Source: a virus (taxonomy: Duplodnaviria; Caudoviricetes). From it: DNA of 64,000 bases. The notes under the pieces were generated by a model. That model searched no databases. It had not been told where the DNA came from and saw only the letters and a list, made by a program, of their open reading frames with translations. The stretch lies in the IMG/VR virus record IMGVR_UViG_3300036770_000417, positions 1,694 to 65,693 of that record, one strand, 5' to 3'. The translations under genes and the position numbers were made by a program. Below are positions 1-64,000 of the stretch, piece by piece; within the stretch, counting starts at the first letter, position 1, and each line of letters starts with the position of its first letter.

Positions 1-3
1 ACT

Positions 4-1059
4 ATGTTCGACGGCGCCATCCTGTCGTGGCGGTTCGGTATCAGGCCCAAGGCGTATCTGGACACGCTGTCCATGGCGCGCGCCCTGCACGGCACCGAGG
101 TAGGCGGGAGCCTCAAGGTGCTCGTCGAACGCTACGGGCTGGGTGCCAAGGGCACTGAGGTGCTCAACGCACTGGGTAAGCGCCGCCGGGACTTCACCGA
201 GGAAGAACTCAGCCGGTATGGGGACTACTGCGTCAACGACGTGGAGCTGACCTACAAGCTGTTTCACAAGATGGGTGCGGGCTTCCCGAAAAAGGAGCTC
301 AAGCTGATCGACCTGACGCTACGCATGTTCACTGAGCCGGTGCTGGAGCTCGACCGCCCGCACTTGGAGCAGCACCTCGACGCCACCGTGAAGATGAAAG
401 AGCAGCTGCTGGTGGACGCAGGGGTGACGGACAAGGCAGACCTCATGTCCAACCCGAAGTTTGCACAGCTGCTGACGCAGTTAAGCGTGAGCCCTCCGAC
501 GAAACTTAGCCCCACGACTGGCAAGGAAGCCTTCGCGTTTGCCAAGAGCGACGAGGAGTTCAAGGCACTGCTGGAGCATGAGGACGCACGGGTGCAGGCG
601 CTGGTCGCCGCAAGACTGGGTAACAAGTCAACGCTGGAGGAGACCCGCACGCAGCGGTTCATCAACATCGCCGAGCGGGGCACCCTACCGGTGCCTATCC
701 GATACTACGCAGCACACACGGGGCGCTGGGGTGGTTGCTTAGTTGCCGATACAGAGGTAACGGTGTTTGACAAAACTCGCGGAGTCTGCAAGAAGAAGAT
801 CGTCGATGTACTGGCTGACGACCTTGTGTGGGATGGCGTGGAGTTCGTCGCACATGACGGTGTTGTATTCAGCGGCTACGCCGAGGTCATCGAGTGGGAC
901 GGAGTGCGGGGGACCGAGGACCATGTCGTATTTACAGACGCCGGAGAGATTAGCCTACGAGACGCGAAAGCGGGAGGCCACAACATCCAAACTGCAGGCA
1001 TCCCTGACAAAGACGCTGTGGACTCGGCTCGACACTGGGTTAGTGAGTACGAAGAGTAA
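4..1059 (+). CDS. polA: DNA polymerase family A, N-terminal part (5'-truncated by window edge) fused to N-half of split intein
   Basis: 3'-5' exonuclease-like motifs (FD..IL, LDTLSMAR, YCVNDVELTY) and YYAAHTGRWGG, immediately followed by intein block A CLVADTEV. Confidence 0.9.
   Translation: MFDGAILSWRFGIRPKAYLDTLSMARALHGTEVGGSLKVLVERYGLGAKGTEVLNALGKRRRDFTEEELSRYGDYCVNDVELTYKLFHKMGAGFPKKELKLIDLTLRMFTEPVLELDRPHLEQHLDATVKMKEQLLVDAGVTDKADLMSNPKFAQLLTQLSVSPPTKLSPTTGKEAFAFAKSDEEFKALLEHEDARVQALVAARLGNKSTLEETRTQRFINIAERGTLPVPIRYYAAHTGRWGGCLVADTEVTVFDKTRGVCKKKIVDVLADDLVWDGVEFVAHDGVVFSGYAEVIEWDGVRGTEDHVVFTDAGEISLRDAKAGGHNIQTAGIPDKDAVDSARHWVSEYEE
736..1059 (+). mobile_element. Split intein N-fragment (IntN, 107 aa)
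   Basis: Starts with Cys (CLVADTEV, block A); has block B GTEDHVVFT; ends at TAA 1057-1059 with no C-terminal HN motif. Confidence 0.88.
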
Positions 1060-1690
1060 GGTCCGCTGTCGGTGTACCTGCGGGCGCGAAGCACAAGTGC
1101 GTGTTGCTGAGTTGTTAGCAGGAAAATCGCGCAGCTGTCGGTCATGTAGTGTGAGGTTGAGGATGGCTAGACTGCCGCCAGACCTACGCGTGCAGCTGGC
1201 TAAGAACGCTTCGACCGCGGCGGTGGCCGCGGTCGCCAAGCGAGAAGACCATCTTGTATCTGAGTTCGGCGCTGCTGCGGTCAGGTCTGTGCTGAACATA
1301 CTGTCGGGAGCCAAGCAACGATGCACGAACCCCAACTGTAGCCAGTACGCGGGCTACGGGCTTCGGGGTATAGAGTTTCGATTCCCGTCTGTGCGCGCCG
1401 GTGCGGAGTGGCTGCTCAAGAACATAGGCCCTCGACCGGCAGGCAGGTTCAGTCTCGACCGTATCGACAACAACCGACACTACGAACCGGGAAACCTCCG
1501 GTGGGCTACATACAGCGAACAGGCCCGCAACAAGCGTACGTATATACGCACTAAGGCGGGAGAGCGGATTCGGGTGCTCATGCAGCAGCGCTCCGATCTA
1601 ACCTATGAAACCGTGCGCCTATGGATAAAGCAAGGCGCCACCGATGAAGAGATATTAGGGAGAACGAAATATGCTCGTACCAGTGTATGA
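923..1690 (+). CDS. HNH-type homing endonuclease between the split-intein halves
   Basis: CRCTCG..KSRSC zinc motif, KQRCTNPN..YGLRGI, SLDRIDNNRHYEPGNLRWAT..EQARN. The ORF is open from 767; ATG 923 is my chosen start and is uncertain. Confidence 0.85.
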   Translation: MSYLQTPERLAYETRKREATTSKLQASLTKTLWTRLDTGLVSTKSKVRCRCTCGREAQVRVAELLAGKSRSCRSCSVRLRMARLPPDLRVQLAKNASTAAVAAVAKREDHLVSEFGAAAVRSVLNILSGAKQRCTNPNCSQYAGYGLRGIEFRFPSVRAGAEWLLKNIGPRPAGRFSLDRIDNNRHYEPGNLRWATYSEQARNKRTYIRTKAGERIRVLMQQRSDLTYETVRLWIKQGATDEEILGRTKYARTSV

Positions 1691-1748
1691 CATACGCAAC
1701 TGCGGCCCCCGGCACCGGTTTGTGGCTAACGGAAAGCTCGTGCACAAC
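1671..1748 (+). mobile_element. Split intein C-fragment (IntC)
   Basis: Block F VYDI..GPRHRFVANG and block G LVHN, followed by Ser at 1749. Confidence 0.88.
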
Positions 1749-2627
1749 TCGGACAGTATCAACCTGCAGAACCTGCCAAGCCGCGGGCCTAACGCCAAGC
1801 AGATCAAGAAGGCTATCGTCGCACCCGAGGGCTACACACTGATCGAGGCCGACTCATCGCAGATCGAGGCCCGCGTGCTCGCGTGGCTGGCTGGGCAGGA
1901 CGACATTGTTAGTGCCTTCGCTAACAAACAGGACGTCTACAAGAAGATGGCGTCGGCGATCTACAGCAAAGATGAGGGCGAGATCGACAAGCAGGAGCGG
2001 CACGTCGGCAAGACAACGGTGCTCGGATGCGGCTACGGCATGGGGGCGCCGAAGTTCCAAGACGCACTGAAAAACGGCTTCCCGCCTGTGGAGCTCCCGC
2101 TCGACGAGGCCCGCCGAATCATCAACGTGTATCGGGATACCAACTGGAAGATCGTGCAGCTGTGGCGTAACGCGCAGAACGCCCTCGTAGCTATGTCGCG
2201 TGGTGACACGTCACCGATAGACGTCCACGGACTTCTGGAGGTGGTGCCGGACGCACCCGGTATCCGCCTGCCGTCGGGCCTGATCGTGCGCTACGACGAC
2301 CTGCGGTTCGACGAGACCGAGAAGGGCGTGCAGTTCCACTACAACACCCGACAGGGCCGCACGCGTATATACGGCGGGAAGGTTGTGGAGAACGTAACGC
2401 AGGGCGTAGCGCGCTGCATCATCGGCGAGCAGATGTTGAGGATTGCCAAGACGTATCGCGTAGTGTTAACTGTTCACGATAGCATCGTGTGCCTCGTCCG
2501 CGACGAGGAGGTGCCCGAGGCGCAGGCGTTCATCGAGGCAGAGATGCGGCGACCCCCCGAGTGGGCACCGGGGCTGCCGGTGGACTGCGAGTCAGGCGTC
2601 GGAAAAAGCTACGGAGATTGTGAGTGA
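1671..2627 (+). CDS. polA: Split intein C-fragment (26 aa) fused to C-terminal polymerase domain of family A DNA polymerase
   Basis: MLVPVYDI...FVANGKLVHN|S followed by DSINLQNLP, ADSSQIEARVLAWLA (motif A), KTTVLGCGYG (motif B), LTVHDSIV (motif C); GGGAG SD upstream. Confidence 0.92.
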   Translation: MLVPVYDIRNCGPRHRFVANGKLVHNSDSINLQNLPSRGPNAKQIKKAIVAPEGYTLIEADSSQIEARVLAWLAGQDDIVSAFANKQDVYKKMASAIYSKDEGEIDKQERHVGKTTVLGCGYGMGAPKFQDALKNGFPPVELPLDEARRIINVYRDTNWKIVQLWRNAQNALVAMSRGDTSPIDVHGLLEVVPDAPGIRLPSGLIVRYDDLRFDETEKGVQFHYNTRQGRTRIYGGKVVENVTQGVARCIIGEQMLRIAKTYRVVLTVHDSIVCLVRDEEVPEAQAFIEAEMRRPPEWAPGLPVDCESGVGKSYGDCE

Positions 2628-3289
2628 GCGCAGCGCCTTGGTCGTTCAGCAAGATGAAAGCCTTCGAGACCTGCCCTAAGCAGTTCTACCATGTGAACGT
2701 GCTCAAGCAGTTCCCGTTCCAAGAGACCGAGGCCATGCGGTATGGCACCGAGTTTCACAAGGCGGCGGAGGAGTTCATGCGCGACGGCACCCCCATACCG
2801 GGGAAGTTTGCGTTTGCGGCCAAGGCGCTGGAGTCCCTCAGGGCGAAGCCGGGGGAGAAGATATGTGAGCAGAAGCTAGGGCTGACCGAGAACCTAGACC
2901 CGTGCAGCTTCTTTGCTAAGGAGGTGTGGTTCCGCGGCATCGCAGACCTCATCATCCTCGACGCCGACAGTGCATGGGTGGTGGATTACAAGACCGGGAA
3001 GTCTGCACGCTACGCAGACAAGGGGCAGCTGGAGTTGATGGCGCTCGCGGTGTTCAAGCACTACCCACAGGTAAAGCGGGTGCGTGCCGGCCTGCTGTTC
3101 GTCATCGCCAACGACCTCATAAAAGACAGCTACGAGGTCAGCGCAGAAGCAATTATGTGGGGCAAATGGCTCGCAGACTATGGTAGGATGCAGAAAGCGT
3201 TCGAAACGAACGTGTGGAACCCGCGCCCGTCCGGCCTGTGCAAGCGGCACTGTCCGGTCACGGAGTGCCCGCACAACGGAGCTCACTGA
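2624..3289 (+). CDS. PD-(D/E)XK exonuclease (RecB/Cas4-like)
   Basis: WSFS..FETCP, GTEFH, RGIADL, VVDYKTG, QLELMAL, C-terminal LC..C...C cluster. Confidence 0.85.
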   Translation: MSAAPWSFSKMKAFETCPKQFYHVNVLKQFPFQETEAMRYGTEFHKAAEEFMRDGTPIPGKFAFAAKALESLRAKPGEKICEQKLGLTENLDPCSFFAKEVWFRGIADLIILDADSAWVVDYKTGKSARYADKGQLELMALAVFKHYPQVKRVRAGLLFVIANDLIKDSYEVSAEAIMWGKWLADYGRMQKAFETNVWNPRPSGLCKRHCPVTECPHNGAH

Positions 3290-3552
3290 TGCCATACGTC
3301 AACAAGCCACGGCCCTATGAGAAAGAATACCGCCAGCAGTTGGCGCGTGATGAAGGCGACGAGCGTCTGGAGCGGCAGCGTGCCCGCACTGCGTTCGACA
3401 AGAAGAACGGCAAGAGCGCTCGCAAGGGCAAGGACATAAGCCACAACAAAGCCCTGTCCAAGGGCGGCAGTAACAAGGACGGATACCGCCTAGAGAGCCC
3501 GTCGAAGAACCGGGCACACGGCGGCTCTATAAGCAAGCCACCACGAAAGTGA
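3289..3552 (+). CDS. Small basic HNH-like protein
   Basis: ATG overlaps upstream TGA; GKDISHNKALSKGGSN..SKNR resembles minimal phage HNH proteins. Confidence 0.6.
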   Translation: MPYVNKPRPYEKEYRQQLARDEGDERLERQRARTAFDKKNGKSARKGKDISHNKALSKGGSNKDGYRLESPSKNRAHGGSISKPPRK

Positions 3553-3584
3553 GTTAGTGCAGCACTAACTTCTGAGGAGTTATC

Positions 3585-5999
3585 ATGGATATCGTCAACA
3601 ATAAGGCGCTGCTGTTGAAGCTGCGCCACCCAAGCCGCGTCACTACGGTCATCGAAAAGAGCCAAGAGGTGCGACCGCACGAAGTGCTGGTGCGCTGGGG
3701 TGTCGACGAGGTGCACAAGCTGCGCGACCTCAACATCTCCGCACCGTCACCGATAGAGGGCAGGTACAACTGGCCCGGACGATGGGCGCCAATGTCGCAC
3801 CAGCGTACCACAGCATCGTTTCTTACCAAGCACCGCAAGGCGTTCTGCTTCTCGGAGCAGGGTACCGGCAAGACTGCCTCGGCCATCTGGGCTGCGGACT
3901 TCCTGATGACGCAGGGCAAGGTGCGTCGGGCACTCGTGGTCTGCCCCATCTCGATCATGGACAGTGCATGGCGCAACGACCTGTTCAACTTTGCGATGCA
4001 CCGGACGGTGGACGTGGCCTACGGCGGTGCGGAGAAACGCAAGAAGATCATCGCAAACGGTGCGGAGTTCGTCATCATCAACTACGACGGCATCGAGGTG
4101 GTGCAGAACGAGATTGCCAACGGGGGCTTCGACCTCATCATCGTAGACGAGTGCTTTGTAGCGGGCACGCCCGTACACACACCAGACGGCCTGACGCTAA
4201 TTGAAAACCTGCGGGTCGGTGACGCGGTCTTTACAAGTAACGGAGTACACAATATAAGTACTGTGTCTAAGCGGAAACCAAGCGCGCTTGTGGAGGTTAC
4301 ACTTGACACTGGAGAGCTCATCACCTGCACTCCGGAGCATCCTTTCTTCACTGACTGGGGTTGGGTGCCCGCCAAAGCTCTTGCAGGTAGACGGATCGTG
4401 TCTGCATCTAGCCTGCCCAATATGCGGGGCGGCGTATACGCTCCGCACGGCGAAGTGGCAGTTTCACCGAAAAGCGGGAACCCACACTGGGATGACTTGC
4501 TCGCGATCCTGCGGTCGGAAGAGGTGGCACCAACTACATCCGGGGGAGTCAGCACTCAAGCGATTGACCGCAGAGCAACGGGCGTTGGGCGTTCGGTCGG
4601 GGTTTCACCGGACAGCGGAGCAGCGAGCACACCTGTCGAAAGTAGCGAAGGAGAGAGGGCTCCGCCCGGTAGTTCGCGGCGGGAACGGAACTGGAATGAC
4701 CGGGCCAGAGAAGCAGCTTTTGCCGACGCTCCCGACGGGGTGGGTATGGAACTTCCCAGTAGCGTTGGGTCGCAGGCAGCGCGGCTTTCCTACGCACTTC
4801 AAGCTAGACTTCGCGTGGCCAGAAAAGAAAATCGGGTTGGAGGTGGATGGAAACAGCCACCGGACGACAAAGGGTCAGGCGCGGGACAAGCGGAAAACGG
4901 AGACGCTTTCGGTGCTCGGGTGGATAGTGTTACGTATCGGAAACCGAGAAGTGACGAATACGTCTACAACCTCGAAGTTGCTGGAACGCCTAACTACTTT
5001 GTTGGGGAACAACGAGCGCTAGCGCACAACTGCACACACTACAAGACGGCAACGACCAAGCGCTGGAAGGTGCTGAACTCTCTGGTGAAGCCGGAGACTT
5101 GGGTGTGGCTGATGACGGGCACACCCGCTGCACAGTCACCGCTGGACGCCTATGGTCTGGCTAAGCTGGTCAACCCCAACAACGTGCCGCGGTTCTTTGG
5201 CTCGTTCCGGGATCAGATTATGACGAAGCTGACGCAGTTTCAGTGGGTGCCGAAGGCAAACGCATCGGAGGTCGTGTTCAACGCACTGCAACCTGCCATA
5301 CGGTTCACGAAGGCCGAGTGCTTGGACCTCCCTGAGATGGTGTACGTCAAACGGGAGATCGCCCTGACCAAGCAGCAAGTGAAATACTACAACCTGCTGA
5401 AGCAGCGTATGGTCATGGAGGCCGCAGGCGAAGAAGTCACCGCGGTCAACGCCGCCGTGAACATGAACAAGCTTCTGCAGATCAGTGCGGGGGCTGTCTA
5501 CGCCGACAGCGGCGAGGCGCTGGAGTTCGACATCCAGCCTCGCTACCAAGTGCTGCAGGAGGTCATCGCCGAGACCAAGAACAAGGTGCTCGTGTTCGTG
5601 CCGTTCAAGCACACCATCGACCTGCTCACGACTAAGCTGCGCGCTGATGGGGTGAGTACCGAGGTCATCCGAGGCGATGTGCCTGCCAGCAAGCGCACCG
5701 AAATATTCAAGGCGTTCCAAGAGCAGCCTAACCCCCGCGTGCTGGTGATTCAGCCGCAGTCAGCCGCGCATGGTGTGACACTGACCGCAGCCGACACGGT
5801 AGTGTGGTGGGGGCCCACGCCGTCACTGGAGACCTACGCACAAGCCAACGCGCGCGTGCACCGCACGGGGCAGAAGAACAAGTGCACTGTCGTACAGCTG
5901 TACGGCTCGCCTGTAGAAAAGCGTGTCTATGCGATGCTCGATAACAGGATTGACGTCCACACAAGAATGATCGAGTTATACAAAGATATGCTTGACTAG
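3585..5999 (+). CDS. SNF2-like superfamily 2 helicase containing an intein
   Basis: EQGTGKT (Walker A), IIVDE|CTHYK (Walker B split by intein), MTGTP, HGVTLTAA, QANARVHRTGQ; GAGGAG SD. Confidence 0.92.
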   Translation: MDIVNNKALLLKLRHPSRVTTVIEKSQEVRPHEVLVRWGVDEVHKLRDLNISAPSPIEGRYNWPGRWAPMSHQRTTASFLTKHRKAFCFSEQGTGKTASAIWAADFLMTQGKVRRALVVCPISIMDSAWRNDLFNFAMHRTVDVAYGGAEKRKKIIANGAEFVIINYDGIEVVQNEIANGGFDLIIVDECFVAGTPVHTPDGLTLIENLRVGDAVFTSNGVHNISTVSKRKPSALVEVTLDTGELITCTPEHPFFTDWGWVPAKALAGRRIVSASSLPNMRGGVYAPHGEVAVSPKSGNPHWDDLLAILRSEEVAPTTSGGVSTQAIDRRATGVGRSVGVSPDSGAASTPVESSEGERAPPGSSRRERNWNDRAREAAFADAPDGVGMELPSSVGSQAARLSYALQARLRVARKENRVGGGWKQPPDDKGSGAGQAENGDAFGARVDSVTYRKPRSDEYVYNLEVAGTPNYFVGEQRALAHNCTHYKTATTKRWKVLNSLVKPETWVWLMTGTPAAQSPLDAYGLAKLVNPNNVPRFFGSFRDQIMTKLTQFQWVPKANASEVVFNALQPAIRFTKAECLDLPEMVYVKREIALTKQQVKYYNLLKQRMVMEAAGEEVTAVNAAVNMNKLLQISAGAVYADSGEALEFDIQPRYQVLQEVIAETKNKVLVFVPFKHTIDLLTTKLRADGVSTEVIRGDVPASKRTEIFKAFQEQPNPRVLVIQPQSAAHGVTLTAADTVVWWGPTPSLETYAQANARVHRTGQKNKCTVVQLYGSPVEKRVYAMLDNRIDVHTRMIELYKDMLD
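4152..5030 (+). mobile_element. Intein (293 aa) inserted in helicase Walker B
   Basis: CFVAGTPV (block A), ITCTPEHPFFT (block B), VYNLEVAGTPNYFV (block F), AHN|C (block G); the middle ~190 aa has no recognisable domain in this frame. Confidence 0.92.
4303..5022 (+). CDS. Vsr/DUF559-like (EDxHD-type) homing endonuclease nested in +1 frame inside the helicase intein
   Basis: CPICG..CSRSCG zinc motif; KLDFAWPEKKIGLEVDGNSH..QARDKRK..LGWIVLRI catalytic core. The ORF is open from 4288; candidate TTG start at 4303 lies 5 nt after GGAGGT. Confidence 0.85.
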   Translation: MTLESSSPALRSILSSLTGVGCPPKLLQVDGSCLHLACPICGAAYTLRTAKWQFHRKAGTHTGMTCSRSCGRKRWHQLHPGESALKRLTAEQRALGVRSGFHRTAEQRAHLSKVAKERGLRPVVRGGNGTGMTGPEKQLLPTLPTGWVWNFPVALGRRQRGFPTHFKLDFAWPEKKIGLEVDGNSHRTTKGQARDKRKTETLSVLGWIVLRIGNREVTNTSTTSKLLERLTTLLGNNER

Positions 6000-6020
6000 C
6001 GCAAACTAGCGCAATATATA
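5992..6020 (+). promoter_or_regulatory. Candidate sigma70-like promoter
   Basis: TTGACT-17nt-TATATA with a CTAGCGCAA direct repeat across the spacer, upstream of AAGGAG SD. Confidence 0.45.
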
Positions 6021-6045
6021 ACAAGAATCACTAGCCAAGGAGACT

Positions 6046-6447
6046 GTGATGACTGAAGCAAGCATCCCGGTCGAGAAGCTCGCTAAAGCGTACCTGAAGA
6101 TCAGGGCCAAGCGCGCAGAGCTCTCGGCGACGTTTAAGGAGGAGGACGACCGCCTTGTCAGGCAGCAGGACAAGGTGAAGCACGCGCTCTTGGAATACTG
6201 CAAGACGCAGGGTGTCGAGAGTGTCCGCACGTCTGAGGGGCTGTTCTACCGTTCGATCAAGACGCGCTACTGGACGAGCGACTGGGAGTCGATGCACCGG
6301 TTCATACTGGCCAACGAAGTCCCTGAGTTCTTCGAGAAGCGCCTCAACCAGTCGGCGGTCAAGCAGTTCTTGGACGAAAACCCCGACCTTGTACCGCCGG
6401 GTCTAAATGTGGACTCGGAGTACACAATAGCCGTAAGGAAGAAATGA
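6046..6447 (+). CDS. Conserved phage replication-region protein
   Basis: Coiled-coil N-terminus, SVRTSEG, WTSDWE, FFEKRL, VPPGLNV; AAGGAG SD. Confidence 0.7.
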   Translation: MMTEASIPVEKLAKAYLKIRAKRAELSATFKEEDDRLVRQQDKVKHALLEYCKTQGVESVRTSEGLFYRSIKTRYWTSDWESMHRFILANEVPEFFEKRLNQSAVKQFLDENPDLVPPGLNVDSEYTIAVRKK

Positions 6448-6689
6448 TGTCTGGACCTTATGTCCCGATTGAAGACGTGGCCAAGCACCTCAGCGTGTCC
6501 GTGTCCACCGTACGAAAGTGGGTGCGGGAGAAGCACATCCCCCGCGCCACCTACATCAAGGTAGGTAACACCTATCGCTTCGACGTCGCGGCCATCGCCG
6601 CGGCCCTGATACCGGTTGACAACGAGGAGCTGTTGCTGCTCGATGACGACCTTCCCGACCTAACAACAAACGTCGATGACGACTTCTGA
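6444..6689 (+). CDS. Excisionase-like HTH DNA-binding protein
   Basis: IEDVAKHLSVSVSTVRKWVREKHIP..IKVGNTYRF. Confidence 0.75.
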   Translation: MMSGPYVPIEDVAKHLSVSVSTVRKWVREKHIPRATYIKVGNTYRFDVAAIAAALIPVDNEELLLLDDDLPDLTTNVDDDF

Positions 6690-6699
6690 GGAGTTTACC

Positions 6700-7584
6700 A
6701 TGTCTGAACTTACCCTGTTCCAGAACAGTGCGATTGCTAAGAGCGACCTGTTCCAGTCGCTCATGGATACCACGAAAGCCCTCATGGGTGGCGGCGGCGG
6801 GATGCGCCGCATCAGCATCAAGGGCGGTCGCTTCCGCGAGATCGTCGGCGGCCAGCAGGTGAACGTGAACAGCTCCGGCTCGATCAACGTCGTGATCGTC
6901 AACGCTGCGGCAATCTCACGCACCTACTACGCGGGCGCCTACGACCCCGATACACCAGCAGCGCCGACCTGCTGGTCGACGGATACGAACACCCCTGCAG
7001 CCGAGGTGCCGGCAAACCAGCGGCAGGCCGCGCGCTGCGCCGACTGCAAGATGAACATCAAGGGCTCCGGTGCCGGCGAGAGCCGGGCGTGCCGGTTCAA
7101 CCAGCGGCTGGCTGTGGTGCTGGAGGGGCAATACGACACGGTGTATCAGCTTCAGCTGCCCGCTACGTCTGTCTTCGGTGAGGCCAAGGATGGCAAGATG
7201 CCGATGCAAGCCTATGCCAAGTATCTGCACGCGCACAACGCACCGGCCATCGCTATCGTCACGCAGGTCTACTTCGATGTGAACGCCGAGACCCCCAAGC
7301 TGTTCTTCAAGGCCGTGCGACCGCTCGAAGAGGCGGAGCTCAAGGAAGTGCTTGAAGCCAAGGACTCCGACGATGCGATCAAGGCTATCACCCTGACCGT
7401 CGCGCAGACTGACGGGGTGCAGGCAACGACGAAGACCGAGGCCAAGGTCGAGACGAAGGCGGAGCCCAAGGCGGCGCCGAAGGAAGAGGCCACCGAGGAG
7501 CCGATGAAAATCGAGAAGAAGTCGGCCCCCGCACCCAAGAGTGACGATGATCTTGCCGACATCGTCGACGCTTGGGACGACTGA
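6700..7584 (+). CDS. Probable ssDNA-binding/annealing protein
   Basis: RISIKGGRFR, PTCWS..C..C..C motif, acidic C-terminal tail ending DAWDD; GAGGAG SD. Confidence 0.65.
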   Translation: MSELTLFQNSAIAKSDLFQSLMDTTKALMGGGGGMRRISIKGGRFREIVGGQQVNVNSSGSINVVIVNAAAISRTYYAGAYDPDTPAAPTCWSTDTNTPAAEVPANQRQAARCADCKMNIKGSGAGESRACRFNQRLAVVLEGQYDTVYQLQLPATSVFGEAKDGKMPMQAYAKYLHAHNAPAIAIVTQVYFDVNAETPKLFFKAVRPLEEAELKEVLEAKDSDDAIKAITLTVAQTDGVQATTKTEAKVETKAEPKAAPKEEATEEPMKIEKKSAPAPKSDDDLADIVDAWDD

Positions 7585-7596
7585 GCGACATCAACT

Positions 7597-7645
7597 GCCG
7601 CGGCTAGGTATATGCCGAACGGGTGTGGGAGCACCCTGCCGCGGC
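7597..7645 (+). other. Candidate structured RNA/ssDNA element (three-way junction)
   Basis: Self-complementary GCCGCGGC at both ends encloses GGTATATGCC and a GGGTGT-GGGA-GCACCC hairpin. Confidence 0.45.
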
Positions 7646-7667
7646 GTCTCTCAGTCTAAGGTGAAGC

Positions 7668-10517
7668 ATGGACACTACATCGTTCTTGGGGAAGGTGCTG
7701 GGAGACGAGGGCTATTACTGTGTGCTTGCGATCAAGGGAGATACCCGCAGGCAGAAGTTCTACCCTACCATCGAGGCGGCGCAGACGGCAGCAGAGCAGT
7801 TCGATGGTAATGGGTTTGACGCGTACTATGCCCTCGCCACTTTCCGCGACGCCGAGTCTCGTACGGTTGATAACGTGCAGCTCATGCGCGCGTTCTTCCT
7901 CGACTTGGACTGCGGCCCCACCAAAGACTACCCCGACCAGTCTTCGGCGCTGAAGGCGCTCCGCGCGTTCTGCCACCATAACAAACTACCTCGCCCGCTC
8001 CTCGTGAACTCAGGGCGCGGGGTGCATGTGTACTGGTCGCTGGAGACGCCCATACCGCTGACCTACTGGCTACCGGTAGCCGAGCGGCTCAAGGCACTGT
8101 GCAAGGCCCAAGGGTTTGCCTGCGACCGCAACGTGACTGCGGATGCAGCACGCGTGCTGCGCGTGCCCGGCACGCACAACTATAAGGACAATCCGCCGCG
8201 CGAGGTGACGATCTTCAACGCCAGCGCGCCGCCGCCCGCTATAGATTTCGAGGCGTTTTCGCTGCTGCTTGGCGACGACCCTATACCAGTTCCCGCGAAG
8301 TTAACGGCGCCGTACGCACCGCCCGAGGCAGACGCAGTGACGCGTGCGCTGATGGGCAACCGCGAGAGCCGGTTCAAGGACATTCTAGTCAAGACAAAGG
8401 AAGGCCGCGGCTGTGAACAGCTTGCGTATATCATACGCGAACAAGCTACCATGAGTGAGCCCATGTGGCGCGCGGGCTTGTCGATAGCGAAGTTCTGCTC
8501 GGACGGCGACAAGGCGGCGCATGTCATATCGCACAAGCACCCTGAGTTCTCTCCCGACGAGATGCACGCCAAGATGGACCGTATCAAGGGTCCGTACCTC
8601 TGCTCTACCTTCGACGAGTATAACCCCGGCGTCTGCACCGAGTGCCCTCTGTGGGGCAAGATCAAGTCTCCTATCAATCTGGGTGCGCGCGTCCGTGAGG
8701 CCGAGACAGACACCATAGTGGTGCCTACACCGACCGGGGTAGCGCCGGTACAGATACCCAAGTACCCACGACCTTACTTCCGCGGCGCCAACGGCGGAGT
8801 CTACATACGGACCGTGAACGACGACGGGGACCCAGAAGACCGGTGCATATACCACTACGACCTGTACGTTACGCACCGGCTAGTCGATCCTGAGGTGGGC
8901 GAGTGCCTCGTGTTCAGACTGCACCTGCCTCGGGACGGCGCCCGAGACTTCACAGTGCCCCTGCAGGACATTACTTCCCGCGAAGAGTTCCGTAAGTACA
9001 TGTCCAAGCATGGGGTTGGCGTATTCGGCAAAGATGTCGAGCGCCTGATGATGTACACACAAGCGTGGTTACATGAGATGCAAGCAAACTCTGCAGCAGA
9101 CGAAGCACACCGGCAGTTCGGCTGGGTAGGTGATGGCTTCGAGGCGTTTGTTCTAGGGCGCACCGTCTACTACCCCGGTGGCCGCACCGAGTTTAACCCC
9201 CCGACAAAGGCGACCGAGGGGCTCATGGAGGCGTTTGCTCCGCGCGGTACGCTAGACGGGTGGAAACAGAACATGGCGTTCTTCAACCGGCCCGGTATGG
9301 AGCTACATCAGTTTGTCGTGCTGATGGGCTTCGGGTCGCTGCTGATGCAGGAGGCGTCGGAGAACTGCGCGGCGATCCACCTGTACAGTAAAGACTCAGG
9401 GTTTGGTAAGACCACGGCCATGATGGCGGCGACCTCTGCGTTCGGTCGTCCCTCAGACCTCGTGATCAAGGCCGCAGACACTAACAACTCCCACATGCTT
9501 CGGGGCGAGGTGTATCGCAGCCTGCTGCTACCCATCGACGAGGTTACAAACCTGCGCGGTATGGAGCTCTCGCAGCTTGCGTATCAGTTCACCGGAGGCA
9601 GGCAGCGCAACCGGCTAGCCCGCAGCGGTAACGTCGAGCGCGTTAGAGGTAGAGAGTGGAAGCTCCTCGCAGTGACCACCGGCAACGCCAGTGTGATTGA
9701 CGCCATCAGCTCAGCCAAGGCGATGCCGAAAGCGGAAGCACAGCGCATCTTGGAAGTGCGTGTAGACCGAGTGTTCCAAGGGCACGAGGACAAGGAGACG
9801 ACGACGCGGTTCTCCAAGAGCCTGCAGGCGCACTACGGGCACGCAGGGCCGCTCTTCATACAGTGGATTCTGGACAACCCGCGGCAGGCGCACGCGCTGT
9901 GCGAGACCGTGCAGAAGCGCGTAGACACCGCCGCCAAGCTAGGGCCTGAGAACCGCTTCTGGTCGGACTTGGCGTCCCGCACACTGGCAGCGGGCATCAT
10001 CTGCAGCAAGCTCGGTCTGATCTACTACGACATGCAGGCGCTCTTTCAGTTTATCGTGACGGTCATCCGCCAAGCCAAGGGCGTCGTGGCGCAGATGACT
10101 ACCCCGGTCGAGACGCTGCTCACCGATTACATCACCGAGAATTGGAACAACCTGCTGCGGATCAAGAGCACGGACGACCTGCGCAAGAACGGCGCAAACA
10201 ACAACGGGCTCGATACCCTCTTGGTGCCAGAGGCACAGCCACGCGGACAACTTGTCGCACGCTACGAGACGGACACGAAGCGCCTGTATATGCTGCCGAA
10301 ACCGTTCAAGATGTGGTGCGTCGAGCAGCAGCTGGATCACGGCGCGATCCTCGCCGAGATGCACGACAAGATGGGTGCCAAGCGAATCAAGATACGGCTG
10401 GGTAAGGGCACCAACTTAAGCCTGCCGTCCACGGATGTAATCGCAGTCTACCTACCGGTGATGGACCCGAATGAGGCGGCGGAAGAGATCGAAACCGTTA
10501 ACGCCCCTCTGGCGTGA
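7668..10517 (+). CDS. Primase-helicase (AEP/RepB-like primase plus DUF927-type helicase)
   Basis: FFLDLDCG, VNSGRGVHVYW, ARVLRVPGT, EPMWRAGLS, SGFGKTT Walker A, PIDE Walker B. Confidence 0.85.
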   Translation: MDTTSFLGKVLGDEGYYCVLAIKGDTRRQKFYPTIEAAQTAAEQFDGNGFDAYYALATFRDAESRTVDNVQLMRAFFLDLDCGPTKDYPDQSSALKALRAFCHHNKLPRPLLVNSGRGVHVYWSLETPIPLTYWLPVAERLKALCKAQGFACDRNVTADAARVLRVPGTHNYKDNPPREVTIFNASAPPPAIDFEAFSLLLGDDPIPVPAKLTAPYAPPEADAVTRALMGNRESRFKDILVKTKEGRGCEQLAYIIREQATMSEPMWRAGLSIAKFCSDGDKAAHVISHKHPEFSPDEMHAKMDRIKGPYLCSTFDEYNPGVCTECPLWGKIKSPINLGARVREAETDTIVVPTPTGVAPVQIPKYPRPYFRGANGGVYIRTVNDDGDPEDRCIYHYDLYVTHRLVDPEVGECLVFRLHLPRDGARDFTVPLQDITSREEFRKYMSKHGVGVFGKDVERLMMYTQAWLHEMQANSAADEAHRQFGWVGDGFEAFVLGRTVYYPGGRTEFNPPTKATEGLMEAFAPRGTLDGWKQNMAFFNRPGMELHQFVVLMGFGSLLMQEASENCAAIHLYSKDSGFGKTTAMMAATSAFGRPSDLVIKAADTNNSHMLRGEVYRSLLLPIDEVTNLRGMELSQLAYQFTGGRQRNRLARSGNVERVRGREWKLLAVTTGNASVIDAISSAKAMPKAEAQRILEVRVDRVFQGHEDKETTTRFSKSLQAHYGHAGPLFIQWILDNPRQAHALCETVQKRVDTAAKLGPENRFWSDLASRTLAAGIICSKLGLIYYDMQALFQFIVTVIRQAKGVVAQMTTPVETLLTDYITENWNNLLRIKSTDDLRKNGANNNGLDTLLVPEAQPRGQLVARYETDTKRLYMLPKPFKMWCVEQQLDHGAILAEMHDKMGAKRIKIRLGKGTNLSLPSTDVIAVYLPVMDPNEAAEEIETVNAPLA

Positions 10518-10719
10518 GGGGCTAAACCCTGACGGGGTCAACATCCGCGTGCGGTGGGATGCTATGGTTGTCGGGGCATCGGTGTTCATACCGTGCGTCA
10601 ATACGACGCGCGCACTCGCGCAAGTTAGTGCTGCACTAACAGCACGCAGGTGGTCGTTCGCGTCGGCCGTGGTGATAGAAAACTACAAATTGGGGCTTCG
10701 CATATGGCGAACCGCATGA
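10471..10719 (+). CDS. Hypothetical protein
   Basis: WDAMVVGASVFIPC..LGLRIWRT pattern; last gene before the terminator. Confidence 0.55.
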   Translation: MRRRKRSKPLTPLWREGLNPDGVNIRVRWDAMVVGASVFIPCVNTTRALAQVSAALTARRWSFASAVVIENYKLGLRIWRTA

Positions 10720-10769
10720 TATAGAGGTGTTGGTTAACTCCTCCCTGTTGACCGGCTTGCTTCACCTCT

Positions 10770-10803
10770 GACCCCCGCCCCCTCCCCCGGCGGGGGTCTT
10801 TTT
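10770..10803 (+). terminator. Rho-independent terminator between converging transcription units
   Basis: GACCCCCGCC...GGCGGGGGTC stem followed by TTTTT. Confidence 0.75.
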
Positions 10804-13800
10804 TAGAAGAGCGAGAAGCCCTGATCCCACTCAGCCAGATTCGCTTTGATCGCCTCGCGCATCATCGGGCTGAACGACACACCGTTGTACATCGTAGCAG
10901 ACCGCTCCATGTGCTGGTTCATGGAGCGCCGGATTGTATCGGGTGTGATAGCAGCTGCCGGGTGCTTCCGGCTGAACTCGACCATGGCCCGCAGTGCGTC
11001 CTGCGCCTCGGAGAAGTCCCCCATACGCATGGCGACGTAGTACTGCCGTAGCAGCTTGGTGCGACGCACCCCCACGGCTGCGTCGATACGCTTGCCGACC
11101 TGATTCTGTTCTTGCCGGAACGTGTATTCCGTGGGTGCGAAGCCGAGCGCTTGTGCCAGCAGCTCGCCGTTAGTGATGTCGCTGTAGATGGGGTCGCCCC
11201 TGCGGGTAAGGATGCCGTCCTCGGACGGGTACCGGAAGGTGGCTTTCATCAGGTTCGACATCGCCGCCGGGATCATCTGCTCGATGCCGCGCTCTAGGTT
11301 GCCCTCGGCGATGTCGTTCACACCTCGGATACCCCGCAGTATGACGCTGGCCGCCGGACCGCCGGCGAAGAATACTAGCTGCTCTTCGGGCGACGGGTTG
11401 TTGTTGAACTTGTTGGCTTGGAAGATGAGGTTCGACAGGCCGATACGCGACGCCACGTCGACCCCCAAGAACTCCGCTATGGCGCCCTTGTAATACAGCT
11501 CGCCCAACGCCTTGCGTGTGAGCGTCTCCGCGTCCTCCTCATCGTCATCGAGGAAGAGGTTTGCCAGCATCGTGTAGACGCCGAACAGCGGTAGCCCCTG
11601 CACCCCTGCCAAGAACGCCGTAGAGCCGAACACGCCCACCAGCTGCTTGAACGCTGCGTTGCGGAGCTTGGGATCGCCCGCAAACATGTTATCGACAGCG
11701 GAGCGCGCCGTCTTGAGCAGCAGGTAGTTCATGGCGATGCCGTAGCTCTTATACATCATGGCTACGCGCCCGATGCCCTGCTGGGCGATGCGCGGTGCGG
11801 TCTCCAGCACCGTGCCACCATTGGTGAGCTGCGTCTCGTAGATCGCTTGCTCTGCAGCGCGCTTGCGCCGCGTAGCCTCAGGTAGGTTGGCCAGCTCGGG
11901 GCTCTTGAGCGCCAGCTTGTACGCGGCGATAGCCGTGATCTGCCGGTTGAACTGATCCGACTGGTGAAACAGGAAAGCTGCGACAGCGTTGAACCGCTCC
12001 CACACGGTGCGGTCTTTGTACGCGTCCTTGAGGCCGATGGTGTCGGCGAGCATGGAGCGGTGCAGCTGTCCACGATCTGCCAGCAACTGCACCATGGGCT
12101 GCAGCTCGTCGAGCTCCTTCTTTAGCCCCTCGGGGTACGTCCGGTCGGCACGAACCCGGTAGCTGCCGTCTGCCGCCAGCTCGAAGTAGTTGTCTATCGA
12201 CGGAGCAGCACCGGTGTTGACCGACTCCGTTTTGCCGTCAGGTGCAGTCATACGCACGTTGCGGTTCATACCACTACCGATGAACAGCTTGCCGGCGTCT
12301 TTTAGCGCGACGAACGCGGGGGTATAACCGTACTTGCCCCCGAGGTAGGGGTAGATGATCGTGCCCATGCTGGACACCTGCGTCAACGCTGACGAGGTGT
12401 TGAAGCCCAGCGTGAACAGGAACGCCGTGCGGTTCAGGCCCTCGGCGAGCGCGTCTCGCGGAGGGTTGCGGGCAAACGCAGCGCGCTGCAGGAACTCATC
12501 GCGGATCAGACGCGCGCTACCGCTGAGCGGCGGCTCCTTGTCCTTCTTCTCCACCATCTTCGTCTCAACCGCACGGATGCGGCTGCTGTACTGCAGCCGT
12601 ACTGCCTGCTGCGCGAGCTGCGGCGCCTTGTTGCGGAACGCGTAGAGGATGTCCTCTTCGAAGCCGAGGGTGCCCTTGCGCTTCTGCATGGACTTCACGA
12701 AGGACGTCTCGGGCATCGTGTTGATGACCGCCCGCATGATCTCTTGCTGGACCTCGGGAGGAACTTTGTTCGCGCTCAGAATCTGGAACGTCTGGGCCAC
12801 GAACGACGTCGGCGGCACTCGATTGATGTCGATCTTGTCGGGCGTCTCCAGCTCCGCGATACTCCGTACGTCAACATCTCCGGTAGCTTTGAGCTCCTCG
12901 ATGAAATCGCGGCGTTCACCGATACTGTTGAACGCCTTCAGGACGTACTCGCCCGGATTGTTCTTGGCGGTGCTCTTGATGTTGAACTCCAGCCAGTACT
13001 CGCCCTCGCGGTAGAGCGGGAAGTAGGGTTCGATGCGCCCCGCCATGGCGACGATCTTCTTCAGCACCTCGTTCTTGAACTGCGTCTTGACCGCAGCGTC
13101 ATCGACGTAGACGTCAACCGTCTTCGATATGGTGTCGATCACGCGGTCGAACAGCTCCTTGTACGAGTCTCGCACCTGCCGGTAGATGCGCTGGCCGTCT
13201 GCGCCCAGCGCGCGCCAGTCAGACTGCATCTCGTCCCACAGCTTAAGCTGCTCATTGTTGCCGTCATACGCGCTGCGCGGCTTGGCCGGGTCAACACCGA
13301 GGTGTGTACCGTCGCTGACTTCTACGCCGAGCGTAGCCTTCGGCCAGAGACGGTTAATCGTGGCCAGCTTCTTGGGGTTTGCGTCTGCCCACTTCGCCAC
13401 GTTGTCGATGGTGGCGTTGATGCGGTCGTTCTCCTTGGCCACGGCAGCGCGCTGCTCTTCGAAGAGCCGCACCAAATCCTTCGCACCGGGGACGTTCAGG
13501 CTGGCGACTTCAACACCAAAGACCTTACCGCCCTTGAAGGACGCTACATCCGCTAGCAGGTTGGCAGGCAGGAACTGCAGCGCAAGGCGCTTCACCGCAA
13601 CCGGCGCAGACCCCGCCAAGACGCTCTCGGTGTAGTACGCCATATCGCGGATGGCAGGCTGACGCTTGTAGAGCGCCTTCTGGGCCTTGCCCAAATTGGC
13701 CATTACCTTCTTGACTCCGGCGGGGGTAGACATGCGGTACAGCGCCCCGGCGTTCCGGTACTCAGGAGCCGGTGCAAGGATGGTGTCCACGAGGCTATCA

Positions 13801-16800
13801 AGCTCTGACAGCGCCGACGCCTCCGGCGGCTTGGCCTGCGCACCCACCAGCTTGCGCACGAAGTTGGCCACAGCGTTGGAGAACCGATGCCACACGCTGA
13901 TCGGGTCGCCCTTGGGATTGAGGCGGGCAAGTTCCGATTGAAACCGCGGGTTAGACATCCCCTCCGACACGAACTCGTCGAGGTTCTGCGCACCATATGC
14001 TGTGCCCAGCTGGCCCTCTACGGAGTCAAACAGCTTCTGCAGCTGTCGCGTCAGCGGATGGTTCTTGTTGGCCAACGTCGCCGAAACCGCCGCGTGGGTA
14101 GTCTCGTGCAGCACTGTGTGCGCGTTCATGCCGCGCTTGCTGTCAAGCTTGATGGTGTTCGTCTTGGGGTCGAACAGACCCGACACAGACCTGCCGTCCG
14201 GGGCCTTGAGGTCTTCGACGATCTCGATCTTCGTATTGCCTGCGTACCGCTGTAGCTTGGAAGCTACAGAGCTGATGCGGCTCGACGGGGCGGTGGCGGC
14301 CAGCGCACCGAGCGCCTCGGGCAGGTTACCGGCCTTCAGCGCCGAGACAACCGTCGGGTGCGCCGGGAACTGCACCATGGTGACGTCGGATAGAAGCGGG
14401 AAGTACCGTGCGATGATCGCGGCCTTCTCCTCGGCCGTGGTGCCCTCCAAGATCGACCGCCCCGGAAGCGCCGCGGCGACAGGACGCGCTAGCGTCGGCA
14501 CCTCGCCAGTCTTCTTGTCGGCCTTCTCGATTGAGGCTGTTACGATCCCAGCCTCCAGATTCAGGAACTTCTGGATTTCCGCGTCCGTGGCCCCGCGCGC
14601 CAGCGCCACAGTATCGGCAGCGACACCCTCTTCAATCTCAGCCAGCCGCTGCATATCGTCGAGTTCGTTTGCCAGACGCTTGTCCAGCCATGCCTTGGCG
14701 CTGGGCGACAGGTTATTCTGCACCCACTCAACAGCACGCATAGCCGCGGCACGCCCCATGCTCGGCACGTTCTTGGAAGTCAGCCCGCGGTAGAACTCCC
14801 GCTGGCCGGCCGTTATACCCTGCTGCGGCTGGAATTGCGCAGGTGAGAACGCGACATCGTAAGCTATGAAGCCGAAGGCGTCGATAGGCCGTGGCATCTT
14901 GCTGAAGTAGGTGTAGGCCGCGGCAGCAGTCTTATTGCGTGACACTGCAGAGCGCAGCAGATCGAGAATCTTCTTCTTGTCGCCCGCCGTCGTCGGATCA
15001 GCACCGCGCTCTTTCTCAAGCGTGCGGTCCATAGCCTTCAGCTCTACTGAGGCAGTGATATCGAACTGCTCGTCGAGGCGCTCCTGCGCGGCCCTGTTCG
15101 CGGCCTTCTCTGCAGCGGTCAGCTCTGCAGCGGTCTTGCCCTTTGGCGCAACTTTAAGCGGCACGCGCTCGCGCGGTGCGAGAGCCCGCGTTGTACGGCC
15201 GGCACGCTCTTCGGGTACCGGCTTGAGCGTGCGCTTGTCGAGGAGCGGCTGGCGCGGAAGCGTCGGCACGATCTTGCGTATCTCCCCGCGGGGCTCTGCC
15301 GCCTTCGGCGCGGGCTTGGGCGCTGCCGCCTTCGGCGCGGGCTTGGGCTCCGCTGCCTTCGGCGCGGGCTTGGGCTCTGCCGCCTTCGGCGCGGGCTTGG
15401 GCTTGGGCGCCGCCTTGGGCGCTGTCGCCTTCGGCGCGGGAGCTACCGGGGCAGTGATAGCCGGTGTGACTAGTGCAGGGGGCTGCGCGCCCGTTGCTGC
15501 AGCAGCAGATGCAGGGCCGCTAGGAGCGCCTCCCAGTCCCCCACGGTCAGATGCTGCAGCTCCTCCGGCACGTCCAGCACCGGGGGTAGGTCCTTGGACA
15601 CCACCACGTGGTACGCCACCTGTAGGCCCAGCTCCAGTTGGCGCTGGTCCAGCTCCCGAAGGCGGCCTACCGGCTCTACGGGGCTGAAACAGTTCAAGTT
15701 GCGCCTCCGGCACCCCCTCAAGGAACCTTGCGACATTGAGCCGGGTAGCTTGGGGAACTCGCTCATTGTTGGCAAACTCCACGAATTGCGCCCGCACTTC
15801 GGGTGCGTTCAGGTCCTTACCTAGCGTACGCTTACGGATCGGCGCCTTCTCAGCAACACCAAGCTGGTTGAGCATCTCCTCGGTGACCGGACGCGGCTCG
15901 GGTGTGGGCTCCGGGGTAGGCTGCGCACGCGGACCACGCCGACCGAAGCCGGGTAGCGAGGGCGGCCCCTCAGGCCGAGTGCGTCCCGCCTCGGGGATGC
16001 GCGCCTCCATCTCCCCCAGCTGCGTAGCGCCGGGGGGCGCCTCGACCCGCTCCATGGGCGGTGCGGGCGGACGCTCGGCACGCTGAACGTCGACAGCGCG
16101 ACGAATTGTCGCAAGCTCCCGCTCGGTGGGCGCAGTCCGCGCGACACCCGCTTCTGCGAGAGCGGCACTGAACGCACGGGAGAGGGTGCCCTCTTGGCGC
16201 GTCGGAGCACGCTCGATAACGTCTTGTAGTATGCGGTAGCGCCGCGCCTCTGCAGCCTGCGCCTGCGTGTCAGGGCGACCGGCGAGCGTCTCCATCTCGG
16301 ACTCACGGCGCAGTGCCGCGCGCTCGGCCTCAGTCGCAGCCTGTGCTTGCTGCTCGCCTTCTATACCCCGGAGGAGTTCGGCGACGTCGGTCTCCTCTTG
16401 CCGAGACCGCTCAATCAGATCGAGTAGCGGGGCGCCCTCGGGTGCAGCTTCGGGTGCAGGGGGTGCCTCCGCCGGTCGCGGTTCGGGACGCCCAAGCCGC
16501 CGCTGCGCTTGCTCAAGCTCAAGGGCAAACAAGTCAGGCTGCTCGAAGGCTTCTACGTCGCCACGCTCCGCGGCCTCAAGCCCAAGGCGTTCACGGGCAG
16601 CGGCCTGCGCCCGCTGTTCTTCTTCCGGCACCGTGCGTAGCGCGGCTTCGAACTCTTCCTGCTCGCGAGCAGCGCCCGCAAGGCGGCGGGCCTCAAATAC
16701 CTCGGGGCGGGGGGTTTCCCCGGTGACGCGTTCTTTTTGCCGCCGCAGGTACTCTTCTGCGCGCTGGCGCTCTAGCTCCGCTTGCTGCTGCTCTACCGTA

Positions 16801-17843
16801 AGCGCAGTGCCTTCGGGCGTAACACGTACATCGGGCGGCGGCAGTGCTTGCGGCGTTGGTGCAGGGAGCCCAAGCGGCGGCGCGGGAAGCGCCAGCGGCG
16901 GAGCGGGTAGTGCGAGGCGTTCCTCTTCGGGAGCGGGGAGCGCAAGGGGTTCGGGGGCACCCGCCGCGCGCGACCGCGGTAGCGCAAGGTCCATGAGACC
17001 CTGAACAAAGGCGCCGACACCAGCACCGTATCCGAACGCCTCACCTGTATTAGTGAACACACCCTGTTCAGGATCGTAAACACCACGCGCGATAAGATTT
17101 TGTCCGATGTTTGTCGCGGCTTCCTGCAGGCCCTCTACACCGCCCTGTGCGGCGGCACGCTTCAGGCGGTCGACAATCTCTCCAGTGGTGCGTCGCCCCA
17201 AGACCTTCTGCAGGCGGAAGATCGGAATCATCTCCGTCGCGCCGAGCGGTGCGCCGAGCAGCGCAGCGATACCGCGCTCTTCTTCGGTGGCCCCCGCTGC
17301 ACGGGCACGTTCGCTGGCCTCCCCGGCTCCCGCCGCAACGGCTGCACCGCCTGCGACAACAGGGCCCACACCGGGGATGAGGCTAGCCAGACCAAGCGCG
17401 CCGAAAGAACCGAGGGCCTCGCTGAACTTGCGAGGGATAGACTCTTCGAGTCCTACGTCTGGTGCGAGGTACTCTTCGATACCCCGCGTGCCCCGCATGA
17501 TGGCTTCACGCGCTGACGTCTCAGTCTCTTCGCCAAGCGGTGTGATTGCACCCAGCGCGGCTGTCTTACCGAGACCCACAGCACCCGCGGCAATACCCTT
17601 GGGAATCTCACCGAGATAGTCGAGGAAGCCGGGCTCCTCTGGCCTCGGGGCGTACCGTTCTTGGGCTGCAGCAAGTTCTTCGTCGATCTGCCGCTGACGC
17701 TCCGCGCGGCGCGCTTCCATGCGCGCACGCGGGCTACTCTGCTGTGCAGCGAGCCGGAGAAGCTCTTCGGGGGACGTGTTGGGCGGAGCTTCGACCTCTA
17801 CGCGCGATCCATCTCGCAGCGTCAGCGTATAGATGCCCATCAC
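10803..17843 (-). CDS. Giant (2,346 aa) probable internal virion/ejection polyvalent protein with zincin-like metallopeptidase domain
   Basis: Last gene of the structural operon; GLFDPKTNTI..LHETTHA..LDEFVSE (HExxH plus downstream E); Pro/Ala/Lys linkers; helical C-terminal region. Confidence 0.75.
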   Translation of the reverse strand: MMGIYTLTLRDGSRVEVEAPPNTSPEELLRLAAQQSSPRARMEARRAERQRQIDEELAAAQERYAPRPEEPGFLDYLGEIPKGIAAGAVGLGKTAALGAITPLGEETETSAREAIMRGTRGIEEYLAPDVGLEESIPRKFSEALGSFGALGLASLIPGVGPVVAGGAAVAAGAGEASERARAAGATEEERGIAALLGAPLGATEMIPIFRLQKVLGRRTTGEIVDRLKRAAAQGGVEGLQEAATNIGQNLIARGVYDPEQGVFTNTGEAFGYGAGVGAFVQGLMDLALPRSRAAGAPEPLALPAPEEERLALPAPPLALPAPPLGLPAPTPQALPPPDVRVTPEGTALTVEQQQAELERQRAEEYLRRQKERVTGETPRPEVFEARRLAGAAREQEEFEAALRTVPEEEQRAQAAARERLGLEAAERGDVEAFEQPDLFALELEQAQRRLGRPEPRPAEAPPAPEAAPEGAPLLDLIERSRQEETDVAELLRGIEGEQQAQAATEAERAALRRESEMETLAGRPDTQAQAAEARRYRILQDVIERAPTRQEGTLSRAFSAALAEAGVARTAPTERELATIRRAVDVQRAERPPAPPMERVEAPPGATQLGEMEARIPEAGRTRPEGPPSLPGFGRRGPRAQPTPEPTPEPRPVTEEMLNQLGVAEKAPIRKRTLGKDLNAPEVRAQFVEFANNERVPQATRLNVARFLEGVPEAQLELFQPRRAGRPPSGAGPAPTGAGPTGGVPRGGVQGPTPGAGRAGGAAASDRGGLGGAPSGPASAAAATGAQPPALVTPAITAPVAPAPKATAPKAAPKPKPAPKAAEPKPAPKAAEPKPAPKAAAPKPAPKAAEPRGEIRKIVPTLPRQPLLDKRTLKPVPEERAGRTTRALAPRERVPLKVAPKGKTAAELTAAEKAANRAAQERLDEQFDITASVELKAMDRTLEKERGADPTTAGDKKKILDLLRSAVSRNKTAAAAYTYFSKMPRPIDAFGFIAYDVAFSPAQFQPQQGITAGQREFYRGLTSKNVPSMGRAAAMRAVEWVQNNLSPSAKAWLDKRLANELDDMQRLAEIEEGVAADTVALARGATDAEIQKFLNLEAGIVTASIEKADKKTGEVPTLARPVAAALPGRSILEGTTAEEKAAIIARYFPLLSDVTMVQFPAHPTVVSALKAGNLPEALGALAATAPSSRISSVASKLQRYAGNTKIEIVEDLKAPDGRSVSGLFDPKTNTIKLDSKRGMNAHTVLHETTHAAVSATLANKNHPLTRQLQKLFDSVEGQLGTAYGAQNLDEFVSEGMSNPRFQSELARLNPKGDPISVWHRFSNAVANFVRKLVGAQAKPPEASALSELDSLVDTILAPAPEYRNAGALYRMSTPAGVKKVMANLGKAQKALYKRQPAIRDMAYYTESVLAGSAPVAVKRLALQFLPANLLADVASFKGGKVFGVEVASLNVPGAKDLVRLFEEQRAAVAKENDRINATIDNVAKWADANPKKLATINRLWPKATLGVEVSDGTHLGVDPAKPRSAYDGNNEQLKLWDEMQSDWRALGADGQRIYRQVRDSYKELFDRVIDTISKTVDVYVDDAAVKTQFKNEVLKKIVAMAGRIEPYFPLYREGEYWLEFNIKSTAKNNPGEYVLKAFNSIGERRDFIEELKATGDVDVRSIAELETPDKIDINRVPPTSFVAQTFQILSANKVPPEVQQEIMRAVINTMPETSFVKSMQKRKGTLGFEEDILYAFRNKAPQLAQQAVRLQYSSRIRAVETKMVEKKDKEPPLSGSARLIRDEFLQRAAFARNPPRDALAEGLNRTAFLFTLGFNTSSALTQVSSMGTIIYPYLGGKYGYTPAFVALKDAGKLFIGSGMNRNVRMTAPDGKTESVNTGAAPSIDNYFELAADGSYRVRADRTYPEGLKKELDELQPMVQLLADRGQLHRSMLADTIGLKDAYKDRTVWERFNAVAAFLFHQSDQFNRQITAIAAYKLALKSPELANLPEATRRKRAAEQAIYETQLTNGGTVLETAPRIAQQGIGRVAMMYKSYGIAMNYLLLKTARSAVDNMFAGDPKLRNAAFKQLVGVFGSTAFLAGVQGLPLFGVYTMLANLFLDDDEEDAETLTRKALGELYYKGAIAEFLGVDVASRIGLSNLIFQANKFNNNPSPEEQLVFFAGGPAASVILRGIRGVNDIAEGNLERGIEQMIPAAMSNLMKATFRYPSEDGILTRRGDPIYSDITNGELLAQALGFAPTEYTFRQEQNQVGKRIDAAVGVRRTKLLRQYYVAMRMGDFSEAQDALRAMVEFSRKHPAAAITPDTIRRSMNQHMERSATMYNGVSFSPMMREAIKANLAEWDQGFSLF
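15295..15440 (-). repeat. 27-bp tandem repeat encoding KAAEPKPAP linker
   Basis: gccttcggcgcgggcttggg at 15301, 15328, 15355, 15382 and a partial copy at 15427. Confidence 0.9.
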
Positions 17844-19663
17844 TCTTCCCTGTATTCGATATCCGCGATGTCTTCCAAGGACGGCATCGGTGCGGAGAAC
17901 TCACCGATTTCGGCAAGGCGCCCCTGCAGTCCTTCAAGCGCGTCGAGGACTCCCAGACGGTTCAGCACCGTCTGCACAGAGGCGTCTGCTTCAGCTTTAC
18001 GGCGTGCGTATTCGGCCTCGGCGATAGCGCGGGCTTCCTCGTCGCGGGCACCCGTGATCTGCATGGCCAGCATGTCGAGACCGGCAGCACTATACATGCG
18101 CTCTGTGATGTCATCAGTGATGCCTAGCATACGGTCCATACCTTGCGTAATCGCATCAAGGTCAGTCGTACGCTGCCGGGCCGCCGTAGCGGCGCGCTCT
18201 GCTTCAAGTTCTTTCTCTCGCAGGCCGAAGTCACGGTCGTCTCTGAGTTTCTCGTACTCAAGTTCACCACGCCGAATGGCGGCGTTGAGCTCGGTGGTCC
18301 GAAGCGTCGTGGCGGCGCTGACTGCGGCGCGCTGGTTGGCAGCAGCCTGCGCAAACATCTCTTGGCCCAGCTGGAGCCCAGCTTTGCCGAGATCGACGTC
18401 GACAACCATGCCGGCCTTGGCAAGGTCAAACTGATCCATAAGGCGCTTGCGGCGGGCAGACTTCTGGTCTGCACGGAGCGACATGGACGCACGACCCGCC
18501 GCACCAAGTGCACCGGCAGCAGTAGACTGGCCACCCGCACCGAGCAGGAACGCCTTGAGTTGATCGCGCCGCTCTTCAGCCGGATCATATTGCGCTTCGT
18601 CGAGCGCGGCGAGGCGCTGCTCCATTTCGGCGAACTTCGCGGCCTTCTCACCACGCCCGAGATACTCGTCTGCGGTAGCAAACCCGCGGCGCATGGCGGC
18701 TTCAGGACCACCAAGGCCAAGACTTGCGATACCGCCACCGCCAGCACCGCCACCAGCATCCGCGTCAGGCGCGGGAGGTTCAAGCGACTCCACCTCGGCC
18801 GCCGGAAGCTGCCCCGGTCCGCCGGGGGCCGGGCGCACAAAGTTCTGCTGCTCCGCCGGTATGTCAATGACCCCAAGGTCGACGATACCCCCTGCAGGGG
18901 GCTCAGGCTGTGGCGGTGTAGGCATCGGCTTAGGGCCCGCACCTTCCGGACCGAACTGCGTGATGGTGCCGGGCTGATAGTCTTCTGGCACCCCGGCGGG
19001 GCGCCCGACATCGGACATGTCGTCTACGAGGAGCATCTCCAGCTGCTCGCGGCTCATGGTAGGCAGGTCGCGGAGGATTTCTTGTGCACGAGCGCGCTCC
19101 TCGTCGGTCTGCCGACGGAACGCTCCTAGCGGCGACGCCTTGGTACCGTACTTCATTTGCACGCGCTGACGCAGGCGCTGCAGGTCGAAGTCTTCGCCGA
19201 TCTGACTTGTGGTCCGGCCTAGCCACCGCCCGAACGGAGTCGCGGCTTCTACCTGCCCGCCCGGTTGAAACGCGACGATGCCCCCACCGGCCATTCTCGG
19301 CACAGGTTGGGGCGCTGCTTGCGGGCGCTGGAGCAGCGCACCGATACCCCCCTGCGCTACCTGCTGCAGGTTCTTCTGCTGCTGCGCTTGGCGCTGCTGC
19401 ATGATGCCTTGAGTTTGCTGTGCGAGCTCCTGCTTGGTGAGCCCGAGCACCTCCTGCTCACGCTGTTGCGCCACCGTTTGCGGCTGCTGTTGCATCTGCA
19501 TCTGCATTTGCCGTGCAGCGGCTTCCTTCTCAGACTTGAGCTTCTGCAAAGCAAGCAGGTCCAGCAGCTGCTGGTTCTGCTGGTACCGCTGCATCAACGC
19601 TTGCGGGTTGCCCCGATACGCATCGACTTTCTGCTGAATCTGCTGGTCGAGACCACCGTTCAT
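17840..19663 (-). CDS. Probable internal virion (DNA ejection) protein
   Basis: Gln-rich N-terminus, MAGGGIVAFQPGG motif, coiled-coil C-terminus; position among ejection genes. Confidence 0.6.
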   Translation of the reverse strand: MNGGLDQQIQQKVDAYRGNPQALMQRYQQNQQLLDLLALQKLKSEKEAAARQMQMQMQQQPQTVAQQREQEVLGLTKQELAQQTQGIMQQRQAQQQKNLQQVAQGGIGALLQRPQAAPQPVPRMAGGGIVAFQPGGQVEAATPFGRWLGRTTSQIGEDFDLQRLRQRVQMKYGTKASPLGAFRRQTDEERARAQEILRDLPTMSREQLEMLLVDDMSDVGRPAGVPEDYQPGTITQFGPEGAGPKPMPTPPQPEPPAGGIVDLGVIDIPAEQQNFVRPAPGGPGQLPAAEVESLEPPAPDADAGGGAGGGGIASLGLGGPEAAMRRGFATADEYLGRGEKAAKFAEMEQRLAALDEAQYDPAEERRDQLKAFLLGAGGQSTAAGALGAAGRASMSLRADQKSARRKRLMDQFDLAKAGMVVDVDLGKAGLQLGQEMFAQAAANQRAAVSAATTLRTTELNAAIRRGELEYEKLRDDRDFGLREKELEAERAATAARQRTTDLDAITQGMDRMLGITDDITERMYSAAGLDMLAMQITGARDEEARAIAEAEYARRKAEADASVQTVLNRLGVLDALEGLQGRLAEIGEFSAPMPSLEDIADIEYREE

Positions 19664-19672
19664 GGCGTCACC

Positions 19673-20524
19673 TTACGTAGCGGGCGTAGTGCTGGGGAAC
19701 AGCAGGTCGTAGAGTTCTTGTATACCCCCAGAGGCGCTCAGCACCTGCGATAATTGACTGGGCTGCATGTAAGAGTACGACTGCGCAGCAATCGGAAGCC
19801 CCTGCAGCAGCGACTGCATATACTGCACCTGCTTGTACGGGAAGTCCCGCTCTTCCTCGAACTGCGCCCGCTCAGCAGAGATACCTGCCTGCTCGATTTC
19901 GCGCTCGCGCGCACCAAGCTCAGCCTGTTTGGTCAGAGCAGCAAGGCCGTAGACATTGGCGGCTTCTTGCGCGGCACGCTGCCGATCCTGCTCGGTGTTG
20001 AACTGCTGCATGGCTTGGTTGTACGCCTGTGCGTAGCCCGTGCCGGTAATGCCCGCGAGGTTCTGGAGCAGGTTGCGGTTGAGCTCCGACTCCATGACTG
20101 CCTGCCGAGAGCCCCCGTAGGCACCAGCCTGCGTAAGCCGGGACGCGTCCATGACGCGCTGAATCTGCGCTTGCCGCCGAGCCTCGTCGATCTGCGGCTG
20201 AAGCGCGGCCATCAGATAAGGGTTCATGTACTGTTGTGCGGATTCCGCAGTGAACGTCTGGGGCACAAACGCGCCCATCTGCTCTGTTGGGATCGTAAGC
20301 CCCGCGACACCTTGGAACGCCGACGTCTCCGCAGCCGACGGACCCGCTGTGAGCGGACCGGTGTAGGCTTGATACGGTTGGTCAGCCATAGCCCAACCAC
20401 GCCCGAGCATGTCGGTAACGTAGGGGCCGGCCCAGTTGGAGAGGGAAGACTCGCTACCTGTGACCTCTCCGACGAGAGGGTCGGTCGTTGTGGTGCCCGT
20501 TGCGCCCGTGGTTCCGTTAGACAT
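19673..20524 (-). CDS. Probable DNA-transfer/pilot protein
   Basis: QQYMNPY, AGAYGGSRQAV, YAQAYNQAMQQF motifs typical of podovirus ejection proteins. Confidence 0.65.
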   Translation of the reverse strand: MSNGTTGATGTTTTDPLVGEVTGSESSLSNWAGPYVTDMLGRGWAMADQPYQAYTGPLTAGPSAAETSAFQGVAGLTIPTEQMGAFVPQTFTAESAQQYMNPYLMAALQPQIDEARRQAQIQRVMDASRLTQAGAYGGSRQAVMESELNRNLLQNLAGITGTGYAQAYNQAMQQFNTEQDRQRAAQEAANVYGLAALTKQAELGAREREIEQAGISAERAQFEEERDFPYKQVQYMQSLLQGLPIAAQSYSYMQPSQLSQVLSASGGIQELYDLLFPSTTPAT

Positions 20525-20532
20525 CGGCTACC

Positions 20533-21309
20533 TCACTTCGGCATGAGTTTGCGGGCGTTGATCTGGCGCCCCTGTTTCGGATTCCCCGTGCGAGCCTTCC
20601 GCACGTTGACCATCATCTCTTCTAGGCGTTTCGCACCGGCGTTGGAGTTACCGTTGCCAAGGTGGCTCACGACGTCCGCGGGTATGACGAACTCTCCGTC
20701 GCTGAGCCGAGCTTCCTGCTGTCCCTCGATGCTTGCACGCACCTTGTCTTCCATACCATCAGTGCCTCCGGCGAGATAGCGCCCGCCTCCGGCAAGTGTG
20801 GCGATGCCGCCCCCGGCGTAGCGGGGTCGGTAGCCCTCAAGCCCTTCGAGTATCGGCGGAGGGAGGTCCTCGATAACCCGCGCCGGGGCGCGCGATACGA
20901 TGGGTGACACGTTACCCTGCGGTGCACGCTCGATAGGCGCTGCACGCATCTGTCTGGCCGGGTTGAGCTGCGTTAGAGACGCGATGCCCGCGGCTTCCTG
21001 AGAAGCCAGCGCGTTGGAGGCGTCCATGTCGCCGCCCTCCTGCGGGACATACTGCTGTGTAGTGAAGTAGCGCCGCCCCGCACTGCCGGGACGCACGTTG
21101 GGGTCGTACGGCACGTTAACCGCCTGCCGAGCCGCGGTGTATCGAGGGATGCCTCCCTGATAGCCGGTAGGCGGTGCCGACGCGTTGCCCGCACCCGATT
21201 GAGCAAGCGCGTAGCCCCCGCCAAGGCTGAGGAGAGTGCGACCCCAGTTGATGTTACCGCCGCTGGTGCTGCCACTCAGGAAGCCGGTAATGTCGTCCCA
21301 CAAGCTCAT
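20533..21309 (-). CDS. Probable internal virion protein
   Basis: YAGGGIATL..GTDGMED..ARLSDGEFVIPADVVS..GNGNSNAGAKRL conserved-looking C-terminal domain. Confidence 0.6.
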   Translation of the reverse strand: MSLWDDITGFLSGSTSGGNINWGRTLLSLGGGYALAQSGAGNASAPPTGYQGGIPRYTAARQAVNVPYDPNVRPGSAGRRYFTTQQYVPQEGGDMDASNALASQEAAGIASLTQLNPARQMRAAPIERAPQGNVSPIVSRAPARVIEDLPPPILEGLEGYRPRYAGGGIATLAGGGRYLAGGTDGMEDKVRASIEGQQEARLSDGEFVIPADVVSHLGNGNSNAGAKRLEEMMVNVRKARTGNPKQGRQINARKLMPK

Positions 21310-24300
21310 CGTGACCCCCTGAGAAGTTCCAGCAAAGTATCATTCACAGCCTCTACTTGTCCACCCTTCGCGTAGGGGCTCGGGAACATCGCCGCCTGCT
21401 GAGGCGTAGCGAAGATGCTGCTGAAGTCGTAGATGTAGCGGAGCTGCAGCGGATCGGGCGTTTTCACATCTACCTTTTGCCCGTACAGGTCCTCCTGTTG
21501 CGCCAGCAGATTCCACAGCGCACCGACGTTGGCTTGCTGCTGGTTGGTCTGCAGCTGCGTCTGGATGTTCTGCTCAATCTGGCGCTGCGTATCAAGCTGC
21601 TGCTGATACTGCAGTTCTTGCTGCCGCCGGGTCTCCAGCTCCGCCTCAAGCTGCTGCTGGGTGTTGAGCGCCTGCTGGACTTGCGTCTGATACTGCTGCG
21701 CGTACAGCCCCGTGGGTGCAAATTTGGACTCCGCTGCGATTTGCACCGGTGTGCCCTGCTGAATCTGAAGCAGCGCGTCGAGGTCAGCCTGCGTGATCTG
21801 CTGGTCGCCGGTGACGTCATAGAGGAGTTGCTCGGGCGTGAACGAGGTGAGCGTCTCTTGCTGCGCGATCAGGTCCGCAACGAAGTCGATGTCGACGTCG
21901 GTAACTTCACCGACCGGCTTGCCGATGAGGTCGGCAATAGCCTGCATGTCCCCGCGGAGCGTGGTCTCGGTCTGGCTGAGCTGCGTCAGCAGGTCTTCTC
22001 GGGTAACCCCGATCTCGTCAAGCAGTGACTGCTCGGTCTGCCCCATACGTGTCAGCAGGTCTGCACGTGTCGTACCCAGATCGGCGGCTACGTCGTCGAT
22101 AGCTTGCGATAGCGCCTCGTCGCGCTCGATACCCGCGGCCTCATAGGCGGCTGCTTGGTTGGCCAGTGCGGTGACAGCCTCGGTGAAGCCCGTGGTCAGC
22201 CGCTCTTCGGTGGCACCGATCTCTCCGAGCAGGGTCTGCTCAGTCACGCCGATCCGATCCAGCAGGTCTTCCCGCGTGGTGCCAACGTCGGCAGCAACCT
22301 CGTCGATGGCTGTCTGCAGTGCCTCGCCGCGGGCGATGCCCTCGGACTCCAGCTCGCGCACCCGGTTGAGGATCGACGCCTCGACCCCGCTGAGCTCCTC
22401 TTGCAGCTCTGTCTCTACCTCGCCCAGTCGGTCAAGGAGCGACTGCTCGGTCTCGCCGAGCTGCGACAGCAGCTCTTCGCGGGTCGCCCCGACGTCGCCT
22501 GCAACTTCGTCGATAGCGGTCTGCAACGCCTCGTCGCGCGCGACACCGGCGGCCTCCAGCTCCTGCACGCGGTCTAGGATCGACGCCTCAACGTCGCCGA
22601 TCTGCTCCTCCAGCCCGCTCACTGCCTCTTCAAGCTTGGTTGTGAGAGACTGCTCAGTCTCGCCAAGACGGTCCAGCAGGTCCTCACGCGTCGTGCCGAC
22701 GTCGGCGGCAACCTCATCCAGCGCAGTCTGCAGCGCCTCGTCGCGCGCGACACCGGCGGCCTCCAGCTCCTGCACCCGGTCGAGGATAGCTGTCTCGACA
22801 TTACCGAGTTCGGCCGAGAGCGCATCGACCCTTGCGTTGAGCGACTCTGCCGTCTCGCCGATACGGGCGAGCAACGTGGCCTCGGTTGTCCCAAGCTCCG
22901 TAGCAAGATCGCTGACCGCAGCCTGAATAGCGTCGTCGCGGGACATGCCCGCAGCCTCGTTAGCCTGAATCTGGTCGAGCAGGCGGTCCTCGGATGCGGC
23001 GATCTCGTCGCGTATCTCGCCGGTAACCGCGTCGATGCGATACCCGAGGGACGCCATCTGTCCTTCGAGGTCTGCCTTGACAGCGGCAATCGCCTCCTGC
23101 ACGCCGGGACCTGTGCCCATCTGGTCTGCGAGCTGGTCTAGCTGATAGACCAACGAGTTATAGCGTGCGGTGGGCAGGTACTCTTCAGCCCGTCCGGCCA
23201 GCTCGGTCTCAGCGTACTGCCCCACAAACTTGGCCAGATCGTCCGGTGACGGGCGCGACAGTCCGAGCGCCTCATAGGCTGCACGGACTTCATCCTCGCT
23301 GACATAGCGCGGGTCCACATAGGCGTCGATTTCGGCTTGGCGCGTCTGCTGGAACGAGGCGTCGTTAAGCTGCCCGGTGAACTGCGCAACCTCTTCGGGG
23401 GTCGGCTGATAGCCAATGGCAGACAAGAAGTCGCGCGCTTCATCCGCCGTAACCTGCCGGGGGTTGACGTACTCACCGATGGCTGCGCGCTGCTGTTCTT
23501 CGGAGGCAGATGCGACAAACTGCGCGATCTCCTGCGCAGTGGCCTGATACCCTGTCGCGGCCATGAACTGCGTGGCCTCTTCAAGCGTAGTAGCCAGCGG
23601 GTCGAACTCAGTGCGCGCTGCGGTGAGCCGTGTGGTCTCAAAGGCGGCGTCTTGGCTCTGACCGATATACGCCTGCGCCAGCGCGTCGGTGAAGGTCAGC
23701 CCTTCTTGCTGGGCGATGGCACGCACCTCGTCGAGCGTGACCTGCCGGGGGTTTACGTAGGCACCAAGCGCGCCGCGCTGCGCGGCCTCTTCGATCTGCC
23801 CGACAAACTGCGTGACTTCCTCGTCGGTGGGCTCATAGCCAAGCTCGCTAAAGAACTCCCGTGCTTCCGCGTCAGTGACCTGCCGGGGGTCGATATAAGT
23901 TTCAACGCGCCCCGGCGCAGTAGACTGAAAGTCTGCACCGCCTTGGCCAACAAACTGACGAACCTCAGCGTCGGTGGGCGTGTATTGCCGGTCAGTGAAG
24001 AACTTGCGGGCTTCGGCCTCGGTAACCTGCCGAGGATCGACGTAAGTCTGGACGCGACCCGGTGCGGTTTGTTCGAAGTCTGCACCGCCTTGGCCGACAA
24101 ACTGACGCACCTCCGCGTCGGTGGGCGTGTAGCCGCGGTCAGCGAAGAACTTGCGGGCCTCAGCATCTGTAACCTGCCGGGGGTTGACGTAGTTACCTAC
24201 GTTGGTGCCCGCTGTGGTTTGGAAGGTAGCACCGCCTTGACCGACGAAGTTCTTAACCTCTGCATCTGTCGGAGTGTAGCCACGGTCGGCGAAGAACTTG

Positions 24301-27300
24301 CGGGCCTCGGCCTCGGTGACCTGCCGGGGGTTGACGTACGTCTCCACGCGACCCGGTGCGGTAGATTGGAAGTCGGCCCCGCCTTGACCAATAAACTGAC
24401 GCACCTCTGCGTCTGTCGGGGTATAACCGCGGTCGGTAAAGAACTTGCGGGCCTCAGCTTCTGTAACCTGCCGCGGGTTGACGTAAGTCTCGACACGTCC
24501 CGGCGCAGTAGACTGGAAGTCTGCACCGCCTTGGCCGACAAACTGCCGGACCTCGGCATCTGTCGGGGTATACCCCCGGTCAGTGAAGAACTTGCGAGCC
24601 TCGGCCTCGGTGACCTGCCGCGGATTGACGTAGGACGCGATCTGCGTCTTCGTCGTGGCGTCCGGCACGGGGCCTACGAACTGCTTCACTTCGGCGTCGG
24701 TAGGCGTGTAGCCTTGGTCGGCGAAGAACTTGCGGGCCTCGGCGTCCGATGTGGCCTGCGTATTCACCGTCTGGCGCAGGGCAAACAGTGCCTGCTCCTC
24801 ATCCTTCTGGCCGACGTAAGCTGCAGCCTGCTCATCCGTTAGCGTGACGCCCTCGGCTGCGGCAGCGGCTTTGACCTCGGCGATGTCAAGGTAGCGCCGG
24901 TCCACGTAGTTCTCGACGTAGGTCGTAAGCCCAACGTCTGTCGAGTTGAGCAGTACGGTGAGCATCTCAGCGTCGGACACGCTGAAGTACGGATACTGCT
25001 CGAAGACCTGCTTAACCTTACCCGTACTAGTGTACTGATCGCTGACAGTGCTCAGAATGTTACGGCGGACAACGTCGTCGGTGATACCGAGATTCTGCAG
25101 CGCCGTGTTAGCCGCTGCGGGGTTGGTCTTGCCATTGGCGATGGCCTTACGCACATCGGCGTTGGTGCGGAGCATGGCATCTGCGACAGCGTGACCTGTG
25201 TACATACCGCCTGCCGTACCGGCACCAGCGATAGCGCCTAGAAGCGCGGCCTGCGCCACGTTACCAAGCACGTCGCGGTTGGGGTCGATCTGCTTGAGTG
25301 ACGTCTCGACGTACAGGGTAGGTAGACCCTCCTCAAACGACTCCTGCACACCCTCGCGCCATGTAACCGCGGCACCTTCTGCGATCCTATCTCGTATGGC
25401 GTTGAAGGTCGTCGCCGCGTTACCCGTGCCGGTGCCGTTAAGCATGACGCGCTCAAAGCGGTTACCGTCGATGATACCCATGCTGGCCAGCGTGGTCAAA
25501 CTACCGATCATGCCCGCAGTGATGGACAAGTCGCGGGCGTAAGTCTCCGCCTGTGCGGCAGTCATACCGCTGTTGACCGCGGTAGCGTAGGCGGTGTCGT
25601 AGGCGCTGTTAGCCGCGCCCCCGAAGGATTCGGCGAGATCGAGCACTGCGGCGGTGCCCAGCCCCACGCGCGCACCCATCTTCTTGGCTACGTCCTCCCC
25701 TGCGGCGGACAGGAGCCGCCGGGTGACCGAGCCGGTGCCACCGCTAGCAAGGAGAATCGGGAACTCTTGCAGGATTTCTTTGCCGATGACTTCCGCAGCG
25801 AACTGCACGGGAGCCTCGCGGATCGCCCCGAACACTGAGCCGATCTTCTCCCAGCCTTCGCCTTGGGCCATGACCCCGTTCATGCGGTCCACGGCCGCGC
25901 GCCACTCGGCCGTCTTTGTGTTCGCCCCTAGCGTAAGCATGTCGTTGGCGATGCGCGCACCCGGTGTAGTGCGCGGGTCAATACCTAGCGACAGCGACAG
26001 CGTAGTGTTAAACGTATCCAGCAGTTCGCCGCCCGCTTCGAGCGCGATACCCGCGGTGTTCTTGAACTCGTCGGACTGCACGGCGTCGAGCGTTTTCGCA
26101 TAGGCAACCGCATTTCTGGAGAACTCGACGACCGCATTGCCGACGATGTTGCCTAGGATAGACGCACTCTGCCCCGTGAGTTGAGCGGCCTGCTCGATAA
26201 ACTGCCCCGGTGCAGTGGTTCTAAGGTCGGCAAGAGTCTGCCCGGCGCGCGTACCTTCAAACCCGGCCAGCGGCGTTGTGCGCCAGCCAGTCACCCAGTT
26301 GCCCTTGAGGTCCTTGTAGGCGTACTGATACGCGCCGGTCGGTGTAGCCCCATCTGCCGGTGTAGACGTGCCGGATGGCCAACCTTTGAGTTGGACGTTG
26401 GGGTTGACCTTGTTGTAGACGGGGATCGAGTATTGCAGCACCATCTGCCCGAGCTCCGGGCTATAGACAGGCTTAGCGACCCCTAGAGTGTTCCAGTTAA
26501 GGAGACCGGTGTTAGGGTCGATGACGCGCACGGCCGCGCCTGCGGCTATCTCTTCAGGCGTTGCGTTGGCGCTTGCGATCCGGTCGATGGTATCGGTGCG
26601 GTCGAGGATGTTTCCCCCGAGGTCAGAGAACTTTTTCACCATCGCGTCGTAGTCGGCCTTGGTGAGCGATTCTCCGACGATACCCGCAGGGCGCCCTGCA
26701 AGCTTCAGCACGTCGTTGATAGCGGCGGTAATTACGGGGTCGGCGCCGACGCTTACCGCGTCCTCGTAGCTATCCAGCACCGCTCCGATGCGCGACTGCG
26801 TGCTGCGGTCGTTCTGCACCGCCGTCAGGTTGTCGTTGTACGTCTTCTTCAGGTTGTCGCCCAGCGTGGCGATAGGCGCGCTCTTGAGCTTCTGCAGCGT
26901 GTTATACTGCGTGTTGATCTGGTTGGTGAACGTACGCAGTTGCTCAGGCGTGAGGTCGCCCGGATCAATCCCCGCACGCGTGAACGCGCCGTCAAGGACG
27001 CGGCGCTGCCAGTCTTGGGTTTCGGCGGCGTACGCTTGCATGTTCGTCGGCAAGCCTTGGTCCTTGCCCGTACGCAGCCAGTGCAGGTACGCGTCGTCGC
27101 TGGACTTCAGCCCGGCAATCTGCCGGTACTCCGACTCGTTGAAGGTCGGGTCCATGAACTTGACAAAGGTCTTGTCGATCTCCGTGTAGAGCGGCGTGAG
27201 GTCAGAGTTCAGCCGGTCCGACGCCGTTTGCAGGCTTCCGAGCGTATTCTCATAAGCCGTTAGTTCAGAGTTGAACCGGGTCTGAAGCGTTCCAAGGTCT

Positions 27301-28508
27301 TTTTCGTACCGATCCAGCGACGGCTTCAGAGTGTTGGTGTAGTCGGCGTTGAACTTGGTGACGTAGTCGTTGTATGCGTTGACCGCGGCTACAAGCGCAT
27401 CGCCGTTAGCCTGCGTCTCATTTGCTTGGAAGTTACTGAGCGCACGGTCATAGAGCGTCTTGAGCCGCTGCTCTTCCGCGACGCCGTTGTTGATCTTGTC
27501 GACGACGCCCGAGTAGGCCGCGTATGTGGAGTCATACGACGCACGCGTGCCGTCCAGCTTCTTTGCTGCAGCCTCGGCCTTCTGGTAATCGCCCGTGACC
27601 TTGTCGAGCGTATTGTTGAGCTTCGTACCCGCGCTGGTGCGGTCGAACCACCGCTGAAACTCTTGGGTGCCGTAGCTGTCGAAGGCGGACCGGATGGCAG
27701 CAGGTACGTCGCCCCCGCTAAACGCCACGGCCGCGGTACGCGCAACGCCGGACGCAAGCGCGCTAACTTGGTCCGGCGACATAGACGTGTTGCGCCCAAT
27801 GAAGTCACCTACGACATCAGTAACAGCACGGCTGGTGAGCACCGCGTCCCAGACAATATCGGCGGTTATGGGGCGCCCTGACGCAGCGGCCGACACAGTG
27901 GACGCAAGCGTGCTGGTGATGACGTTCTGTGCGGCGGGGGGCAGGCTGGCAAACATGCCACCTGTTTGTTGGTTGATCCACCCGGCGGACGCGGAAACAC
28001 CGGCGGATACGCCGCCCGATATGAACGCTTTAACAGGGTCCTGCCCCATGACGATAGCCGTGGCGGCCTTTGCGCTCCCGGCGGTGATAACCGTCTTGGC
28101 AAGCTCCGAGCTCGTGGCCTTGGCCACGGCGTCCCCGGCAACCTTACCAACTGTGGTCCCGACTTTGCCGCCAACATAAGAGATAGCCGTCGCTTTGAGC
28201 GCCTCACCGACGTCTCCGCCCCGAGCCAGTGTAGACGCGCCGTCGATCAGGGGGATAGCCCACGCGTTGCCAGTAACAACCGCGGTCATCTTGGCGATGG
28301 CTTCGATGGGGTTGTCGAAGACAGCCTTCACCGTGCGCCCAACGAACTTGCCGACGGGTTCGATGATGTTGTCTTCTACCCAGCCAGTGGCGCCGCTCTG
28401 GTGCGCGATGACAGTTGCAGCCGTCCCGATAAGCGCACCGGCAACAAGAGAGCCCGTGACCGCAGTGCCAACACCGACAGCAGCACCGAAGACTAGCAGT
28501 ACTGCCAT
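21306..28508 (-). CDS. Giant (2,400 aa) repeat-rich virion-associated protein
   Basis: Hydrophobic Gly/Ala N-terminus, coiled coil, 49-aa tandem repeats, 69-aa acidic helical repeats, EF-hand-like YDVTGDQQITQADL, terminal YAKGG; stop overlaps next start. Confidence 0.8.
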   Translation of the reverse strand: MAVLLVFGAAVGVGTAVTGSLVAGALIGTAATVIAHQSGATGWVEDNIIEPVGKFVGRTVKAVFDNPIEAIAKMTAVVTGNAWAIPLIDGASTLARGGDVGEALKATAISYVGGKVGTTVGKVAGDAVAKATSSELAKTVITAGSAKAATAIVMGQDPVKAFISGGVSAGVSASAGWINQQTGGMFASLPPAAQNVITSTLASTVSAAASGRPITADIVWDAVLTSRAVTDVVGDFIGRNTSMSPDQVSALASGVARTAAVAFSGGDVPAAIRSAFDSYGTQEFQRWFDRTSAGTKLNNTLDKVTGDYQKAEAAAKKLDGTRASYDSTYAAYSGVVDKINNGVAEEQRLKTLYDRALSNFQANETQANGDALVAAVNAYNDYVTKFNADYTNTLKPSLDRYEKDLGTLQTRFNSELTAYENTLGSLQTASDRLNSDLTPLYTEIDKTFVKFMDPTFNESEYRQIAGLKSSDDAYLHWLRTGKDQGLPTNMQAYAAETQDWQRRVLDGAFTRAGIDPGDLTPEQLRTFTNQINTQYNTLQKLKSAPIATLGDNLKKTYNDNLTAVQNDRSTQSRIGAVLDSYEDAVSVGADPVITAAINDVLKLAGRPAGIVGESLTKADYDAMVKKFSDLGGNILDRTDTIDRIASANATPEEIAAGAAVRVIDPNTGLLNWNTLGVAKPVYSPELGQMVLQYSIPVYNKVNPNVQLKGWPSGTSTPADGATPTGAYQYAYKDLKGNWVTGWRTTPLAGFEGTRAGQTLADLRTTAPGQFIEQAAQLTGQSASILGNIVGNAVVEFSRNAVAYAKTLDAVQSDEFKNTAGIALEAGGELLDTFNTTLSLSLGIDPRTTPGARIANDMLTLGANTKTAEWRAAVDRMNGVMAQGEGWEKIGSVFGAIREAPVQFAAEVIGKEILQEFPILLASGGTGSVTRRLLSAAGEDVAKKMGARVGLGTAAVLDLAESFGGAANSAYDTAYATAVNSGMTAAQAETYARDLSITAGMIGSLTTLASMGIIDGNRFERVMLNGTGTGNAATTFNAIRDRIAEGAAVTWREGVQESFEEGLPTLYVETSLKQIDPNRDVLGNVAQAALLGAIAGAGTAGGMYTGHAVADAMLRTNADVRKAIANGKTNPAAANTALQNLGITDDVVRRNILSTVSDQYTSTGKVKQVFEQYPYFSVSDAEMLTVLLNSTDVGLTTYVENYVDRRYLDIAEVKAAAAAEGVTLTDEQAAAYVGQKDEEQALFALRQTVNTQATSDAEARKFFADQGYTPTDAEVKQFVGPVPDATTKTQIASYVNPRQVTEAEARKFFTDRGYTPTDAEVRQFVGQGGADFQSTAPGRVETYVNPRQVTEAEARKFFTDRGYTPTDAEVRQFIGQGGADFQSTAPGRVETYVNPRQVTEAEARKFFADRGYTPTDAEVKNFVGQGGATFQTTAGTNVGNYVNPRQVTDAEARKFFADRGYTPTDAEVRQFVGQGGADFEQTAPGRVQTYVDPRQVTEAEARKFFTDRQYTPTDAEVRQFVGQGGADFQSTAPGRVETYIDPRQVTDAEAREFFSELGYEPTDEEVTQFVGQIEEAAQRGALGAYVNPRQVTLDEVRAIAQQEGLTFTDALAQAYIGQSQDAAFETTRLTAARTEFDPLATTLEEATQFMAATGYQATAQEIAQFVASASEEQQRAAIGEYVNPRQVTADEARDFLSAIGYQPTPEEVAQFTGQLNDASFQQTRQAEIDAYVDPRYVSEDEVRAAYEALGLSRPSPDDLAKFVGQYAETELAGRAEEYLPTARYNSLVYQLDQLADQMGTGPGVQEAIAAVKADLEGQMASLGYRIDAVTGEIRDEIAASEDRLLDQIQANEAAGMSRDDAIQAAVSDLATELGTTEATLLARIGETAESLNARVDALSAELGNVETAILDRVQELEAAGVARDEALQTALDEVAADVGTTREDLLDRLGETEQSLTTKLEEAVSGLEEQIGDVEASILDRVQELEAAGVARDEALQTAIDEVAGDVGATREELLSQLGETEQSLLDRLGEVETELQEELSGVEASILNRVRELESEGIARGEALQTAIDEVAADVGTTREDLLDRIGVTEQTLLGEIGATEERLTTGFTEAVTALANQAAAYEAAGIERDEALSQAIDDVAADLGTTRADLLTRMGQTEQSLLDEIGVTREDLLTQLSQTETTLRGDMQAIADLIGKPVGEVTDVDIDFVADLIAQQETLTSFTPEQLLYDVTGDQQITQADLDALLQIQQGTPVQIAAESKFAPTGLYAQQYQTQVQQALNTQQQLEAELETRRQQELQYQQQLDTQRQIEQNIQTQLQTNQQQANVGALWNLLAQQEDLYGQKVDVKTPDPLQLRYIYDFSSIFATPQQAAMFPSPYAKGGQVEAVNDTLLELLRGSR
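21960..23000 (-). repeat. About 207-bp (69-aa) acidic amphipathic repeats, about 5 copies
   Basis: ILDRVQELEAAGVARDEALQTA.DEVA.DVG.TRE.LL unit; DNA match between 22531 and 22738. Confidence 0.85.
23170..24900 (-). repeat. 147-bp (49-aa) tandem repeats, with degenerate flanking copies
   Basis: acctgccg anchor at 23878, 24025, 24172, 24319, 24466, 24613 (exact 147 spacing); unit YVNPRQVTEAEARKFFTDRGYTPTDAEVRQFVGQGGADFQSTAPGRVET. Confidence 0.92.
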
Positions 28509-28975
28509 CAGGGCCTCCAGAACTGCGTGAGAGGCTGCTCACCTATGGTGATGTATCCGCGGTACCCGTCCGGGCCGTCGGTAACAGCAATCTCAGTGTC
28601 GGTGTTCTTGGTCTTGTTGTGCCAGTATTGGAACGCAGCTAGGTAGGATTTCGGGGTGAAGGTTGTCTGGTAGTACTTGATCTTCTTGTTCTGCAGGTAA
28701 GCTAGATAGGTCAGGCCGCTCTTGACGAAGTTCTGCGCCGTGTCTGCGTTGAGTGCGCGCCCGGCCATGATGTCAGGGCGCTCCTCCATAACGTGGCCGA
28801 TAAAGACCGTGTTCCCGATCTGAACGTAGTCGGCGCTGGGGAGCGTCAGCTCCTCGGCAAGCCCGGCAGCGACAGCATACGCGGGGTACTCCGTGTTGTT
28901 GAACTCCTCCGCGGCGATCAGAAGAATCTCCGGGGCGCTTAGGAACCGATCTTTGCTGTCGACGACTGTAGGCAC
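28508..28975 (-). CDS. Hypothetical 155-aa protein, possible GNAT/HlyC-like acyltransferase
   Basis: Abuts the ACP stop and overlaps the start of the giant protein (TGATG); size and alpha/beta pattern fit a GNAT fold. Function is inference only. Confidence 0.5.
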   Translation of the reverse strand: MPTVVDSKDRFLSAPEILLIAAEEFNNTEYPAYAVAAGLAEELTLPSADYVQIGNTVFIGHVMEERPDIMAGRALNADTAQNFVKSGLTYLAYLQNKKIKYYQTTFTPKSYLAAFQYWHNKTKNTDTEIAVTDGPDGYRGYITIGEQPLTQFWRP

Positions 28976-29257
28976 CTACGCGGCCTCCAGAAACTGTTCG
29001 AGCGACTCAGGCTCTTTGGTTTTGTGCTTGAGGACAAAGTCCCGCAGGTCGCCGAGCGTAGTAGTGGATATCTTGTCCACGGTAGCCCCTTCGGGGAGGC
29101 CAAACGCTTCTGCGAACGTCACCATGACAAGTACCATATCCAGACTGTCCAGTCCAATGTCAAATGGCACCTGCTCGTAGCTCGTGGCCGCACTCCCGCC
29201 GCGGACGCCAAGCGAGTTGTGTTTCAGGAGCGCGTTGAAGAGTTCGAGGAAGTCCAT
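28976..29257 (-). CDS. Acyl carrier protein-like protein
   Basis: 93 aa, acidic, DIGLDSLDMVLVMVTFAEAFGL..ISTTTLGDLRDFV matches the ACP phosphopantetheine site (DLGxDSLD) and following helices. Confidence 0.85.
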   Translation of the reverse strand: MDFLELFNALLKHNSLGVRGGSAATSYEQVPFDIGLDSLDMVLVMVTFAEAFGLPEGATVDKISTTTLGDLRDFVLKHKTKEPESLEQFLEAA

Positions 29258-29263
29258 GCGCCC

Positions 29264-29887
29264 TCACAGGTTGCTGACGAAGCTCACCGCGACAATAGCC
29301 GACGGGATGCCGGGGTGCGGCGATGAGGGCGTCTGCGTGTTCAAACTCAGGTTAGTGTCGTCCGTCGCCCAGTACATCTCGATGTACTGCCCGGCAAGCA
29401 GGTCGATGGAGAAGTTCCAGAAGACCGCGTGGACGGAACTACCTTTGACAGTCTGCTCTTGGCCACCGTAGGACACATCGGTGCCGTTCTTGTTGATCCA
29501 CGTGTAGATTACCGCGTCAGACCCGCTGGTGTGGTCAGTTTGCAGCGTGACCTGAAAGTTGTAGACGCCGTCCGCGGTCACAGTGATGCGCGTGTCGTTG
29601 GTGCCCCCAATGCTGACCCCGTTGCCGAGGTAGGTGTTCTCGAACTCCACCGGGTAGCCTGTGTTGGTAGCCGCAGCCGTCTGGTCGGTCGTGCTGTAGA
29701 ACAACCCACGGGGCATGTAGAGGTACCTGCCACCATCGTCAGGGCTGAGAAGGGCGTTGAGCGTAGCTATCAGCCGGTTGAAGAACAACCGGAACACGTT
29801 GTTGCGCTGGTCCTCGTACGGTCGGTCGTACTGGAACGTCGCCTGCGGGATAGCGGGGGGCTCGGGGCGCTGCAGTTGGTTAGCCAT
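29264..29887 (-). CDS. Hypothetical tail-associated protein with beta-sandwich C-terminal domain
   Basis: NNVFRLFFNRL N-terminus; ITVTADGVYNFQVTLQ..WINKNG..GQYIEMYW (C1q/BclA-like pattern). Confidence 0.55.
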   Translation of the reverse strand: MANQLQRPEPPAIPQATFQYDRPYEDQRNNVFRLFFNRLIATLNALLSPDDGGRYLYMPRGLFYSTTDQTAAATNTGYPVEFENTYLGNGVSIGGTNDTRITVTADGVYNFQVTLQTDHTSGSDAVIYTWINKNGTDVSYGGQEQTVKGSSVHAVFWNFSIDLLAGQYIEMYWATDDTNLSLNTQTPSSPHPGIPSAIVAVSFVSNL

Positions 29888-31734
29888 CAGCGACGACCAT
29901 CAGGCCGAATGTCGAGGCGAGGATTACCCAGCTGCCAGCGCACGCCCAGCGCCGTAGACTCAACCTTGATGGCGAGCTGTCGCCCACGTACCCGGACGTA
30001 GACCTGCCCGGTGAAGGCTTCGATAGGCACCGTCGTAGTGCGCGTAACGGTCGCAGCGTCTGTGCCGCCGACGGACGCGGGGGAGGTGTATCCCGACCCT
30101 GCGTTGACCATCGGGAGGAGCGTCATAGTCATGCTGGGAGAGGCTACGTCCGAGCCGTCAAACGTCACGTCTGGCAGCACACGCCACAGGAAGGAGAACT
30201 TGTCGCCGTTGTCGAGGTCGAACGGCGAGGACGAGATGAACGCATGGATAGCCGCCGGGGTGCCGGTGGTGTTGTCGTCGTTGCCCTCCTCGTGGTTGAC
30301 GAGGTTGTTCTGGTAGGTGGCGGCCAGCGGGTAGTTACGCAGGCCCGAGTCCAGCCACGCGGTGCGCCCGAGCTCGCCGTAGTACCAGACGTTCTCCATG
30401 TAGTTGTAGACTACATACCGGTCATTTTCGGTGGAGCCGGCGGAGCAGTAGAACCACCACACTTCGTGGTATGCCTCGCTGGTCCCTGCAGTGACCTGTA
30501 GATACTGGGAGGTGTTCATGTTGTCGAAGACGAAGCGCCGCAGGTCAGACGGCAGCGGCTGCGCGCGACCGTCGTAGCGGTAGAACTTATCCTTACCCAT
30601 CCAGTAGGCGACGCCGTTTGCGTACGCCACGGCGTTCTGCGACGCGATAGAGATGTTCTCGCCGACAAGCTGCGCGGCCCACACCCCAGCCCCTGCACCG
30701 ACATATTGGAGCGAGTACAGGCTGGAGTCGGTCCACACGAGGACTTCCTGTCGAGACTGCGCCGCGGTCACGATCTCGGAACCCCGAGACAGCCGCAGGT
30801 CGCCCGCTTGGTTTGTCGCAGCCGGAGTCCAGTTAGCCGCGTCTTCTTGGTCCGACCAGCGGATTAACATCGGGTCCTGTGTACCACTACCAAGTTCGTT
30901 GCACCCGAACGCGAACACGAACCGGCTGATGTCAGACACGAGTATGTGGTTCTGCACCGTGGGTGTGTTTGACGCGCCTCCAAGCGCCGACAGCGCGATA
31001 GCGCGCGTAGCCAGCCCGCCAGTCGCATCCCAGTAGTATATCTGGCCGCCGCGCGGCCCGAAGACGAGGTCCTCACCAAAGTTAGCTTGGCTCCACAACC
31101 GCAGCGCGTCGGTGGAAGATGTGCCGACACCCCACGTGCCAGAGCCCCATGAGGACGAACCCCAGCCGGTCAACGGTACCGTGAACGCCGGGCCGACATT
31201 GATCTGATAGGCGGCGGTTACCGTGCCACCCCCCGTAGCCGTGCTCGACGCCGGGGTACCTGCGTCGATGGTATAGGTCGTGCCGCTGGAGTAGCTAATC
31301 TGGTACTCGCCGTTGAGCGTAAGGCCCCCTACGGCGGTAGCCCCGCTGAAGGTGACGAAGTCTCCGTCAATGTAGCCGCCAGCGGCGTCTGTAACGTCAA
31401 CCAGCGGCGAGCCCGATGTGGTCGAGAACGGGTCGACTAGCGTCTCGGTGTCCCGCAGGGGGGTGATGTCGTAGTAGGAGCCCCCCTGATTCAGGTAGAA
31501 CTTGAGGTTAGTGCCGACACCAATGAGATTCTGCGAGCCGAGGGTAACCCAATTCCATAGCGATCTGCACACGCCGAGGTATGTGTCCGCGGATATACGC
31601 GTCCAGCCCCCGATCTTTTCGGGGGAGCCCTGACGGAACCGAATCTTGTCGCACTCGTACCAGCGGCCTTCGTTGGTGTACCGCGTGTTCTCGCGGTTGA
31701 CTCCGGGCGCTAGGCGTACCTTCTGCAGCGGCAT
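29887..31734 (-). CDS. Probable tail nozzle/head-closure protein (P22 gp10 / T7 gp12 position)
   Basis: PGVNRENT, RFRQGSPEKIGGW, IRWSDQE, beta-propeller-like composition, C-terminal RLDIRPDGRR. Confidence 0.7.
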   Translation of the reverse strand: MPLQKVRLAPGVNRENTRYTNEGRWYECDKIRFRQGSPEKIGGWTRISADTYLGVCRSLWNWVTLGSQNLIGVGTNLKFYLNQGGSYYDITPLRDTETLVDPFSTTSGSPLVDVTDAAGGYIDGDFVTFSGATAVGGLTLNGEYQISYSSGTTYTIDAGTPASSTATGGGTVTAAYQINVGPAFTVPLTGWGSSSWGSGTWGVGTSSTDALRLWSQANFGEDLVFGPRGGQIYYWDATGGLATRAIALSALGGASNTPTVQNHILVSDISRFVFAFGCNELGSGTQDPMLIRWSDQEDAANWTPAATNQAGDLRLSRGSEIVTAAQSRQEVLVWTDSSLYSLQYVGAGAGVWAAQLVGENISIASQNAVAYANGVAYWMGKDKFYRYDGRAQPLPSDLRRFVFDNMNTSQYLQVTAGTSEAYHEVWWFYCSAGSTENDRYVVYNYMENVWYYGELGRTAWLDSGLRNYPLAATYQNNLVNHEEGNDDNTTGTPAAIHAFISSSPFDLDNGDKFSFLWRVLPDVTFDGSDVASPSMTMTLLPMVNAGSGYTSPASVGGTDAATVTRTTTVPIEAFTGQVYVRVRGRQLAIKVESTALGVRWQLGNPRLDIRPDGRR

Positions 31735-31742
31735 GGCTTACC

Positions 31743-31961
31743 TCAATTAACGGCCCCCAGCATGGGCGGGAGGGCGGTAACCTGCACGGTAGCGTTGCGC
31801 CGTAGCTCAAGGTCTGCGCCGCAGGCAGCACACTTTGCAGCGGCTAGCTCCTCAGCGGCGAGGTCGTAGCCACAGCTACTACAAACGATGTCTACCGTGT
31901 GCGTAGGCTGCACCGTGCCGTCTTCGGCGATGTCAGGCTTGTGGGCGATACGCATGTGCAC
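31743..31961 (-). CDS. Small zinc-ribbon protein
   Basis: CSSCG...CAACG. Confidence 0.55.
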   Translation of the reverse strand: MHMRIAHKPDIAEDGTVQPTHTVDIVCSSCGYDLAAEELAAAKCAACGADLELRRNATVQVTALPPMLGAVN

Positions 31962-31977
31962 TCCTCTGATGCCGGGG

Positions 31978-32199
31978 TTATTGGGCGCAGCCTACATCAA
32001 GTTGTGCGATCAGGTAAGCACCGGTCATCACCGATTTTGGCCCGCCATCTTCATAGAGCGCCCCGGCGTGGGCCGTGCGACTGTCCTTGGTTGCGTCGCA
32101 GATAGCGTTACTGCTTTGAACGGTCGTGCAACCAACCGCGAGCGACGTCCACACTGCTAGGGCGATCCACTTCGTCGATCCGCTTCCGAGTGTCCACAT
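31978..32199 (-). CDS. Probable o-spanin (lipoprotein)
   Basis: Signal-like N-terminus with lipobox LAVG|C; overlaps the i-spanin 3' end. Confidence 0.6.
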   Translation of the reverse strand: MWTLGSGSTKWIALAVWTSLAVGCTTVQSSNAICDATKDSRTAHAGALYEDGGPKSVMTGAYLIAQLDVGCAQ

Positions 32200-32323
32200 A
32201 GCTTTCGGCCTCCTTGCGCTTGGCGTCAGCCTGAGCCGATTTTCTGCCACCAAACCATGTTGCTGCTAGAGCCATGACGAAAACGCCAACCGCCGTAGCC
32301 CACAGCTGGAGGCGCAACATCAT
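32108..32323 (-). CDS. Probable i-spanin
   Basis: N-terminal TM helix (LQLWATAVGVFVMALAATWF) followed by charged helix; directly after endolysin. Confidence 0.6.
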   Translation of the reverse strand: MMLRLQLWATAVGVFVMALAATWFGGRKSAQADAKRKEAESYVDTRKRIDEVDRPSSVDVARGWLHDRSKQ

Positions 32324-33000
32324 CTGACACCTTCCGCGAACTTCTTGATCCGCTCGCGCATGACCCATGCTGCAGCGAGAATGACGATGCCCGCAAAGAT
32401 CAGCGCGACGAGCTGCGCCGTCCCGTCAAGCGCGCCGACCGCAGCGATGCCAGCACCTGCACCCGAAGCAATCTGCACTGCCGACGCCTGCACTGTCGTG
32501 GACTGCGCTACGCTCTCTCTGGGCACATCCGGCGCGGGGGGCCGCGGCTCATCATAGTCTTTCAGGAACAGGGCAACTTCCGCCTCACGGCGGCGCACAA
32601 GGCCACGCAGAACCTTCCCACCCGCTTTGTTGAACCACGCCATCGCCTCGGCGCAGCCCATCATGTCTCCAGCGTTCCACCGCTTGAGAGCCGTGGACTT
32701 CGCGAAGGCCGGCACACCGATGTTGTATGCCAGCGAGACAAATGCGCCGAACTGATGCGGGTTCGGTTGCTGCTTGAGAAGGGGTAGGACTTCCGCGGCA
32801 AACGTCTCAAGGCCGAGGGTCAGCATCTCCTCGGCCTGCTTCTTCGTCCACTTGTCACCCATCTTCACGCCGGGGCCATAGCCCGCACGGTTCGTGTAGC
32901 CATAGCCGATGGTGACAACGCCAGCAGGGTCGAAGTAGGCATCAAGCCGCAGGCCCTCGAACTCCTTGACGAGATCAATCGCTTCTTGGGGTAGCTTCAT
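32320..33000 (-). CDS. Endolysin, GH24 lysozyme with C-terminal hydrophobic extension
   Basis: KEFEGLRLDAYFDPAGVVTIGYG (E-x8-D-x5-T), FVSLAYNIG, GLVRRREAE. Confidence 0.9.
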   Translation of the reverse strand: MKLPQEAIDLVKEFEGLRLDAYFDPAGVVTIGYGYTNRAGYGPGVKMGDKWTKKQAEEMLTLGLETFAAEVLPLLKQQPNPHQFGAFVSLAYNIGVPAFAKSTALKRWNAGDMMGCAEAMAWFNKAGGKVLRGLVRRREAEVALFLKDYDEPRPPAPDVPRESVAQSTTVQASAVQIASGAGAGIAAVGALDGTAQLVALIFAGIVILAAAWVMRERIKKFAEGVR

Positions 33001-33233
33001 TTTCTCAACGCCTGCTCTATGCTGTCCAGCTTCGCAAAGACCGCCTTGAAGTTTTCGCGCATCTCCTTGAACTCGCGGTCATGCGCGGTCTTCTGCTCGG
33101 ACATGGTTGCACGGATGACAGCGATCTCGGTCTCGTGCCGCTGCTGCCTGTTGAACATGAAGATCACGAAGCCGGTAACCGGCGCGACGATCCACTTCAT
33201 TACCGTATCGAGTAGTTCCATGCCCGGCCTCAT
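32997..33233 (-). CDS. Putative holin
   Basis: One TM segment plus coiled coil, immediately upstream of endolysin. Confidence 0.5.
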   Translation of the reverse strand: MRPGMELLDTVMKWIVAPVTGFVIFMFNRQQRHETEIAVIRATMSEQKTAHDREFKEMRENFKAVFAKLDSIEQALRK

Positions 33234-33976
33234 GTGGCTGTAACGCGTTCTATGTCGTCCTCAACACATTCGAGGCCGTACTGGATTTCGACTACCCGCA
33301 GAATCTCGTCGAACGGGTTAGCGAGACAATGCCACGAACCGCAGTCGATTTCCACAGCATCATGCTGAGATAACACAGCGATGTCACCGTCAAGGCAAAC
33401 TACCGCCCGTCCCTCCGCGATGTGCCAATGCTCCGAGCGGTAGCGATGCCGCTGCATACTCAGTTTCTGCCCCGGCTCCACGACGAGTTCCTTGACCTTC
33501 ACGCCCGGTGCCTCATGCAGCACGCGGTAATGGCCCCATAGCTTCTCGACAGTCGGAGCCTGCCACTCGCGCAGTATCCACGACGACGAGTTCTGCTTGT
33601 CCTCACCGCCGACGCCGAAGACGAAGGTGACGCCCTTGGCTGTCATCTCGGGGATGTTGTCGCGCGTCCTGTCACCCCCGTTGGCGAAGATCAGCTTGTC
33701 CTCTGGATACATCTCACGGACCGCATCAATCAACCGCAGGGCGGTGCCATCCTTGTCGTCAAACGAAATAGCCGCATCGACGCAGCCCAGCGCACGGATA
33801 ATCGACAGCCGCTCTTGCAGGGGCATGAAGGCGCGACCCTTCTTGCAGATCAGCCACCCATCTGAATTGACGCCAACCACCAGCCTGTCGCCCAGCTTCG
33901 CAGCCGCCGTGAGATAGGCGATGTGGCCGCTGTGCAGAGGATCGAAGCCGCCGCTGACGATCACCGTTCTAGGCAT
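33230..33976 (-). CDS. Cytidylyl/adenylyltransferase (HxGH) fused to mannose-6-phosphate isomerase-type cupin
   Basis: VSGGFDPLHSGH, GVNSD, FANGGDR, KQNSSS; KLWGHY, LSMQRHRYRSEHW, WHCLAN, EIQYG..EDDIER. Confidence 0.85.
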   Translation of the reverse strand: MPRTVIVSGGFDPLHSGHIAYLTAAAKLGDRLVVGVNSDGWLICKKGRAFMPLQERLSIIRALGCVDAAISFDDKDGTALRLIDAVREMYPEDKLIFANGGDRTRDNIPEMTAKGVTFVFGVGGEDKQNSSSWILREWQAPTVEKLWGHYRVLHEAPGVKVKELVVEPGQKLSMQRHRYRSEHWHIAEGRAVVCLDGDIAVLSQHDAVEIDCGSWHCLANPFDEILRVVEIQYGLECVEDDIERVTAT

Positions 33977-34331
33977 ACGATTTCTCCTCGATCAGTGTAG
34001 ACCTGCTCGCGACATTGATTCGCCGTTTGATGTCAGCACGCTTGTCGTTTGTGATGTAGACCGAGCGCGCTAGCGCGATAAACTCGTCGTCGAACTCCTG
34101 CCGCTTTTCCTTCACCCTGATCCGATCTTCGATCTCCCACAGTTGGGTGTTGACAGCCTTTAGCTCCGCCTCCAGCTCCGCGTGCCGAGAGTAGCGGGCT
34201 ACCTCCGAGAGATAGCCCAGCTCTTTCTTTACGTTCGCCAGCTTGCTCGCGTCGGTGATGCGCTCGGACTTGATCTGCAAGATGCTGATCTTGTCGAGAA
34301 CCTCACCGACGCTAACAGGGACCTCAAGCAT
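33969..34331 (-). CDS. DUF6165-like protein
   Basis: VSVGEVLDKISILQIK..LWEIED..ARSVYITND.RA.IK..EEKSY. Confidence 0.7.
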   Translation of the reverse strand: MLEVPVSVGEVLDKISILQIKSERITDASKLANVKKELGYLSEVARYSRHAELEAELKAVNTQLWEIEDRIRVKEKRQEFDDEFIALARSVYITNDKRADIKRRINVASRSTLIEEKSYA

Positions 34332-34533
34332 GGGCAGCGATGGCGTCGTTGAACGGCTTCATGTCGAAGCCAGCGGGCCACTCTTTCGCCACCTGAATCT
34401 TGAGGTGATCGACGTTGCGCTGCACGGTGCCCGCCCAGTCCTCATCGCTGTCGCCTTCGGGCTTGCCCTTGTTGAGCAGGTTCACGCTGTCCATCGCAGC
34501 GTTGTAGGTGCCTTGCCAGTTCTCTTCAGTCAT
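34324..34533 (-). CDS. Hypothetical protein
   Basis: AAMDSVNLL..RNVDHLKI; AAGGAG SD. Confidence 0.6.
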   Translation of the reverse strand: MTEENWQGTYNAAMDSVNLLNKGKPEGDSDEDWAGTVQRNVDHLKIQVAKEWPAGFDMKPFNDAIAAHA

Positions 34534-34544
34534 TGTCGCTCTCC

Positions 34545-35456
34545 TTAAGCGGTTAAACAGTAGGTGTTGATCGGCTTGTTCTCGATCTTCACCGTCAGTG
34601 CCGAATATGCCTCAACCACGCTGCGCGGATCAACCAGCACGTTGCGCGGATCGGCAGGATCGAACTTCCGTGCATCCCACTTCTTGCCCATGTGGAACTG
34701 CATGTTGGTGTTGTGGCCGTAGCCGAACTGCGTCGGCGGGGTGCTGCCCCAGATCACGACACCGCGCTTCTGTGCCGATGCCGAGAAGTGTTGCAGGCTG
34801 CTGTCGATGCCGATGAAGCCTTCAGCGCCCTTTAGCATCTCGTGGACCACGGCCCAATGCTCGGCGCACTTGATCGCACCAGCGTAGCCCGGCTCGTTAG
34901 GCAGGGTGCAGTCGATGATCGCCACGTTGGGATAGGCCGCACGAAGGTGGCTGACGACTTGCTGAGCCAGATAGGCCGGATAGTTGCGGCCCGGATTGTG
35001 GCTCGCGTAGCCGTTGTTCGGGGACCAGCCGACAGGTGTCTGCCCGCCGGTAAACTGCACCATCATGTATTTGCCGGTGATGCCGTTCTGCTCCAGCCAC
35101 TTGTCGGCGCGTTCCTTCAGGTGGCTCGTATATAGCTTCGGAGCCATCGCCTTGTCGTATTCGACGCCGAACAGTTCGCAGTAGGACTCGATCAGGTGCT
35201 GCTTGCCCAGAGCGAAGTTGCTCTTGTAAGGCTCGCAGTAGAAGATGTTGTCCGAGCGCATGATGCGCGGATCGTTCAGCGGCAGCGACTGCTCGTAGGC
35301 CATCGCCACGTCGGGGTTGAAGGCGAACACGTCGATGTAGGGCGTGTAAATCTGGATCGCCTCACCAGCCTTCTCGGCCAGCTTGGGGATCAGAGCGGTG
35401 AACGCCGTGCATTTGCCGATGCCGCCTTCGATGACGTAGGTGTTAAGCATTCTCAA
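34545..35456 (-). CDS. Glycosyltransferase, GT9 (heptosyltransferase)-like
   Basis: GGIGK N-terminal motif, FIGIDSSLQHFSAS..GVVIWGST..FGY C-terminal motif. Confidence 0.75.
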   Translation of the reverse strand: MRMLNTYVIEGGIGKCTAFTALIPKLAEKAGEAIQIYTPYIDVFAFNPDVAMAYEQSLPLNDPRIMRSDNIFYCEPYKSNFALGKQHLIESYCELFGVEYDKAMAPKLYTSHLKERADKWLEQNGITGKYMMVQFTGGQTPVGWSPNNGYASHNPGRNYPAYLAQQVVSHLRAAYPNVAIIDCTLPNEPGYAGAIKCAEHWAVVHEMLKGAEGFIGIDSSLQHFSASAQKRGVVIWGSTPPTQFGYGHNTNMQFHMGKKWDARKFDPADPRNVLVDPRSVVEAYSALTVKIENKPINTYCLTA

Positions 35457-38265
35457 GCGCCTCCAAGCGCGCGGTCAGGGTTTCGACCTGAGCCGTTAGT
35501 TCTTGTATCGCCTTCACCAGCACGGGGATCAAGTGCGCTTCGGTGTATTGCAACTTGTCCGGGTTGTCGGCGCTGATGATGACGGGATCGTCACCTTCGA
35601 GCGGCAGGACTTCTTGTGCAAGGAAGCCATAGCGGCGCTTGCCGTCTGTCTCGTCGCTCTCGCGGCCCTTGCGGAACTGATACTCGGTCGGCTTGAGAGC
35701 GCGCACAAAGTCCAGACCATGCTCGATGGGGCGGAAGCATGTCTTGTCGCGGCAGTCCGATGTAGCCGTCCACGCGATCTTGATGAGAGCGCAGGTGTGG
35801 TCGTCATTCCCCATGACGATGTAGTTGCACTCGGTGGTGATGTTGCAGATGCCTTCGGGCGTAGAGCCTGTGCGGCCTGCGTTGCGGCCGATGCCGATGT
35901 TGTTGTTGCCTGTGGCATTGAGGAATGCCGCACTGCCGATGGCGACGTTGTTAAATCCGGTTACAACCGCGCCAAGGGCTGAGTTACCAACGGCGACGTT
36001 TTGGCACCCTGTTGTGTTGCAGGACATCACAGAAGCGCCCAGTCCCGAGTTGTTAGGCCCTGTTGTAGTTACATTAAGCGCAGCGTTGCCGACAGCCACA
36101 TTGCCGTCTGCTGTTGTACTAGAGGAAAGTGCCGATCTCCCAAGCGCAGTATTACCCGTACCTGTCGTGCTAGAGGTTAGTGCGCCTTGCCCTGTTGCTG
36201 TGTTATTACATCCCGTCGTATTCAGCCTCAGACTGCAAGCCCCAACCGCAGTATTACTCGTCCCCGTCGTCGTACAAAGCGCAGCCTGAAAGCCTACGGC
36301 CACGTTGTTCATGTCAGCGTTGCCGGAGGGGTTTTGGTTGCGGAGGGCATCGTAGCCTAGCGCAGTAGATTGGTCACCCTCTACGTTGGAGAGAAGGGCG
36401 TTGGTGCCCACCGCAGTGTTGAGTGTGCCCGTGGTGTTACTGAAAAGTGCGTTGACGCCAGAGGCAGTGTTGTTGCTGCCCGTGGTGTTGGAAAAGAGGG
36501 CGCTGACGCCAGAGGCGGTGTTGTCGCCGCCCGTGGTGTTTAAGCGAAGGGCTTGGAGGCCGGTGGCGGTGTTCTGACAACCAGTGGTGTTCAGCCTAAG
36601 CGAACACGCCCCAACAGCCGTATTATTGCACCCCGTCGTCGTACACAACGCAGCCTGATAGCCTACGGCTACGTTGTTCATGCCCACGTTGCCGGAGGGG
36701 TTTTGGTTTAGAAGCGCGGAGTGGCCGACGGCTACGGAATTGCCGCCTTCTTGGTTAGCGTTGAGGGCATCTCTGCCCACAGCGGTGTTAAATACACCAA
36801 CAGTATTTGAACAAAGGGCGTTACTGCCTACAGCTACGTTTTGAAGCCCTGTAGTGTTATTCCGAAGTGCTGAAGACCCGATAGCTGTGTTGAAGTTGCC
36901 TGTTGTATTCGCCGCTAGCGCGCAATGACCAGCCGCGACCCCAAAACAACCGCTCGTATTCGCCGTCAGCGCACAAGCCCCAACCGCTGTATTGCTTGCC
37001 CCAGTCAGCCCAGCATCATCCAGCGCCTGATCCCCCAGCGCCACGTTGTTCGTGCCAACAGGATAGTTCCCGTCCAGCTTGATCGTGCCGCCGTCGAACG
37101 AGACGTTCCCCGTCGCCGTGAGCGTCGTGAACGTACCAGCAGCGGCGGTGCCGCCACCGATTGTCGTCCCGTCAATCGTCCCGCCGTTGATGTCAATCGT
37201 CGTGACTGTGCCGCCGTTCGAGACCGTAGCACCCGTGAAGTTGATCGTGCCGTTCGCCGTGACGTTGGTGAACGTAGCCGCCGCAGCCGAAGCGCCACCA
37301 ATAACCGTGCCGTCGATGGTCCCGCCGTCGATGTCGACCTTCGAGATGTCCACCTCGCCCGTGCCGTTGGGCGTGATCGCGATGTTCCCGCTCGCACCGT
37401 CGTAGATACGGATCGTCCCGCTGTTCGTCCCGGCGTTCGTGTTGAGGATCAAGTCCCCCGTGCCGTTGGTCGTGACAGTCACATCCGCGTTGCTGTCGCC
37501 AACCCGAACCGTGTCCGCGTCCAGTTGCACGTCGCCCGTGCCGTTCGGCGCAAGAACGATGTTGCCGTTCGCGTCCGTCGAGCTGATCGTGTTGCCGTTC
37601 AGGCTCAGATTGTCCACGTTGATGAGCGTAGCAGCCGTGCTCGCGCCGATGCTGACACCGTCAATCGTCCCGCCGTTGATGTCCGCAGTTGTTAAAACAA
37701 CCGACGAGAACGTGACAACGCCGGTGGAGTCGGCGATGCTGCCTGCGGCCGTGCCATCCTTCGCCTTGATGTTCGTGACCTCAAGGTTTGTCGTATCCAC
37801 CGTGGTAGAGTTTACCGTGGTGATGTTGCCGGTTGTCGAGTCGAGCGTAGCGATGCTCGTGACCGCCTCTACGACGTTAGTGCCATCGCAGAAGACAAAC
37901 TTGGTCTGGCCGTTGGCGATAGCCACACCGGTGCCCGCGGACGTCTTGATCGTAATCGTCTGACCTGCGGCGTTCTTGACGATGTAAATCTTGGTCGCTG
38001 TGGGGCAGATCACCTCGCCCGCACCCGTGAGCTGAACACCCGTATCAGTAAGCTCCAGCATCGCGCAGCGCGACTCGGATGTCGTACCGTTCGCCGTAGT
38101 CAGCGTATGCGCATTGGCGGTCCAGCTGTTGATGACCGCGCGGCCTGCAACCGCCTCTTCGACCATGGAGGTGATGTTGTCGTTTACGACAGTACCCCAC
38201 GTACCGCTGAGCTCGCCAGTGGTCGGAAGCGCAAGTTTCAGAATCGACGTGTATTGCGTAGCCAT
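35443..38265 (-). CDS. Tail fibre/spike with beta-helix repeats and C-terminal S74 intramolecular chaperone
   Basis: TGELSGTWG N-terminal anchor; DINGGTIDGT repeats; NTAVG..AL..NTTG repeats; TSDCRDK..GFLAQEV..LIPVLVKAIQEL. Confidence 0.85.
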   Translation of the reverse strand: MATQYTSILKLALPTTGELSGTWGTVVNDNITSMVEEAVAGRAVINSWTANAHTLTTANGTTSESRCAMLELTDTGVQLTGAGEVICPTATKIYIVKNAAGQTITIKTSAGTGVAIANGQTKFVFCDGTNVVEAVTSIATLDSTTGNITTVNSTTVDTTNLEVTNIKAKDGTAAGSIADSTGVVTFSSVVLTTADINGGTIDGVSIGASTAATLINVDNLSLNGNTISSTDANGNIVLAPNGTGDVQLDADTVRVGDSNADVTVTTNGTGDLILNTNAGTNSGTIRIYDGASGNIAITPNGTGEVDISKVDIDGGTIDGTVIGGASAAAATFTNVTANGTINFTGATVSNGGTVTTIDINGGTIDGTTIGGGTAAAGTFTTLTATGNVSFDGGTIKLDGNYPVGTNNVALGDQALDDAGLTGASNTAVGACALTANTSGCFGVAAGHCALAANTTGNFNTAIGSSALRNNTTGLQNVAVGSNALCSNTVGVFNTAVGRDALNANQEGGNSVAVGHSALLNQNPSGNVGMNNVAVGYQAALCTTTGCNNTAVGACSLRLNTTGCQNTATGLQALRLNTTGGDNTASGVSALFSNTTGSNNTASGVNALFSNTTGTLNTAVGTNALLSNVEGDQSTALGYDALRNQNPSGNADMNNVAVGFQAALCTTTGTSNTAVGACSLRLNTTGCNNTATGQGALTSSTTGTGNTALGRSALSSSTTADGNVAVGNAALNVTTTGPNNSGLGASVMSCNTTGCQNVAVGNSALGAVVTGFNNVAIGSAAFLNATGNNNIGIGRNAGRTGSTPEGICNITTECNYIVMGNDDHTCALIKIAWTATSDCRDKTCFRPIEHGLDFVRALKPTEYQFRKGRESDETDGKRRYGFLAQEVLPLEGDDPVIISADNPDKLQYTEAHLIPVLVKAIQELTAQVETLTARLEALENA

Positions 38266-38308
38266 GGCGAGACCTCCTAGGTCAAAGCGGCAGTTTCAGG
38301 TGCACAAC

Positions 38309-38884
38309 TCACGCGACGTCCTGCCATTGTGGCGATTGTGCACTAGGCGAAGGGGTCCAATTAGGAGCCTGTGTGTCGCTGACGTTCTGCCAACTCGGAT
38401 TCTGCGTGTCGTTGACGTCGCTCCACAAGAACACGTTACCGAGTTCGCCGGTAGCAACGACGCCAACGGCTGCAGCAAGGGCATCCGCCGTAGGAGACAC
38501 TATACCAAGCGAGGCCGTTGCAGACAAGCCGTTTGGGAACGCCAGCGCTGGCCCGCGCGCGACAACATCGCCAAGCGCAGATGTTGTGACCTCACCGGTG
38601 ACGGCTATACTGGCGTCCGCCACAAACGCGACGGTGCCCACAACACCCGTGGCTTCAACCCCGGTAACCGCCACAACGGAGCCCGCGACGGTAACAACAG
38701 TGCCTACAGCGCCGGTAGCTTCGACCCCGGTAACAGCGATGTTGGCGTCTGCAGTGGTACCAACAGTACCAACAGCTCCAGTAGCCGCGACGCCGTCAGG
38801 GAAGACCTCGATAAGGTCAAGGCCCCACGAACCTTCAGACCATGGGACAGCGCCCCACCCGATATACGAGTTGGAGCTAGCCAT
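38309..38884 (-). CDS. Probable structural protein (VTGVEATG repeats)
   Basis: GWG..W..GSWG N-terminus; repeated AVTGVEATGAVGTV. Confidence 0.6.
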   Translation of the reverse strand: MASSNSYIGWGAVPWSEGSWGLDLIEVFPDGVAATGAVGTVGTTADANIAVTGVEATGAVGTVVTVAGSVVAVTGVEATGVVGTVAFVADASIAVTGEVTTSALGDVVARGPALAFPNGLSATASLGIVSPTADALAAAVGVVATGELGNVFLWSDVNDTQNPSWQNVSDTQAPNWTPSPSAQSPQWQDVA

Positions 38885-38892
38885 ACGTCACG

Positions 38893-39321
38893 TCACGCCA
38901 GCCGCAAGATGGCGTTGGACGCATCCGCGGCGGGAAACTGAATCGTGAAGTCCCCGTTGGTAGAGGTGATATCGGCCCCGAAGTTCAGGACGGCCACCGC
39001 AGGGTTACCGCCGCCGCTCTTGTAGATGAGCGCCCCACGCGCCGTGATGCTCGCCGCTGCCCACGTCGTGTCGTTGAAGTCCAAGAAGGCGGTCGTGCCC
39101 GAAGTAGTGGGCGCCACTACAGTGAGCGTATTGCCCCCGGCTGTATACCCCGTGCCCGTGACCTCGTTGGAGGTAGTGTAGGCCGTGGTGGTCGCATCGA
39201 GCGACGCACTGGACGTGTACAGCGCGATCTTGAAGACCTGCGAAGTGTCCGAGCTGAAGTCCATCTCGCCATCAAGCAGTGCGAGCTTGAACGAGGTACA
39301 CATTGCCTGTGTGATCGCCAA
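38893..39321 (-). CDS. Probable structural protein
   Basis: MCTSFK, FKIALYT, GYTAGG, ITARGALIY, FTIQFP; TTG start with GGAGG SD. Confidence 0.65.
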   Translation of the reverse strand: MAITQAMCTSFKLALLDGEMDFSSDTSQVFKIALYTSSASLDATTTAYTTSNEVTGTGYTAGGNTLTVVAPTTSGTTAFLDFNDTTWAAASITARGALIYKSGGGNPAVAVLNFGADITSTNGDFTIQFPAADASNAILRLA

Positions 39322-39331
39322 AGTAGCCTCC

Positions 39332-39961
39332 TTAGCTTATCGGGTTGCGGACCTGCCCGGACCGGTACGCATCCGCCCTGAGCTTTCCGTCGCCGAGATT
39401 CTTGAGCAGCCCGATGGCTAGCACGTACAGCTTCTCGTACATGGCAACCAGATCAGGCTCACCCTTCATAAAGCGGATAGCCTCAATCAGGGCACCGTTC
39501 AGCAGTGCGCTATCGAACTCAGTACCCAGCCACGTCGTGCCCGCAGTGACGATAGACTCCGGGTAGTACCCGTAGTGCAGCTCGACCGCGTAAGCCGCGT
39601 TAGGCGTAGGCCCAAGCAGGAAGGCCGTGTCATTGAAGTTTGCGTAGTGCTTAGGCACACCGGTAGCCGCAGACGACGGATACGCCTCCCGGATGAAGTT
39701 CACATCCTTGTTGAGGAGGTACATGTAATCGCCGTCCCCGTCGATGACGGCGAGGCTGAACGTGTAGAGGTAATCAGACGGGGTGGCGAGGTAGCTGTTA
39801 CCCGCGGTCAAGGTGCCCGTCTGATTGCGCCGCAAAGCGGGAATCTGAACAGTGTTGTAGATTTTCTGCTCAGCTTGCTGAGTGAACATAGCGAGCTGCG
39901 CATCTGTGAACGTGTTTTCACAGATGTCTTGGATGTTGGCCTTCAGCTCGACATAGTTCAT
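39332..39961 (-). CDS. Probable head-tail adaptor
   Basis: AEQKIYN, KDVNFIREAYP, LGPTP, LLNGALIEA..FMKGE. Confidence 0.65.
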   Translation of the reverse strand: MNYVELKANIQDICENTFTDAQLAMFTQQAEQKIYNTVQIPALRRNQTGTLTAGNSYLATPSDYLYTFSLAVIDGDGDYMYLLNKDVNFIREAYPSSAATGVPKHYANFNDTAFLLGPTPNAAYAVELHYGYYPESIVTAGTTWLGTEFDSALLNGALIEAIRFMKGEPDLVAMYEKLYVLAIGLLKNLGDGKLRADAYRSGQVRNPIS

Positions 39962-39964
39962 CTG

Positions 39965-40135
39965 TTAGCCCATCGGCCCCCGAGCCATCGTGCCCTTGAT
40001 AGCTGCACCGGTACCACGAATCTTGACGCCGCCGCCCTTCTTCATGCCGTGCATCCGCTTCTCATGCGCCTTGACCTCAGTCTTGGCGACCTTCTTGGCG
40101 GTGGACATGCCGCCGGACTTCATCATCTTCTTCAT
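39965..40135 (-). CDS. Small basic protein
   Basis: MKKMMKSGG..MKKGGGVKIRGTGAA..RGPMG; GGAGG SD. Confidence 0.6.
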   Translation of the reverse strand: MKKMMKSGGMSTAKKVAKTEVKAHEKRMHGMKKGGGVKIRGTGAAIKGTMARGPMG

Positions 40136-40146
40136 CGGTGCCTCCG

Positions 40147-40458
40147 TTATGTGACTACTACCGTAACCTGCCCCACAAATCCAGTAGCGACGACTGAACG
40201 CTGCGGGATGATCTGCGCGCGGCTCTCCGGGTAACCAGCGAAGTCCGGACGCGGATTTCGAATAGCCTGCGGGTCGTCCACCGGAAACTCGCCCAGCTTG
40301 AGCTGCGGGTGATCGGGGTCCCAGCACTCGTGACAAGCTTTGACGTTGGTATCGCGACCCTTGACGATGACGTTGCGCAGCTCCTTTAGCTTGAAGCGGA
40401 AGCCGCAGACGTCGCACTCGGCGATGGCGATCTTGGTAGAGGCGAAGCGGTTGCTCAT
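40147..40458 (-). CDS. Hypothetical CxxC protein
   Basis: CDVCGF..CHECWDPDHPQL..DPQAIRNPRPD. Confidence 0.65.
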   Translation of the reverse strand: MSNRFASTKIAIAECDVCGFRFKLKELRNVIVKGRDTNVKACHECWDPDHPQLKLGEFPVDDPQAIRNPRPDFAGYPESRAQIIPQRSVVATGFVGQVTVVVT

Positions 40459-40459
40459 G

Positions 40460-41146
40460 TCACACCCGCATCATTCGAGGAACGAAGCGCACCGGGGCCT
40501 TCTCCCGGTCCTCGCCCGCGGCGAGGTCAAACTGCTCGCTGTACGCCTGCTTGAGCATCGGGATACGCTCTGCCAGCTCCGGAACCTTCATGGCGATGTG
40601 ATAGGCCAACCCCGCCACGAGGCAGGGGAGGAAGCGGAAGTTCATGTCCGCGGTCTGGACCCCACTTCCAGCGTCCTCAATGCGGCGCATCCGCCAGTAG
40701 ACAAAGACGTAGCCCGCCACATCGGGTACCGGCCACAGGTTGATCCGCGGCGCGTCGCGAAGCCTCTCAATCCAGACTTGGATCGGCCGCCCCTGAGTGA
40801 GCTTGTTCGGTATCGAAGAGTAGGTGCTGACGCTGATGCGCGAGATTGTGAGGTCCTGCTGCGTAGACTCACTACCTGCTCCTGTACGCACGACGTGGTC
40901 GAGTAGATCAATCGTATCCGCCGGGAGCGTATACTGCCCCACACCCGGAGTCAGCGACACACTGCCGCTGTCGATAGTCCACATGTTGATGCCGCGGTTC
41001 TGCCACTCGATGGTCATCAAGTTCATCGACCGCCGCGCGGTGCGCAGGTCGTAGCCAGACCGCATCTCCCGGCCCGCACGCTCCCATGCTTCCTCGGCGA
41101 TCTCCGTGAAGTCCATGTTGAACGCAGTGGTGCCGGACGTCGTCAT
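40460..41146 (-). CDS. Probable head-tail connector protein
   Basis: TARRSMNL..EWQNRGINMW, IPNK..GRP, RFLPCLVAGLAY. Confidence 0.65.
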   Translation of the reverse strand: MTTSGTTAFNMDFTEIAEEAWERAGREMRSGYDLRTARRSMNLMTIEWQNRGINMWTIDSGSVSLTPGVGQYTLPADTIDLLDHVVRTGAGSESTQQDLTISRISVSTYSSIPNKLTQGRPIQVWIERLRDAPRINLWPVPDVAGYVFVYWRMRRIEDAGSGVQTADMNFRFLPCLVAGLAYHIAMKVPELAERIPMLKQAYSEQFDLAAGEDREKAPVRFVPRMMRV

Positions 41147-41322
41147 TACTTACCAAGCCCCCGTAGAGTCTGTGCGAGGCGTGCACGCTGCCCCATCTTG
41201 CCGGGCTTCTTGGCGGCGGCCGCAAGCTTCTTGGGCGGAATCTTGGCGCCCTTCTTGACGCCCATGCTCTCACGCAGGGCACCGGGCTTCTTGATCGCGT
41301 TCTGAATCCACTTCTCTGCCAC
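41146..41322 (-). CDS. Small basic protein (58 aa, absent from the ORF track)
   Basis: GTG start after AGGAGGT; MAEKWIQNAIKKPGALR..RARLAQTLRGLGK; stop overlaps next ATG. Confidence 0.65.
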   Translation of the reverse strand: MAEKWIQNAIKKPGALRESMGVKKGAKIPPKKLAAAAKKPGKMGQRARLAQTLRGLGK

Positions 41323-41324
41323 AG

Positions 41325-41699
41325 CTACCTCCTGTAGGGCGCAGTCTTAGCTGCGATGCGTTTGGGTTGGGGGACAAATTGCTGGCCCTTCTTTGTGCCC
41401 TCGCGCTTGGCTCGGGTCGTGGCAGCGTACTCGGACGGAGTCAGCGCTTCACGCGCCTTCTTCGGCAGGTAACGCTCGCCCGTTTCACCAGAAGGCTTCC
41501 CGCTCTTTGTCCCCCAATCTTCCTTGGTCCACTTAGACATGCTCTTCTGAGCCTTTGTCTTAGCACCGGTGTAGCCGCCACCCTTCTCTCTGTAGAGTTT
41601 GCCCGCAAGCTGCATGGCGCGAGCTGAGTGCTTACCACCCATCTTCGCCTTAGCCTGCGACTTGGCCTTCTCCCAGAGAGCTTCGTTGGTGCGGCCCAT
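41325..41699 (-). CDS. Basic protein (DUF5872-like)
   Basis: SARAMQL..GGGY..KWTKEDWGTKSGKPS..GERYLP..FVPQP. Confidence 0.65.
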   Translation of the reverse strand: MGRTNEALWEKAKSQAKAKMGGKHSARAMQLAGKLYREKGGGYTGAKTKAQKSMSKWTKEDWGTKSGKPSGETGERYLPKKAREALTPSEYAATTRAKREGTKKGQQFVPQPKRIAAKTAPYRR

Positions 41700-41702
41700 C
41701 GG

Positions 41703-42053
41703 TCAGACCATCTTCCCCTTCGTGTGCCCCTTGGAGCACATGCCGTCGCCACGGGTGACCTTGCCGCCCTTGGCGTACTTCTTCATCTTGGCCATGCCGC
41801 CCTTCTTCATGGCAGGCATGGCACCGCCACCGCCCATGCCACCGCCCATGCCACCGCCCATGGCACCGCGCATCATACGGCGACGACGCTCTTCCTCGGT
41901 CTCACCGCCCATAGCGGCCATACCGCCCATCTGGTACTTCTTCATCGAGAACTCCTTTCCGACCTTCTGAGGCACCCCGACCTTCTTTGCGAACTTGGGG
42001 TTGTTTGCTACCGCAGCCATGAACCGTCGCTGCTTTTCAGACTTTGCTGGCAT
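41703..42053 (-). CDS. Basic Gly/Met-rich protein
   Basis: KQRRFMAAVA.NPKFAKKVGVPQ; GGMGGG runs; YAKGGKV..GDG..KG.TKG. Confidence 0.65.
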   Translation of the reverse strand: MPAKSEKQRRFMAAVANNPKFAKKVGVPQKVGKEFSMKKYQMGGMAAMGGETEEERRRRMMRGAMGGGMGGGMGGGGAMPAMKKGGMAKMKKYAKGGKVTRGDGMCSKGHTKGKMV

Positions 42054-42054
42054 C

Positions 42055-42309
42055 TCAACACCGCCACGCCCGCAGCGACTTATTGATCCGCGAGTTCGGA
42101 TCGTTGCGCGTCTTCTCGCTCGTCATTTTCTTACGCATTCCGGACATCCGGGCACAGAAGCTTTTCTTGCGAGGGCCGCCCTCGGGCTGCGGAGCCTTCA
42201 ACCCCGGCTTGCCGGGGTTAGCCTTGTTGTAGCTGGCACGACCCTTGGCGTTCAGGCCGCCTTTCGGGTTCTGTCCCTCCTTGCGCTGCCATGCCGGAGT
42301 CTTGGCCAT
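42055..42309 (-). CDS. Small basic protein
   Basis: AWQRKEGQNPKGGLN.KGRASY..RKKSFCARM..SLRAWRC. Confidence 0.65.
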   Translation of the reverse strand: MAKTPAWQRKEGQNPKGGLNAKGRASYNKANPGKPGLKAPQPEGGPRKKSFCARMSGMRKKMTSEKTRNDPNSRINKSLRAWRC

Positions 42310-42313
42310 GGGC

Positions 42314-42895
42314 TTACCCGCAGATGAGGTTCAGCACGACCAAGTTGGTCGTAGCCACCGTTGCGTAATCGTTCACCGTGTAGGCGGTGAGGATGCCCTC
42401 ACCCGGCATGAGCAGCCCGTCCGTGTGGTCTTCAGATGACGGCGTGGGGAGGTAGAACAGCTGCGCACTGTCGCTTGCGCGCGTGACGGTGATAGTCCCC
42501 GCCGTGGCGCTAGCCTCGTAGTACACATGCTTGATGCGCGTCTTCGGGAGCGAGAAGTTGCCGCCGTATCCCACCGTGATCGAGCCCGCGGTGGCGGCGT
42601 CAACCGACACCCCCGTGACCTCTACAAAGTAGGACGAGCCCGTTACGGTTGTGGTAGCCGGCCCGGTGATAGCCTCGGTCAGCACCTTGCCATCCATACC
42701 GATGCCGGTGACAGTGAACGTACGCCCGCCGTCCGCACCGTCAGAGGTGACCGTAACCTGATACCCGACCCCGTTACGCGCGGGTACTGAGTTGGCAACG
42801 GTAAGCGCGCCCCCGGCAACGGGGGTGACCGCCTCAACATAGAAGTCCGCGTCCGACTGCTGCGTTACGGACCAGACGTCTCCAGACATACCCAT
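42314..42895 (-). CDS. Hypothetical structural protein
   Basis: Thr/Val/Gly-rich beta protein in the capsid operon. Confidence 0.55.
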   Translation of the reverse strand: MGMSGDVWSVTQQSDADFYVEAVTPVAGGALTVANSVPARNGVGYQVTVTSDGADGGRTFTVTGIGMDGKVLTEAITGPATTTVTGSSYFVEVTGVSVDAATAGSITVGYGGNFSLPKTRIKHVYYEASATAGTITVTRASDSAQLFYLPTPSSEDHTDGLLMPGEGILTAYTVNDYATVATTNLVVLNLICG

Positions 42896-42898
42896 AGG

Positions 42899-43012
42899 TC
42901 ACGCCTCCTTGATTTCTCCGCGGAGGACCATCGCCTTGTACGCGGCGCTGCCCTTGGGGGGCAGCGGCTTTGTAGGTTCAGCGGGGGCCTTCTTGGTGAT
43001 TGCCTTAGCCAT
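42899..43012 (-). CDS. Small hypothetical protein (37 aa)
   Basis: MAKAITKKAPAEP..GEIKEA fills the gap exactly; GAGGGG upstream. Confidence 0.45.
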   Translation of the reverse strand: MAKAITKKAPAEPTKPLPPKGSAAYKAMVLRGEIKEA

Positions 43013-43022
43013 CAACAGCCCC

Positions 43023-43739
43023 TCACCGATCCGCGGTGGCAAACAGGTAGTCTATGGACATCGACTTGGTGCCGGTAGCCGAGCCCGACAGCTCCATCGC
43101 TGCAACAGTCAGGTTCTCGTCATCCGGCAGGTTGGTCGTGTGCGTAGCAACGAGCTGGCGGTTCACAAAGAACTGCACATAGCTCGTACCCACAACACGG
43201 AACCCGAGGATGACCGACGTGCCGCTGACGATGTCGACGCCCGAATCGGTCGACGTCTCGGTGCCGTCCTTCTCGGTCTTGCAGAGAATGTTGCTGTCGC
43301 CGTCGTTGATCTGGAACACGATGCGGTCCGCAGCGGTGAGCATGGCCTCAGGGTTCGTGGCAAAGTTAACCGTCATGCCCACGCAAACATCCATCGCGTC
43401 GCCTTCGGCGTCGGTGATGAAGAGCTTCGTTTCGAACCAGATGTCCTTGCCAGCCGAGAGGGCGAAGATTTCGTTGCCCTGAATCGACGCACCATCATCA
43501 TCGGTTGTGGCTTCCGAAGTCAGAACCGCGACCCCGCCAACGATATCCGCGCCAATGGCGACAGTCGCGTTGGTATCTTTCACAACGGTCCAGTCGTTGG
43601 TGGCATCCAGCGTGACACCCGTGAAATCATCCCAGAAGGTGATGAAGTCGGGGTTCTTGTCGATGGGCATGTCTGCGAACCACAGACGAGGGGCGTCCTT
43701 CCCCGCAAAAAGGATCGGACCAGTAAAACGTACAGCCAT
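43023..43739 (-). CDS. Probable virion structural protein (lectin-like beta sandwich)
   Basis: VRFTGP N-terminus, FWDDF, WFETK, C-terminal IDYL; AGGAG SD. Confidence 0.55.
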   Translation of the reverse strand: MAVRFTGPILFAGKDAPRLWFADMPIDKNPDFITFWDDFTGVTLDATNDWTVVKDTNATVAIGADIVGGVAVLTSEATTDDDGASIQGNEIFALSAGKDIWFETKLFITDAEGDAMDVCVGMTVNFATNPEAMLTAADRIVFQINDGDSNILCKTEKDGTETSTDSGVDIVSGTSVILGFRVVGTSYVQFFVNRQLVATHTTNLPDDENLTVAAMELSGSATGTKSMSIDYLFATADR

Positions 43740-43909
43740 GTGAGTCTCCTGTCGTGGCTAGGGTCGGCTGCACCGCGCAGCCGTCAGGAACTGCAGGCAC
43801 TGTACAGCATAAGAAAGCAAAAAGAAAGAGGGGAACCGCTGCAACCTCTAGCGGTACTATCCTAGGTAACGATAGACGTACTTGTGAATTTTTTGTACCG
43901 GCGAACCAC

Positions 43910-43936
43910 AAAAAACCCCCGCCGAAGCGGGGGTTT
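43910..43936 (-). terminator. Rho-independent terminator after the major capsid gene
   Basis: Minus strand AAACCCCCGC-TTCG-GCGGGGGTTTTTT. Confidence 0.85.
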
Positions 43937-43959
43937 CATGGTTAAGCTCTTGATTTCTA

Positions 43960-44871
43960 TCAAGAAGCGCCGGGCGAACCGAAGATGCCCAAAGGATCAG
44001 ACACCCCGAAGCTGTAACGTTCGCGGGCCTTATAGCGGGAGTTGCCCGTGTCGAAGTCGGCGTCCATGGAGGTCGACATCGGCGAGCGGACAAAGTGCTT
44101 CAGGCCGTTCGGAACGTCGGTCATCAGGAACCAAGCGTTCGTGTCCGTCAGCCAGTGGTTGACGGTGTAGCCGTCGGGGATCGACCCGTTGTTCCGCAGC
44201 GCGTTGATGTCGTTATCAGCCGTGCCGACACGGAGTTCCGTCTCCAGCAGGCGGGTAGCGACGAACTGCAGAGCCGGCGGGATGACCAGCTTACGCGGCT
44301 TCGCCGCGATAAGGAGGCCGCGCTCATCCGTCCAAGCAGCGATCTGGATCACTGCGGCTTCGAGCGAAGTCTCGTTCAGGTCAGCACCGACGGTGGGCCG
44401 GTTCGAGTTGGTGCCGCCCGAAACAAGCGGGTGGTCGGTGGCGCAGAGCGACTTACCGTCGCCATACGTCGTACCCGACGCAAACGCGTTGTTCAGGATG
44501 GCTGCGGCCTTAACCTGCTTGGTGTAGGCCATCGCACGAGCCAGCGACTTGGTGTAACGCGCCGACAGAGAGTCATAGAGGTTGTCCTCGATGGCCTCTT
44601 CAGTGAGCGAGAAACCCATGGCGATGGTTTCATGCGTATACCGGGCCGTCCACGCTTCTTGCGCGTTGTCGTACGAGATAGCGGAGCCCTCGTTTTTGAC
44701 AGGCGCTGCAGAAAAGCCCGATAGTTTCGTTTCCTCCTCGAATGAGCGCTCGGAAGTCTCAGTCTCGTAGATTTCCTTGTGCTCTTCGGGATAGCGAGCG
44801 TACTCCATGCCGAACAGGGCGTTCAGGCCGGGAAGGAGCTCTTTGAGAAGTTGGGCGCGCGAAATTGCCAT
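43960..44871 (-). CDS. Major capsid protein
   Basis: MAISRAQLLKELLPGLNALFG..EAIEDNLY..KARERYSFG.SDP; follows scaffold, precedes a strong terminator. Confidence 0.85.
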   Translation of the reverse strand: MAISRAQLLKELLPGLNALFGMEYARYPEEHKEIYETETSERSFEEETKLSGFSAAPVKNEGSAISYDNAQEAWTARYTHETIAMGFSLTEEAIEDNLYDSLSARYTKSLARAMAYTKQVKAAAILNNAFASGTTYGDGKSLCATDHPLVSGGTNSNRPTVGADLNETSLEAAVIQIAAWTDERGLLIAAKPRKLVIPPALQFVATRLLETELRVGTADNDINALRNNGSIPDGYTVNHWLTDTNAWFLMTDVPNGLKHFVRSPMSTSMDADFDTGNSRYKARERYSFGVSDPLGIFGSPGAS

Positions 44872-44887
44872 CTCACATCACTCCTTA

Positions 44888-45535
44888 TTACACGCCAAGC
44901 GGATTGAGATACTGATGACCGCCAGCCCACGTGATCGTGTTCGGCGTGCCCTCAGACAGGGTGAAGTACGGCGCGTTCCACTTGACGATGACCTCGGTGT
45001 AGTTGCCCGAAGCATCGACAGTCTCCGGAACCACATCAATGATGCGGATCGGGAGCGAAACAGTGGTAGCCGCAGAGGCCCCGTTTACTGCTACCGCAGA
45101 GTTGCCGGTGTTGGCGCTACCCGCGTTCTGCACGAGCGGAACGTTGTTGCCAACGACGGTGCGGCCGTAACCAGCGATGACAGTCGTGCCAGACACGAGC
45201 GCCACTTTGAAGAGCTGGTCAGGGTCGTCCGCGACATACGCTTGGATGTCGCTCGCGACCGTGTTGGCCGGGAAGTACTGGCTGAACAGCTTGTACTTCA
45301 GGGTGGGGTCCGTGTAGGTGCACCCCAGAAAGACGCCAACCGGAGTAGCGGTGGTCGTCCCGGTTTCCTTCTCCAGCGTGCCGTCGCTGACAAGCTTGAC
45401 CACGTCGCCATTGAAGATCGACGTAGCATAGCCCGAAGCAATCGGAATCTGGCGAGTGGCACCGGCGAACACCTGTCCCCCGATCAGATTGATCGGTTTC
45501 AGCCCGTACGGGGCCGACACAGTGGGATAAGCCAT
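44888..45535 (-). CDS. Probable capsid decoration/minor head protein
   Basis: PYGLKP, IFNGDVV, GVFLGC.Y, VADDP; located between scaffold and capsid genes. Confidence 0.55.
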   Translation of the reverse strand: MAYPTVSAPYGLKPINLIGGQVFAGATRQIPIASGYATSIFNGDVVKLVSDGTLEKETGTTTATPVGVFLGCTYTDPTLKYKLFSQYFPANTVASDIQAYVADDPDQLFKVALVSGTTVIAGYGRTVVGNNVPLVQNAGSANTGNSAVAVNGASAATTVSLPIRIIDVVPETVDASGNYTEVIVKWNAPYFTLSEGTPNTITWAGGHQYLNPLGV

Positions 45536-45549
45536 GGTGAGCTCCTGAG

Positions 45550-45999
45550 TTAAGTTCCTTTGCCGAAGGTAACCTGCGTCTTCCGCTCATTGAACAGCGG
45601 CATCCGCGGGTCGCTCTGCCGCATCAGGTTGTTATCCACGGACTGCATTTGCGCACGCGTCTGGTTCTCGAACCACTCGGTACGCTCCTGAATCATCTCC
45701 GTGGGTGCCTTGCACAGCATGAGGCCACCGATGACGATGTTGTCAGCAAACTTGTCATGGTTCACTGCGACTACCGTGATCTCGGGGTGGTCCACCGCCT
45801 TCACAGGCTCCCAACCTTCTTGCAGCTTCGAGGACACATTCGTGGCGTCGACTTGCCCGTGTGTGCTCACACGTACCCAGCGAAATTCATAGCCCGGCTC
45901 GGGATTCGGCGAGGGGAGTACCTCAGGCCGTTGCCAAGCCCGTCTACGGGCCGTTTTCTCGCGGGTGTCGAGATCGCGCGCTATGCGATTCTCAGCCAT
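45550..45999 (-). CDS. Conserved head-module protein
   Basis: W..PEVLP.P..GYEFRWVR..EGWEPV..IGGLMLCK. Confidence 0.6.
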   Translation of the reverse strand: MAENRIARDLDTREKTARRRAWQRPEVLPSPNPEPGYEFRWVRVSTHGQVDATNVSSKLQEGWEPVKAVDHPEITVVAVNHDKFADNIVIGGLMLCKAPTEMIQERTEWFENQTRAQMQSVDNNLMRQSDPRMPLFNERKTQVTFGKGT

Positions 46000-46999
46000 T
46001 CTGTGATCTCCTCATCTCCAACGCAACCTGCATGGCGTATTTGTCCAACGGGACCCCAAGTCGTTTAGCGATCTGCACTTGTGTCTGCGTAAGGGTGACC
46101 TTTTTAGGGGCCGTGCTCCGCGTAGCGGGTGCGACAACTTGTGCTGTGCGTTTCGGCTTAGGTGCCTCGGGCTCTCCAGCATCCTCGAACTGATCGGGGA
46201 AGAGTTCGCGCATACGAGAGTTCAACCTCTCGTAGTAAGTATCACTCTGCGGGCTCACGCCCTGTTTGACGAGCTTGCTATGCAACCCCAGCGCAAGGCT
46301 CGTCATCTCGTCGTCTACCCCAAACCAAGGATTGGCAGCTCGCCATGCCTCCGCTTTGGGGTCGGCAGAAGGTGCCGGGGCGGATGTACCTTCTGGTTGT
46401 ACAGGAGTCTCAGACTCCTGTAAAGGTGGTAACTTAATATTGGCTACCTTGTCTGCCTTAATCTTAGCAGCGGTTAGCTGTTCTTGCGCTACAACGACAG
46501 CTTCGGAATCACCTGCCTCATAGGCGTCCTTGTACGCCTTCTTGGCCTGCTCGACCTCTACCGCGGCGTTCTTCTTCGCCTGCTCTAGCAGCGCCGTCTG
46601 GTTCTTCCCGACGGTACCCTTGAGCCGCTTGTTCTCCTCGACAAGCTGCTGCGCCAGCCGCTCCAGCTCCTGCTTCTCCCGCAGCGCGGCCTCTTTGGCT
46701 CGGCGCTCGTCGTGATAGCCCTTGCTGAAGTGCTTGATGCGCTTACGCACCTTGTCGGAATACTCGGAGAGCTCCTCGTCGGTGACCTCCTCCGGCGGCT
46801 CGGACGGCTTGCGCCCCCTATCCGCTTTCGGCGTATCGTCGACGACTTCGATCTCGATTTCCGACGCCTCTTCAGGCTCCGGAGCTGCGCGTTTACCCTT
46901 GGCAGGAGGCGTGATGGCCTCTGCCGTCGAGCTCGACACCTCGATGCGCTCGTCATCATCCGGGTCGGGGAACGTAAACTCTACTTTCTGAATAGGCAT
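45992..46999 (-). CDS. Probable capsid scaffolding protein
   Basis: Acidic N-terminus, long coiled coil, W...NPWFG, C-terminal QVQIAKRLGVPLDKYA. Confidence 0.7.
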   Translation of the reverse strand: MPIQKVEFTFPDPDDDERIEVSSSTAEAITPPAKGKRAAPEPEEASEIEIEVVDDTPKADRGRKPSEPPEEVTDEELSEYSDKVRKRIKHFSKGYHDERRAKEAALREKQELERLAQQLVEENKRLKGTVGKNQTALLEQAKKNAAVEVEQAKKAYKDAYEAGDSEAVVVAQEQLTAAKIKADKVANIKLPPLQESETPVQPEGTSAPAPSADPKAEAWRAANPWFGVDDEMTSLALGLHSKLVKQGVSPQSDTYYERLNSRMRELFPDQFEDAGEPEAPKPKRTAQVVAPATRSTAPKKVTLTQTQVQIAKRLGVPLDKYAMQVALEMRRSQNG

Positions 47000-47009
47000 T
47001 GTTTACCCC

Positions 47010-47369
47010 TCACACGCGCGAGACGCCCCGCGGGTCCGCAACCACGGCCTGCACGGAGTCGTCGTTCATAAGTCGGTACTCGGTACCCTTGATCTTGAAC
47101 CGTGTGCCCGTGTTTGCGCGGAACATCACATAGTCACCGGGTTTGCACCACGGCCCGTGGGGGAACCTATCCGGGTCTCGGTACGCCTGCGGCCCCATGT
47201 CGAGGACAAGCCCGATGGTCGACATGACCTTCTCAAGCTCGCGCTGCGCGTCTGTCTTCAGCACGCTGGTGCCGTCGTACGTCGCGTCGACATCAGGCAT
47301 GGCTACCAGCAAGAAGTATCCCGCGGGTACCGGGAGTTGCGCTTCCAGTTCAGTATCTTCAGTCATCAT
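47010..47369 (-). CDS. GroES-like co-chaperonin
   Basis: P.GYFLLV..GLVLDMGP.AY..WCKPGDYV..YRLMNDDSVQAVV. Confidence 0.75.
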   Translation of the reverse strand: MMTEDTELEAQLPVPAGYFLLVAMPDVDATYDGTSVLKTDAQRELEKVMSTIGLVLDMGPQAYRDPDRFPHGPWCKPGDYVMFRANTGTRFKIKGTEYRLMNDDSVQAVVADPRGVSRV

Positions 47370-47556
47370 CGCTTTCCATGAAGTTTCGCGAGAGGTCTTC
47401 TATGTACGACTTGCTGGCTTCGAGACCCCGAATTAAGCCAACAACTTCCCGATAGTGGGCGTAGTCCTTGGGAGCGCCCCCCTTCAGAAAATCCATCGCA
47501 GACGAGAGTTGCTCGTCGATGTTGTCCTTAAGCACGTCAAAGACGGTCTTCGGCAT
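47359..47556 (-). CDS. Hypothetical protein
   Basis: DYAHYREVVGLIRGL; overlaps the GroES-like gene start. Confidence 0.6.
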   Translation of the reverse strand: MPKTVFDVLKDNIDEQLSSAMDFLKGGAPKDYAHYREVVGLIRGLEASKSYIEDLSRNFMESDDD

Positions 47557-47559
47557 CGG

Positions 47560-50046
47560 TTACTCCTTTGCCGGTTTGGGCTTTTGCTGCGCACGCTGCG
47601 CGTTCACGACGGTCTGCATGATCGCCAAGTCCACTTTGTTCTCCATGTCGCGCTTACGCTGCGCGAGCTCCACACCCATGCGCCGCGCCTCGATGTCGAC
47701 CTCCTGCTGGGCGATCTGCGTGTCCTTGGCCTTGATGAGGTTGTCGGCCTGCGTCTTCTGGGCCTGCAGCGCAAGCTGTTGCGCCCGCAGCTGCAAGTCT
47801 GCTTGGTCCTTTGCCGCCTTGCGCTGCACCTCGGCCTGCTTGACCTGCACCTCCGCCTGCGCGAGCTGGAACATCGGGTCTTGGGCTTGCTGCTGCGCCG
47901 CCTGCTGCGCCGCCTGCTGCTGATGTGACTGCGTGAGCTGCTTGCCGGCGTCGGCCACGAGACGCGCGAGGTTGACCTCGATCTCCTCTGGCAGCTCCTC
48001 GTTCGGCGGCGGCAGCGGAGCCCCGAGCCGCTCCTCGATCTGCTGGCGGTACTGGAACCCAAGATGCTCGGCGATGTGGGCTTGCAGCGAGGCCATGATC
48101 TGCTGCGCCTGCGGGTTCTGCCCGATCATCTGCGCGATCATCGGGTCCTGCATGAACGACATGTGCGACGCGATATGCGCTTGGTGGTCTTGGTAGATGA
48201 AGGCCCGCAGGGGCTTGCCGATCAGCGCGTTCATGTTCTCGCTGACGGGGTCCACCGGCACCGCATCCTCGCGTGTCGGCACGAGCTTGTCGGCGTTCTT
48301 GATACCCAGCACCTCGATCATCTGGCGGTGCAGCTGCGGCAGGTCGTATATCTGGGGCGCAGCCTGCGCCATCTGCAACACAGCCTGATACTGCACCACG
48401 CGCTGGGCCATGGTCGAGCTGTTAGGGTCGCTGACCGGGATCACGTCGACCATGGTGTAGTCGGCCTGCCGCGCGCTCACCTCGCCCCTGTGCGGCTGGT
48501 AGGCATAGTCCGTGGGGGCATACTCGGCCATGAGGGCCTTGAGCAGCTTGAACTCCTGCTTCATGGCGTAGTGCACGCGGGCCTGCACCGCGGCCATGGG
48601 CTTCAGCGTGCGCTCCAGCAGCGCCAGCGTGGTACCCACAGGGGCGTTAGCCGACATGTCCGAGATGTTCATGTCGGAGATAGCCCCGAGGCGCCGCCCC
48701 TCGTTTGTGATGCGGTCCAGCAGCGCGAGCAGCGTCTGGCTGGGCTCCTTGTACGGCAGCGGCATCACGTTGTCGCGGATAGACCCCGACGGCACGTCGA
48801 CGTCCCTGAACTCACCCGGCGCGATGGGTGTGTCGTCGCCCTTGACGCGCAGCCCCTTGGACTTGAGCCCCCCGGGCAGGTTAGCCAGCGTGCCGGCGTC
48901 CACGAGCTGACGGATGATACTTGTGCCCGCCCGCGCGTAGCCCCCGATGATGTGGATGAGCCCCAGCCCGTAGAACCCGAACCCCGGCACGTAGGGGTAG
49001 TGCACGAAGTGCTGCCGCTTGAGCATCAGCGGATCATCAGGGTTCCAGTTTCGGCGTATCGCCAGCACCATACCCGTGCCACGCTCGATAGTCACGACAT
49101 AGGGCTTGGCGATGGAGATGTCGTCCTCGTCCTCCTCGTCGATACCGTCGATCACGAGGTCCGCGTGAATCTCGTAGATCGTATACCGGTTGTCGTCGGT
49201 GAGGCTGTAGCCGCCCTCCTTGGCCTTTTTCTCCTCGATGTCCGTATGGAACGCCTGCGGCTCTCCGAGATCAACCTTGCGGTAGAACCCCGCAGCCTGC
49301 AGCTTGTTGAGCTCGTTCTTGGTCTTGCGCATGACGTGCGTCACACGCTCCGCGGTCTCCAGATGGCTCGCGCCATATGGCACGATCATGTCCTCAGCAG
49401 GCACATAGACGGCTACTTGCCGTCCAAGACTCGGGTCGAAGTAGATTTTCTTGAACGCAGACCCGGCCAGCCCCAGCGCATAGAGCATCCGCTCGTGCTC
49501 CGGGCGGTACTCCACCATGTGCTCTGTCAGCTCATAGTTCATGTCCGCCTTGACGCGCATGGCGGCCTCGGTCTTCTCCTTTGTCTCCTCGCCGAGAATC
49601 TTGACCTTCACCGGCCCTGCAGCGGGGAATGTCTCGGACATAGTCTCCGCTTGGAACCGGATAGCCGCCTCGGCCAGCACCGTCGAGTACACCCCACAGG
49701 CGTCCTCCCACGGGTCGCTACGCTCCTCGTAGCGGAACCCGAGCACCTCCAGCCCCTTGACGAATGAGTCCGCCCAGTCCTTGCGGCTGTCGATGTCGGC
49801 CTGCACCAGCCCGAGGATGTCCGAGGAGAGCACCGACATCTCCCCGTCGTCCATGGCCTCCGCGAGGTTACCATCGAAGGGCAGCAGGTCGCTCTCTTCG
49901 GCGTCGGGGATCAGCGTGATCTCCACGCTCCCGTCGTCCAGCGTCACGGCTTCCGGGTCGATGATCTCGATCTCCAGCTCGCCCTCGTCCTCGTCGTCCT
50001 CTGTCAGCCCCTGCGGAGCGGCGTAGAGTCCCTTCTCGATAGCCAT
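47560..50046 (-). CDS. Portal protein
   Basis: Follows TerL; 828 aa; GSAFKKIYFD, GFGFYGLGLIH, RQLVDAGTL, long Gln-rich C-terminal coiled coil. Confidence 0.85.
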   Translation of the reverse strand: MAIEKGLYAAPQGLTEDDEDEGELEIEIIDPEAVTLDDGSVEITLIPDAEESDLLPFDGNLAEAMDDGEMSVLSSDILGLVQADIDSRKDWADSFVKGLEVLGFRYEERSDPWEDACGVYSTVLAEAAIRFQAETMSETFPAAGPVKVKILGEETKEKTEAAMRVKADMNYELTEHMVEYRPEHERMLYALGLAGSAFKKIYFDPSLGRQVAVYVPAEDMIVPYGASHLETAERVTHVMRKTKNELNKLQAAGFYRKVDLGEPQAFHTDIEEKKAKEGGYSLTDDNRYTIYEIHADLVIDGIDEEDEDDISIAKPYVVTIERGTGMVLAIRRNWNPDDPLMLKRQHFVHYPYVPGFGFYGLGLIHIIGGYARAGTSIIRQLVDAGTLANLPGGLKSKGLRVKGDDTPIAPGEFRDVDVPSGSIRDNVMPLPYKEPSQTLLALLDRITNEGRRLGAISDMNISDMSANAPVGTTLALLERTLKPMAAVQARVHYAMKQEFKLLKALMAEYAPTDYAYQPHRGEVSARQADYTMVDVIPVSDPNSSTMAQRVVQYQAVLQMAQAAPQIYDLPQLHRQMIEVLGIKNADKLVPTREDAVPVDPVSENMNALIGKPLRAFIYQDHQAHIASHMSFMQDPMIAQMIGQNPQAQQIMASLQAHIAEHLGFQYRQQIEERLGAPLPPPNEELPEEIEVNLARLVADAGKQLTQSHQQQAAQQAAQQQAQDPMFQLAQAEVQVKQAEVQRKAAKDQADLQLRAQQLALQAQKTQADNLIKAKDTQIAQQEVDIEARRMGVELAQRKRDMENKVDLAIMQTVVNAQRAQQKPKPAKE

Positions 50047-50056
50047 AGCTTATCTC

Positions 50057-51592
50057 CTAGTAGTAGCCGCCCCGGCGTTGCTTGAAGAATCTCGGCTCCT
50101 CCGGCTCGTCAGTCGGCAGGCGGATGAACCCGCCCTGACGGAACCGCATCAGGGCCATCACAGTGGAGTCCACGAGGTCGTCATGCGACACGAAGGGGAA
50201 CCCCGCTATCTCCTCCACGAGCTCCTCGGCCCACCGTGTCTGAGGCACCCAACAGATACCCGACGCCACGATGTCAGCCACGCTGTTGAGGCGCGCAAGC
50301 TTGTCCCCCGAGCCTCGGTGCGGTGTGTACTCCTGCACGGATATACCCATGCGCCGCATCTCCTGATAGAGCGCGGTCCCCGCACTCTTCTTCTCGACGA
50401 TGAAGCTGTCTGGCTCCCACTCGCGATACTCGCGCATGGCGAGCTCCTTGAGCTCCGGGAACTCCAACCGCTGCTTGATACTGTTTAACAAGATAATGTG
50501 ATGCGCGCCAGCGTCTTCGTTGTAGAAGACTCCCCACGTCGTCAGCGCCGTGTAGTCCGCCCGGTTGTGCTTCTCGGCCGCGGCGTCGAGAGACATGATG
50601 ATGTATTCGCACGGGGGAGGGTCATCGAGGCGCCACTCCTGCCACCACTCCCGCTTCACTATGGCGGCTTCCTCGGCCGTGGGCTGCTGCTGGTACTGCG
50701 CGTTCCACTGGAACACAGGCATACTGGCCTTTGTCCGCATCAGCGCCTGCAGGTCGAAAAACTCCGGCCAGAGGGGCTTTTGCCCGCTCTCAGTCTCCAA
50801 AATAGCCGGAAATTCAATGATTTCGTACTGATCGGCGTCGTCATTCTGCGCCATGTCGCGCGTAACACGCCCTGTCAAGTCGTCCATGTGCCATCTGGTG
50901 GCCACGATAGCCACCCGACCACCCGGCATGAGGCGCGTCCGCGCCCCGTAGGTGAACCACTCGTATGCCTTGTCAAAAACCTCGAAATTACCGCTCAAAA
51001 CGTCCTGTTCGGAGTGCGGATCGTCGATCAACAGCAGGTCTGCACCCCTTCCGGCGATGCTGGAGCCTACGCCAGCGGCGTAGTACTCGCCTCCGGCGCT
51101 CGTATTCCAGCGCCCCGCGGACTTGGAGTCCGAAGCGAGGGCCACAGCGGGAAAAATCTCCTTGTATTCGCTCGTAGCGATCAGATTTCGCACCTTCCGA
51201 CCGAAATCGACGGCCAAATCGGTGGTGTGAGACACCATCATCACCTTCTTGGTGGGATTTCGACCCAAAAACCACGCCGGAAACATGATGGATACGAGCT
51301 GTGACTTGCCATGACGTGGTGGCATGTTCACGCACACGCGGTCTTTTGCACCCTGTTCGAGGGCCATGAGCTGATCCGCGAGTATTCTGTGGTGCTTTCC
51401 TACCCTGTAGTCCGGCTGCATCCGTTTGCAGAAGGCAATCAGGTCGTCATAGGCCGCGGTGTTGCGTTTCCGGGCCATCAGCTCGTCGAGCATCCGCTCG
51501 ACCTCTGCAGCTTCCACCGGGGACAGCTCGTCCACGTTGTCGAGGAGCGCGTTGAGTTCTTCCTCTGTAAATCCGAGGGTGTCAGTCGTCAT
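50057..51592 (-). CDS. terL: Terminase large subunit
   Basis: MPPRHGKS Walker A, LLIDDP Walker B, TRWHMDDL, YQQQPT, FP..HDDLVDS nuclease motif. Confidence 0.92.
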   Translation of the reverse strand: MTTDTLGFTEEELNALLDNVDELSPVEAAEVERMLDELMARKRNTAAYDDLIAFCKRMQPDYRVGKHHRILADQLMALEQGAKDRVCVNMPPRHGKSQLVSIMFPAWFLGRNPTKKVMMVSHTTDLAVDFGRKVRNLIATSEYKEIFPAVALASDSKSAGRWNTSAGGEYYAAGVGSSIAGRGADLLLIDDPHSEQDVLSGNFEVFDKAYEWFTYGARTRLMPGGRVAIVATRWHMDDLTGRVTRDMAQNDDADQYEIIEFPAILETESGQKPLWPEFFDLQALMRTKASMPVFQWNAQYQQQPTAEEAAIVKREWWQEWRLDDPPPCEYIIMSLDAAAEKHNRADYTALTTWGVFYNEDAGAHHIILLNSIKQRLEFPELKELAMREYREWEPDSFIVEKKSAGTALYQEMRRMGISVQEYTPHRGSGDKLARLNSVADIVASGICWVPQTRWAEELVEEIAGFPFVSHDDLVDSTVMALMRFRQGGFIRLPTDEPEEPRFFKQRRGGYY

Positions 51593-52169
51593 CCGGCACC
51601 TTCAGCCCGAGCTCGGCATCCACGTCGATGACCTCGCCCTCGACGACAACGGCATCTTCCAGCTCCGGATTCACGAGACGGGCCAGCTTCTCGCGCAGCC
51701 GAGCCTTGATATCGTCCGTCGTCTGGTGCGTTACGGTAACTTCGCTCTTTTCGGCAAACAGCCCCACGTCGCTGATCTTGCCGAGCAGCTCCAACGCCTT
51801 CAACCGCACCCTCGGATCGGGATTCTCCGTCTCCTGCACCAGCTTGTTCGTGACCAGATTGCGTATCTGCACCGCATCATCGGCGACCCTATGGCCGAAC
51901 TCGTCCAGAATATGCTTGGTCAGCAGCAGCGCCGCGGGCGTCGTCTTGGCCATCCGCTTGTGGGTCATCGCCTTGGAGGTGGCGTCCGGGGCCTCCGCAT
52001 AGTCTCGCGCCAGCTGCTCCGCAGCCTCCATGTCGGCATCCGACGGTTCCGGCACCAGCCCGAGCTCGTCCAATGTACTGCACGCGGCCTCCAGCCGGTG
52101 GCGGAGGTCCGTATATGGCGCCTCTACAGTCAGAGGCACCCCCAACTCGGGCACGAGTTCCAGTGTCAT
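51582..52169 (-). CDS. Probable terminase small subunit
   Basis: Immediately upstream of and overlapping TerL; RLKALELLGK..DVGLF motif. Confidence 0.6.
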   Translation of the reverse strand: MTLELVPELGVPLTVEAPYTDLRHRLEAACSTLDELGLVPEPSDADMEAAEQLARDYAEAPDATSKAMTHKRMAKTTPAALLLTKHILDEFGHRVADDAVQIRNLVTNKLVQETENPDPRVRLKALELLGKISDVGLFAEKSEVTVTHQTTDDIKARLREKLARLVNPELEDAVVVEGEVIDVDAELGLKVPDDD

Positions 52170-52572
52170 CGTCTCTCGCAGGCTGGTGTGGCCGTTTACG
52201 TAATATGCAGCATGATATGATATCCCGTCAAGCGGGGGACCCAACGGGTCCCTTTAAGGGGGGTGTTTCCTGTACGTATTAAGAACAAATAGCGTACGAA
52301 AATGGGGGAGGGGGAGTTGTTTGTGTGGATTAGTAGTACATAGGACGCGCGCGGAGTCCCGTTTGCCAAGTGGTGCCCCCGGTATGGGTAGGGGTCGCGC
52401 CCCCACGATTCGTGCCATGCCCCTAGTGTGCCGCGCGGGCTGTTAGTTTAGTAACTAACAGTGGCGAATCGTGCCAAGGCGTGTCGGATGGTGTGTTGAT
52501 TTCTTAGGCTGGACATGCGACAAATAATCATCGGGCGGCAATGGTGCGGCCCGATTAGCTAGGAGAACTGCC

Positions 52573-53070
52573 ATGTTTACTGCTTCCACTCTGAAGGCCG
52601 TCACCACTGCATCCGCAGCCATCGTCGCGGGTGAGAAGGCGCAGCGCAAGTTTCTGGACACCTTGCGCGCTGATAACGTCGCGGCATCGGCTTTGAAGTC
52701 GACGCAAACTGAGGGCTCGACTGCAACTGAAGAAAGCTGGGCCGCATTGAAAGTGGCCGTCGTTGCGGGATTTGATGCACGCATCCAGAAACTGCTCGCA
52801 CTGCCGCCTAATGCCGTGCGTGATACCGACAAGGCAGAACGTCGCCATTGGCATATGCAAATCGGTTCTATCATTGGCCGTTGGCAGCGCGCGCTCGCCA
52901 AAGACGAGGCCAAGCGAGCTGGCGTCGTGAAGAATGCGACGTCACCGGTTGAAAAGCTTCGCGACGCGTTTACCGCGATTGAAACGGCCGTTAAGAAGGG
53001 CACGGATTGGGGATTCGACGTCGACGACTTCCTGCGCGACCTTCGCGCGCTAAATAAGCGCATCTGCTAG
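52573..53070 (+). CDS. Hypothetical early protein
   Basis: AGGAG SD; first gene of the divergent arm. Confidence 0.7.
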   Translation: MFTASTLKAVTTASAAIVAGEKAQRKFLDTLRADNVAASALKSTQTEGSTATEESWAALKVAVVAGFDARIQKLLALPPNAVRDTDKAERRHWHMQIGSIIGRWQRALAKDEAKRAGVVKNATSPVEKLRDAFTAIETAVKKGTDWGFDVDDFLRDLRALNKRIC

Positions 53071-53107
53071 CAGGGGCGGGGGCGGCGCAAGCCGCCCCCG
53101 ACATCAC

Positions 53108-53188
53108 ATGAGAAACCACATCGAAAACGCCCTTGGCGTCGTCATACTGTTTGCCGTTCTGTTCGCCTTCCTCTGGCTCACGCCCTGA
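53108..53188 (+). CDS. Possible 26-aa membrane peptide
   Basis: MRNHIENALGVVILFAVLFAFLWLTP, ending just before the terminator; no clear SD. Confidence 0.4.
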   Translation: MRNHIENALGVVILFAVLFAFLWLTP

Positions 53189-53193
53189 CAATC

Positions 53194-53224
53194 AAACCCG
53201 CGTGCTTCGGCACGCGGGTTTTTT
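53194..53224 (+). terminator. Rho-independent terminator
   Basis: AAACCCGCGTGC-TTCG-GCACGCGGGTTTTTT. Confidence 0.88.
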
Positions 53225-53439
53225 CATGCCCTGCGCGCACCGCGCGCGGGGCCTCATGCACCAGTTACCAGAGGAGCGCTGAGCCCTAGGCCGCGGATCG
53301 GGGCACGCTGGGTTGTTAGTGCGCGACTAACACATAGGCACGTAGCACCACGCACGCGCAGCGTGTGGCATCTTACTGCACCAGTTACTAGAGGAGCGCG
53401 GCGCCCCAGCTGTTAGTGCGCGACTAACTCATTGATATT

Positions 53440-53900
53440 ACGTAATGTTCCAAATGTTCCGTAATGTTCCGCAATGTTCGGTCAGTGTTAGATCATTATG
53501 TAAACGTGGTGCGCCGTGGTGCACGGTGTTGAGCACCGCTCCCTTTTGACATGCTGGATGTTGTAGTTTTTTATCTATATCTATCTAATCTTACTACTAC
53601 TACTATAATGTTCTATGACACACATATACCCTTTCCTAACGAGGCAGTTCTGACGGCGTTTGTGCTCCCGTTTGTTCCAGTGCCTAAAAATACTCTAGGG
53701 GGCCTTAAAACGCTCCTAAAACCGAACAAACGAACAGTTCAATCTTTTCAAGGACTTACAGGCCATTTGAACAGAACATTACACAGAACATTAGAACATT
53801 ACGTCCTGCCAAGGACTTACACCTCACACTTCACGTGATTTTCCGCTCACGAAAGAACATTACCAAACCGCGCAAGATCATTACCAAAGCACCCCCTGCA
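53440..53900. other. Probable replication origin (iteron arrays around an AT-rich core)
   Basis: AATGTTC x4 at about 10-bp spacing on the left, GAACATT copies on the right, AT-rich centre at about 53565-53630. Confidence 0.55.
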
Positions 53901-53904
53901 AACA

Positions 53905-53933
53905 TTGACATGAACCCTCACTTCTGCTATACT
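53905..53933 (+). promoter_or_regulatory. Near-consensus sigma70 early promoter
   Basis: TTGACA-17nt-TATACT with extended -10 TG. Confidence 0.8.
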
Positions 53934-53971
53934 GTAAGTAGTAATAGGAAGTTCTGCCCACCCCGCTGCTA

Positions 53972-53988
53972 GTTAGTGCAGCACTAAC
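53972..53988. promoter_or_regulatory. Representative copy of the dispersed palindrome GTTAG-N7-9-CTAAC (14 copies found)
   Basis: GTTAGTGCAGCACTAAC, identical to the copy at 3553; other copies listed in findings. Confidence 0.75.
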
Positions 53989-54001
53989 AAGGAGACAGCC
54001 C

Positions 54002-54268
54002 GTGCCTACACCTCTCACCACCCCTGCTGTTAGTTCGGAACTAACTGATCTCGTTGCTGAGTTCCTCGCACGTGACGGCGAGGCCATCACTTACATCCGT
54101 GCGGGCTACCGCTCCGCAGCCGGTCGCCGTGCCTTTACAGTCTCGGCGCTGCGTGACGCCCCGCTCCGCGGTATCGACCGCAAGCCCCCGCGCCCTGCGC
54201 GCACCTACATCGCCTCGGGCCACCGCATCCTGCCGGTGCCGACCTTCGAGAAGTGGGGTGACGTATGA
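54002..54268 (+). CDS. Hypothetical early protein
   Basis: AAGGAG SD, GTG start; first ORF after the promoter. Confidence 0.6.
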   Translation: MPTPLTTPAVSSELTDLVAEFLARDGEAITYIRAGYRSAAGRRAFTVSALRDAPLRGIDRKPPRPARTYIASGHRILPVPTFEKWGDV

Positions 54269-54543
54269 GCGCGGTGGAGCCGGCGGAGCCGGTGGAGCCG
54301 GCGGAGCCGGTGGAGCCGGCGGAGCCGGTGGAGCCTGCACTCGTAGAGTGCTTCGACTGCGGCGCCCCGTTCCCGCCTGCGCGCGCTGCGCTGGGCTACA
54401 ACCTGTGCCTTGCCTGCGGAGATAAGGCCGCACGCGAAGCCCGCGCTGGCTGGTGCATAAGTTTGTCTGGACACAAACAGGGATACACGCTAATAACTCG
54501 AAAGGAGCAACTAAAGGAGTTGAACAAGTATGCAGCGTCATGA
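54265..54543 (+). CDS. C4 zinc-finger protein (TraR/DksA-like finger)
   Basis: CFDCG..RAALGYNLCLACGD..HKQGY. Confidence 0.7.
   Translation: MSAVEPAEPVEPAEPVEPAEPVEPALVECFDCGAPFPPARAALGYNLCLACGDKAAREARAGWCISLSGHKQGYTLITRKEQLKELNKYAAS
54274..54336 (+). repeat. 9-bp tandem repeat x7 (VEP/AEP)
   Basis: G(T/C)GGAGCCG repeated in frame. Confidence 0.9.
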
Positions 54544-55117
54544 CCAGACGGGTGGAAAAAACCCCAACTACAGGCACGGCATGTATTCCACACCGGAGTA
54601 TAAACATTGGGTGTGGATGAAAGCACGCTGCAAACAGTGCGCGCGGTATGTCGCAAAGGGCCTAACCGTGCACCCAGAGTGGCAGGATAACTTCCTAGCT
54701 TTCTACGCTGACATAGGGCCGAAACCGTCGGATGGCAGGAGGTATTCTGTAGATCGTATCGACAACGACAGGGGCTACGAGCCCGGCAACGTGCGGTGGG
54801 CCACGACGAGCGAACAGAACTACAACAGGGGAGAGGTTTCTCAAAGGGCGCGCGGGTTACGCACACAGGCCGCCGCAACCGGCTTGCACCTAGAGACCGT
54901 GCGTTACCGCATCGCCAAAAATATCCCGTTAGAGGCTCCAAAATACGGAGAGCATACGCACTGCCGCAACGGACACGAGTATACCGAGGAGACCACCTAC
55001 ATCGACAAGAAGGGCATACGAATGTGTCGCACATGCAGGAACGCGGCGATGCGAAGATATCGCGCGAGGATAACGAAGAAGGAGGAGCTGAAACATCTGA
55101 ATCAGAAACCGAGGTAA
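54530..55117 (+). CDS. Free-standing HNH homing endonuclease
   Basis: NYRHG..EY..W..MKARC, FLAFYADIG, SVDRIDNDRGYEPGNVRWAT..EQ, HCRNGHEY..CRTC. Confidence 0.85.
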   Translation: MQRHDQTGGKNPNYRHGMYSTPEYKHWVWMKARCKQCARYVAKGLTVHPEWQDNFLAFYADIGPKPSDGRRYSVDRIDNDRGYEPGNVRWATTSEQNYNRGEVSQRARGLRTQAAATGLHLETVRYRIAKNIPLEAPKYGEHTHCRNGHEYTEETTYIDKKGIRMCRTCRNAAMRRYRARITKKEELKHLNQKPR

Positions 55118-55162
55118 TTTACTGTTAGTCGACAACTAACCCAAACCAAACAGGAGACTGAT

Positions 55163-56059
55163 ATGAACATGACCATGACCGCGCCGTCCACGCTCTCTGC
55201 CCCGTCCATCGCATCGAGTGCGATGCTGGTGGAACTCAACATCTCGACGTGGACCGCACGGAAGAAGGACCGTGCAGCGTCCGACGACGTGACGCGCCTT
55301 AACAACGCACAGAAGGGCGTTGCCAGCGTGAGCAAGCACCTGCTCGGGGACTGCGCGGAACTCGACGCCGTGCAGAAGTTCGCCGGGAACACCCGGAACG
55401 TGCATTACTCTGCCACCATGCCTTGGTCCGACAGCGGGCTGCGGCTGCTGCCGACCACCCAGTATTTCAAGTATCACCAGCAGATGACGGCCCTGCGCGA
55501 CGAGTTCACGCGGCTCGTGGATGCCTTCCTCGGTGCATACGCATGGGAAATCACGCAGGCGCAGGCCAAGTTGGGCCATCTGTTCAACGCCGAGGAGTAT
55601 CCCGACGTGGACGGGCTGCGCGACAAGTTCAAGTTCCGGTTCACCTACATCCCGCTGCCGGACGCGGGTGACTTCCGGGTGGACGTGGGCAACGAGGCGC
55701 AGGCTGTCCTGCGTGAGCAGTATGCGTCGGCATTCACCGAGCAGTTGAACGCTGCCATGAACGACCTCTGGTCTCGCACCCACGCCGTGCTCATCCGCAT
55801 GTCGGAGCGGCTCGACTATGGCCCTGCGGAGCAGAAGAAGATTTTCCGCGACAGCCTCGTGGAGAACGTCGTCGAGATGATCGACCTGCTGCGGGCCTGT
55901 AACATCACACAGTCCGTGCAGATGGCCGAGATGGCCGACACGCTGGAGCGCGCGCTGCGCGGCGTGACGCCGGACAACCTGCGTGAAGACGCACGCCTGC
56001 GTGCGGATACCAAGAAGTCTATCGACGCGGCAATCGCCGCGCTGCCGTCACTGATGTAA
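55163..56059 (+). CDS. DUF3150-like protein
   Basis: LVELNISTWTARKKD, TMPWSDSGLRLLP, LFNAEEYP, FRDSLV; precedes the AAA/VWA pair. Confidence 0.6.
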   Translation: MNMTMTAPSTLSAPSIASSAMLVELNISTWTARKKDRAASDDVTRLNNAQKGVASVSKHLLGDCAELDAVQKFAGNTRNVHYSATMPWSDSGLRLLPTTQYFKYHQQMTALRDEFTRLVDAFLGAYAWEITQAQAKLGHLFNAEEYPDVDGLRDKFKFRFTYIPLPDAGDFRVDVGNEAQAVLREQYASAFTEQLNAAMNDLWSRTHAVLIRMSERLDYGPAEQKKIFRDSLVENVVEMIDLLRACNITQSVQMAEMADTLERALRGVTPDNLREDARLRADTKKSIDAAIAALPSLM

Positions 56060-56080
56060 GAAAACAAGGAGAAGCAAGCC

Positions 56081-57175
56081 ATGACAAACTTCAACAGCCT
56101 CTACGCCCTCGGGCTCGACCAGATCACCACGCTCATCAAGGCCGTGGGCCACCAGCGCACCGTCCTCGTGCAGGGACATATGGGCACCGGCAAGTCCTCG
56201 CTGCTCAAGACCCTCGCACACAGCCTGCCCACGCATACCGCGTGTTACTTCGACTGCACCACGAAGGACCTCGGTGACATCACCCTGCCGCGCATCGCAG
56301 AGGCTGGGGCCGGGGCGGCATATGTTAGTTATGCCACTAACGAAGAACTCGGTGCACACCACGACGGCCCGGTGCTCCTGATGATCGACGAGTTCGGTAA
56401 GGCTAACCCGGCGGTGAAGAACGCCCTGCTGCGCCTCATCTTGGAGCGCAAGATCGGCAGCTACACCCTGCACCCCGACAGTATCGTGTTCGCAACGACT
56501 AACCTCGGTGCCGAGGGTGTCGGGGACATGCTGCCACCCCATGCGCGCAACCGCATCATGGTGGTCACGTCGCGCAAGCCGAGTAACATGGAGTGGATCG
56601 AATGGGGTATCAACAATGGGGTGGACCACACCCTGCTGGGCTGGTGCAAGGACAACCCGCAGCTGTTCGCTGACTTCACCGAGATGAAGGACCCGGACGA
56701 GAACCCCTACATCTACCACCCCCGTGCACAGCGTGCGGCGTTCGTCACGCCGCGCTCGCTTGAAGCAGCATCCGACATCTTGAAGCAGCGTGCGCTCATG
56801 GACGACCAGACTGTGATCGCTGCGCTGGGTGGCACTATCGGTGAGCGTGCGGCGATGGACTTGATGGCGTTCGTTGCACTCGCGGACAAGCTGCCGTCGC
56901 TCCAGTCTATCAAGGACGATCCGAGCAACGCCAAGGTGCCCGACAACGCCGCAGGCGTCTGCATGGTGGTGTATCGCACGCTCGCTGCCATCGAGCGGGA
57001 CTGGATCGACGCGTGGATGACTTACCTCGACCGCCTGCCGGCCGAGGCACAGGGTATGTTCGCAAACGGTGTGCGCTCGCCCAAGTATTCCAAGCAGGCA
57101 ATGGTGATGACCAACGGGCTCTTTACCCGCTGGGCGATGGCGAACAGCCACATGTTCGCGTCTGACAAGAAGTAA
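56081..57175 (+). CDS. MoxR-like AAA+ ATPase
   Basis: GHMGTGKS, LMIDEFGK, FATTN, ARNR, TPRSLE. Confidence 0.85.
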   Translation: MTNFNSLYALGLDQITTLIKAVGHQRTVLVQGHMGTGKSSLLKTLAHSLPTHTACYFDCTTKDLGDITLPRIAEAGAGAAYVSYATNEELGAHHDGPVLLMIDEFGKANPAVKNALLRLILERKIGSYTLHPDSIVFATTNLGAEGVGDMLPPHARNRIMVVTSRKPSNMEWIEWGINNGVDHTLLGWCKDNPQLFADFTEMKDPDENPYIYHPRAQRAAFVTPRSLEAASDILKQRALMDDQTVIAALGGTIGERAAMDLMAFVALADKLPSLQSIKDDPSNAKVPDNAAGVCMVVYRTLAAIERDWIDAWMTYLDRLPAEAQGMFANGVRSPKYSKQAMVMTNGLFTRWAMANSHMFASDKK

Positions 57176-57196
57176 CCACAAACCAAGGAGCAAGCC

Positions 57197-57415
57197 ATGA
57201 AGTATGATCCGCTTGAGCGGCTGTATAACCACAACTACGGCCTGTCTAACTCCGTGCGTCGCAAGGCGCTCGACGACGCCGCGCTGACCAGCGTCAAGCT
57301 GGCAGCAGAGGCACACCGCGTGTCCACGGGGACAATCTACAAGTGGCGCCGGCATGTCGGTGCCTATGAACTGGGCTACGCAGACGCGCTGGCCGAAACC
57401 AAGGGAGTCAAGTGA
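57197..57415 (+). CDS. Small HTH protein
   Basis: VKLAAEAHRVSTGTIYKWRR. Confidence 0.6.
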   Translation: MKYDPLERLYNHNYGLSNSVRRKALDDAALTSVKLAAEAHRVSTGTIYKWRRHVGAYELGYADALAETKGVK

Positions 57416-58608
57416 TGCTGATGTTAGGTAAGGCACTAACAGCGGAGCAGCGCATCCAGAAGGCCGTGATCGACATCATGGCCAAGGACCGCTACCGCGC
57501 ACTGACCGGCGTGCTGATGATCGGGAGCAAGCGGGTGTGTGACAACACTCCCACTGCCTACACTAACGGCAAGGACGAGGTGTATGGCCGGGCCTTCGTG
57601 GACAGTCTGAACGATGCCGAGTTGCGGTTCCTCGTGATCCACGAGGTCAAGCACAAGATGTATAAGCATCTCACCACATGGCAGCACCTGTGGCAGGAGG
57701 ACCGCGACCTTGCAAATCAAGCGTGCGATCATGTCATCAACACCGAGACTGTCGAGGAGAACAGCGACGGCTTCGCTACGATGACCGGCCCGCTCACCGC
57801 CGGGTGCTGTGACATGAAGTATCTCAGGTGGGACAGCGCACGGGTGTTCAACGACCTCAAGCAGCAGGGCAACGGCGGGAACGGCGGTGGCGGACAGGGC
57901 GACGGCTTCGACGAGCACGGGTGGGAGGACGCGCAGGAGATGACTGCCGAGGAGCAGCGCGAACTCGCACGGGCTATCGACGAGGCGCTGCGTCAGGGTG
58001 CGCTGGTGGCAGGCAAGACGGGCGGGGGTGTGGACCGCGGGCTCGACAACCTGCTGACACCGCAGGTGCCGTGGCAGGAGACGCTGCGGGAGTTCGTGAC
58101 CAGCACCTGCACGGGCTCTGACTATTCAACGTGGCGGCGGCCCAACCGCCGCTACATCGGCGCGGGTATCTACATGCCGAGCGGGATCAGCGAGCAGATC
58201 GGCGAGATCGTGGTGGCCGTGGACACATCGGGTAGCATCGGACAGCGTGCGCTCAATGCGTTCTTCAGCGAGATTGTGGGCATCGCCGATACCGTTCACC
58301 CGGAGGCTATCCGCGTCCTGTATTGGGACACGTCAGTGCGTGGCGACGAGCGGTATGAGCCGCACGAGTTTGCCAACATGGCGCAGTCAACCAAGCCCAA
58401 GGGTGGCGGCGGCACCACCGTCGAGTGCGTGCCCAAGTATCTGCACGACAAGCAGATCAAGGCACAGGCGGTGATCGTGCTGACCGACGGCTATCTCGGC
58501 GGTGCGTGGGGTCGGTGGCAGCACCCGCTGCTGTGGGCCATCCTCGACAACGAGCGGGCTACGCCCGACTGCGGCAAGACAGTGCGTATCAACACACAAC
58601 ACCTATAA
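57412..58608 (+). CDS. DUF2201-like metallopeptidase-VWA protein
   Basis: PTAYTNG, IHEVKH (HExxH), N.ACD.VIN, VDTSGSI (MIDAS), GGGGT, VLTDG. Confidence 0.85.
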   Translation: MMLMLGKALTAEQRIQKAVIDIMAKDRYRALTGVLMIGSKRVCDNTPTAYTNGKDEVYGRAFVDSLNDAELRFLVIHEVKHKMYKHLTTWQHLWQEDRDLANQACDHVINTETVEENSDGFATMTGPLTAGCCDMKYLRWDSARVFNDLKQQGNGGNGGGGQGDGFDEHGWEDAQEMTAEEQRELARAIDEALRQGALVAGKTGGGVDRGLDNLLTPQVPWQETLREFVTSTCTGSDYSTWRRPNRRYIGAGIYMPSGISEQIGEIVVAVDTSGSIGQRALNAFFSEIVGIADTVHPEAIRVLYWDTSVRGDERYEPHEFANMAQSTKPKGGGGTTVECVPKYLHDKQIKAQAVIVLTDGYLGGAWGRWQHPLLWAILDNERATPDCGKTVRINTQHL

Positions 58609-58621
58609 AAGGAGAGAAACA

Positions 58622-58951
58622 ATGACAGACGCCGAGGTATACGACACCCTCGACCGGCTGGTCGACAGCCTGCAGAAACAGATCGCGACGGCCCGTGAAC
58701 TCAAGCGGATGTTCCGCATCGCCGATATCGTCGGACGCGCGCCGTCGAACATCAAGGGCAGGGTGCGGACGCACATCCACAGCGGGGGGCGGGCACTCCA
58801 CACATGGAAACATGACCACTTCGTGGTCCATCTCGACGGCAAGGAAGTGTTTAGGGCCAAGCTGGTCGATGTGCACAACGACCTGTGGCCCGACGACGTT
58901 CGTGAAGCGTATGCGCGTTATGCGCGCAGCCTAATAAACCACTCATTCTAA
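58622..58951 (+). CDS. Hypothetical protein
   Basis: AAGGAG SD, ATG at 58622. Confidence 0.6.
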   Translation: MTDAEVYDTLDRLVDSLQKQIATARELKRMFRIADIVGRAPSNIKGRVRTHIHSGGRALHTWKHDHFVVHLDGKEVFRAKLVDVHNDLWPDDVREAYARYARSLINHSF

Positions 58952-58971
58952 TACACACAAGGAGCAAGCCA

Positions 58972-59376
58972 ATGGGATACAGAAGCGAAGTGCTGTTGGC
59001 GGTAGCGTTTGACAGCAAAGAGGAGCGGGACGAGGTGTGGGCGGTCTACTGCATGAACCCCCACGTGCAGAAGCACAACCTCGCAGGAGCATGGCAGAAC
59101 CACGACAGGGATGACTGCTTCATGCTGTGGTATCAGGCCACGGATGTGAAATGGTATGAGAGTTACGAGGATGTGCAGGGCTTTGAGCACATGCTGGAAC
59201 TTGTTGAGAAGTTCGGCGCGGAGCGCGACTTCAACTACGCAGGCTGCAAGCTGCGTATCGGCGAGAACATGGACGACGCGGAAGCCTACGACATATGTTC
59301 CGACGACGGGACCCACCTGCAACACGCGCTCTGGGATATGTGCGGTATCGAGCGCCGCATCGTGAACAACTTCTAG
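58972..59376 (+). CDS. Hypothetical protein
   Basis: MGYRSEV..VKWYESY..RIGE..DD; AAGGAG SD. Confidence 0.65.
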   Translation: MGYRSEVLLAVAFDSKEERDEVWAVYCMNPHVQKHNLAGAWQNHDRDDCFMLWYQATDVKWYESYEDVQGFEHMLELVEKFGAERDFNYAGCKLRIGENMDDAEAYDICSDDGTHLQHALWDMCGIERRIVNNF

Positions 59377-59386
59377 GAGACCTGAC

Positions 59387-60373
59387 ATGGCAATAGCTTG
59401 GACCAACTTTGGTAGCTTCGCTGAAGTCGAGGCATACTACAACAAGATCAAACCCATCATCAGCAGCCGCTTCACAAGAGAACATGACATCCGGCCTATC
59501 GGCGACCGCCGTCGCTTCTATGAGCGGATTGTTAGGGTAAGCACTAACAGCTATGCGCTGGCCGATTGGTATACGGGCGGACCCACTCGGGACTTCGCCT
59601 ATGGCGTCGACGCAACGCCAGAAGAAACCATCATGCTTGCGCCCATCCTGTGGGAGCGCCACGCCGACGGCACCGAGACAGTGCGTATCCGCAACGCAAC
59701 CCACAGTTTCGCAACCTGTCGCTATCTGTTTCTCGGGCGGCACACGCCTGCTAAGATGCTGTTCCAGCAGACGCGCATGGGTGTGCAGTTCATCAAGGTG
59801 GGCAGCAGCAAGCATGTCCTGCCGCAGCACAAGTCCACACCGCGCGCCCTGTATGAGCAGCGCAGGGACAAGACCAATCTCGTGGCCGGGTGCGATGGGC
59901 GCTACCTCGTGTTCCGCCGGGACGACACCACGCCCGACCGCTGGGTGCATACTTACGGAGAGTTCGCAGCACGCCCGCCGTCCAAGCCGTATGTGGACCG
60001 GGAACTCAAGGCGGAGCACAAGCAGGATGTCGAGGAGTTCTACACATGGGCCTGCGCCATACTGCCAATGTTCGGCAAGGGCAGAGACTGGGGGGTAGAG
60101 AACGGCCTTGTCCGGGAGGCGCACGAATACATGAAGGACCTGCGCGTGCATCCGCCGTGGCGCCCCCTGTGGAACCACCCCTTACCGGCACCCATCGCAC
60201 GCACTGTGCTTGCCGATCCCGACCACCCGCTGCGTATGTTCGCACTCCACCAGATGCGTCTGCGCTGCGACTGGATCACGGATATCGAGACCGAAGCAGA
60301 CCAGAAGCGGTTCCGTGCGCAGTTCATGCGCTGGGTCAACAGATTCGCTAGCTTTCACAAGGAGAACAACTGA
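59387..60373 (+). CDS. Hypothetical protein
   Basis: AGGAG SD; IRPIGDRRR motif; tightly packed. Confidence 0.65.
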   Translation: MAIAWTNFGSFAEVEAYYNKIKPIISSRFTREHDIRPIGDRRRFYERIVRVSTNSYALADWYTGGPTRDFAYGVDATPEETIMLAPILWERHADGTETVRIRNATHSFATCRYLFLGRHTPAKMLFQQTRMGVQFIKVGSSKHVLPQHKSTPRALYEQRRDKTNLVAGCDGRYLVFRRDDTTPDRWVHTYGEFAARPPSKPYVDRELKAEHKQDVEEFYTWACAILPMFGKGRDWGVENGLVREAHEYMKDLRVHPPWRPLWNHPLPAPIARTVLADPDHPLRMFALHQMRLRCDWITDIETEADQKRFRAQFMRWVNRFASFHKENN

Positions 60374-61200
60374 TGGCATACAACTACAAACTTGTCGCCG
60401 ACTTCATTGACCCATCGGCTGACCTTACGGCGCAACTCGCTGACCTTGTCGAGTTGGTGCGGACTGCGTTCCCGAGCGCAGAGTTCTACTCTACCGCATC
60501 CAACCGCGTGCATGTGTTCTATCGGGGGGACGCCTTTGCGATGGGCGAACTTCAGCTGGTATGGGACCACAAGCTGCGGGACTATAACTACGTTGTGCGT
60601 TCTCCACACATCAAGAAGGAGCGCGGCGACCAATACGCCATGCAGACATCCAAGATAAAGGTAGCTGCCAAGACTGCGAGCAAGTTCTTCCGCAGGCAGA
60701 GTAACACCGAGGCCATGAGTGTGCAGGCAGAGGATGCTGCGTCCGCCGTGTTCCGTGCCAAGAAGCACGACGAGCGGCTGATGAACGATCTGGCGCGTGG
60801 CCTGCTGGGCGGGTCTGTCAACCCCAACGGGTATATCATGCAGGAGTTTCGCTATTTGCTCACAGCGGGGCACCGCTTCCACAACCCGGAGGTGCATGAG
60901 AAGATCGAGAAGCTAGTGGCTGCTGCTGATGCCGTCGTTGCACAGCCTAAGCAATACCCCGGCATCGCCGTGTGGATGCACGAGGTGGAGGGTGAGACAG
61001 TGTTCGATGTGGCCCACATCCCGCGCTTCGACACGGTGTATCAGTGTAAGGTGGACCCGAACTACACGCGCTACCGGCACGATACGCTGCCGGAAGCAGT
61101 AGCGGGCAAGCTGTCGCTGCTCAGCATGGTCGATCCAAACCATGCGGTCGTGGGCGTCGGTGTTCGGGCCAAGGGTAACATGTTCTATCTTGAGGCATGA
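60373..61200 (+). CDS. Hypothetical protein
   Basis: TGATG coupling; C-terminal LPE..GKLSLL..VGVG. Confidence 0.65.
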   Translation: MAYNYKLVADFIDPSADLTAQLADLVELVRTAFPSAEFYSTASNRVHVFYRGDAFAMGELQLVWDHKLRDYNYVVRSPHIKKERGDQYAMQTSKIKVAAKTASKFFRRQSNTEAMSVQAEDAASAVFRAKKHDERLMNDLARGLLGGSVNPNGYIMQEFRYLLTAGHRFHNPEVHEKIEKLVAAADAVVAQPKQYPGIAVWMHEVEGETVFDVAHIPRFDTVYQCKVDPNYTRYRHDTLPEAVAGKLSLLSMVDPNHAVVGVGVRAKGNMFYLEA

Positions 61201-61583
61201 GAATGTGCACACGCATAACCGACGAGTTTCTGCACGCACTGGACGAGCGGGCCCGCCTGTTCTTCTATGACTTCCTGCGCGCCACACAGGCGGGCCGGTG
61301 CGTGGTAACCATGACGTGGGATACTGACGAGCCACTACCGAAAGACATAATATATCGCGTTGAGATACATGACGCCATGAAACATATAGATGTGATATCC
61401 ATTGGCATGGATACACTTGACGTATCAGACGACGGCAGCTATACATCGGTCGATGCACTACCAGAGTGGATGCAGAAGAAGATCGCAGTGCTCATGCTTA
61501 CGAGTGCTGTGCCCCCCACGCACCCAGTGGACGGCGTGGGCCGACGCATAGCCGAGAACATATTTTGGTTAGTGCCTGACTAA
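61197..61583 (+). CDS. Hypothetical protein (alternative start 61311)
   Basis: LPEWMQKKIAVLM..VDGVGRRI, resembling the C-terminus of the upstream gene. Confidence 0.6.
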   Translation: MRMCTRITDEFLHALDERARLFFYDFLRATQAGRCVVTMTWDTDEPLPKDIIYRVEIHDAMKHIDVISIGMDTLDVSDDGSYTSVDALPEWMQKKIAVLMLTSAVPPTHPVDGVGRRIAENIFWLVPD

Positions 61584-61594
61584 CAGGAGACCGC

Positions 61595-61936
61595 ATGGCA
61601 CAGACACCCGAAGCAAAAGTCAAACGGCGGGTGACCGCCCAACTGAAGGCCCTCGGTGCTTACTACTTCTACCCTGTCACCGGGGGCTACGGCAGCAGTG
61701 GTGTGCCGGACATCGTGGGGTGCTGGAACGGCACCTTCTTCGGTATCGAGTGCAAGGCCGGCAAGAACAAGCCGACCATGCTACAACAGAAGAACCTCGC
61801 GGACATAGCCGCCGCGGGGGGTATCGCCCTACTCATCAATGAACAGAACGCAGACCGCATAGCATCTTTACTCAGAGGAGAAACTCCAGATGAACGTCAA
61901 CTCGAACTCGACTTCGACCGCCCTGCCGGTGAATAG
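61595..61936 (+). CDS. VRR-NUC nuclease (resolvase-like)
   Basis: TPEAKVK, GVPDIV, GIECKAG, PT.LQ. Confidence 0.85.
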   Translation: MAQTPEAKVKRRVTAQLKALGAYYFYPVTGGYGSSGVPDIVGCWNGTFFGIECKAGKNKPTMLQQKNLADIAAAGGIALLINEQNADRIASLLRGETPDERQLELDFDRPAGE

Positions 61937-62477
61937 CACCGTCTTCAGCGGGTTAGTCTTCTGCACTAACATCATCCCGTCCGGCAGCGCCTTCGGCGTG
62001 CGCGTAGACAACGGCGACACCGTCTACATCCCATCGTCCGTGGCGATGGCGTCCAAGCTGGAGGTGGGTGAGACCGTCGAGGGTATGCTTGCCCCGAACA
62101 GCAAGGAGCACCGCACCCCGTGGCTGCTCGTGAAACTTAACCGTGCGGCGCCTGAGCCCGCGGCTACGCCCGCGGCTACGCCCGCCCCTGCACCAGTTAC
62201 CGCAGAGCCGCAGGACTTGGGCGCGGCGGTCCGTTCGCTTGTGCGTGGTGGTGGCGCATGGTCCGTGGGGTCTATCTACGCCAAGTTGTTTCCCAACACA
62301 GCGCGGTTGGAGAACCTCCCCGAGTATAACCGGATCGTCACGGTGCTGACCACCATGCACGACCGGGGGGAGTGCGTGAAGGTGTCGATCTGGGGCTCGG
62401 GCAACAAGACCAAGCCGGGCCGAGACTTCTACTGCGCGTCCCTCACTGAGGTCCTTGAGCGGTTGGAGCGGTCGTGA
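61890..62477 (+). CDS. Hypothetical protein (OB-like N-terminus)
   Basis: SAFG..GDTVYIP..TPW; overlaps neighbouring genes. Confidence 0.55.
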   Translation: MNVNSNSTSTALPVNSTVFSGLVFCTNIIPSGSAFGVRVDNGDTVYIPSSVAMASKLEVGETVEGMLAPNSKEHRTPWLLVKLNRAAPEPAATPAATPAPAPVTAEPQDLGAAVRSLVRGGGAWSVGSIYAKLFPNTARLENLPEYNRIVTVLTTMHDRGECVKVSIWGSGNKTKPGRDFYCASLTEVLERLERS

Positions 62478-62644
62478 TGGCCGAGACCATGGACACGATG
62501 CGTGCCAAGCTGGCCAAGCAGCGTAACGAGATAGCACGCCTACAACAGACCGTGGCCAGACTGGCCACGGATAAGGCTGAGCTGCTGCTGGACGTGAAGA
62601 TGTACAAGGCTGAACTGGAGAAGCACGATGGCAAAGTGGGCTGA
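62477..62644 (+). CDS. Small coiled-coil protein
   Basis: TGATG coupling; KLAKQRNEIARLQQ. Confidence 0.5.
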   Translation: MAETMDTMRAKLAKQRNEIARLQQTVARLATDKAELLLDVKMYKAELEKHDGKVG

Positions 62645-62819
62645 ACCGAACATCAAAGACCTGTTCGCCACGCTGAACCGCATAGAGCGGGTGGCTGAAC
62701 TGATCGCCAACGACAAGACGGCTGGCGCATACTGGAATGTCGAGCGTGCCAACGAAATCAAGACTCTCGCGCAGATCGCAGCGCGGATAGTGCAGGAGCC
62801 GCTGAACAATGGAGAGTGA
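62628..62819 (+). CDS. Hypothetical protein
   Basis: GGAG SD; overlaps neighbouring genes. Confidence 0.5.
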   Translation: MAKWAEPNIKDLFATLNRIERVAELIANDKTAGAYWNVERANEIKTLAQIAARIVQEPLNNGE

Positions 62820-63012
62820 TGGGATGGACATCGTGGCGAAGCTGGAGCGGCTGGCGCTGAGGGCCGAGATCGCCAACCACCATATCCAAGACATGCGCGT
62901 CATGCCCGCAGCGGGCGTGGCTGATGTGATCCACGAGGCGATGGACGAGATCGTCGATCTTCGGGCCCAGTTGTTCAACGAGCAGGAGGCGAGGAAAGAT
63001 GGCAACGCATGA
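62809..63012 (+). CDS. Hypothetical protein
   Basis: DIVAKL..EAMDEIVDLRAQL. Confidence 0.5.
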   Translation: MESDGMDIVAKLERLALRAEIANHHIQDMRVMPAAGVADVIHEAMDEIVDLRAQLFNEQEARKDGNA

Positions 63013-63169
63013 GGAACCTCTGCCCAACTGGCTGGAAGAGGAGCTGCGGCAGCAGGGTTTAGGCACCAAGCTGCGGGAGCGTGAGTTGTTCTTGCAGAAG
63101 CCAGACAAACGAGACCCGAGCGAAGTGAGCAAGCCTGCGTATAGGAGGGGAGAAAAATGTCAATTCTGA
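62999..63169 (+). CDS. Hypothetical protein (56 aa)
   Basis: GAGG SD; fills the gap with overlaps at both ends. Confidence 0.4.
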   Translation: MATHEEPLPNWLEEELRQQGLGTKLRERELFLQKPDKRDPSEVSKPAYRRGEKCQF

Positions 63170-63408
63170 GTGTAACGATCCTGACTGTCGGCCTGTCCAC
63201 AGGTTGGCAGGGTTATGTTGGCGTGTATGCCGAGATGGATCACTGCCGTGACGTGCAGGCGCTGATCGCGCATGAGGAGCCCGGCGCGGTGACTGTGTGC
63301 GAGACGCATAGGCTGTATGAGCCAGTGCTGATTCCGCCGCCGAGGCCTGCTGGTTTACGCGCGGTTCGTGAGCCTGTTCTGATTCCGCCGATGAGGCCGA
63401 GCAAATGA
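63157..63408 (+). CDS. Hypothetical protein with duplicated EPVLIPPxRP tail
   Basis: GGAG SD; two Cys; internal duplication. Confidence 0.5.
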   Translation: MSILSVTILTVGLSTGWQGYVGVYAEMDHCRDVQALIAHEEPGAVTVCETHRLYEPVLIPPPRPAGLRAVREPVLIPPMRPSK

Positions 63409-63611
63409 CCGAGGAAGTGAAGGAAGGAACGATCCGCGCGGTCGAGTGGATGCTCGACTACGACGCTGGGCCGCTGATCTTGTCGAACAATTTCCGCTGG
63501 CGTCTTGAGCAGTATCTCGGAGGTCAGTGGGTCGAGATCCCTGCGTTCCATCTCGACCGGGATGGGAACCTGAGAGAAGGGCGGCTTTACCAGATGGAGG
63601 AGATACAATGA
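63405..63611 (+). CDS. Hypothetical protein
   Basis: ATGA overlap with the upstream stop. Confidence 0.5.
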   Translation: MTEEVKEGTIRAVEWMLDYDAGPLILSNNFRWRLEQYLGGQWVEIPAFHLDRDGNLREGRLYQMEEIQ

Positions 63612-63684
63612 CCGAGGCGCAAGTAGAGCGGGCCGTGATCGAGGCGTTCAAGGTGGTCTTTCGGAAGATGAGGGAGGGGAAGCT

Positions 63685-63996
63685 GTGAGCGACACCCACA
63701 TCAAGCTGCTGACCGAGCAGCTAGAAGCTGCCCGCTTGGATGCGAAGGAGGCGGAGGCTTATGCGCTATGGCTGGAGGGCAAGTTGCAGAAGACGGAGAA
63801 GGCGCTGGAAGGCTGCATGATCGGCGGCAACCATCTGGTAACTTGGCTGCCCGAGAACCACCTGCCTGCCGATACAGACCCGCTTGCCGCGCTTGTCAGG
63901 CATGGCGCTGGCGTATCACACGACATCTGGTGCTGCTGGCGGTCGATCATGCAGGCCCGCGCCACCCTCACAGAACTGAAGGGAGACAAGCCATGA
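63685..63996 (+). CDS. Hypothetical protein
   Basis: GAGGGG SD, GTG start; stop overlaps next ATG at 63993. Confidence 0.5.
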   Translation: MSDTHIKLLTEQLEAARLDAKEAEAYALWLEGKLQKTEKALEGCMIGGNHLVTWLPENHLPADTDPLAALVRHGAGVSHDIWCCWRSIMQARATLTELKGDKP

Positions 63997-64000
63997 CCGA

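What the first reader, a model, noticed from the sequence alone, without database searches (positions are those of the whole stretch)
4152..5030. Intact intein whose homing endonuclease is a separate gene nested in the +1 reading frame
Seen: the helicase intein reads without a stop from Cys (4152) to His-Asn (5030). Its ~190-aa middle looks like a featureless Ser/Gly/Arg linker. The same DNA in the +1 frame (open 4288-5022) encodes a zinc motif (CPICG..CSRSCG) and a clear Vsr/DUF559-type core (LDFAW..LEVDGNSH..RDKRK..GWIVLRI). This nested ORF overlaps intein blocks B and F and stops 8 nt before the splice junction. A TTG at 4303 sits 5 nt after GGAGGT. Established: intein endonucleases are normally in frame, and Vsr-like endonucleases are known as free-standing genes between split-intein halves. 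Inference: about 700 bp is dual-coding, so the endonuclease could be expressed independently of the host protein (internal start or +1 frameshift) while cis-splicing is kept. I am not aware of this arrangement being described.
Basis: partly seen in the sequence, partly recalled or inferred. Interest (0 to 1): 0.9.

Follow-up and report, generated by a model that had tools for sequence, protein, structure and literature searches.

The report
Helicase intein with overlapping +1-frame endonuclease
A phage helicase gene carries a self-splicing protein insert (intein) whose middle also encodes, one base out of step, a complete Vsr-like DNA-cutting "homing" enzyme; the layout is real, kept by selection and common in phages, but this kind of layout has already been described for other inteins.

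Summary
The 804-aa SNF2 helicase ORF (3585-5999) contains a 293-aa intein (4152-5030, Cys1 to His-Asn, then Cys+1). A 244-aa ORF (4288-5022) lies inside it in the +1 frame and scores above Pfam's cut-off for DUF559.

In all 131 related loci examined, the endonuclease homologue is +1 to a longer open host ORF carrying an intein after the DE of helicase motif II. The loci are 3 cultured phages, 80 viral contigs, 45 genome contigs and 3 metagenome contigs.

- **Host frame kept open:** chance predicts an open host frame with median P <= 0.0005.
- **Selection switches frame:** variation peaks at host third positions in the exteins, but at endonuclease third positions in the overlap core.
- **Folds:** the +1 product folds as a zinc module plus a Vsr-like nuclease (Z about 11). 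The host-frame product folds as a HINT domain with a linker predicted to be disordered, about 160 aa.
- **Own start:** a Shine-Dalgarno-preceded start is enriched.

Out-of-frame or antisense intein endonucleases are already in print: Gorbalenya 1998 as cited, and Gogarten-lab preprints of 2025-26. This scan also noted helicase cases on other DNA. Verdict: a new member of a known kind.

The parts
3585..5999 (+). SNF2-family helicase precursor ORF (804 aa), intein included
   Evidence: ORF. Pfam SNF2-rel_dom 56.6 bits, Helicase_C 57.8 bits.
3585..4151 (+). N-extein (189 aa), ending at the D-E of helicase motif II (...IIVDE)
   Evidence: The alignment to the intein-free helicase of Pseudomonas phage Rollin places the junction inside motif II.
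4152..5030 (+). Intein in the host frame (293 aa): Cys1, block B T-x-x-H (TPEH), C-terminal His-Asn
   Evidence: C1, H63, H292 and N293 are invariant in 50 aligned inteins.
4152..4415 (+). N-terminal splicing lobe of the intein (about residues 1-88)
   Evidence: AlphaFold2 pLDDT 96-98 for residues 1-80 and 84 for 81-90. Variation peaks at host third positions.
4416..4901 (+). Host-frame linker (about residues 89-250), low-complexity and predicted disordered. It exists as the by-product of the +1 gene.
   Evidence: pLDDT 39-57 for residues 91-250. In this stretch variation peaks at host first positions, which are the third positions of the endonuclease frame.
4902..5030 (+). C-terminal splicing lobe of the intein (about residues 251-293, blocks F and G)
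   Evidence: pLDDT 85-97. VYNLEV and HN are conserved.
5031..5999 (+). C-extein, starting with Cys+1 (CTHYK...), plus the stop codon
   Evidence: Helicase_C domain at residues 655-762.
4292..4297 (+). Shine-Dalgarno-like GGAGGT, 5 nt before the TTG at 4303. It is built from the Glu-Val codons of the intein strand LVEV.
   Evidence: The same GAGGT-N5-TTG (ATG in some) recurs in the close relatives.
4303..5022 (+). Nested homing-endonuclease gene in the +1 frame, 239 aa from the SD-preceded TTG. The frame is open from 4258 and the first start codon is TTG 4288. The stop is TAG 5020-5022.
   Evidence: DUF559 in 71 of 71 aligned homologues.
4414..4512 (+). Four-cysteine zinc module of the endonuclease (C38, C41, C66, C70 counted from TTG 4303)
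   Evidence: C38 and C41 are invariant; C66 and C70 are conserved in at least 90% of 71 sequences. Modelled as strands with pLDDT 81-94. Weak profile matches to eL24-type zinc modules, E about 0.01.
4681..5019 (+). Vsr/DUF559-like nuclease domain of the endonuclease (residues 127-239)
   Evidence: VIA-align Z 11.4 (3hrl), 11.1 (3r3p, I-Bth0305I), 10.7 (1cw0, Vsr) over model residues 127-239. D169, E180, G183, H186, D195 and K198 are invariant.

Best explanation
The window comes from a complete 65.7-kb phage genome. Its SNF2-type helicase gene is interrupted, right after the Asp-Glu of motif II, by a class-1 intein.

The same DNA is read in two ways:

- Host frame: ribosomes make one 804-aa precursor. 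The intein's two HINT lobes are joined by a featureless linker of about 160 aa. The lobes fold together, splice out the intein and restore the helicase (DE-C-T-H).
- +1 frame: ribosomes that start inside the intein, most likely at the SD-preceded TTG at 4303, make a separate 239-aa protein. It consists of a four-cysteine zinc module, a helical region and a Vsr/DUF559-like nuclease.

This protein is the element's homing endonuclease. It would cut intein-free helicase alleles in co-infecting phages, and repair would then copy the intein and its nested gene into them.

Selection divides the DNA between the two readings. The endonuclease frame is constrained in the linker. The intein frame is constrained where the endonuclease's leader and tail overlap blocks B and F/G. 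The host frame is kept free of stops throughout.

Shown: both ORFs, both homologies and folds, conservation of the layout, the switch of frame under selection, stop avoidance, and enrichment of start signals.
Inferred: protein splicing, translation from 4303, DNA cleavage and homing.
For: - ORFs, coordinates and motifs are as stated.
- Pfam: DUF559 at 35.2 bits (cut-off 20.6) for the +1 product. Intein_splicing and Hint_2 are above their cut-offs for the host-frame intein.
- Layout in the first 84 sequences (83 loci plus the window): the endonuclease homologue (180-357 aa open frame) lies +1 to an open host frame of 488-1818 aa in all 84. The third frame is closed in all 84, with open stretches of 1-70 aa. 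The inteins sit at DE|C...HN|C/S of helicase motif II; HN[CST] was found near the nested stop in 83 of 84 rows.
- Further loci: the same layout holds in 45 of 45 genome-contig loci and 3 of 3 metagenome loci.
- Host frame open in 75 of 75 distinct sequences. Synonymous resampling gives median P(open) <= 0.0005, maximum 0.16, window 0.0015.
- Pairwise differences by codon phase in 20 distinct close relatives, given as host positions 1/2/3:
  - N-extein 0.31/0.23/0.54
  - C-extein 0.33/0.24/0.56
  - intein N lobe 0.22/0.17/0.47
  - overlap core 0.43/0.25/0.25
  The peak in the overlap core falls on the endonuclease frame's third position. Amino-acid identity there is 0.65 in the endonuclease frame and 0.48 in the host frame.
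- AlphaFold2, endonuclease: mean pLDDT 84. The nuclease domain matches 3hrl (Z 11.4, rmsd 2.4, 88 aligned), 3r3p I-Bth0305I (Z 11.1, rmsd 3.4, 92 aligned) and Vsr 1cw0 (Z 10.7, rmsd 2.4, 99 aligned).
- AlphaFold2, host-frame intein: pLDDT 96-98 (residues 1-80), 39-57 (91-250) and 85-97 (251-293).
- SD-preceded start upstream of the zinc motif in 57 of 72 distinct loci, against 197 of 1421 same-length control windows.
- No indels in the contigs of 4 runs.
- The closest cultured extein relatives lack the intein. The phi673 paper reports an intein in the phi673 helicase and none in phi674, at 85% genome identity.
Against: - No experiment or expression data bears on splicing, on translation of the +1 ORF or on cleavage. 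No RNA run was listed.
- The GAGGT before TTG 4303 is made of Glu-Val codons of a conserved intein strand. Its conservation could therefore reflect the intein frame rather than a ribosome-binding role.
- TTG is a weak start codon.
- 15 of 72 distinct loci had no SD-like motif by my rule.
- Foldseek E-values for the whole model were all above 0.001.
- The sequence link to I-Bth0305I is weak (profile E 0.036).
- One library protein (P0070) carries N-extein, intein N lobe and endonuclease in a single frame. Fused or fractured forms may therefore exist.
- The 80 viral loci are the best 80 of 151 hits. The other 71 were not examined.
Confidence: 0.85

Rival explanations
1. Assembly or sequencing artefact. 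Two compensating indels have shifted an ordinary in-frame intein endonuclease out of frame in this record.
For: This is the default suspicion for any frame switch in a metagenome-derived record. Only contigs could be laid, not raw reads, and two of the four runs may be the source of this DNA.
Against: The same +1 relation holds in 131 of 131 independent loci, including three cultured phages. No in-frame form appeared among them. Contigs of four runs show no indel over 3900-5300. The phase of variation switches as expected for a real second frame.
Confidence: 0.01
2. The endonuclease is not translated on its own. It is made by a programmed +1 ribosomal frameshift, as a fusion of N-extein, intein N lobe and endonuclease.
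For: In the window the +1 frame is open for 15 codons upstream of TTG 4303. One library protein, P0070 (496 aa), has N-extein, intein N lobe and endonuclease in one frame. The proposed start is a weak TTG.
Against: SD-preceded starts are enriched about four-fold over control windows (57 of 72 against 197 of 1421). The start at the equivalent position varies between TTG and ATG among close relatives. In 6 loci (L037, L044, L059, L066, L067, L080) an in-frame stop directly precedes the ATG, leaving no room for a shift site. I noticed no conserved slippery motif, but I ran no formal scan. The three relatives of P0070 that I could fetch are ordinary +1 nested forms.
Confidence: 0.06
3. The nested ORF is real, but it is no longer a homing endonuclease. 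It is either decaying or has been recruited to another role, such as DNA binding, regulation, or exclusion of competing phages.
For: Homing was not tested. The window's copy differs from most relatives in the helical region between the zinc module and the nuclease. DUF559 proteins occur in many settings that have nothing to do with homing.
Against: All residues that are invariant in 71 sequences are present in the window's copy: C38, C41, P122, G127, G129, P163, D169, E180, G183, H186, D195, K198, L202, G206, W207 and N214. Selection acts on this frame. The element is present or absent among close phages. It sits in different helicase families at the same motif, which fits a mobile element.
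Confidence: 0.08

Closest known systems
Non-canonical actinobacteriophage inteins with endonucleases in another frame or strand (Gosselin, Arsenault and Gogarten, bioRxiv 10.1101/2025.01.02.630785; I read the abstract, sections 8 and 15, and passages)
   Same: A contiguous intein whose homing endonuclease is a separate ORF overlapping the intein coding sequence. The host frame stays open. The authors propose that a free-standing endonuclease gene invaded an intein. A Vsr-like endonuclease is among their types, with an HHpred link to 3R3P.
   Different: Their Vsr-like endonucleases are antisense, and their same-strand case is an endonuclease VII-like gene in 'frame 3'. [quoted passage not shown] Here the leader and tail overlap blocks B and F/G. 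I could not see their supplementary tables.
Cyanobacterial dnaX intein with an out-of-frame LAGLIDADG endonuclease (Phillips, DeSimone and Gogarten, bioRxiv 10.64898/2026.09.14.751524; I read the abstract, section 17 and passages)
   Same: A same-strand overlapping ORF with putative SD motifs. Purifying selection acts on the endonuclease frame and constraint on the host frame is relaxed in the overlap. The host-frame middle is not a folded endonuclease.
   Different: The endonuclease family is LAGLIDADG, the frame is +2, the host is cellular (cyanobacteria) and the extein is DnaX. Here the endonuclease is Vsr/DUF559-like, the frame is +1, and the hosts are phage SF2 helicases.
Fractured genes: split inteins with a free-standing Vsr-like or GIY-YIG endonuclease gene between the halves (Dassa et al. 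2009, PMC2677866; passages read)
   Same: The same broad endonuclease type (Vsr-like), a phage setting, replication genes as hosts, and short overlaps between the endonuclease 3' end and the downstream intein part. The same window holds a fractured PolA of this kind.
   Different: The helicase here is one unbroken 804-aa ORF with a contiguous intein. The endonuclease is wholly nested in it and does not sit between two genes.
I-Bth0305I, a homing endonuclease encoded in a group I intron of phage 0305phi8-36 recA (PDB 3R3P; Taylor et al. 2011, PMC3239194; search listing and start of abstract only)
   Same: The catalytic domain has the same fold (Z 11.1, rmsd 3.4, 92 residues aligned, 24% identity). 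It is a phage homing endonuclease.
   Different: It is encoded in an intron, not in an intein. Sequence similarity is marginal (profile E 0.036). The N-terminal zinc module found here was not compared.

Membership tests
Class 1 intein (HINT domain) | N-terminal Cys/Ser, block B T-x-x-H, C-terminal His-Asn, and a nucleophile at +1 | tested here: met
   Cys at 4152, TPEH in block B, His-Asn at 5025-5030, Cys at 5031. C1, H63, H292 and N293 are invariant in 50 inteins.
Class 1 intein (HINT domain) | HINT family score and fold | tested here: met
   Pfam Intein_splicing 37.9 bits (cut-off 35.8) and Hint_2 31.5 bits (cut-off 28.4). AlphaFold2 pLDDT 96-98 and 85-97 for the two beta-rich lobes. I ran no fold search on this model.
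Class 1 intein (HINT domain) | Protein splicing activity | not testable with these tools
   Only indirect support: the host frame is kept open in 75 of 75 distinct sequences against a chance expectation of <= 0.0005.
DUF559 / Vsr-like nuclease (PF04480) | Family profile score above the curated cut-off | tested here: met
   35.2 bits against 20.6. 71 of 71 aligned homologues match at E <= 0.001. The profile matches the DUF559 structure 3hrl at E 4.9e-11.
DUF559 / Vsr-like nuclease (PF04480) | Vsr-type restriction-endonuclease-like fold | tested here: met
   Z 11.4 (3hrl), 10.7 (1cw0) and 10.0 (1vsr) over model residues 127-239. Foldseek probability is 0.96-1.00 for these matches, but all E-values are above 0.001.
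DUF559 / Vsr-like nuclease (PF04480) | Catalytic acidic and His residues in place | tested here: inconclusive
   D169, E180, H186, D195 and K198 are invariant, and D182 is conserved in at least 90%. I did not map them residue by residue onto the Vsr or I-Bth0305I active sites.
I-Bth0305I-type (EDxHD) homing endonucleases | Sequence membership and the named motif | tested here: inconclusive
   Fold match Z 11.1, but profile E is only 0.036. The motif name is taken and from recall. I did not check the motif against the alignment.
Non-canonical inteins with the endonuclease in a separate overlapping ORF | An endonuclease ORF inside the intein in another frame or strand, with the host frame open across it | tested here: met
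   Window. 131 of 131 related loci.
Non-canonical inteins with the endonuclease in a separate overlapping ORF | Purifying selection on the endonuclease frame in the overlap | tested here: met
   Phase switch: 0.43/0.25/0.25 in the overlap core against 0.31/0.23/0.54 in the N-extein.
Fractured gene / split intein with a free-standing endonuclease (Dassa 2009) | Host gene broken into two ORFs that carry separate intein halves | tested here: not met
   The helicase is one 804-aa ORF. The neighbouring PolA does meet this feature.

The most novel reading that the evidence does not exclude
This is one example of a large family that, in the literature I could search, has not been reported. In this family a sense-strand Vsr/DUF559-type homing endonuclease is always written in the +1 frame of inteins at the DE| site of SF2 helicase motif II. 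The family counts 131 of 131 loci examined and 957 cluster representatives at E <= 1e-30.

The two genes are entangled, not merely stacked:
- the endonuclease's ribosome-binding site is made from conserved Glu-Val codons of the intein;
- its stop codon is often made from the Leu-Val codons of block G.

On this reading neither partner can easily be lost or shifted into frame, and the endonuclease can be expressed independently of the helicase.
Probability: 0.45. Interest if true: 0.6.

Novelty: new member of a known kind. Interest (0 to 1): 0.5.

Why it matters
**For intein biology.** It adds a very large and uniform set of examples to a layout that the literature I read calls rare. This includes cultured, tractable phages of Pseudomonas, Vibrio cholerae and Corynebacterium glutamicum. 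It extends the layout to a sense-strand Vsr-like endonuclease and to helicase motif II. It supports the view that inteins gain endonucleases when free-standing genes invade them. The same genome also holds a fractured PolA with a split intein and an HNH gene. The two proposed outcomes of invasion therefore sit 2.4 kb apart.

**For annotation.** Gene callers that forbid long overlaps on one strand will tend to miss these endonuclease genes. None of the three fetched phage records (MR14, 104E43.1, phi673) annotates one.

**For overlapping-gene evolution.** The data give a clean natural case in which selection switches frame along one stretch of DNA.

Tried and rejected
**Searches that found little or nothing**
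- Megablast of the helicase gene against phages found nothing.
- phmmer of the single +1 protein against PDB gave only 3hrl at E 0.043. The profile search did better.
- Foldseek against PDB gave no match at E <= 0.001 for the two-domain model. VIA-align gave Z about 11 for the nuclease domain. The zinc and helical N-terminal half was not searched on its own.
- PHROGs named only two families of unknown function.

**Expression and reads**
- No RNA holder was listed for the stretch, so nothing can be said about expression.
- Only contigs could be laid. In all four runs they break near 4740-4769. Run X4 has no cover over about 4370-4698 and one loose end at 4736. I did not explain this. The 34-mer at 4736-4769 occurs once in the window, and the genome holds one endonuclease copy.

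**In-frame or free-standing forms**
- The profile search returned proteins of 158-496 aa among the best 150, but it gives no genomic context.
- P0070 looks like an N-extein, intein N lobe and endonuclease fusion. Its DNA could not be obtained, and its three relatives at 29-49% identity are nested +1 forms. Whether true free-standing or in-frame forms exist in this family therefore stays open.
- 71 of the 151 viral hits were not returned and not examined.

- My first automatic call of intein N-termini picked a wrong upstream Cys in several loci. I dropped those loci and built A4 from 49 of the 67 candidate inteins plus the window. All of those kept have DE directly before Cys1.

**Literature**
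- Searches. In that library I found no paper describing a sense-strand +1 Vsr-like endonuclease in a helicase intein.
- Subscription journals and supplementary tables were not visible. This includes Gosselin's table of clusters.
- I did not see Gorbalenya 1998. I cite it only as the two preprints cite it.

**Rejected readings:** sequencing artefact, decaying pseudogene and frameshift fusion (see rivals).
Full report
**Observation.** The window's + strand carries an 804-aa ORF at 3585-5999. Pfam assigns SNF2-rel_dom and Helicase_C to its two ends and intein/Hint families to the middle. The raw sequence shows the following.
- TGC at 4152 is in frame, directly after ...IIVDE.
- CAC AAC at 5025-5030 is followed by TGC at 5031.
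- The 293 codons between them are free of stops.
- In the +1 frame an ORF runs from 4288 to 5022 (244 aa).
- GGAGGT lies at 4292-4297, 5 nt before an in-frame TTG at 4303.
- The +1 product scores 35.2 bits on Pfam DUF559 (cut-off 20.6).

**The layout is conserved.**
- tblastn of the +1 protein against 50,697 phage records found 43 records at E <= 1e-3. Each of the 30 listed matches lies under a CDS annotated as a helicase, a hypothetical protein or the like.
- I fetched three of these records: Pseudomonas phage MR14, Vibrio phage 104E43.1 and Corynebacterium phage phi673. In each, the match starts at an offset of 1 (mod 3) from the annotated CDS. Each has a 209-241 aa ORF nested +1 in an 848-917 aa helicase ORF with a DE|CF...HN|CHH intein.
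- A pattern scan of IMG/VR with the four-protein alignment found 151 relatives, of which the best 80 were returned.
- A script re-mapped the match in all 83 loci and the window. It measured the stop-to-stop frame through the middle of the match in all three + frames.
  - In 84 of 84, the endonuclease frame is open for 180-357 aa.
  - In 84 of 84, the frame one base upstream of it is open for 488-1818 aa and covers the whole match.
  - In 84 of 84, the third frame is closed (open stretches of 1-70 aa).
- The host ORFs all show an intein right after the DE of helicase motif II. HN[CST] lies near the nested stop in 83 of 84 rows. The exteins are of several kinds, resuming with CNAYK, CHH or SSILK.
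- The same layout holds in 45 of 45 loci from bacterial and archaeal genome assemblies of many phyla. It also holds in 3 of 3 metagenome loci.
- In total, 131 of 131 related loci show it.
- A profile search of 1.84 billion cluster representatives found 957 at E <= 1e-30, so the endonuclease family is large.

**It is not chance or error.**
- For each of 75 distinct sequences (of 84) I kept the endonuclease protein from the zinc motif onward. I redrew its synonymous codons 2000 times from the codon usage of the same host gene.
- The host frame came out open with median probability <= 0.0005 (maximum 0.16; window 0.0015), yet it is open in all 75 real sequences. The third frame carries 2-31 stops in the real sequences.
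- This holds in loci of 30-45% G+C, where long accidental open frames are not expected.
- Contigs of four runs laid on 3900-5300 show no inserted or deleted letters. All four runs belong to one study, two may be the source, and contigs cannot show rare variants.

**Which frame is selected where.** In 20 distinct sequences of the window's own clade (41-54% identity in the endonuclease), I counted pairwise differences by codon phase.

| Region | Host position 1 / 2 / 3 |
|---|---|
| N-extein | 0.31 / 0.23 / 0.54 |
| C-extein | 0.33 / 0.24 / 0.56 |
| Intein N lobe | 0.22 / 0.17 / 0.47 |
| Overlap core | 0.43 / 0.25 / 0.25 |

- Host third positions vary most in both exteins and in the intein N lobe.
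- In the overlap core (zinc motif to GWIVLRI) the peak moves to host first positions. These are the third positions of the +1 frame.
- Amino-acid identity in the core is 0.65 in the endonuclease frame, 0.48 in the host frame and 0.45 in the third frame.
- In the endonuclease's leader (TTG to zinc motif, over block B) and in its tail (over blocks F and G), the peak returns to host third positions.
- So the endonuclease is constrained in the linker and the intein is constrained at its splicing blocks.

**Folds.**
- AlphaFold2 on a 71-sequence alignment of the +1 proteins gave mean pLDDT 84. The model has a small beta module with the four cysteines, helices, and an alpha/beta domain at residues 127-239.
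- VIA-align matched that domain to the DUF559 protein 3hrl (Z 11.4), the homing endonuclease I-Bth0305I, 3r3p (Z 11.1), and Vsr, 1cw0 and 1vsr (Z 10.7 and 10.0).
- Foldseek ranked the same entries with probability 0.96-1.00, but all E-values were above 0.001.
- 71 of 71 aligned proteins match DUF559.
- Invariant residues include C38, C41, D169, E180, H186, D195 and K198.
- AlphaFold2 on 50 host-frame inteins gave pLDDT 96-98 for residues 1-80, 39-57 for 91-250 and 85-97 for 251-293. This describes a HINT domain whose two lobes are joined by a linker predicted to be disordered.

**How the endonuclease is made.**
- In the window's clade, a start codon preceded by GAGGT sits at the same place, 35-37 codons before the zinc motif. 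It is TTG in most and ATG in some.
- More distant relatives mostly have an ATG either 35-55 or 2-15 codons before the motif.
- By a fixed rule (GGAG, GAGG, AGGA or AGGT ending 4-14 nt upstream), 57 of 72 distinct loci have such a start. Same-length control windows in the same frame of the same genes have one in 197 of 1421 cases.
- In 6 loci an in-frame stop directly precedes the ATG. This leaves initiation as the only route there.
- I therefore favour internal initiation over a +1 frameshift. I note that the GAGGT is also the Glu-Val of a conserved intein strand.
- The endonuclease stop lies 8 nt before the junction in 52 of 119 distinct sequences. It overlaps a Leu-Val dipeptide in 45 of 119.

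**Mobility.**
- The closest cultured helicase relatives match in two pieces, without the intein.
- Phage Rollin reads DEAAELK where the window reads DE|intein|CTHYK.
- The phi673 paper states that the phi673 helicase has a putative intein and that of phi674 has none, at about 85% genome identity.
- Together with the spread of the element across different helicase families at one motif, this fits homing. Homing itself was not tested.

**What is known.**
- Gosselin, Arsenault and Gogarten describe actinophage inteins with antisense LAGLIDADG, antisense VSR-like and frame-3 endonuclease VII-like endonucleases. These sit in polymerase, capsid, terminase and thymidylate synthase genes. They credit Gorbalenya 1998 with the first non-canonical cases.
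- Phillips, DeSimone and Gogarten describe a +2 LAGLIDADG ORF in the cyanobacterial dnaX intein, with SD motifs and frame-specific selection.
- Dassa et al. 2009 found Vsr-like endonucleases as free-standing genes between split-intein halves.
- Six full-text searches found no report of a sense-strand +1 Vsr-like endonuclease in helicase inteins. Supplements and subscription journals were out of reach.
- Earlier follow-ups of this scan reported the same kind on other genomes, two of them in phage helicases.

**Verdict.** The element is a new member of a known and recently described kind. Its notable features are its uniformity (131 of 131), the overlap with splicing blocks, and the availability of cultured carriers. 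Splicing, translation start and cleavage are inferred.

Noticed in passing
window 1-2627: The DNA polymerase I gene just upstream is fractured. A PolA N-part ORF ends at 1059 with an intein N-half (...GRWGG|CLVADTEV...). A 307-aa ORF (767-1690) in another frame carries an HNH-like C-terminus. The PolA C-part ORF (1671-2627) starts with a short intein C-half ending VHN|S. This is the Dassa-2009 type of fractured gene, 2.4 kb from the nested-endonuclease intein (first-stage notes e1-6219331 and e1-6219333).
   Followed up: partly
window 4736-4769: In all four runs the contigs break at about 4740-4769. A 34-base piece there has higher depth, and run X4 shows a loose end joining different sequence before 4736. 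The 34-mer is unique in the window, and the genome has one endonuclease copy. A related element or strain variant in the same samples may share this stretch.
   Followed up: partly
library protein P0070: A 496-aa predicted protein carries helicase N-extein, intein N lobe and the Vsr-like endonuclease in one continuous frame. It ends at the endonuclease C-terminus. It could be a fractured or fused variant, or a frameshift error. Its DNA could not be fetched.
   Followed up: partly
L001, L002, L003 (phage MR14, Vibrio phage 104E43.1, phage phi673): None of the three deposited records annotates the nested endonuclease ORF. Only the enclosing helicase or hypothetical CDS is annotated.
   Followed up: yes
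whole window (G000:C1:1694-65693): The window covers nearly all of a 65,693-bp virus record with direct terminal repeats, rated 100% complete.
   Followed up: no

Follow-up and report, generated by a model that had tools for sequence, protein, structure and literature searches.

The analysis points to a conserved phage gene module with a possible role in fatty acylation of a virion protein. In the window, i.e., the whole 64,000-nucleotide stretch of DNA analyzed, three genes follow one another on the minus strand: an acyl carrier protein (ACP) gene (P0001, 28976..29257; 93 aa, ATG start), the gene for a 155-aa protein, X (P0002, 28508..28975; GTG start), and the gene for a giant protein of 2,400 aa, D1 (P0003, 21306..28508; ATG start). 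The best reading, which we favor tentatively, is that ACP and X would form an acyl-ACP-dependent acyltransferase module modifying the downstream ejection protein; such a module would work like HlyC/HlyA or NodF/E/A, yet be a member of neither family. The three ORFs and junctions claimed in the first-pass annotation were borne out by the ORF list, the translations, and a check of the junctions: the TAG of the ACP gene adjoins the GTG of the X gene with zero gap, and the TGA of the X gene shares 1 nt with the ATG of the D1 gene. The GTG start of X is correct, as M-x-T-V-V-D-S-K opens 27 homologues at the aligned position.

The trio sits within a minus-strand string of late genes, in the order 615-aa P22 gp10-like protein, 207-aa protein, the trio, and then proteins of 258, 283, 607, and 2,346 aa. 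The 615-aa virion structural or "stabilization" protein (29887..31734) matched phrog_3287 (E 8.7e-67), and a tblastn search with it returned 128 phage records, the relatives being annotated as stabilization, needle-head, or tail proteins. The 207-aa protein (29264..29887), which had weak matches to minor-tail PHROGs (E 1.5e-4), sits where P22 has its tail needle (gp26) and is by this location a candidate needle. The four proteins downstream of D1 (10803..21309) are presumed ejection or internal proteins, based on the ORF list and PHROG matches: the 258-aa protein (20533-21309), the 283-aa protein (19673-20524; weak match to phrog_4287, "DNA ejection protein," E 2.7e-5), the 607-aa protein (17840-19663), and the 2,346-aa protein (10803-17843), which is DarB-like (phrog_10089, E 1.1e-52) and also matched LPD39 and, weakly, a virion RNA polymerase phrog. 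By analogy with the P22 gene order 10-26-14-7-20-16, D1 itself is presumed to be an internal virion or ejection protein. A heptose/LPS-type gene set was also observed near the trio in the same phage (33230-35456).

The gene order was compared in two lineages: set 1, with 80 loci retained of 150 relatives, and set 2, with 80 retained of 283 and a phage backbone that differs from that of set 1. The 160 X-anchored viral loci included 122 with ACP, a ketoacyl synthase (KS), and X, 9 with ACP and X as in the window, and 24 with X alone. Set 1 accounted for 55, 9, and 16 of these, respectively, while set 2 comprised 67 with the full module, 5 whose KS lies at the edge of the contig, and 8 without. 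The phage ACP was immediately upstream of X in 131/160 loci, 122 of them with KS too, so that the synteny of ACP, X, and the giant gene, with or without KS, was conserved more strongly than the first-pass annotation had guessed. In the reverse search, anchored on KS, ACP was present in 80/80 loci and X in 72/72 loci with at least 300 nt downstream. The module gene junctions ranged from -4 to +2 nt, and an ejection-protein gene lay directly 3' of X in every locus with downstream sequence, at a gap of -1 to +1 nt. The order ACP-KS-X-D1 was identical in GenBank MW202545.1, and most set 1 loci kept an ORF of 205 to 207 aa ahead of ACP or X. This conservation of adjacency may partly reflect common descent. 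The phage ACP is not required for X, because X occurs without it in 24/160 loci, and two complete genomes that have no ACP retain X. All stages (ACP and KS, ACP only, and neither) were present in the window's clade, and the module state switched at least seven times on the X tree.

The serine motif previously described as intact was found at residues 34 to 40 of the 93-aa protein (IGLDSLD, with Ser38). Against Pfam PP-binding this protein scored 16.9 bits, under the 20.8-bit cut-off; it is nonetheless assigned by family profile as a diverged ACP, because a profile from 24 phage relatives, run against the PDB, matched ACPs exclusively, with 83 sequences at E ≤ 0.01 and a best E of 2.9e-6. D37, S38, L39, and D40 are invariant in the family, the DSLD motif being kept in 45/45 distinct set 1 relatives and 63/63 from set 2, and the family is acidic (pI 4.05 to 4.46, with 4.46 for the window's ACP). 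Four ACP-only relatives at 39 to 46% identity to the window's ACP retain both the 93-aa length and DSLD, which argues for purifying selection on the ACP in such phages. The claim that no fatty acid synthase gene is present held for the families scanned, as a search of the full 65,693-bp record detected neither PF00109 (KS) nor PF01648 (phosphopantetheinyl transferase [PPTase]). In the relatives, the KS is by sequence a Cys-His-His ketoacyl synthase with intact active-site motifs (ACASS in 39/40 distinct sequences, HGTGT and GHT in 40/40 each), and 22/22 examined of the 40 matched both Pfam ketoacyl-synt domains. No PPTase, FabD-type, or FabG-type gene was found in five ACP- and KS-containing relatives, four of them complete genomes; ACP and KS by themselves are not a metabolic pathway.

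X matched no Pfam or PHROG family, and when 55 diverse members were scanned against Pfam, no family was matched by more than one member and no sequence similarity to any characterized acyltransferase was detected. Its homologues form 276 representative clusters at E ≤ 1e-3, with lengths of 66 to 225 aa among the 150 listed. The AF2 model was confident (pLDDT 93.8, pTM 0.87), and its helices and strands, alpha1 through beta7, come in the GNAT order. In a Foldseek search of the PDB, the 13 matches at E ≤ 1e-3 were all GNAT acetyltransferases (EctA, NAT9, Rv0998; TMq 0.47 to 0.59), followed by the acyl-homoserine-lactone synthase BjaI (E ~1e-3, TMq 0.39). The predicted fold is therefore GNAT-like and diverged, with moderate fold similarity. 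The earlier acyltransferase call thus gained a transferase-type predicted fold, and neither of the computable refuting conditions named in the first-pass annotation, a non-transferase fold and an unconserved ACP linkage, was borne out. By sequence, however, X does not belong to the HlyC family. N55, D78, and N82 were invariant across the 55 members; in the model, N76, D78, and N82, all invariant and polar, sit on the beta4-alpha3 loop, which in GNATs binds the pantetheine pyrophosphate. The canonical GNAT CoA-binding motif Q/R-x-x-G-x-G/A was absent from X, with R-A-L-N-A-D in its place. X is acidic in this phage (pI 4.98) versus basic in most ACP- and KS-containing phages (median pI 9.4). From its modeled fold, X is a candidate acyl-ACP-dependent acyltransferase of an unnamed phage family.

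D1 may be the protein that X acylates, or else its partner; homologous ORFs of 1,637 to 2,598 aa come immediately after X in the 25 set 1 loci with a complete ORF. The hydrophobic Gly/Ala/Val-rich N terminus noted previously was confirmed: residues 1 to 45 (28374..28508) are transmembrane-like, with a run of 44 residues free of D, E, K, and R, and residues 1 to 200 contain 19% A, 14% G, and 13% V. This uncharged N terminus is confined to the window's clade (17 distinct sequences); in most of the other clades the N terminus is acidic. It is followed by an N-terminal domain (residues ~60 to 170; 27999..28331; DNP..IAK..GGD..D..Y111..G155..G165) common to both phage lineages and found in MW202545.1 as well. 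In a MAFFT alignment of 127 distinct D1 N termini, G97 (99%), G98 (97%), D/E102 (94%), Y111 (98%), G155 (98%), and G165 (98%) were conserved, and no invariant lysine or cysteine was seen in the domain. The 11-residue periodicity proposed for D1 was not upheld, lag 11 giving an identity autocorrelation of only 0.19 over a background of 0.095; the true units are 49-residue tandem repeats (YVNPRQVTEAEARKFF...; residues ~1250 to 1760, 23229..24761; 0.45 at lag 49 and 0.38 at lag 98), within which a match to phrog_25320 falls, and 69-residue acidic tandem repeats (residues ~1900 to 2230, 21819..22811; 0.52 at lag 69). Loss of KS and ACP happened in the window's clade, the one with the transmembrane-like N terminus. 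In the raw counts from 120 loci, a full module occurred with an acidic N terminus in 87 and an incomplete module with a non-acidic one in 25, the mixed classes numbering 7 and 1. This covariation was lost on correction for relatedness, with ~3 of only 6 to 7 independent contrasts in the expected direction, none opposite, and ~3 unchanged (sign test, P = 0.25). The charges of X and D1 were weakly anticorrelated (Spearman -0.30, uncorrected).

In the proposed mechanism, ACP, X, and the D1 N-terminal domain would constitute one late-expressed acyl-transfer module. Host AcpS would phosphopantetheinylate the phage ACP, and host FAS II enzymes would charge it with an acyl chain; in most relatives the phage Cys-His-His KS, lost by the window's phage, would also contribute to charging. 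X, with its diverged acyl-CoA N-acyltransferase (GNAT)-like fold, would take the acyl group from acyl-ACP and pass it to the ejection protein translated right after it, the likeliest acylation site being the D1 N terminus or the conserved N-terminal domain. The chain might then lend D1 membrane affinity for penetration of the envelope. To our knowledge, nothing is known of N-terminal lipidation of virion penetration proteins in tailed phages. The terms acetyltransferase, acylat-, lipidat-, myristoyl, and post-translational do not occur in a review of ejection proteins from 2022 (PMC8954989).

The occurrence of X without a phage ACP could also mean that X is a P22 gp14-like GNAT-fold factor for the ejection proteins that acts independently of ACP, as an acetyltransferase using acetyl-CoA or as an assembly chaperone without catalytic activity, while ACP (and KS in the relatives) is a separate lipid-metabolism moron inherited alongside. 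P22 gene 14 follows the gp10 and needle genes and directly precedes ejection genes 7, 20, and 16, and was a better positional analogue than T7 gp13, the counterpart suggested earlier. Its product (151 aa versus 155 aa for X; Pfam DUF2824), annotated as head morphogenesis/head assembly, likewise has a predicted GNAT-type fold; ACP and KS are both missing from P22. The model of the gp14 family is, however, a canonical GNAT (TMq 0.80 to SpeG; 366 Foldseek matches at E ≤ 1e-3 versus 13 for the divergent X), and although a DUF2824 protein ranked 30th among the BFVD structural matches of X (TMq 0.50), hhalign detected no profile similarity between gp14 and X (probability 0.2 to 0.3%). The repeated switches of module state are as expected of an accessory cassette, and elsewhere, in the cases described, acpP and fabF on phages were interpreted as auxiliary metabolic genes (PMC8224337). 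Against a separate moron, the ACP and KS genes, where present, were always directly upstream of X, with junctions that overlap or abut, in two diverged lineages and MW202545.1, and KS without X was never found. ACP and KS without FabD, FabG, and PPTase make no pathway, and both are far diverged from cellular forms, which is atypical for recently captured metabolic genes. The missing glycine-rich CoA motif of X also speaks against this explanation, which we consider rather unlikely.

If ACP, KS, and X are instead one module, its acceptor could lie outside the virion, as a small molecule or a lipid or envelope component, e.g., an N-acyl amino acid or an acyl-homoserine-lactone-like signal. LuxI and FeeM are acyl-ACP-using members of the fold of X that make such small molecules. 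The BjaI match, the lack of a conserved acceptor lysine in D1, and the nearby heptose/LPS-type genes fit such an acceptor, but X is closer to plain GNATs than to BjaI, and the module is placed in the ejection-protein string, away from early or accessory genes. With X and D1 apparently translationally coupled in every locus with downstream sequence, and with the raw covariation with the D1 N terminus left unexplained, a non-virion acceptor seems improbable. That the ACP of the window's phage is a decaying, functionless remnant after KS loss is very improbable: the mixed module states of its clade, its sub-threshold Pfam score, and the acidity of X would fit, but its reading frame is intact and adjoins X exactly, and the ACP-only relatives hold length and motif.

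The acyl-transfer module favored here was compared with known systems. Phage auxiliary metabolic acpP, fabF, and fabG genes likewise place an ACP and a FabF-like KS on phage or prophage DNA; in the examples described, their order, fabG-acpP-fabF, is that of the host, and they are interpreted as genes of fatty acid metabolism (PMC8224337). The ACP and KS here differ in being highly diverged, lacking fabG, lying inside a virion/ejection string, and being coupled to X. In HlyC/HlyA, other toxin-activating acyltransferase (TAAT) systems (ApxC, CyaC), and CdiC acting on class IV CdiA, as with X and D1, a small gene (~150 to 170 aa) for an acyltransferase fold directly precedes a giant, repeat-containing substrate gene. 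TAATs use acyl-ACP as the donor, and lipidation gives affinity for membranes or target cells. Lipidation has been reported for CdiA (PMC8510554). X differs in matching no Pfam family, HlyC included; TAAT structures were absent among its listed Foldseek PDB matches, and no acceptor lysine was found in the D1 N-terminal alignment. The host ACP is used in those systems, whereas these phages encode their own ACP and usually KS.

In composition, the ACP-KS-X of 122/160 loci resembles NodF/NodE/NodA of rhizobia and AcpXL/FabF-XL/LpxXL, in which a dedicated ACP, a KAS-I/II-type KS, and an acyltransferase draw on host FAS II for a special acyl chain. Their acceptors are a chito-oligosaccharide and lipid A rather than a protein, X has no sequence relation to them by Pfam scan, and the window has no KS. 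For the proposed role of D1, the functional analogy is with picornavirus VP4 and reovirus mu1, N-myristoylated internal virion proteins that insert into the host membrane at entry. These are modified by host NMT, a GNAT-fold enzyme with acyl-CoA as its donor, whereas the lipid on D1 would come from the phage's own ACP and X.

The window takes up bases 1694 to 65693 of a 65,693-bp phage record that has direct terminal repeats and is estimated to be complete. From approximately 38265 down to 10803, every credible gene was on the minus strand. In late-gene order, a tail-fibre-like protein of 940 aa with a C-terminal S74 chaperone domain was followed by a heptose-type gene set (33230-35456), a lysozyme, a 615-aa “virion structural/stabilization” protein, a 207-aa protein, the acyl carrier protein (ACP; 28976-29257), the 155-aa protein X (28508-28975), the 2,400-aa protein D1 (21306-28508), and proteins of 258, 283, 607, and 2,346 aa. 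The terminase, portal, and head genes were located further upstream on the same strand. ORF calls and translations bore out the first-pass annotation of the three central genes, including the ACP serine motif (IGLDSLD at residues 34 to 40) and both junctions: the TAG of the ACP is immediately followed by the GTG start of X, and the last base of the X stop codon (TGA) is also the first base of the D1 start codon (ATG). The GTG start was further backed by 27 homologues starting at the aligned position. The annotation had also noted that no fatty acid synthase gene was present; in the whole phage record, neither a ketoacyl synthase (KS) nor a phosphopantetheinyl transferase (PPTase) was found. 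Searching the phage collection at the nucleotide level with bases 28400-31800 gave no match.

Elsewhere in this gene string, the heptose/LPS-type set was seen to comprise a 248-aa fusion of cytidylyltransferase-like and mannose-6-P-isomerase/cupin domains (33230-33976), a DUF6165 protein (33969-34331), and a 303-aa GT9 heptosyltransferase-like protein (34545-35456), all on the minus strand. The string of ejection genes ends with a second giant protein, of 2,346 aa (10803-17843, minus strand). Its last ∼750 aa gave a match to a DarB-like antirestriction PHROG (E value of 1.1e-52), and its residues 1166 to 1361 gave a weak match to a virion RNA polymerase PHROG (E value of 2.7e-7); an LPD39 domain was sub-threshold. 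Relatives of the 615-aa protein were found in 128 phage records, including DSL-LC04, Synechococcus phage MinM2, Planktothrix phage Pag-Yong1, roseophages CRP-901/902, and pelagiphages HTVC027P/023P. As cultured models for the three genes, DSL-LC04 and HTVC027P were set aside, as they have the 615-aa protein but, in the regions displayed, neither X nor ACP nor KS.

Judged by profile comparison, the 93-aa protein is an ACP, though a diverged one. It scored below the cutoff of the Pfam PP-binding family (PF00550; 16.9 versus 20.8 bits), which was matched by only 8 of 24 ACP relatives even at an E value of ≤0.1. Searched alone, its best solved relative was an ACP (E value of 0.001). A profile built from 24 of 45 distinct phage relatives matched 83 PDB sequences at an E value of ≤0.01 (best, 2.9e-6), and the 60 matches listed were all ACPs or mitochondrial ACP subunits. 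Residues D37, S38, L39, and D40 were invariant in the aligned ACPs, with DSLD present in 45/45 and DS[LM]D in 63/63 ACPs of the first and second sets of viral loci described below. The phage ACP family is acidic, with pI values of 4.05 to 4.46.

Protein X belongs to a large, unnamed family, with 28 close clusters and 276 clusters at 50% identity (E value of ≤1e-3); the 150 clusters listed were stand-alone proteins of 66 to 225 aa, and no fused or longer form was seen among 8,000 scored candidates, a weak negative. X itself matched nothing in Pfam or PHROGs, and a search of the ESM Atlas gave only unnamed viral clusters. When 55 diverse members were searched against Pfam at an E value of ≤10, no family was matched by more than one member, and no acetyltransferase was among the 25 families listed (12 further families were matched). 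An AlphaFold2 model made from a 28-sequence alignment was of high confidence (pLDDT, 93.8; pTM, 0.87) and had the element order of the GNAT fold, running α1, α2, β2, β3, β4, α3, β5, α4, β6, β7, with β1 not called. All 13 Foldseek matches in the PDB at an E value of ≤1e-3 were GNAT acetyltransferases (query TM-scores of 0.47 to 0.59), led by EctA (E value of 5.8e-5), NAT9 (query TM-score of 0.59), Rv0998, RimI, and GCN5, with the acyl-HSL synthase BjaI next after them (E value of ∼1e-3). The suggestion that the 155-aa protein is a transferase was thus upheld at the level of the modeled fold. Among predicted viral structures, the best matches were uncharacterized phage proteins; a DUF2824 protein ranked 30th, and annotated acetyltransferases were lower. 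Across the 55 members, N55, D78, and N82 were invariant, and S7, E42, G54, F58, N76, and N86 were nearly so. Canonical GNATs carry a Q/R-x-x-G-x-G/A pyrophosphate loop at β4-α3. This motif is missing from X, where the stretch reads R73-A-L-N76-A-D78, and N76, D78, and N82 are located at the same junction. X therefore appears to combine a GNAT-like fold with a conserved, noncanonical cofactor site, and by its sequence it falls outside every described acetyltransferase family, HlyC included.

A tblastn search with X of a 50,697-record phage collection returned a single record, MW202545.1, and a single-sequence locus search returned only one near-identical 5.2-kb contig. As single-sequence searches were nearly empty, alignment-based searches were needed. 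The first locus set was obtained by an alignment-based scan of IMG/VR with X and the second by a scan anchored on distant X members (alignment A5); the two consist of the best 80 of 150 and the best 80 of 283 relatives, respectively, with many close relatives inside. First-set loci were classified by ORF lengths, family tests on subsets (22/40 KS and 24/45 ACP), and motif checks on all, and second-set loci with HMMs from the X, ACP, and KS alignments. In the first set, 55/80 loci had the order 207-aa protein, ACP (94 to 109 aa), a 366- to 378-aa protein (KS), and X; nine had the window's own arrangement, with ACP directly followed by X; eight had the 207-aa protein followed by X without an ACP, among them L020, a 66%-complete contig; and eight formed one clade in which a 114-aa β-rich protein precedes X. 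In this last clade (L075 to L082, e.g., L082:9648-10468), 64-aa and 114-aa β-rich proteins stand directly before X in place of the 207-aa protein and ACP/KS; the N terminus of D1 is amphipathic and rich in lysine, and X has an acidic pI (5.0 to 6.3). One locus, L035 (1890-2733), was the only one to combine an acidic D1 N terminus with an ACP but no KS; here, 73 nt separate the ACP from X, as if the KS had been cleanly deleted.

The 366- to 401-aa gene of the relatives is, from its domains and motifs, a KAS-I/II-type KS. All 22 tested of 40 distinct proteins matched both PF00109 and PF02801; C132, H266, and H299 were invariant in the alignment; and ACASS (39/40), HGTGT (40/40), and GHT (40/40), which we take to be the Cys-His-His triad motifs of the KS, were almost universal. 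The second set has a different backbone, with proteins of ∼465 to 860, 850 to 1,370, and 340 aa after X and no single giant. Its 80 loci comprised 67 with ACP-KS-X, 5 with the KS cut by the contig end, 1 undecidable, and 7 without ACP or KS despite at least 1,600 nt upstream. In the reverse direction, 80 loci were anchored on KS (the best of 143 relatives, all ≥68% identical); the ACP was upstream in 80/80, and X was downstream in all 72 with at least 300 nt available. The same full order of ACP (IDSLD), KS, X, and D1 was found in MW202545.1 (GenBank; L001:10612-14353), a 57-kb metagenomic phage genome where the four genes are annotated hypothetical, 3-oxoacyl-ACP synthase, hypothetical, and hypothetical. 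Conservation of the gene order ACP-(KS)-X-downstream gene, on which the earlier proposal of a functional trio depended, was therefore evident in both sets and in this genome. In five phages with both ACP and KS (four complete), no PPTase, FabD-type acyltransferase, or FabG-type reductase was found, so that the phage share is ACP, KS, and X only. Pattern scans of 185,579 species genomes for X gave none with the A1 patterns and three metagenome-assembled contigs with the A5 patterns; hence, the X family looks confined to lytic phage DNA. The three relatives (L230 to L232) were on short or unplaced contigs from Balneolaceae and Pseudomonadota bins.

The best-supported model, held tentatively, is that the ACP, with or without the KS, and X work as one acyl-transfer module for the ejection protein. 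The host would convert the ACP to its holo form, and host FAS II would load it, supplemented in most relatives by the phage KS; X would then pass the acyl group to the product of the following gene. An unlikely though serious alternative is that X has an ACP-independent role like that of P22 gp14, with the ACP and KS forming an unrelated cassette. Two complete genomes, G002 (locus L013) and G004 (L082), have X and no phage ACP, which shows that the phage ACP is not needed by X and speaks for separate roles; the constant pairing in the KS-anchored loci is what a single module would give. Because of these genomes, the idea that X loads the phage ACP, after the manner of the GNAT loading domain of curacin synthase, was also dropped.

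The proposed target is the protein after X. In the first set, the next gene starts −1 to +1 nt from the X stop in 74/74 loci with downstream sequence and, where complete (25 loci), encodes 1,637 to 2,598 aa. Its N-terminal ∼170 residues are homologous in both sets and MW202545.1, with G97, G98, an acidic residue at 102, Y111, G155, and G165 nearly invariant. A conserved acceptor lysine was sought there and rejected, as the alignment of this domain contains no invariant lysine or cysteine. At residue 2, all 127 sequences have S, A, G, or P, which is weak and nonindependent evidence. That the acceptor of the module is not a protein at all would accommodate the lack of a conserved acceptor lysine; given the tight coupling of X to the following gene, we regard it as improbable. 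A decaying ACP in this particular phage, for which the missing KS and the sub-cutoff Pfam score might be cited, is very improbable, its reading frame being intact and ACP-only relatives having kept the DSLD motif.

In the first-pass annotation, D1 was described as having a hydrophobic N terminus and amphipathic repeats. The hydrophobic N terminus was confirmed, the first 44 residues being charge-free, but the supposed 11-residue periodicity was not: lag 11 was only faint and inside a 69-residue array. Instead, D1 has tandem repeats of 49-residue units (aa ∼1250 to 1760) and 69-residue units (aa ∼1900 to 2230), which may, for example, act as a length-setting spacer. These two long arrays correspond to 21819-24761 on the minus strand, and the C-terminal end is glutamine rich (Q, 20% in aa 2201 to 2400). 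The extreme N terminus is clade dependent, being acidic amphipathic (“DVVEDVVG...”) in most clades, uncharged and transmembrane-like in that of the window, lysine rich in the 114-aa clade, and moderately hydrophobic in L093 to L097. Among 127 distinct N termini, the 17 transmembrane-like ones were accompanied by ACP and KS in 3 cases, ACP only in 8, and neither in 6; for the other 110, the numbers were 91, 1, and 12, with 5 having the KS at a contig edge and 1 undecidable. KS/ACP losses were found mostly in clades where the N terminus of D1 has become hydrophobic or cationic. On a FastTree tree of X (120 rows), the full-module state changed at least seven times, leaving only six or seven independent contrasts, in which the D1 N-terminal character changed the same way in ∼3, the opposite way in 0, and not at all in ∼3 (sign test, P = 0.25). 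The covariation between module state and D1 N terminus, strong in the raw counts, did not reach significance across independent contrasts, and it is suggestive rather than established. X was mostly basic where ACP and KS were present (median pI of 9.4; n = 92) and near-neutral or acidic where they were absent (group medians of 5.3 to 7.7; n = 15), and the net charges of X and the D1 N terminus were weakly anticorrelated (rho = −0.30, uncorrected). Under the acyl-transfer model, the repeated loss of KS and then ACP fits a helper role that acyl-ACP from the host, or a membrane segment built into the protein, can take over. The transmembrane-like D1 N terminus and ACP/KS loss in the window lineage would fit a built-in segment replacing the lipid.

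The nearest counterpart in gene position is in phage P22. The order of the 615-aa, 207-aa, X, and large proteins mirrors P22 genes 10, 26, 14, and 7/20/16. The first-pass annotation had instead likened X to T7 gp13, an analogy that was dropped, since X has no PHROG match and the gene order is that of P22 (10-26-14-7-20-16) and not of T7. P22 gp14 (L085:8911-9366), a 151-aa “head morphogenesis” protein between needle gene 26 and ejection genes 7, 20, and 16, is a member of Pfam DUF2824 (PF11039; E value of 6e-53). A model of its family (pLDDT, 89.7; first alignment row 96% identical to gp14) gave query TM-scores of 0.80 to SpeG and PseH, with 366 PDB matches at an E value of ≤1e-3, and gp14 is thus predicted to have a canonical GNAT acetyltransferase fold. 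No paper describing gp14 in this way was found among open-access papers and bioRxiv preprints, nor any gp14 biochemistry. A GNAT-fold gene before the ejection genes is therefore not peculiar to the present phage group. X itself could not be placed in DUF2824, having no Pfam match and hhalign probabilities of 0.3% (A1 versus gp14) and 0.2% (A4 versus A6); the two proteins have in common only position and fold class.

A broader and more speculative proposal, which we consider somewhat unlikely, is that P22-type short-tailed phages generally modify their ejection proteins posttranslationally through a dedicated GNAT-fold enzyme encoded just upstream, of which gp14/DUF2824 and X would be two lineages, and that the X lineage recruited ACP and KS to become a self-contained, virus-encoded lipidation machine, the lipid anchoring the ejection protein in the host envelope. 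If X does acylate an ejection protein from the phage ACP, a tailed phage would for the first time be seen to have a lipidation system for a virion protein, as a virus-encoded parallel to the myristoylated penetration proteins that animal viruses have. It would explain in chemical terms how ejection proteins that are soluble and packed in the capsid come to insert into membranes, turn hundreds of metagenomic “acpP/fabF auxiliary metabolic genes” into morphogenetic genes, and define a new acyl-ACP-using GNAT branch (the 276 clusters), almost only on viral contigs. The function of P22 gene 14, obscure for decades, would become testable, and a compact set of ACP, KS, transferase, and tag could serve site-directed protein lipidation.

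In open-access papers and bioRxiv preprints, no account was found of acylated ejection proteins or of a structural operon of a phage that includes an ACP-KS-GNAT module. Outside phages, two systems offer likenesses of design, although membership of the module in either the HlyC/HlyA or the NodF/NodE/NodA families was not supported. X in particular is no member of the HlyC family (PF02794), as it has no Pfam match and no toxin-activating acyltransferase was among the PDB matches listed. In HlyC/HlyA, acyl-ACP is the donor, and the acyl group goes to an internal lysine of the protein encoded next to the enzyme; in the phage, similarly, a small gene for a putative acyltransferase precedes the gene for a giant candidate substrate, and acyl-ACP is the proposed donor. 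NodF/NodE/NodA, a dedicated ACP, KS, and acyltransferase, is even closer to the phage module in composition.
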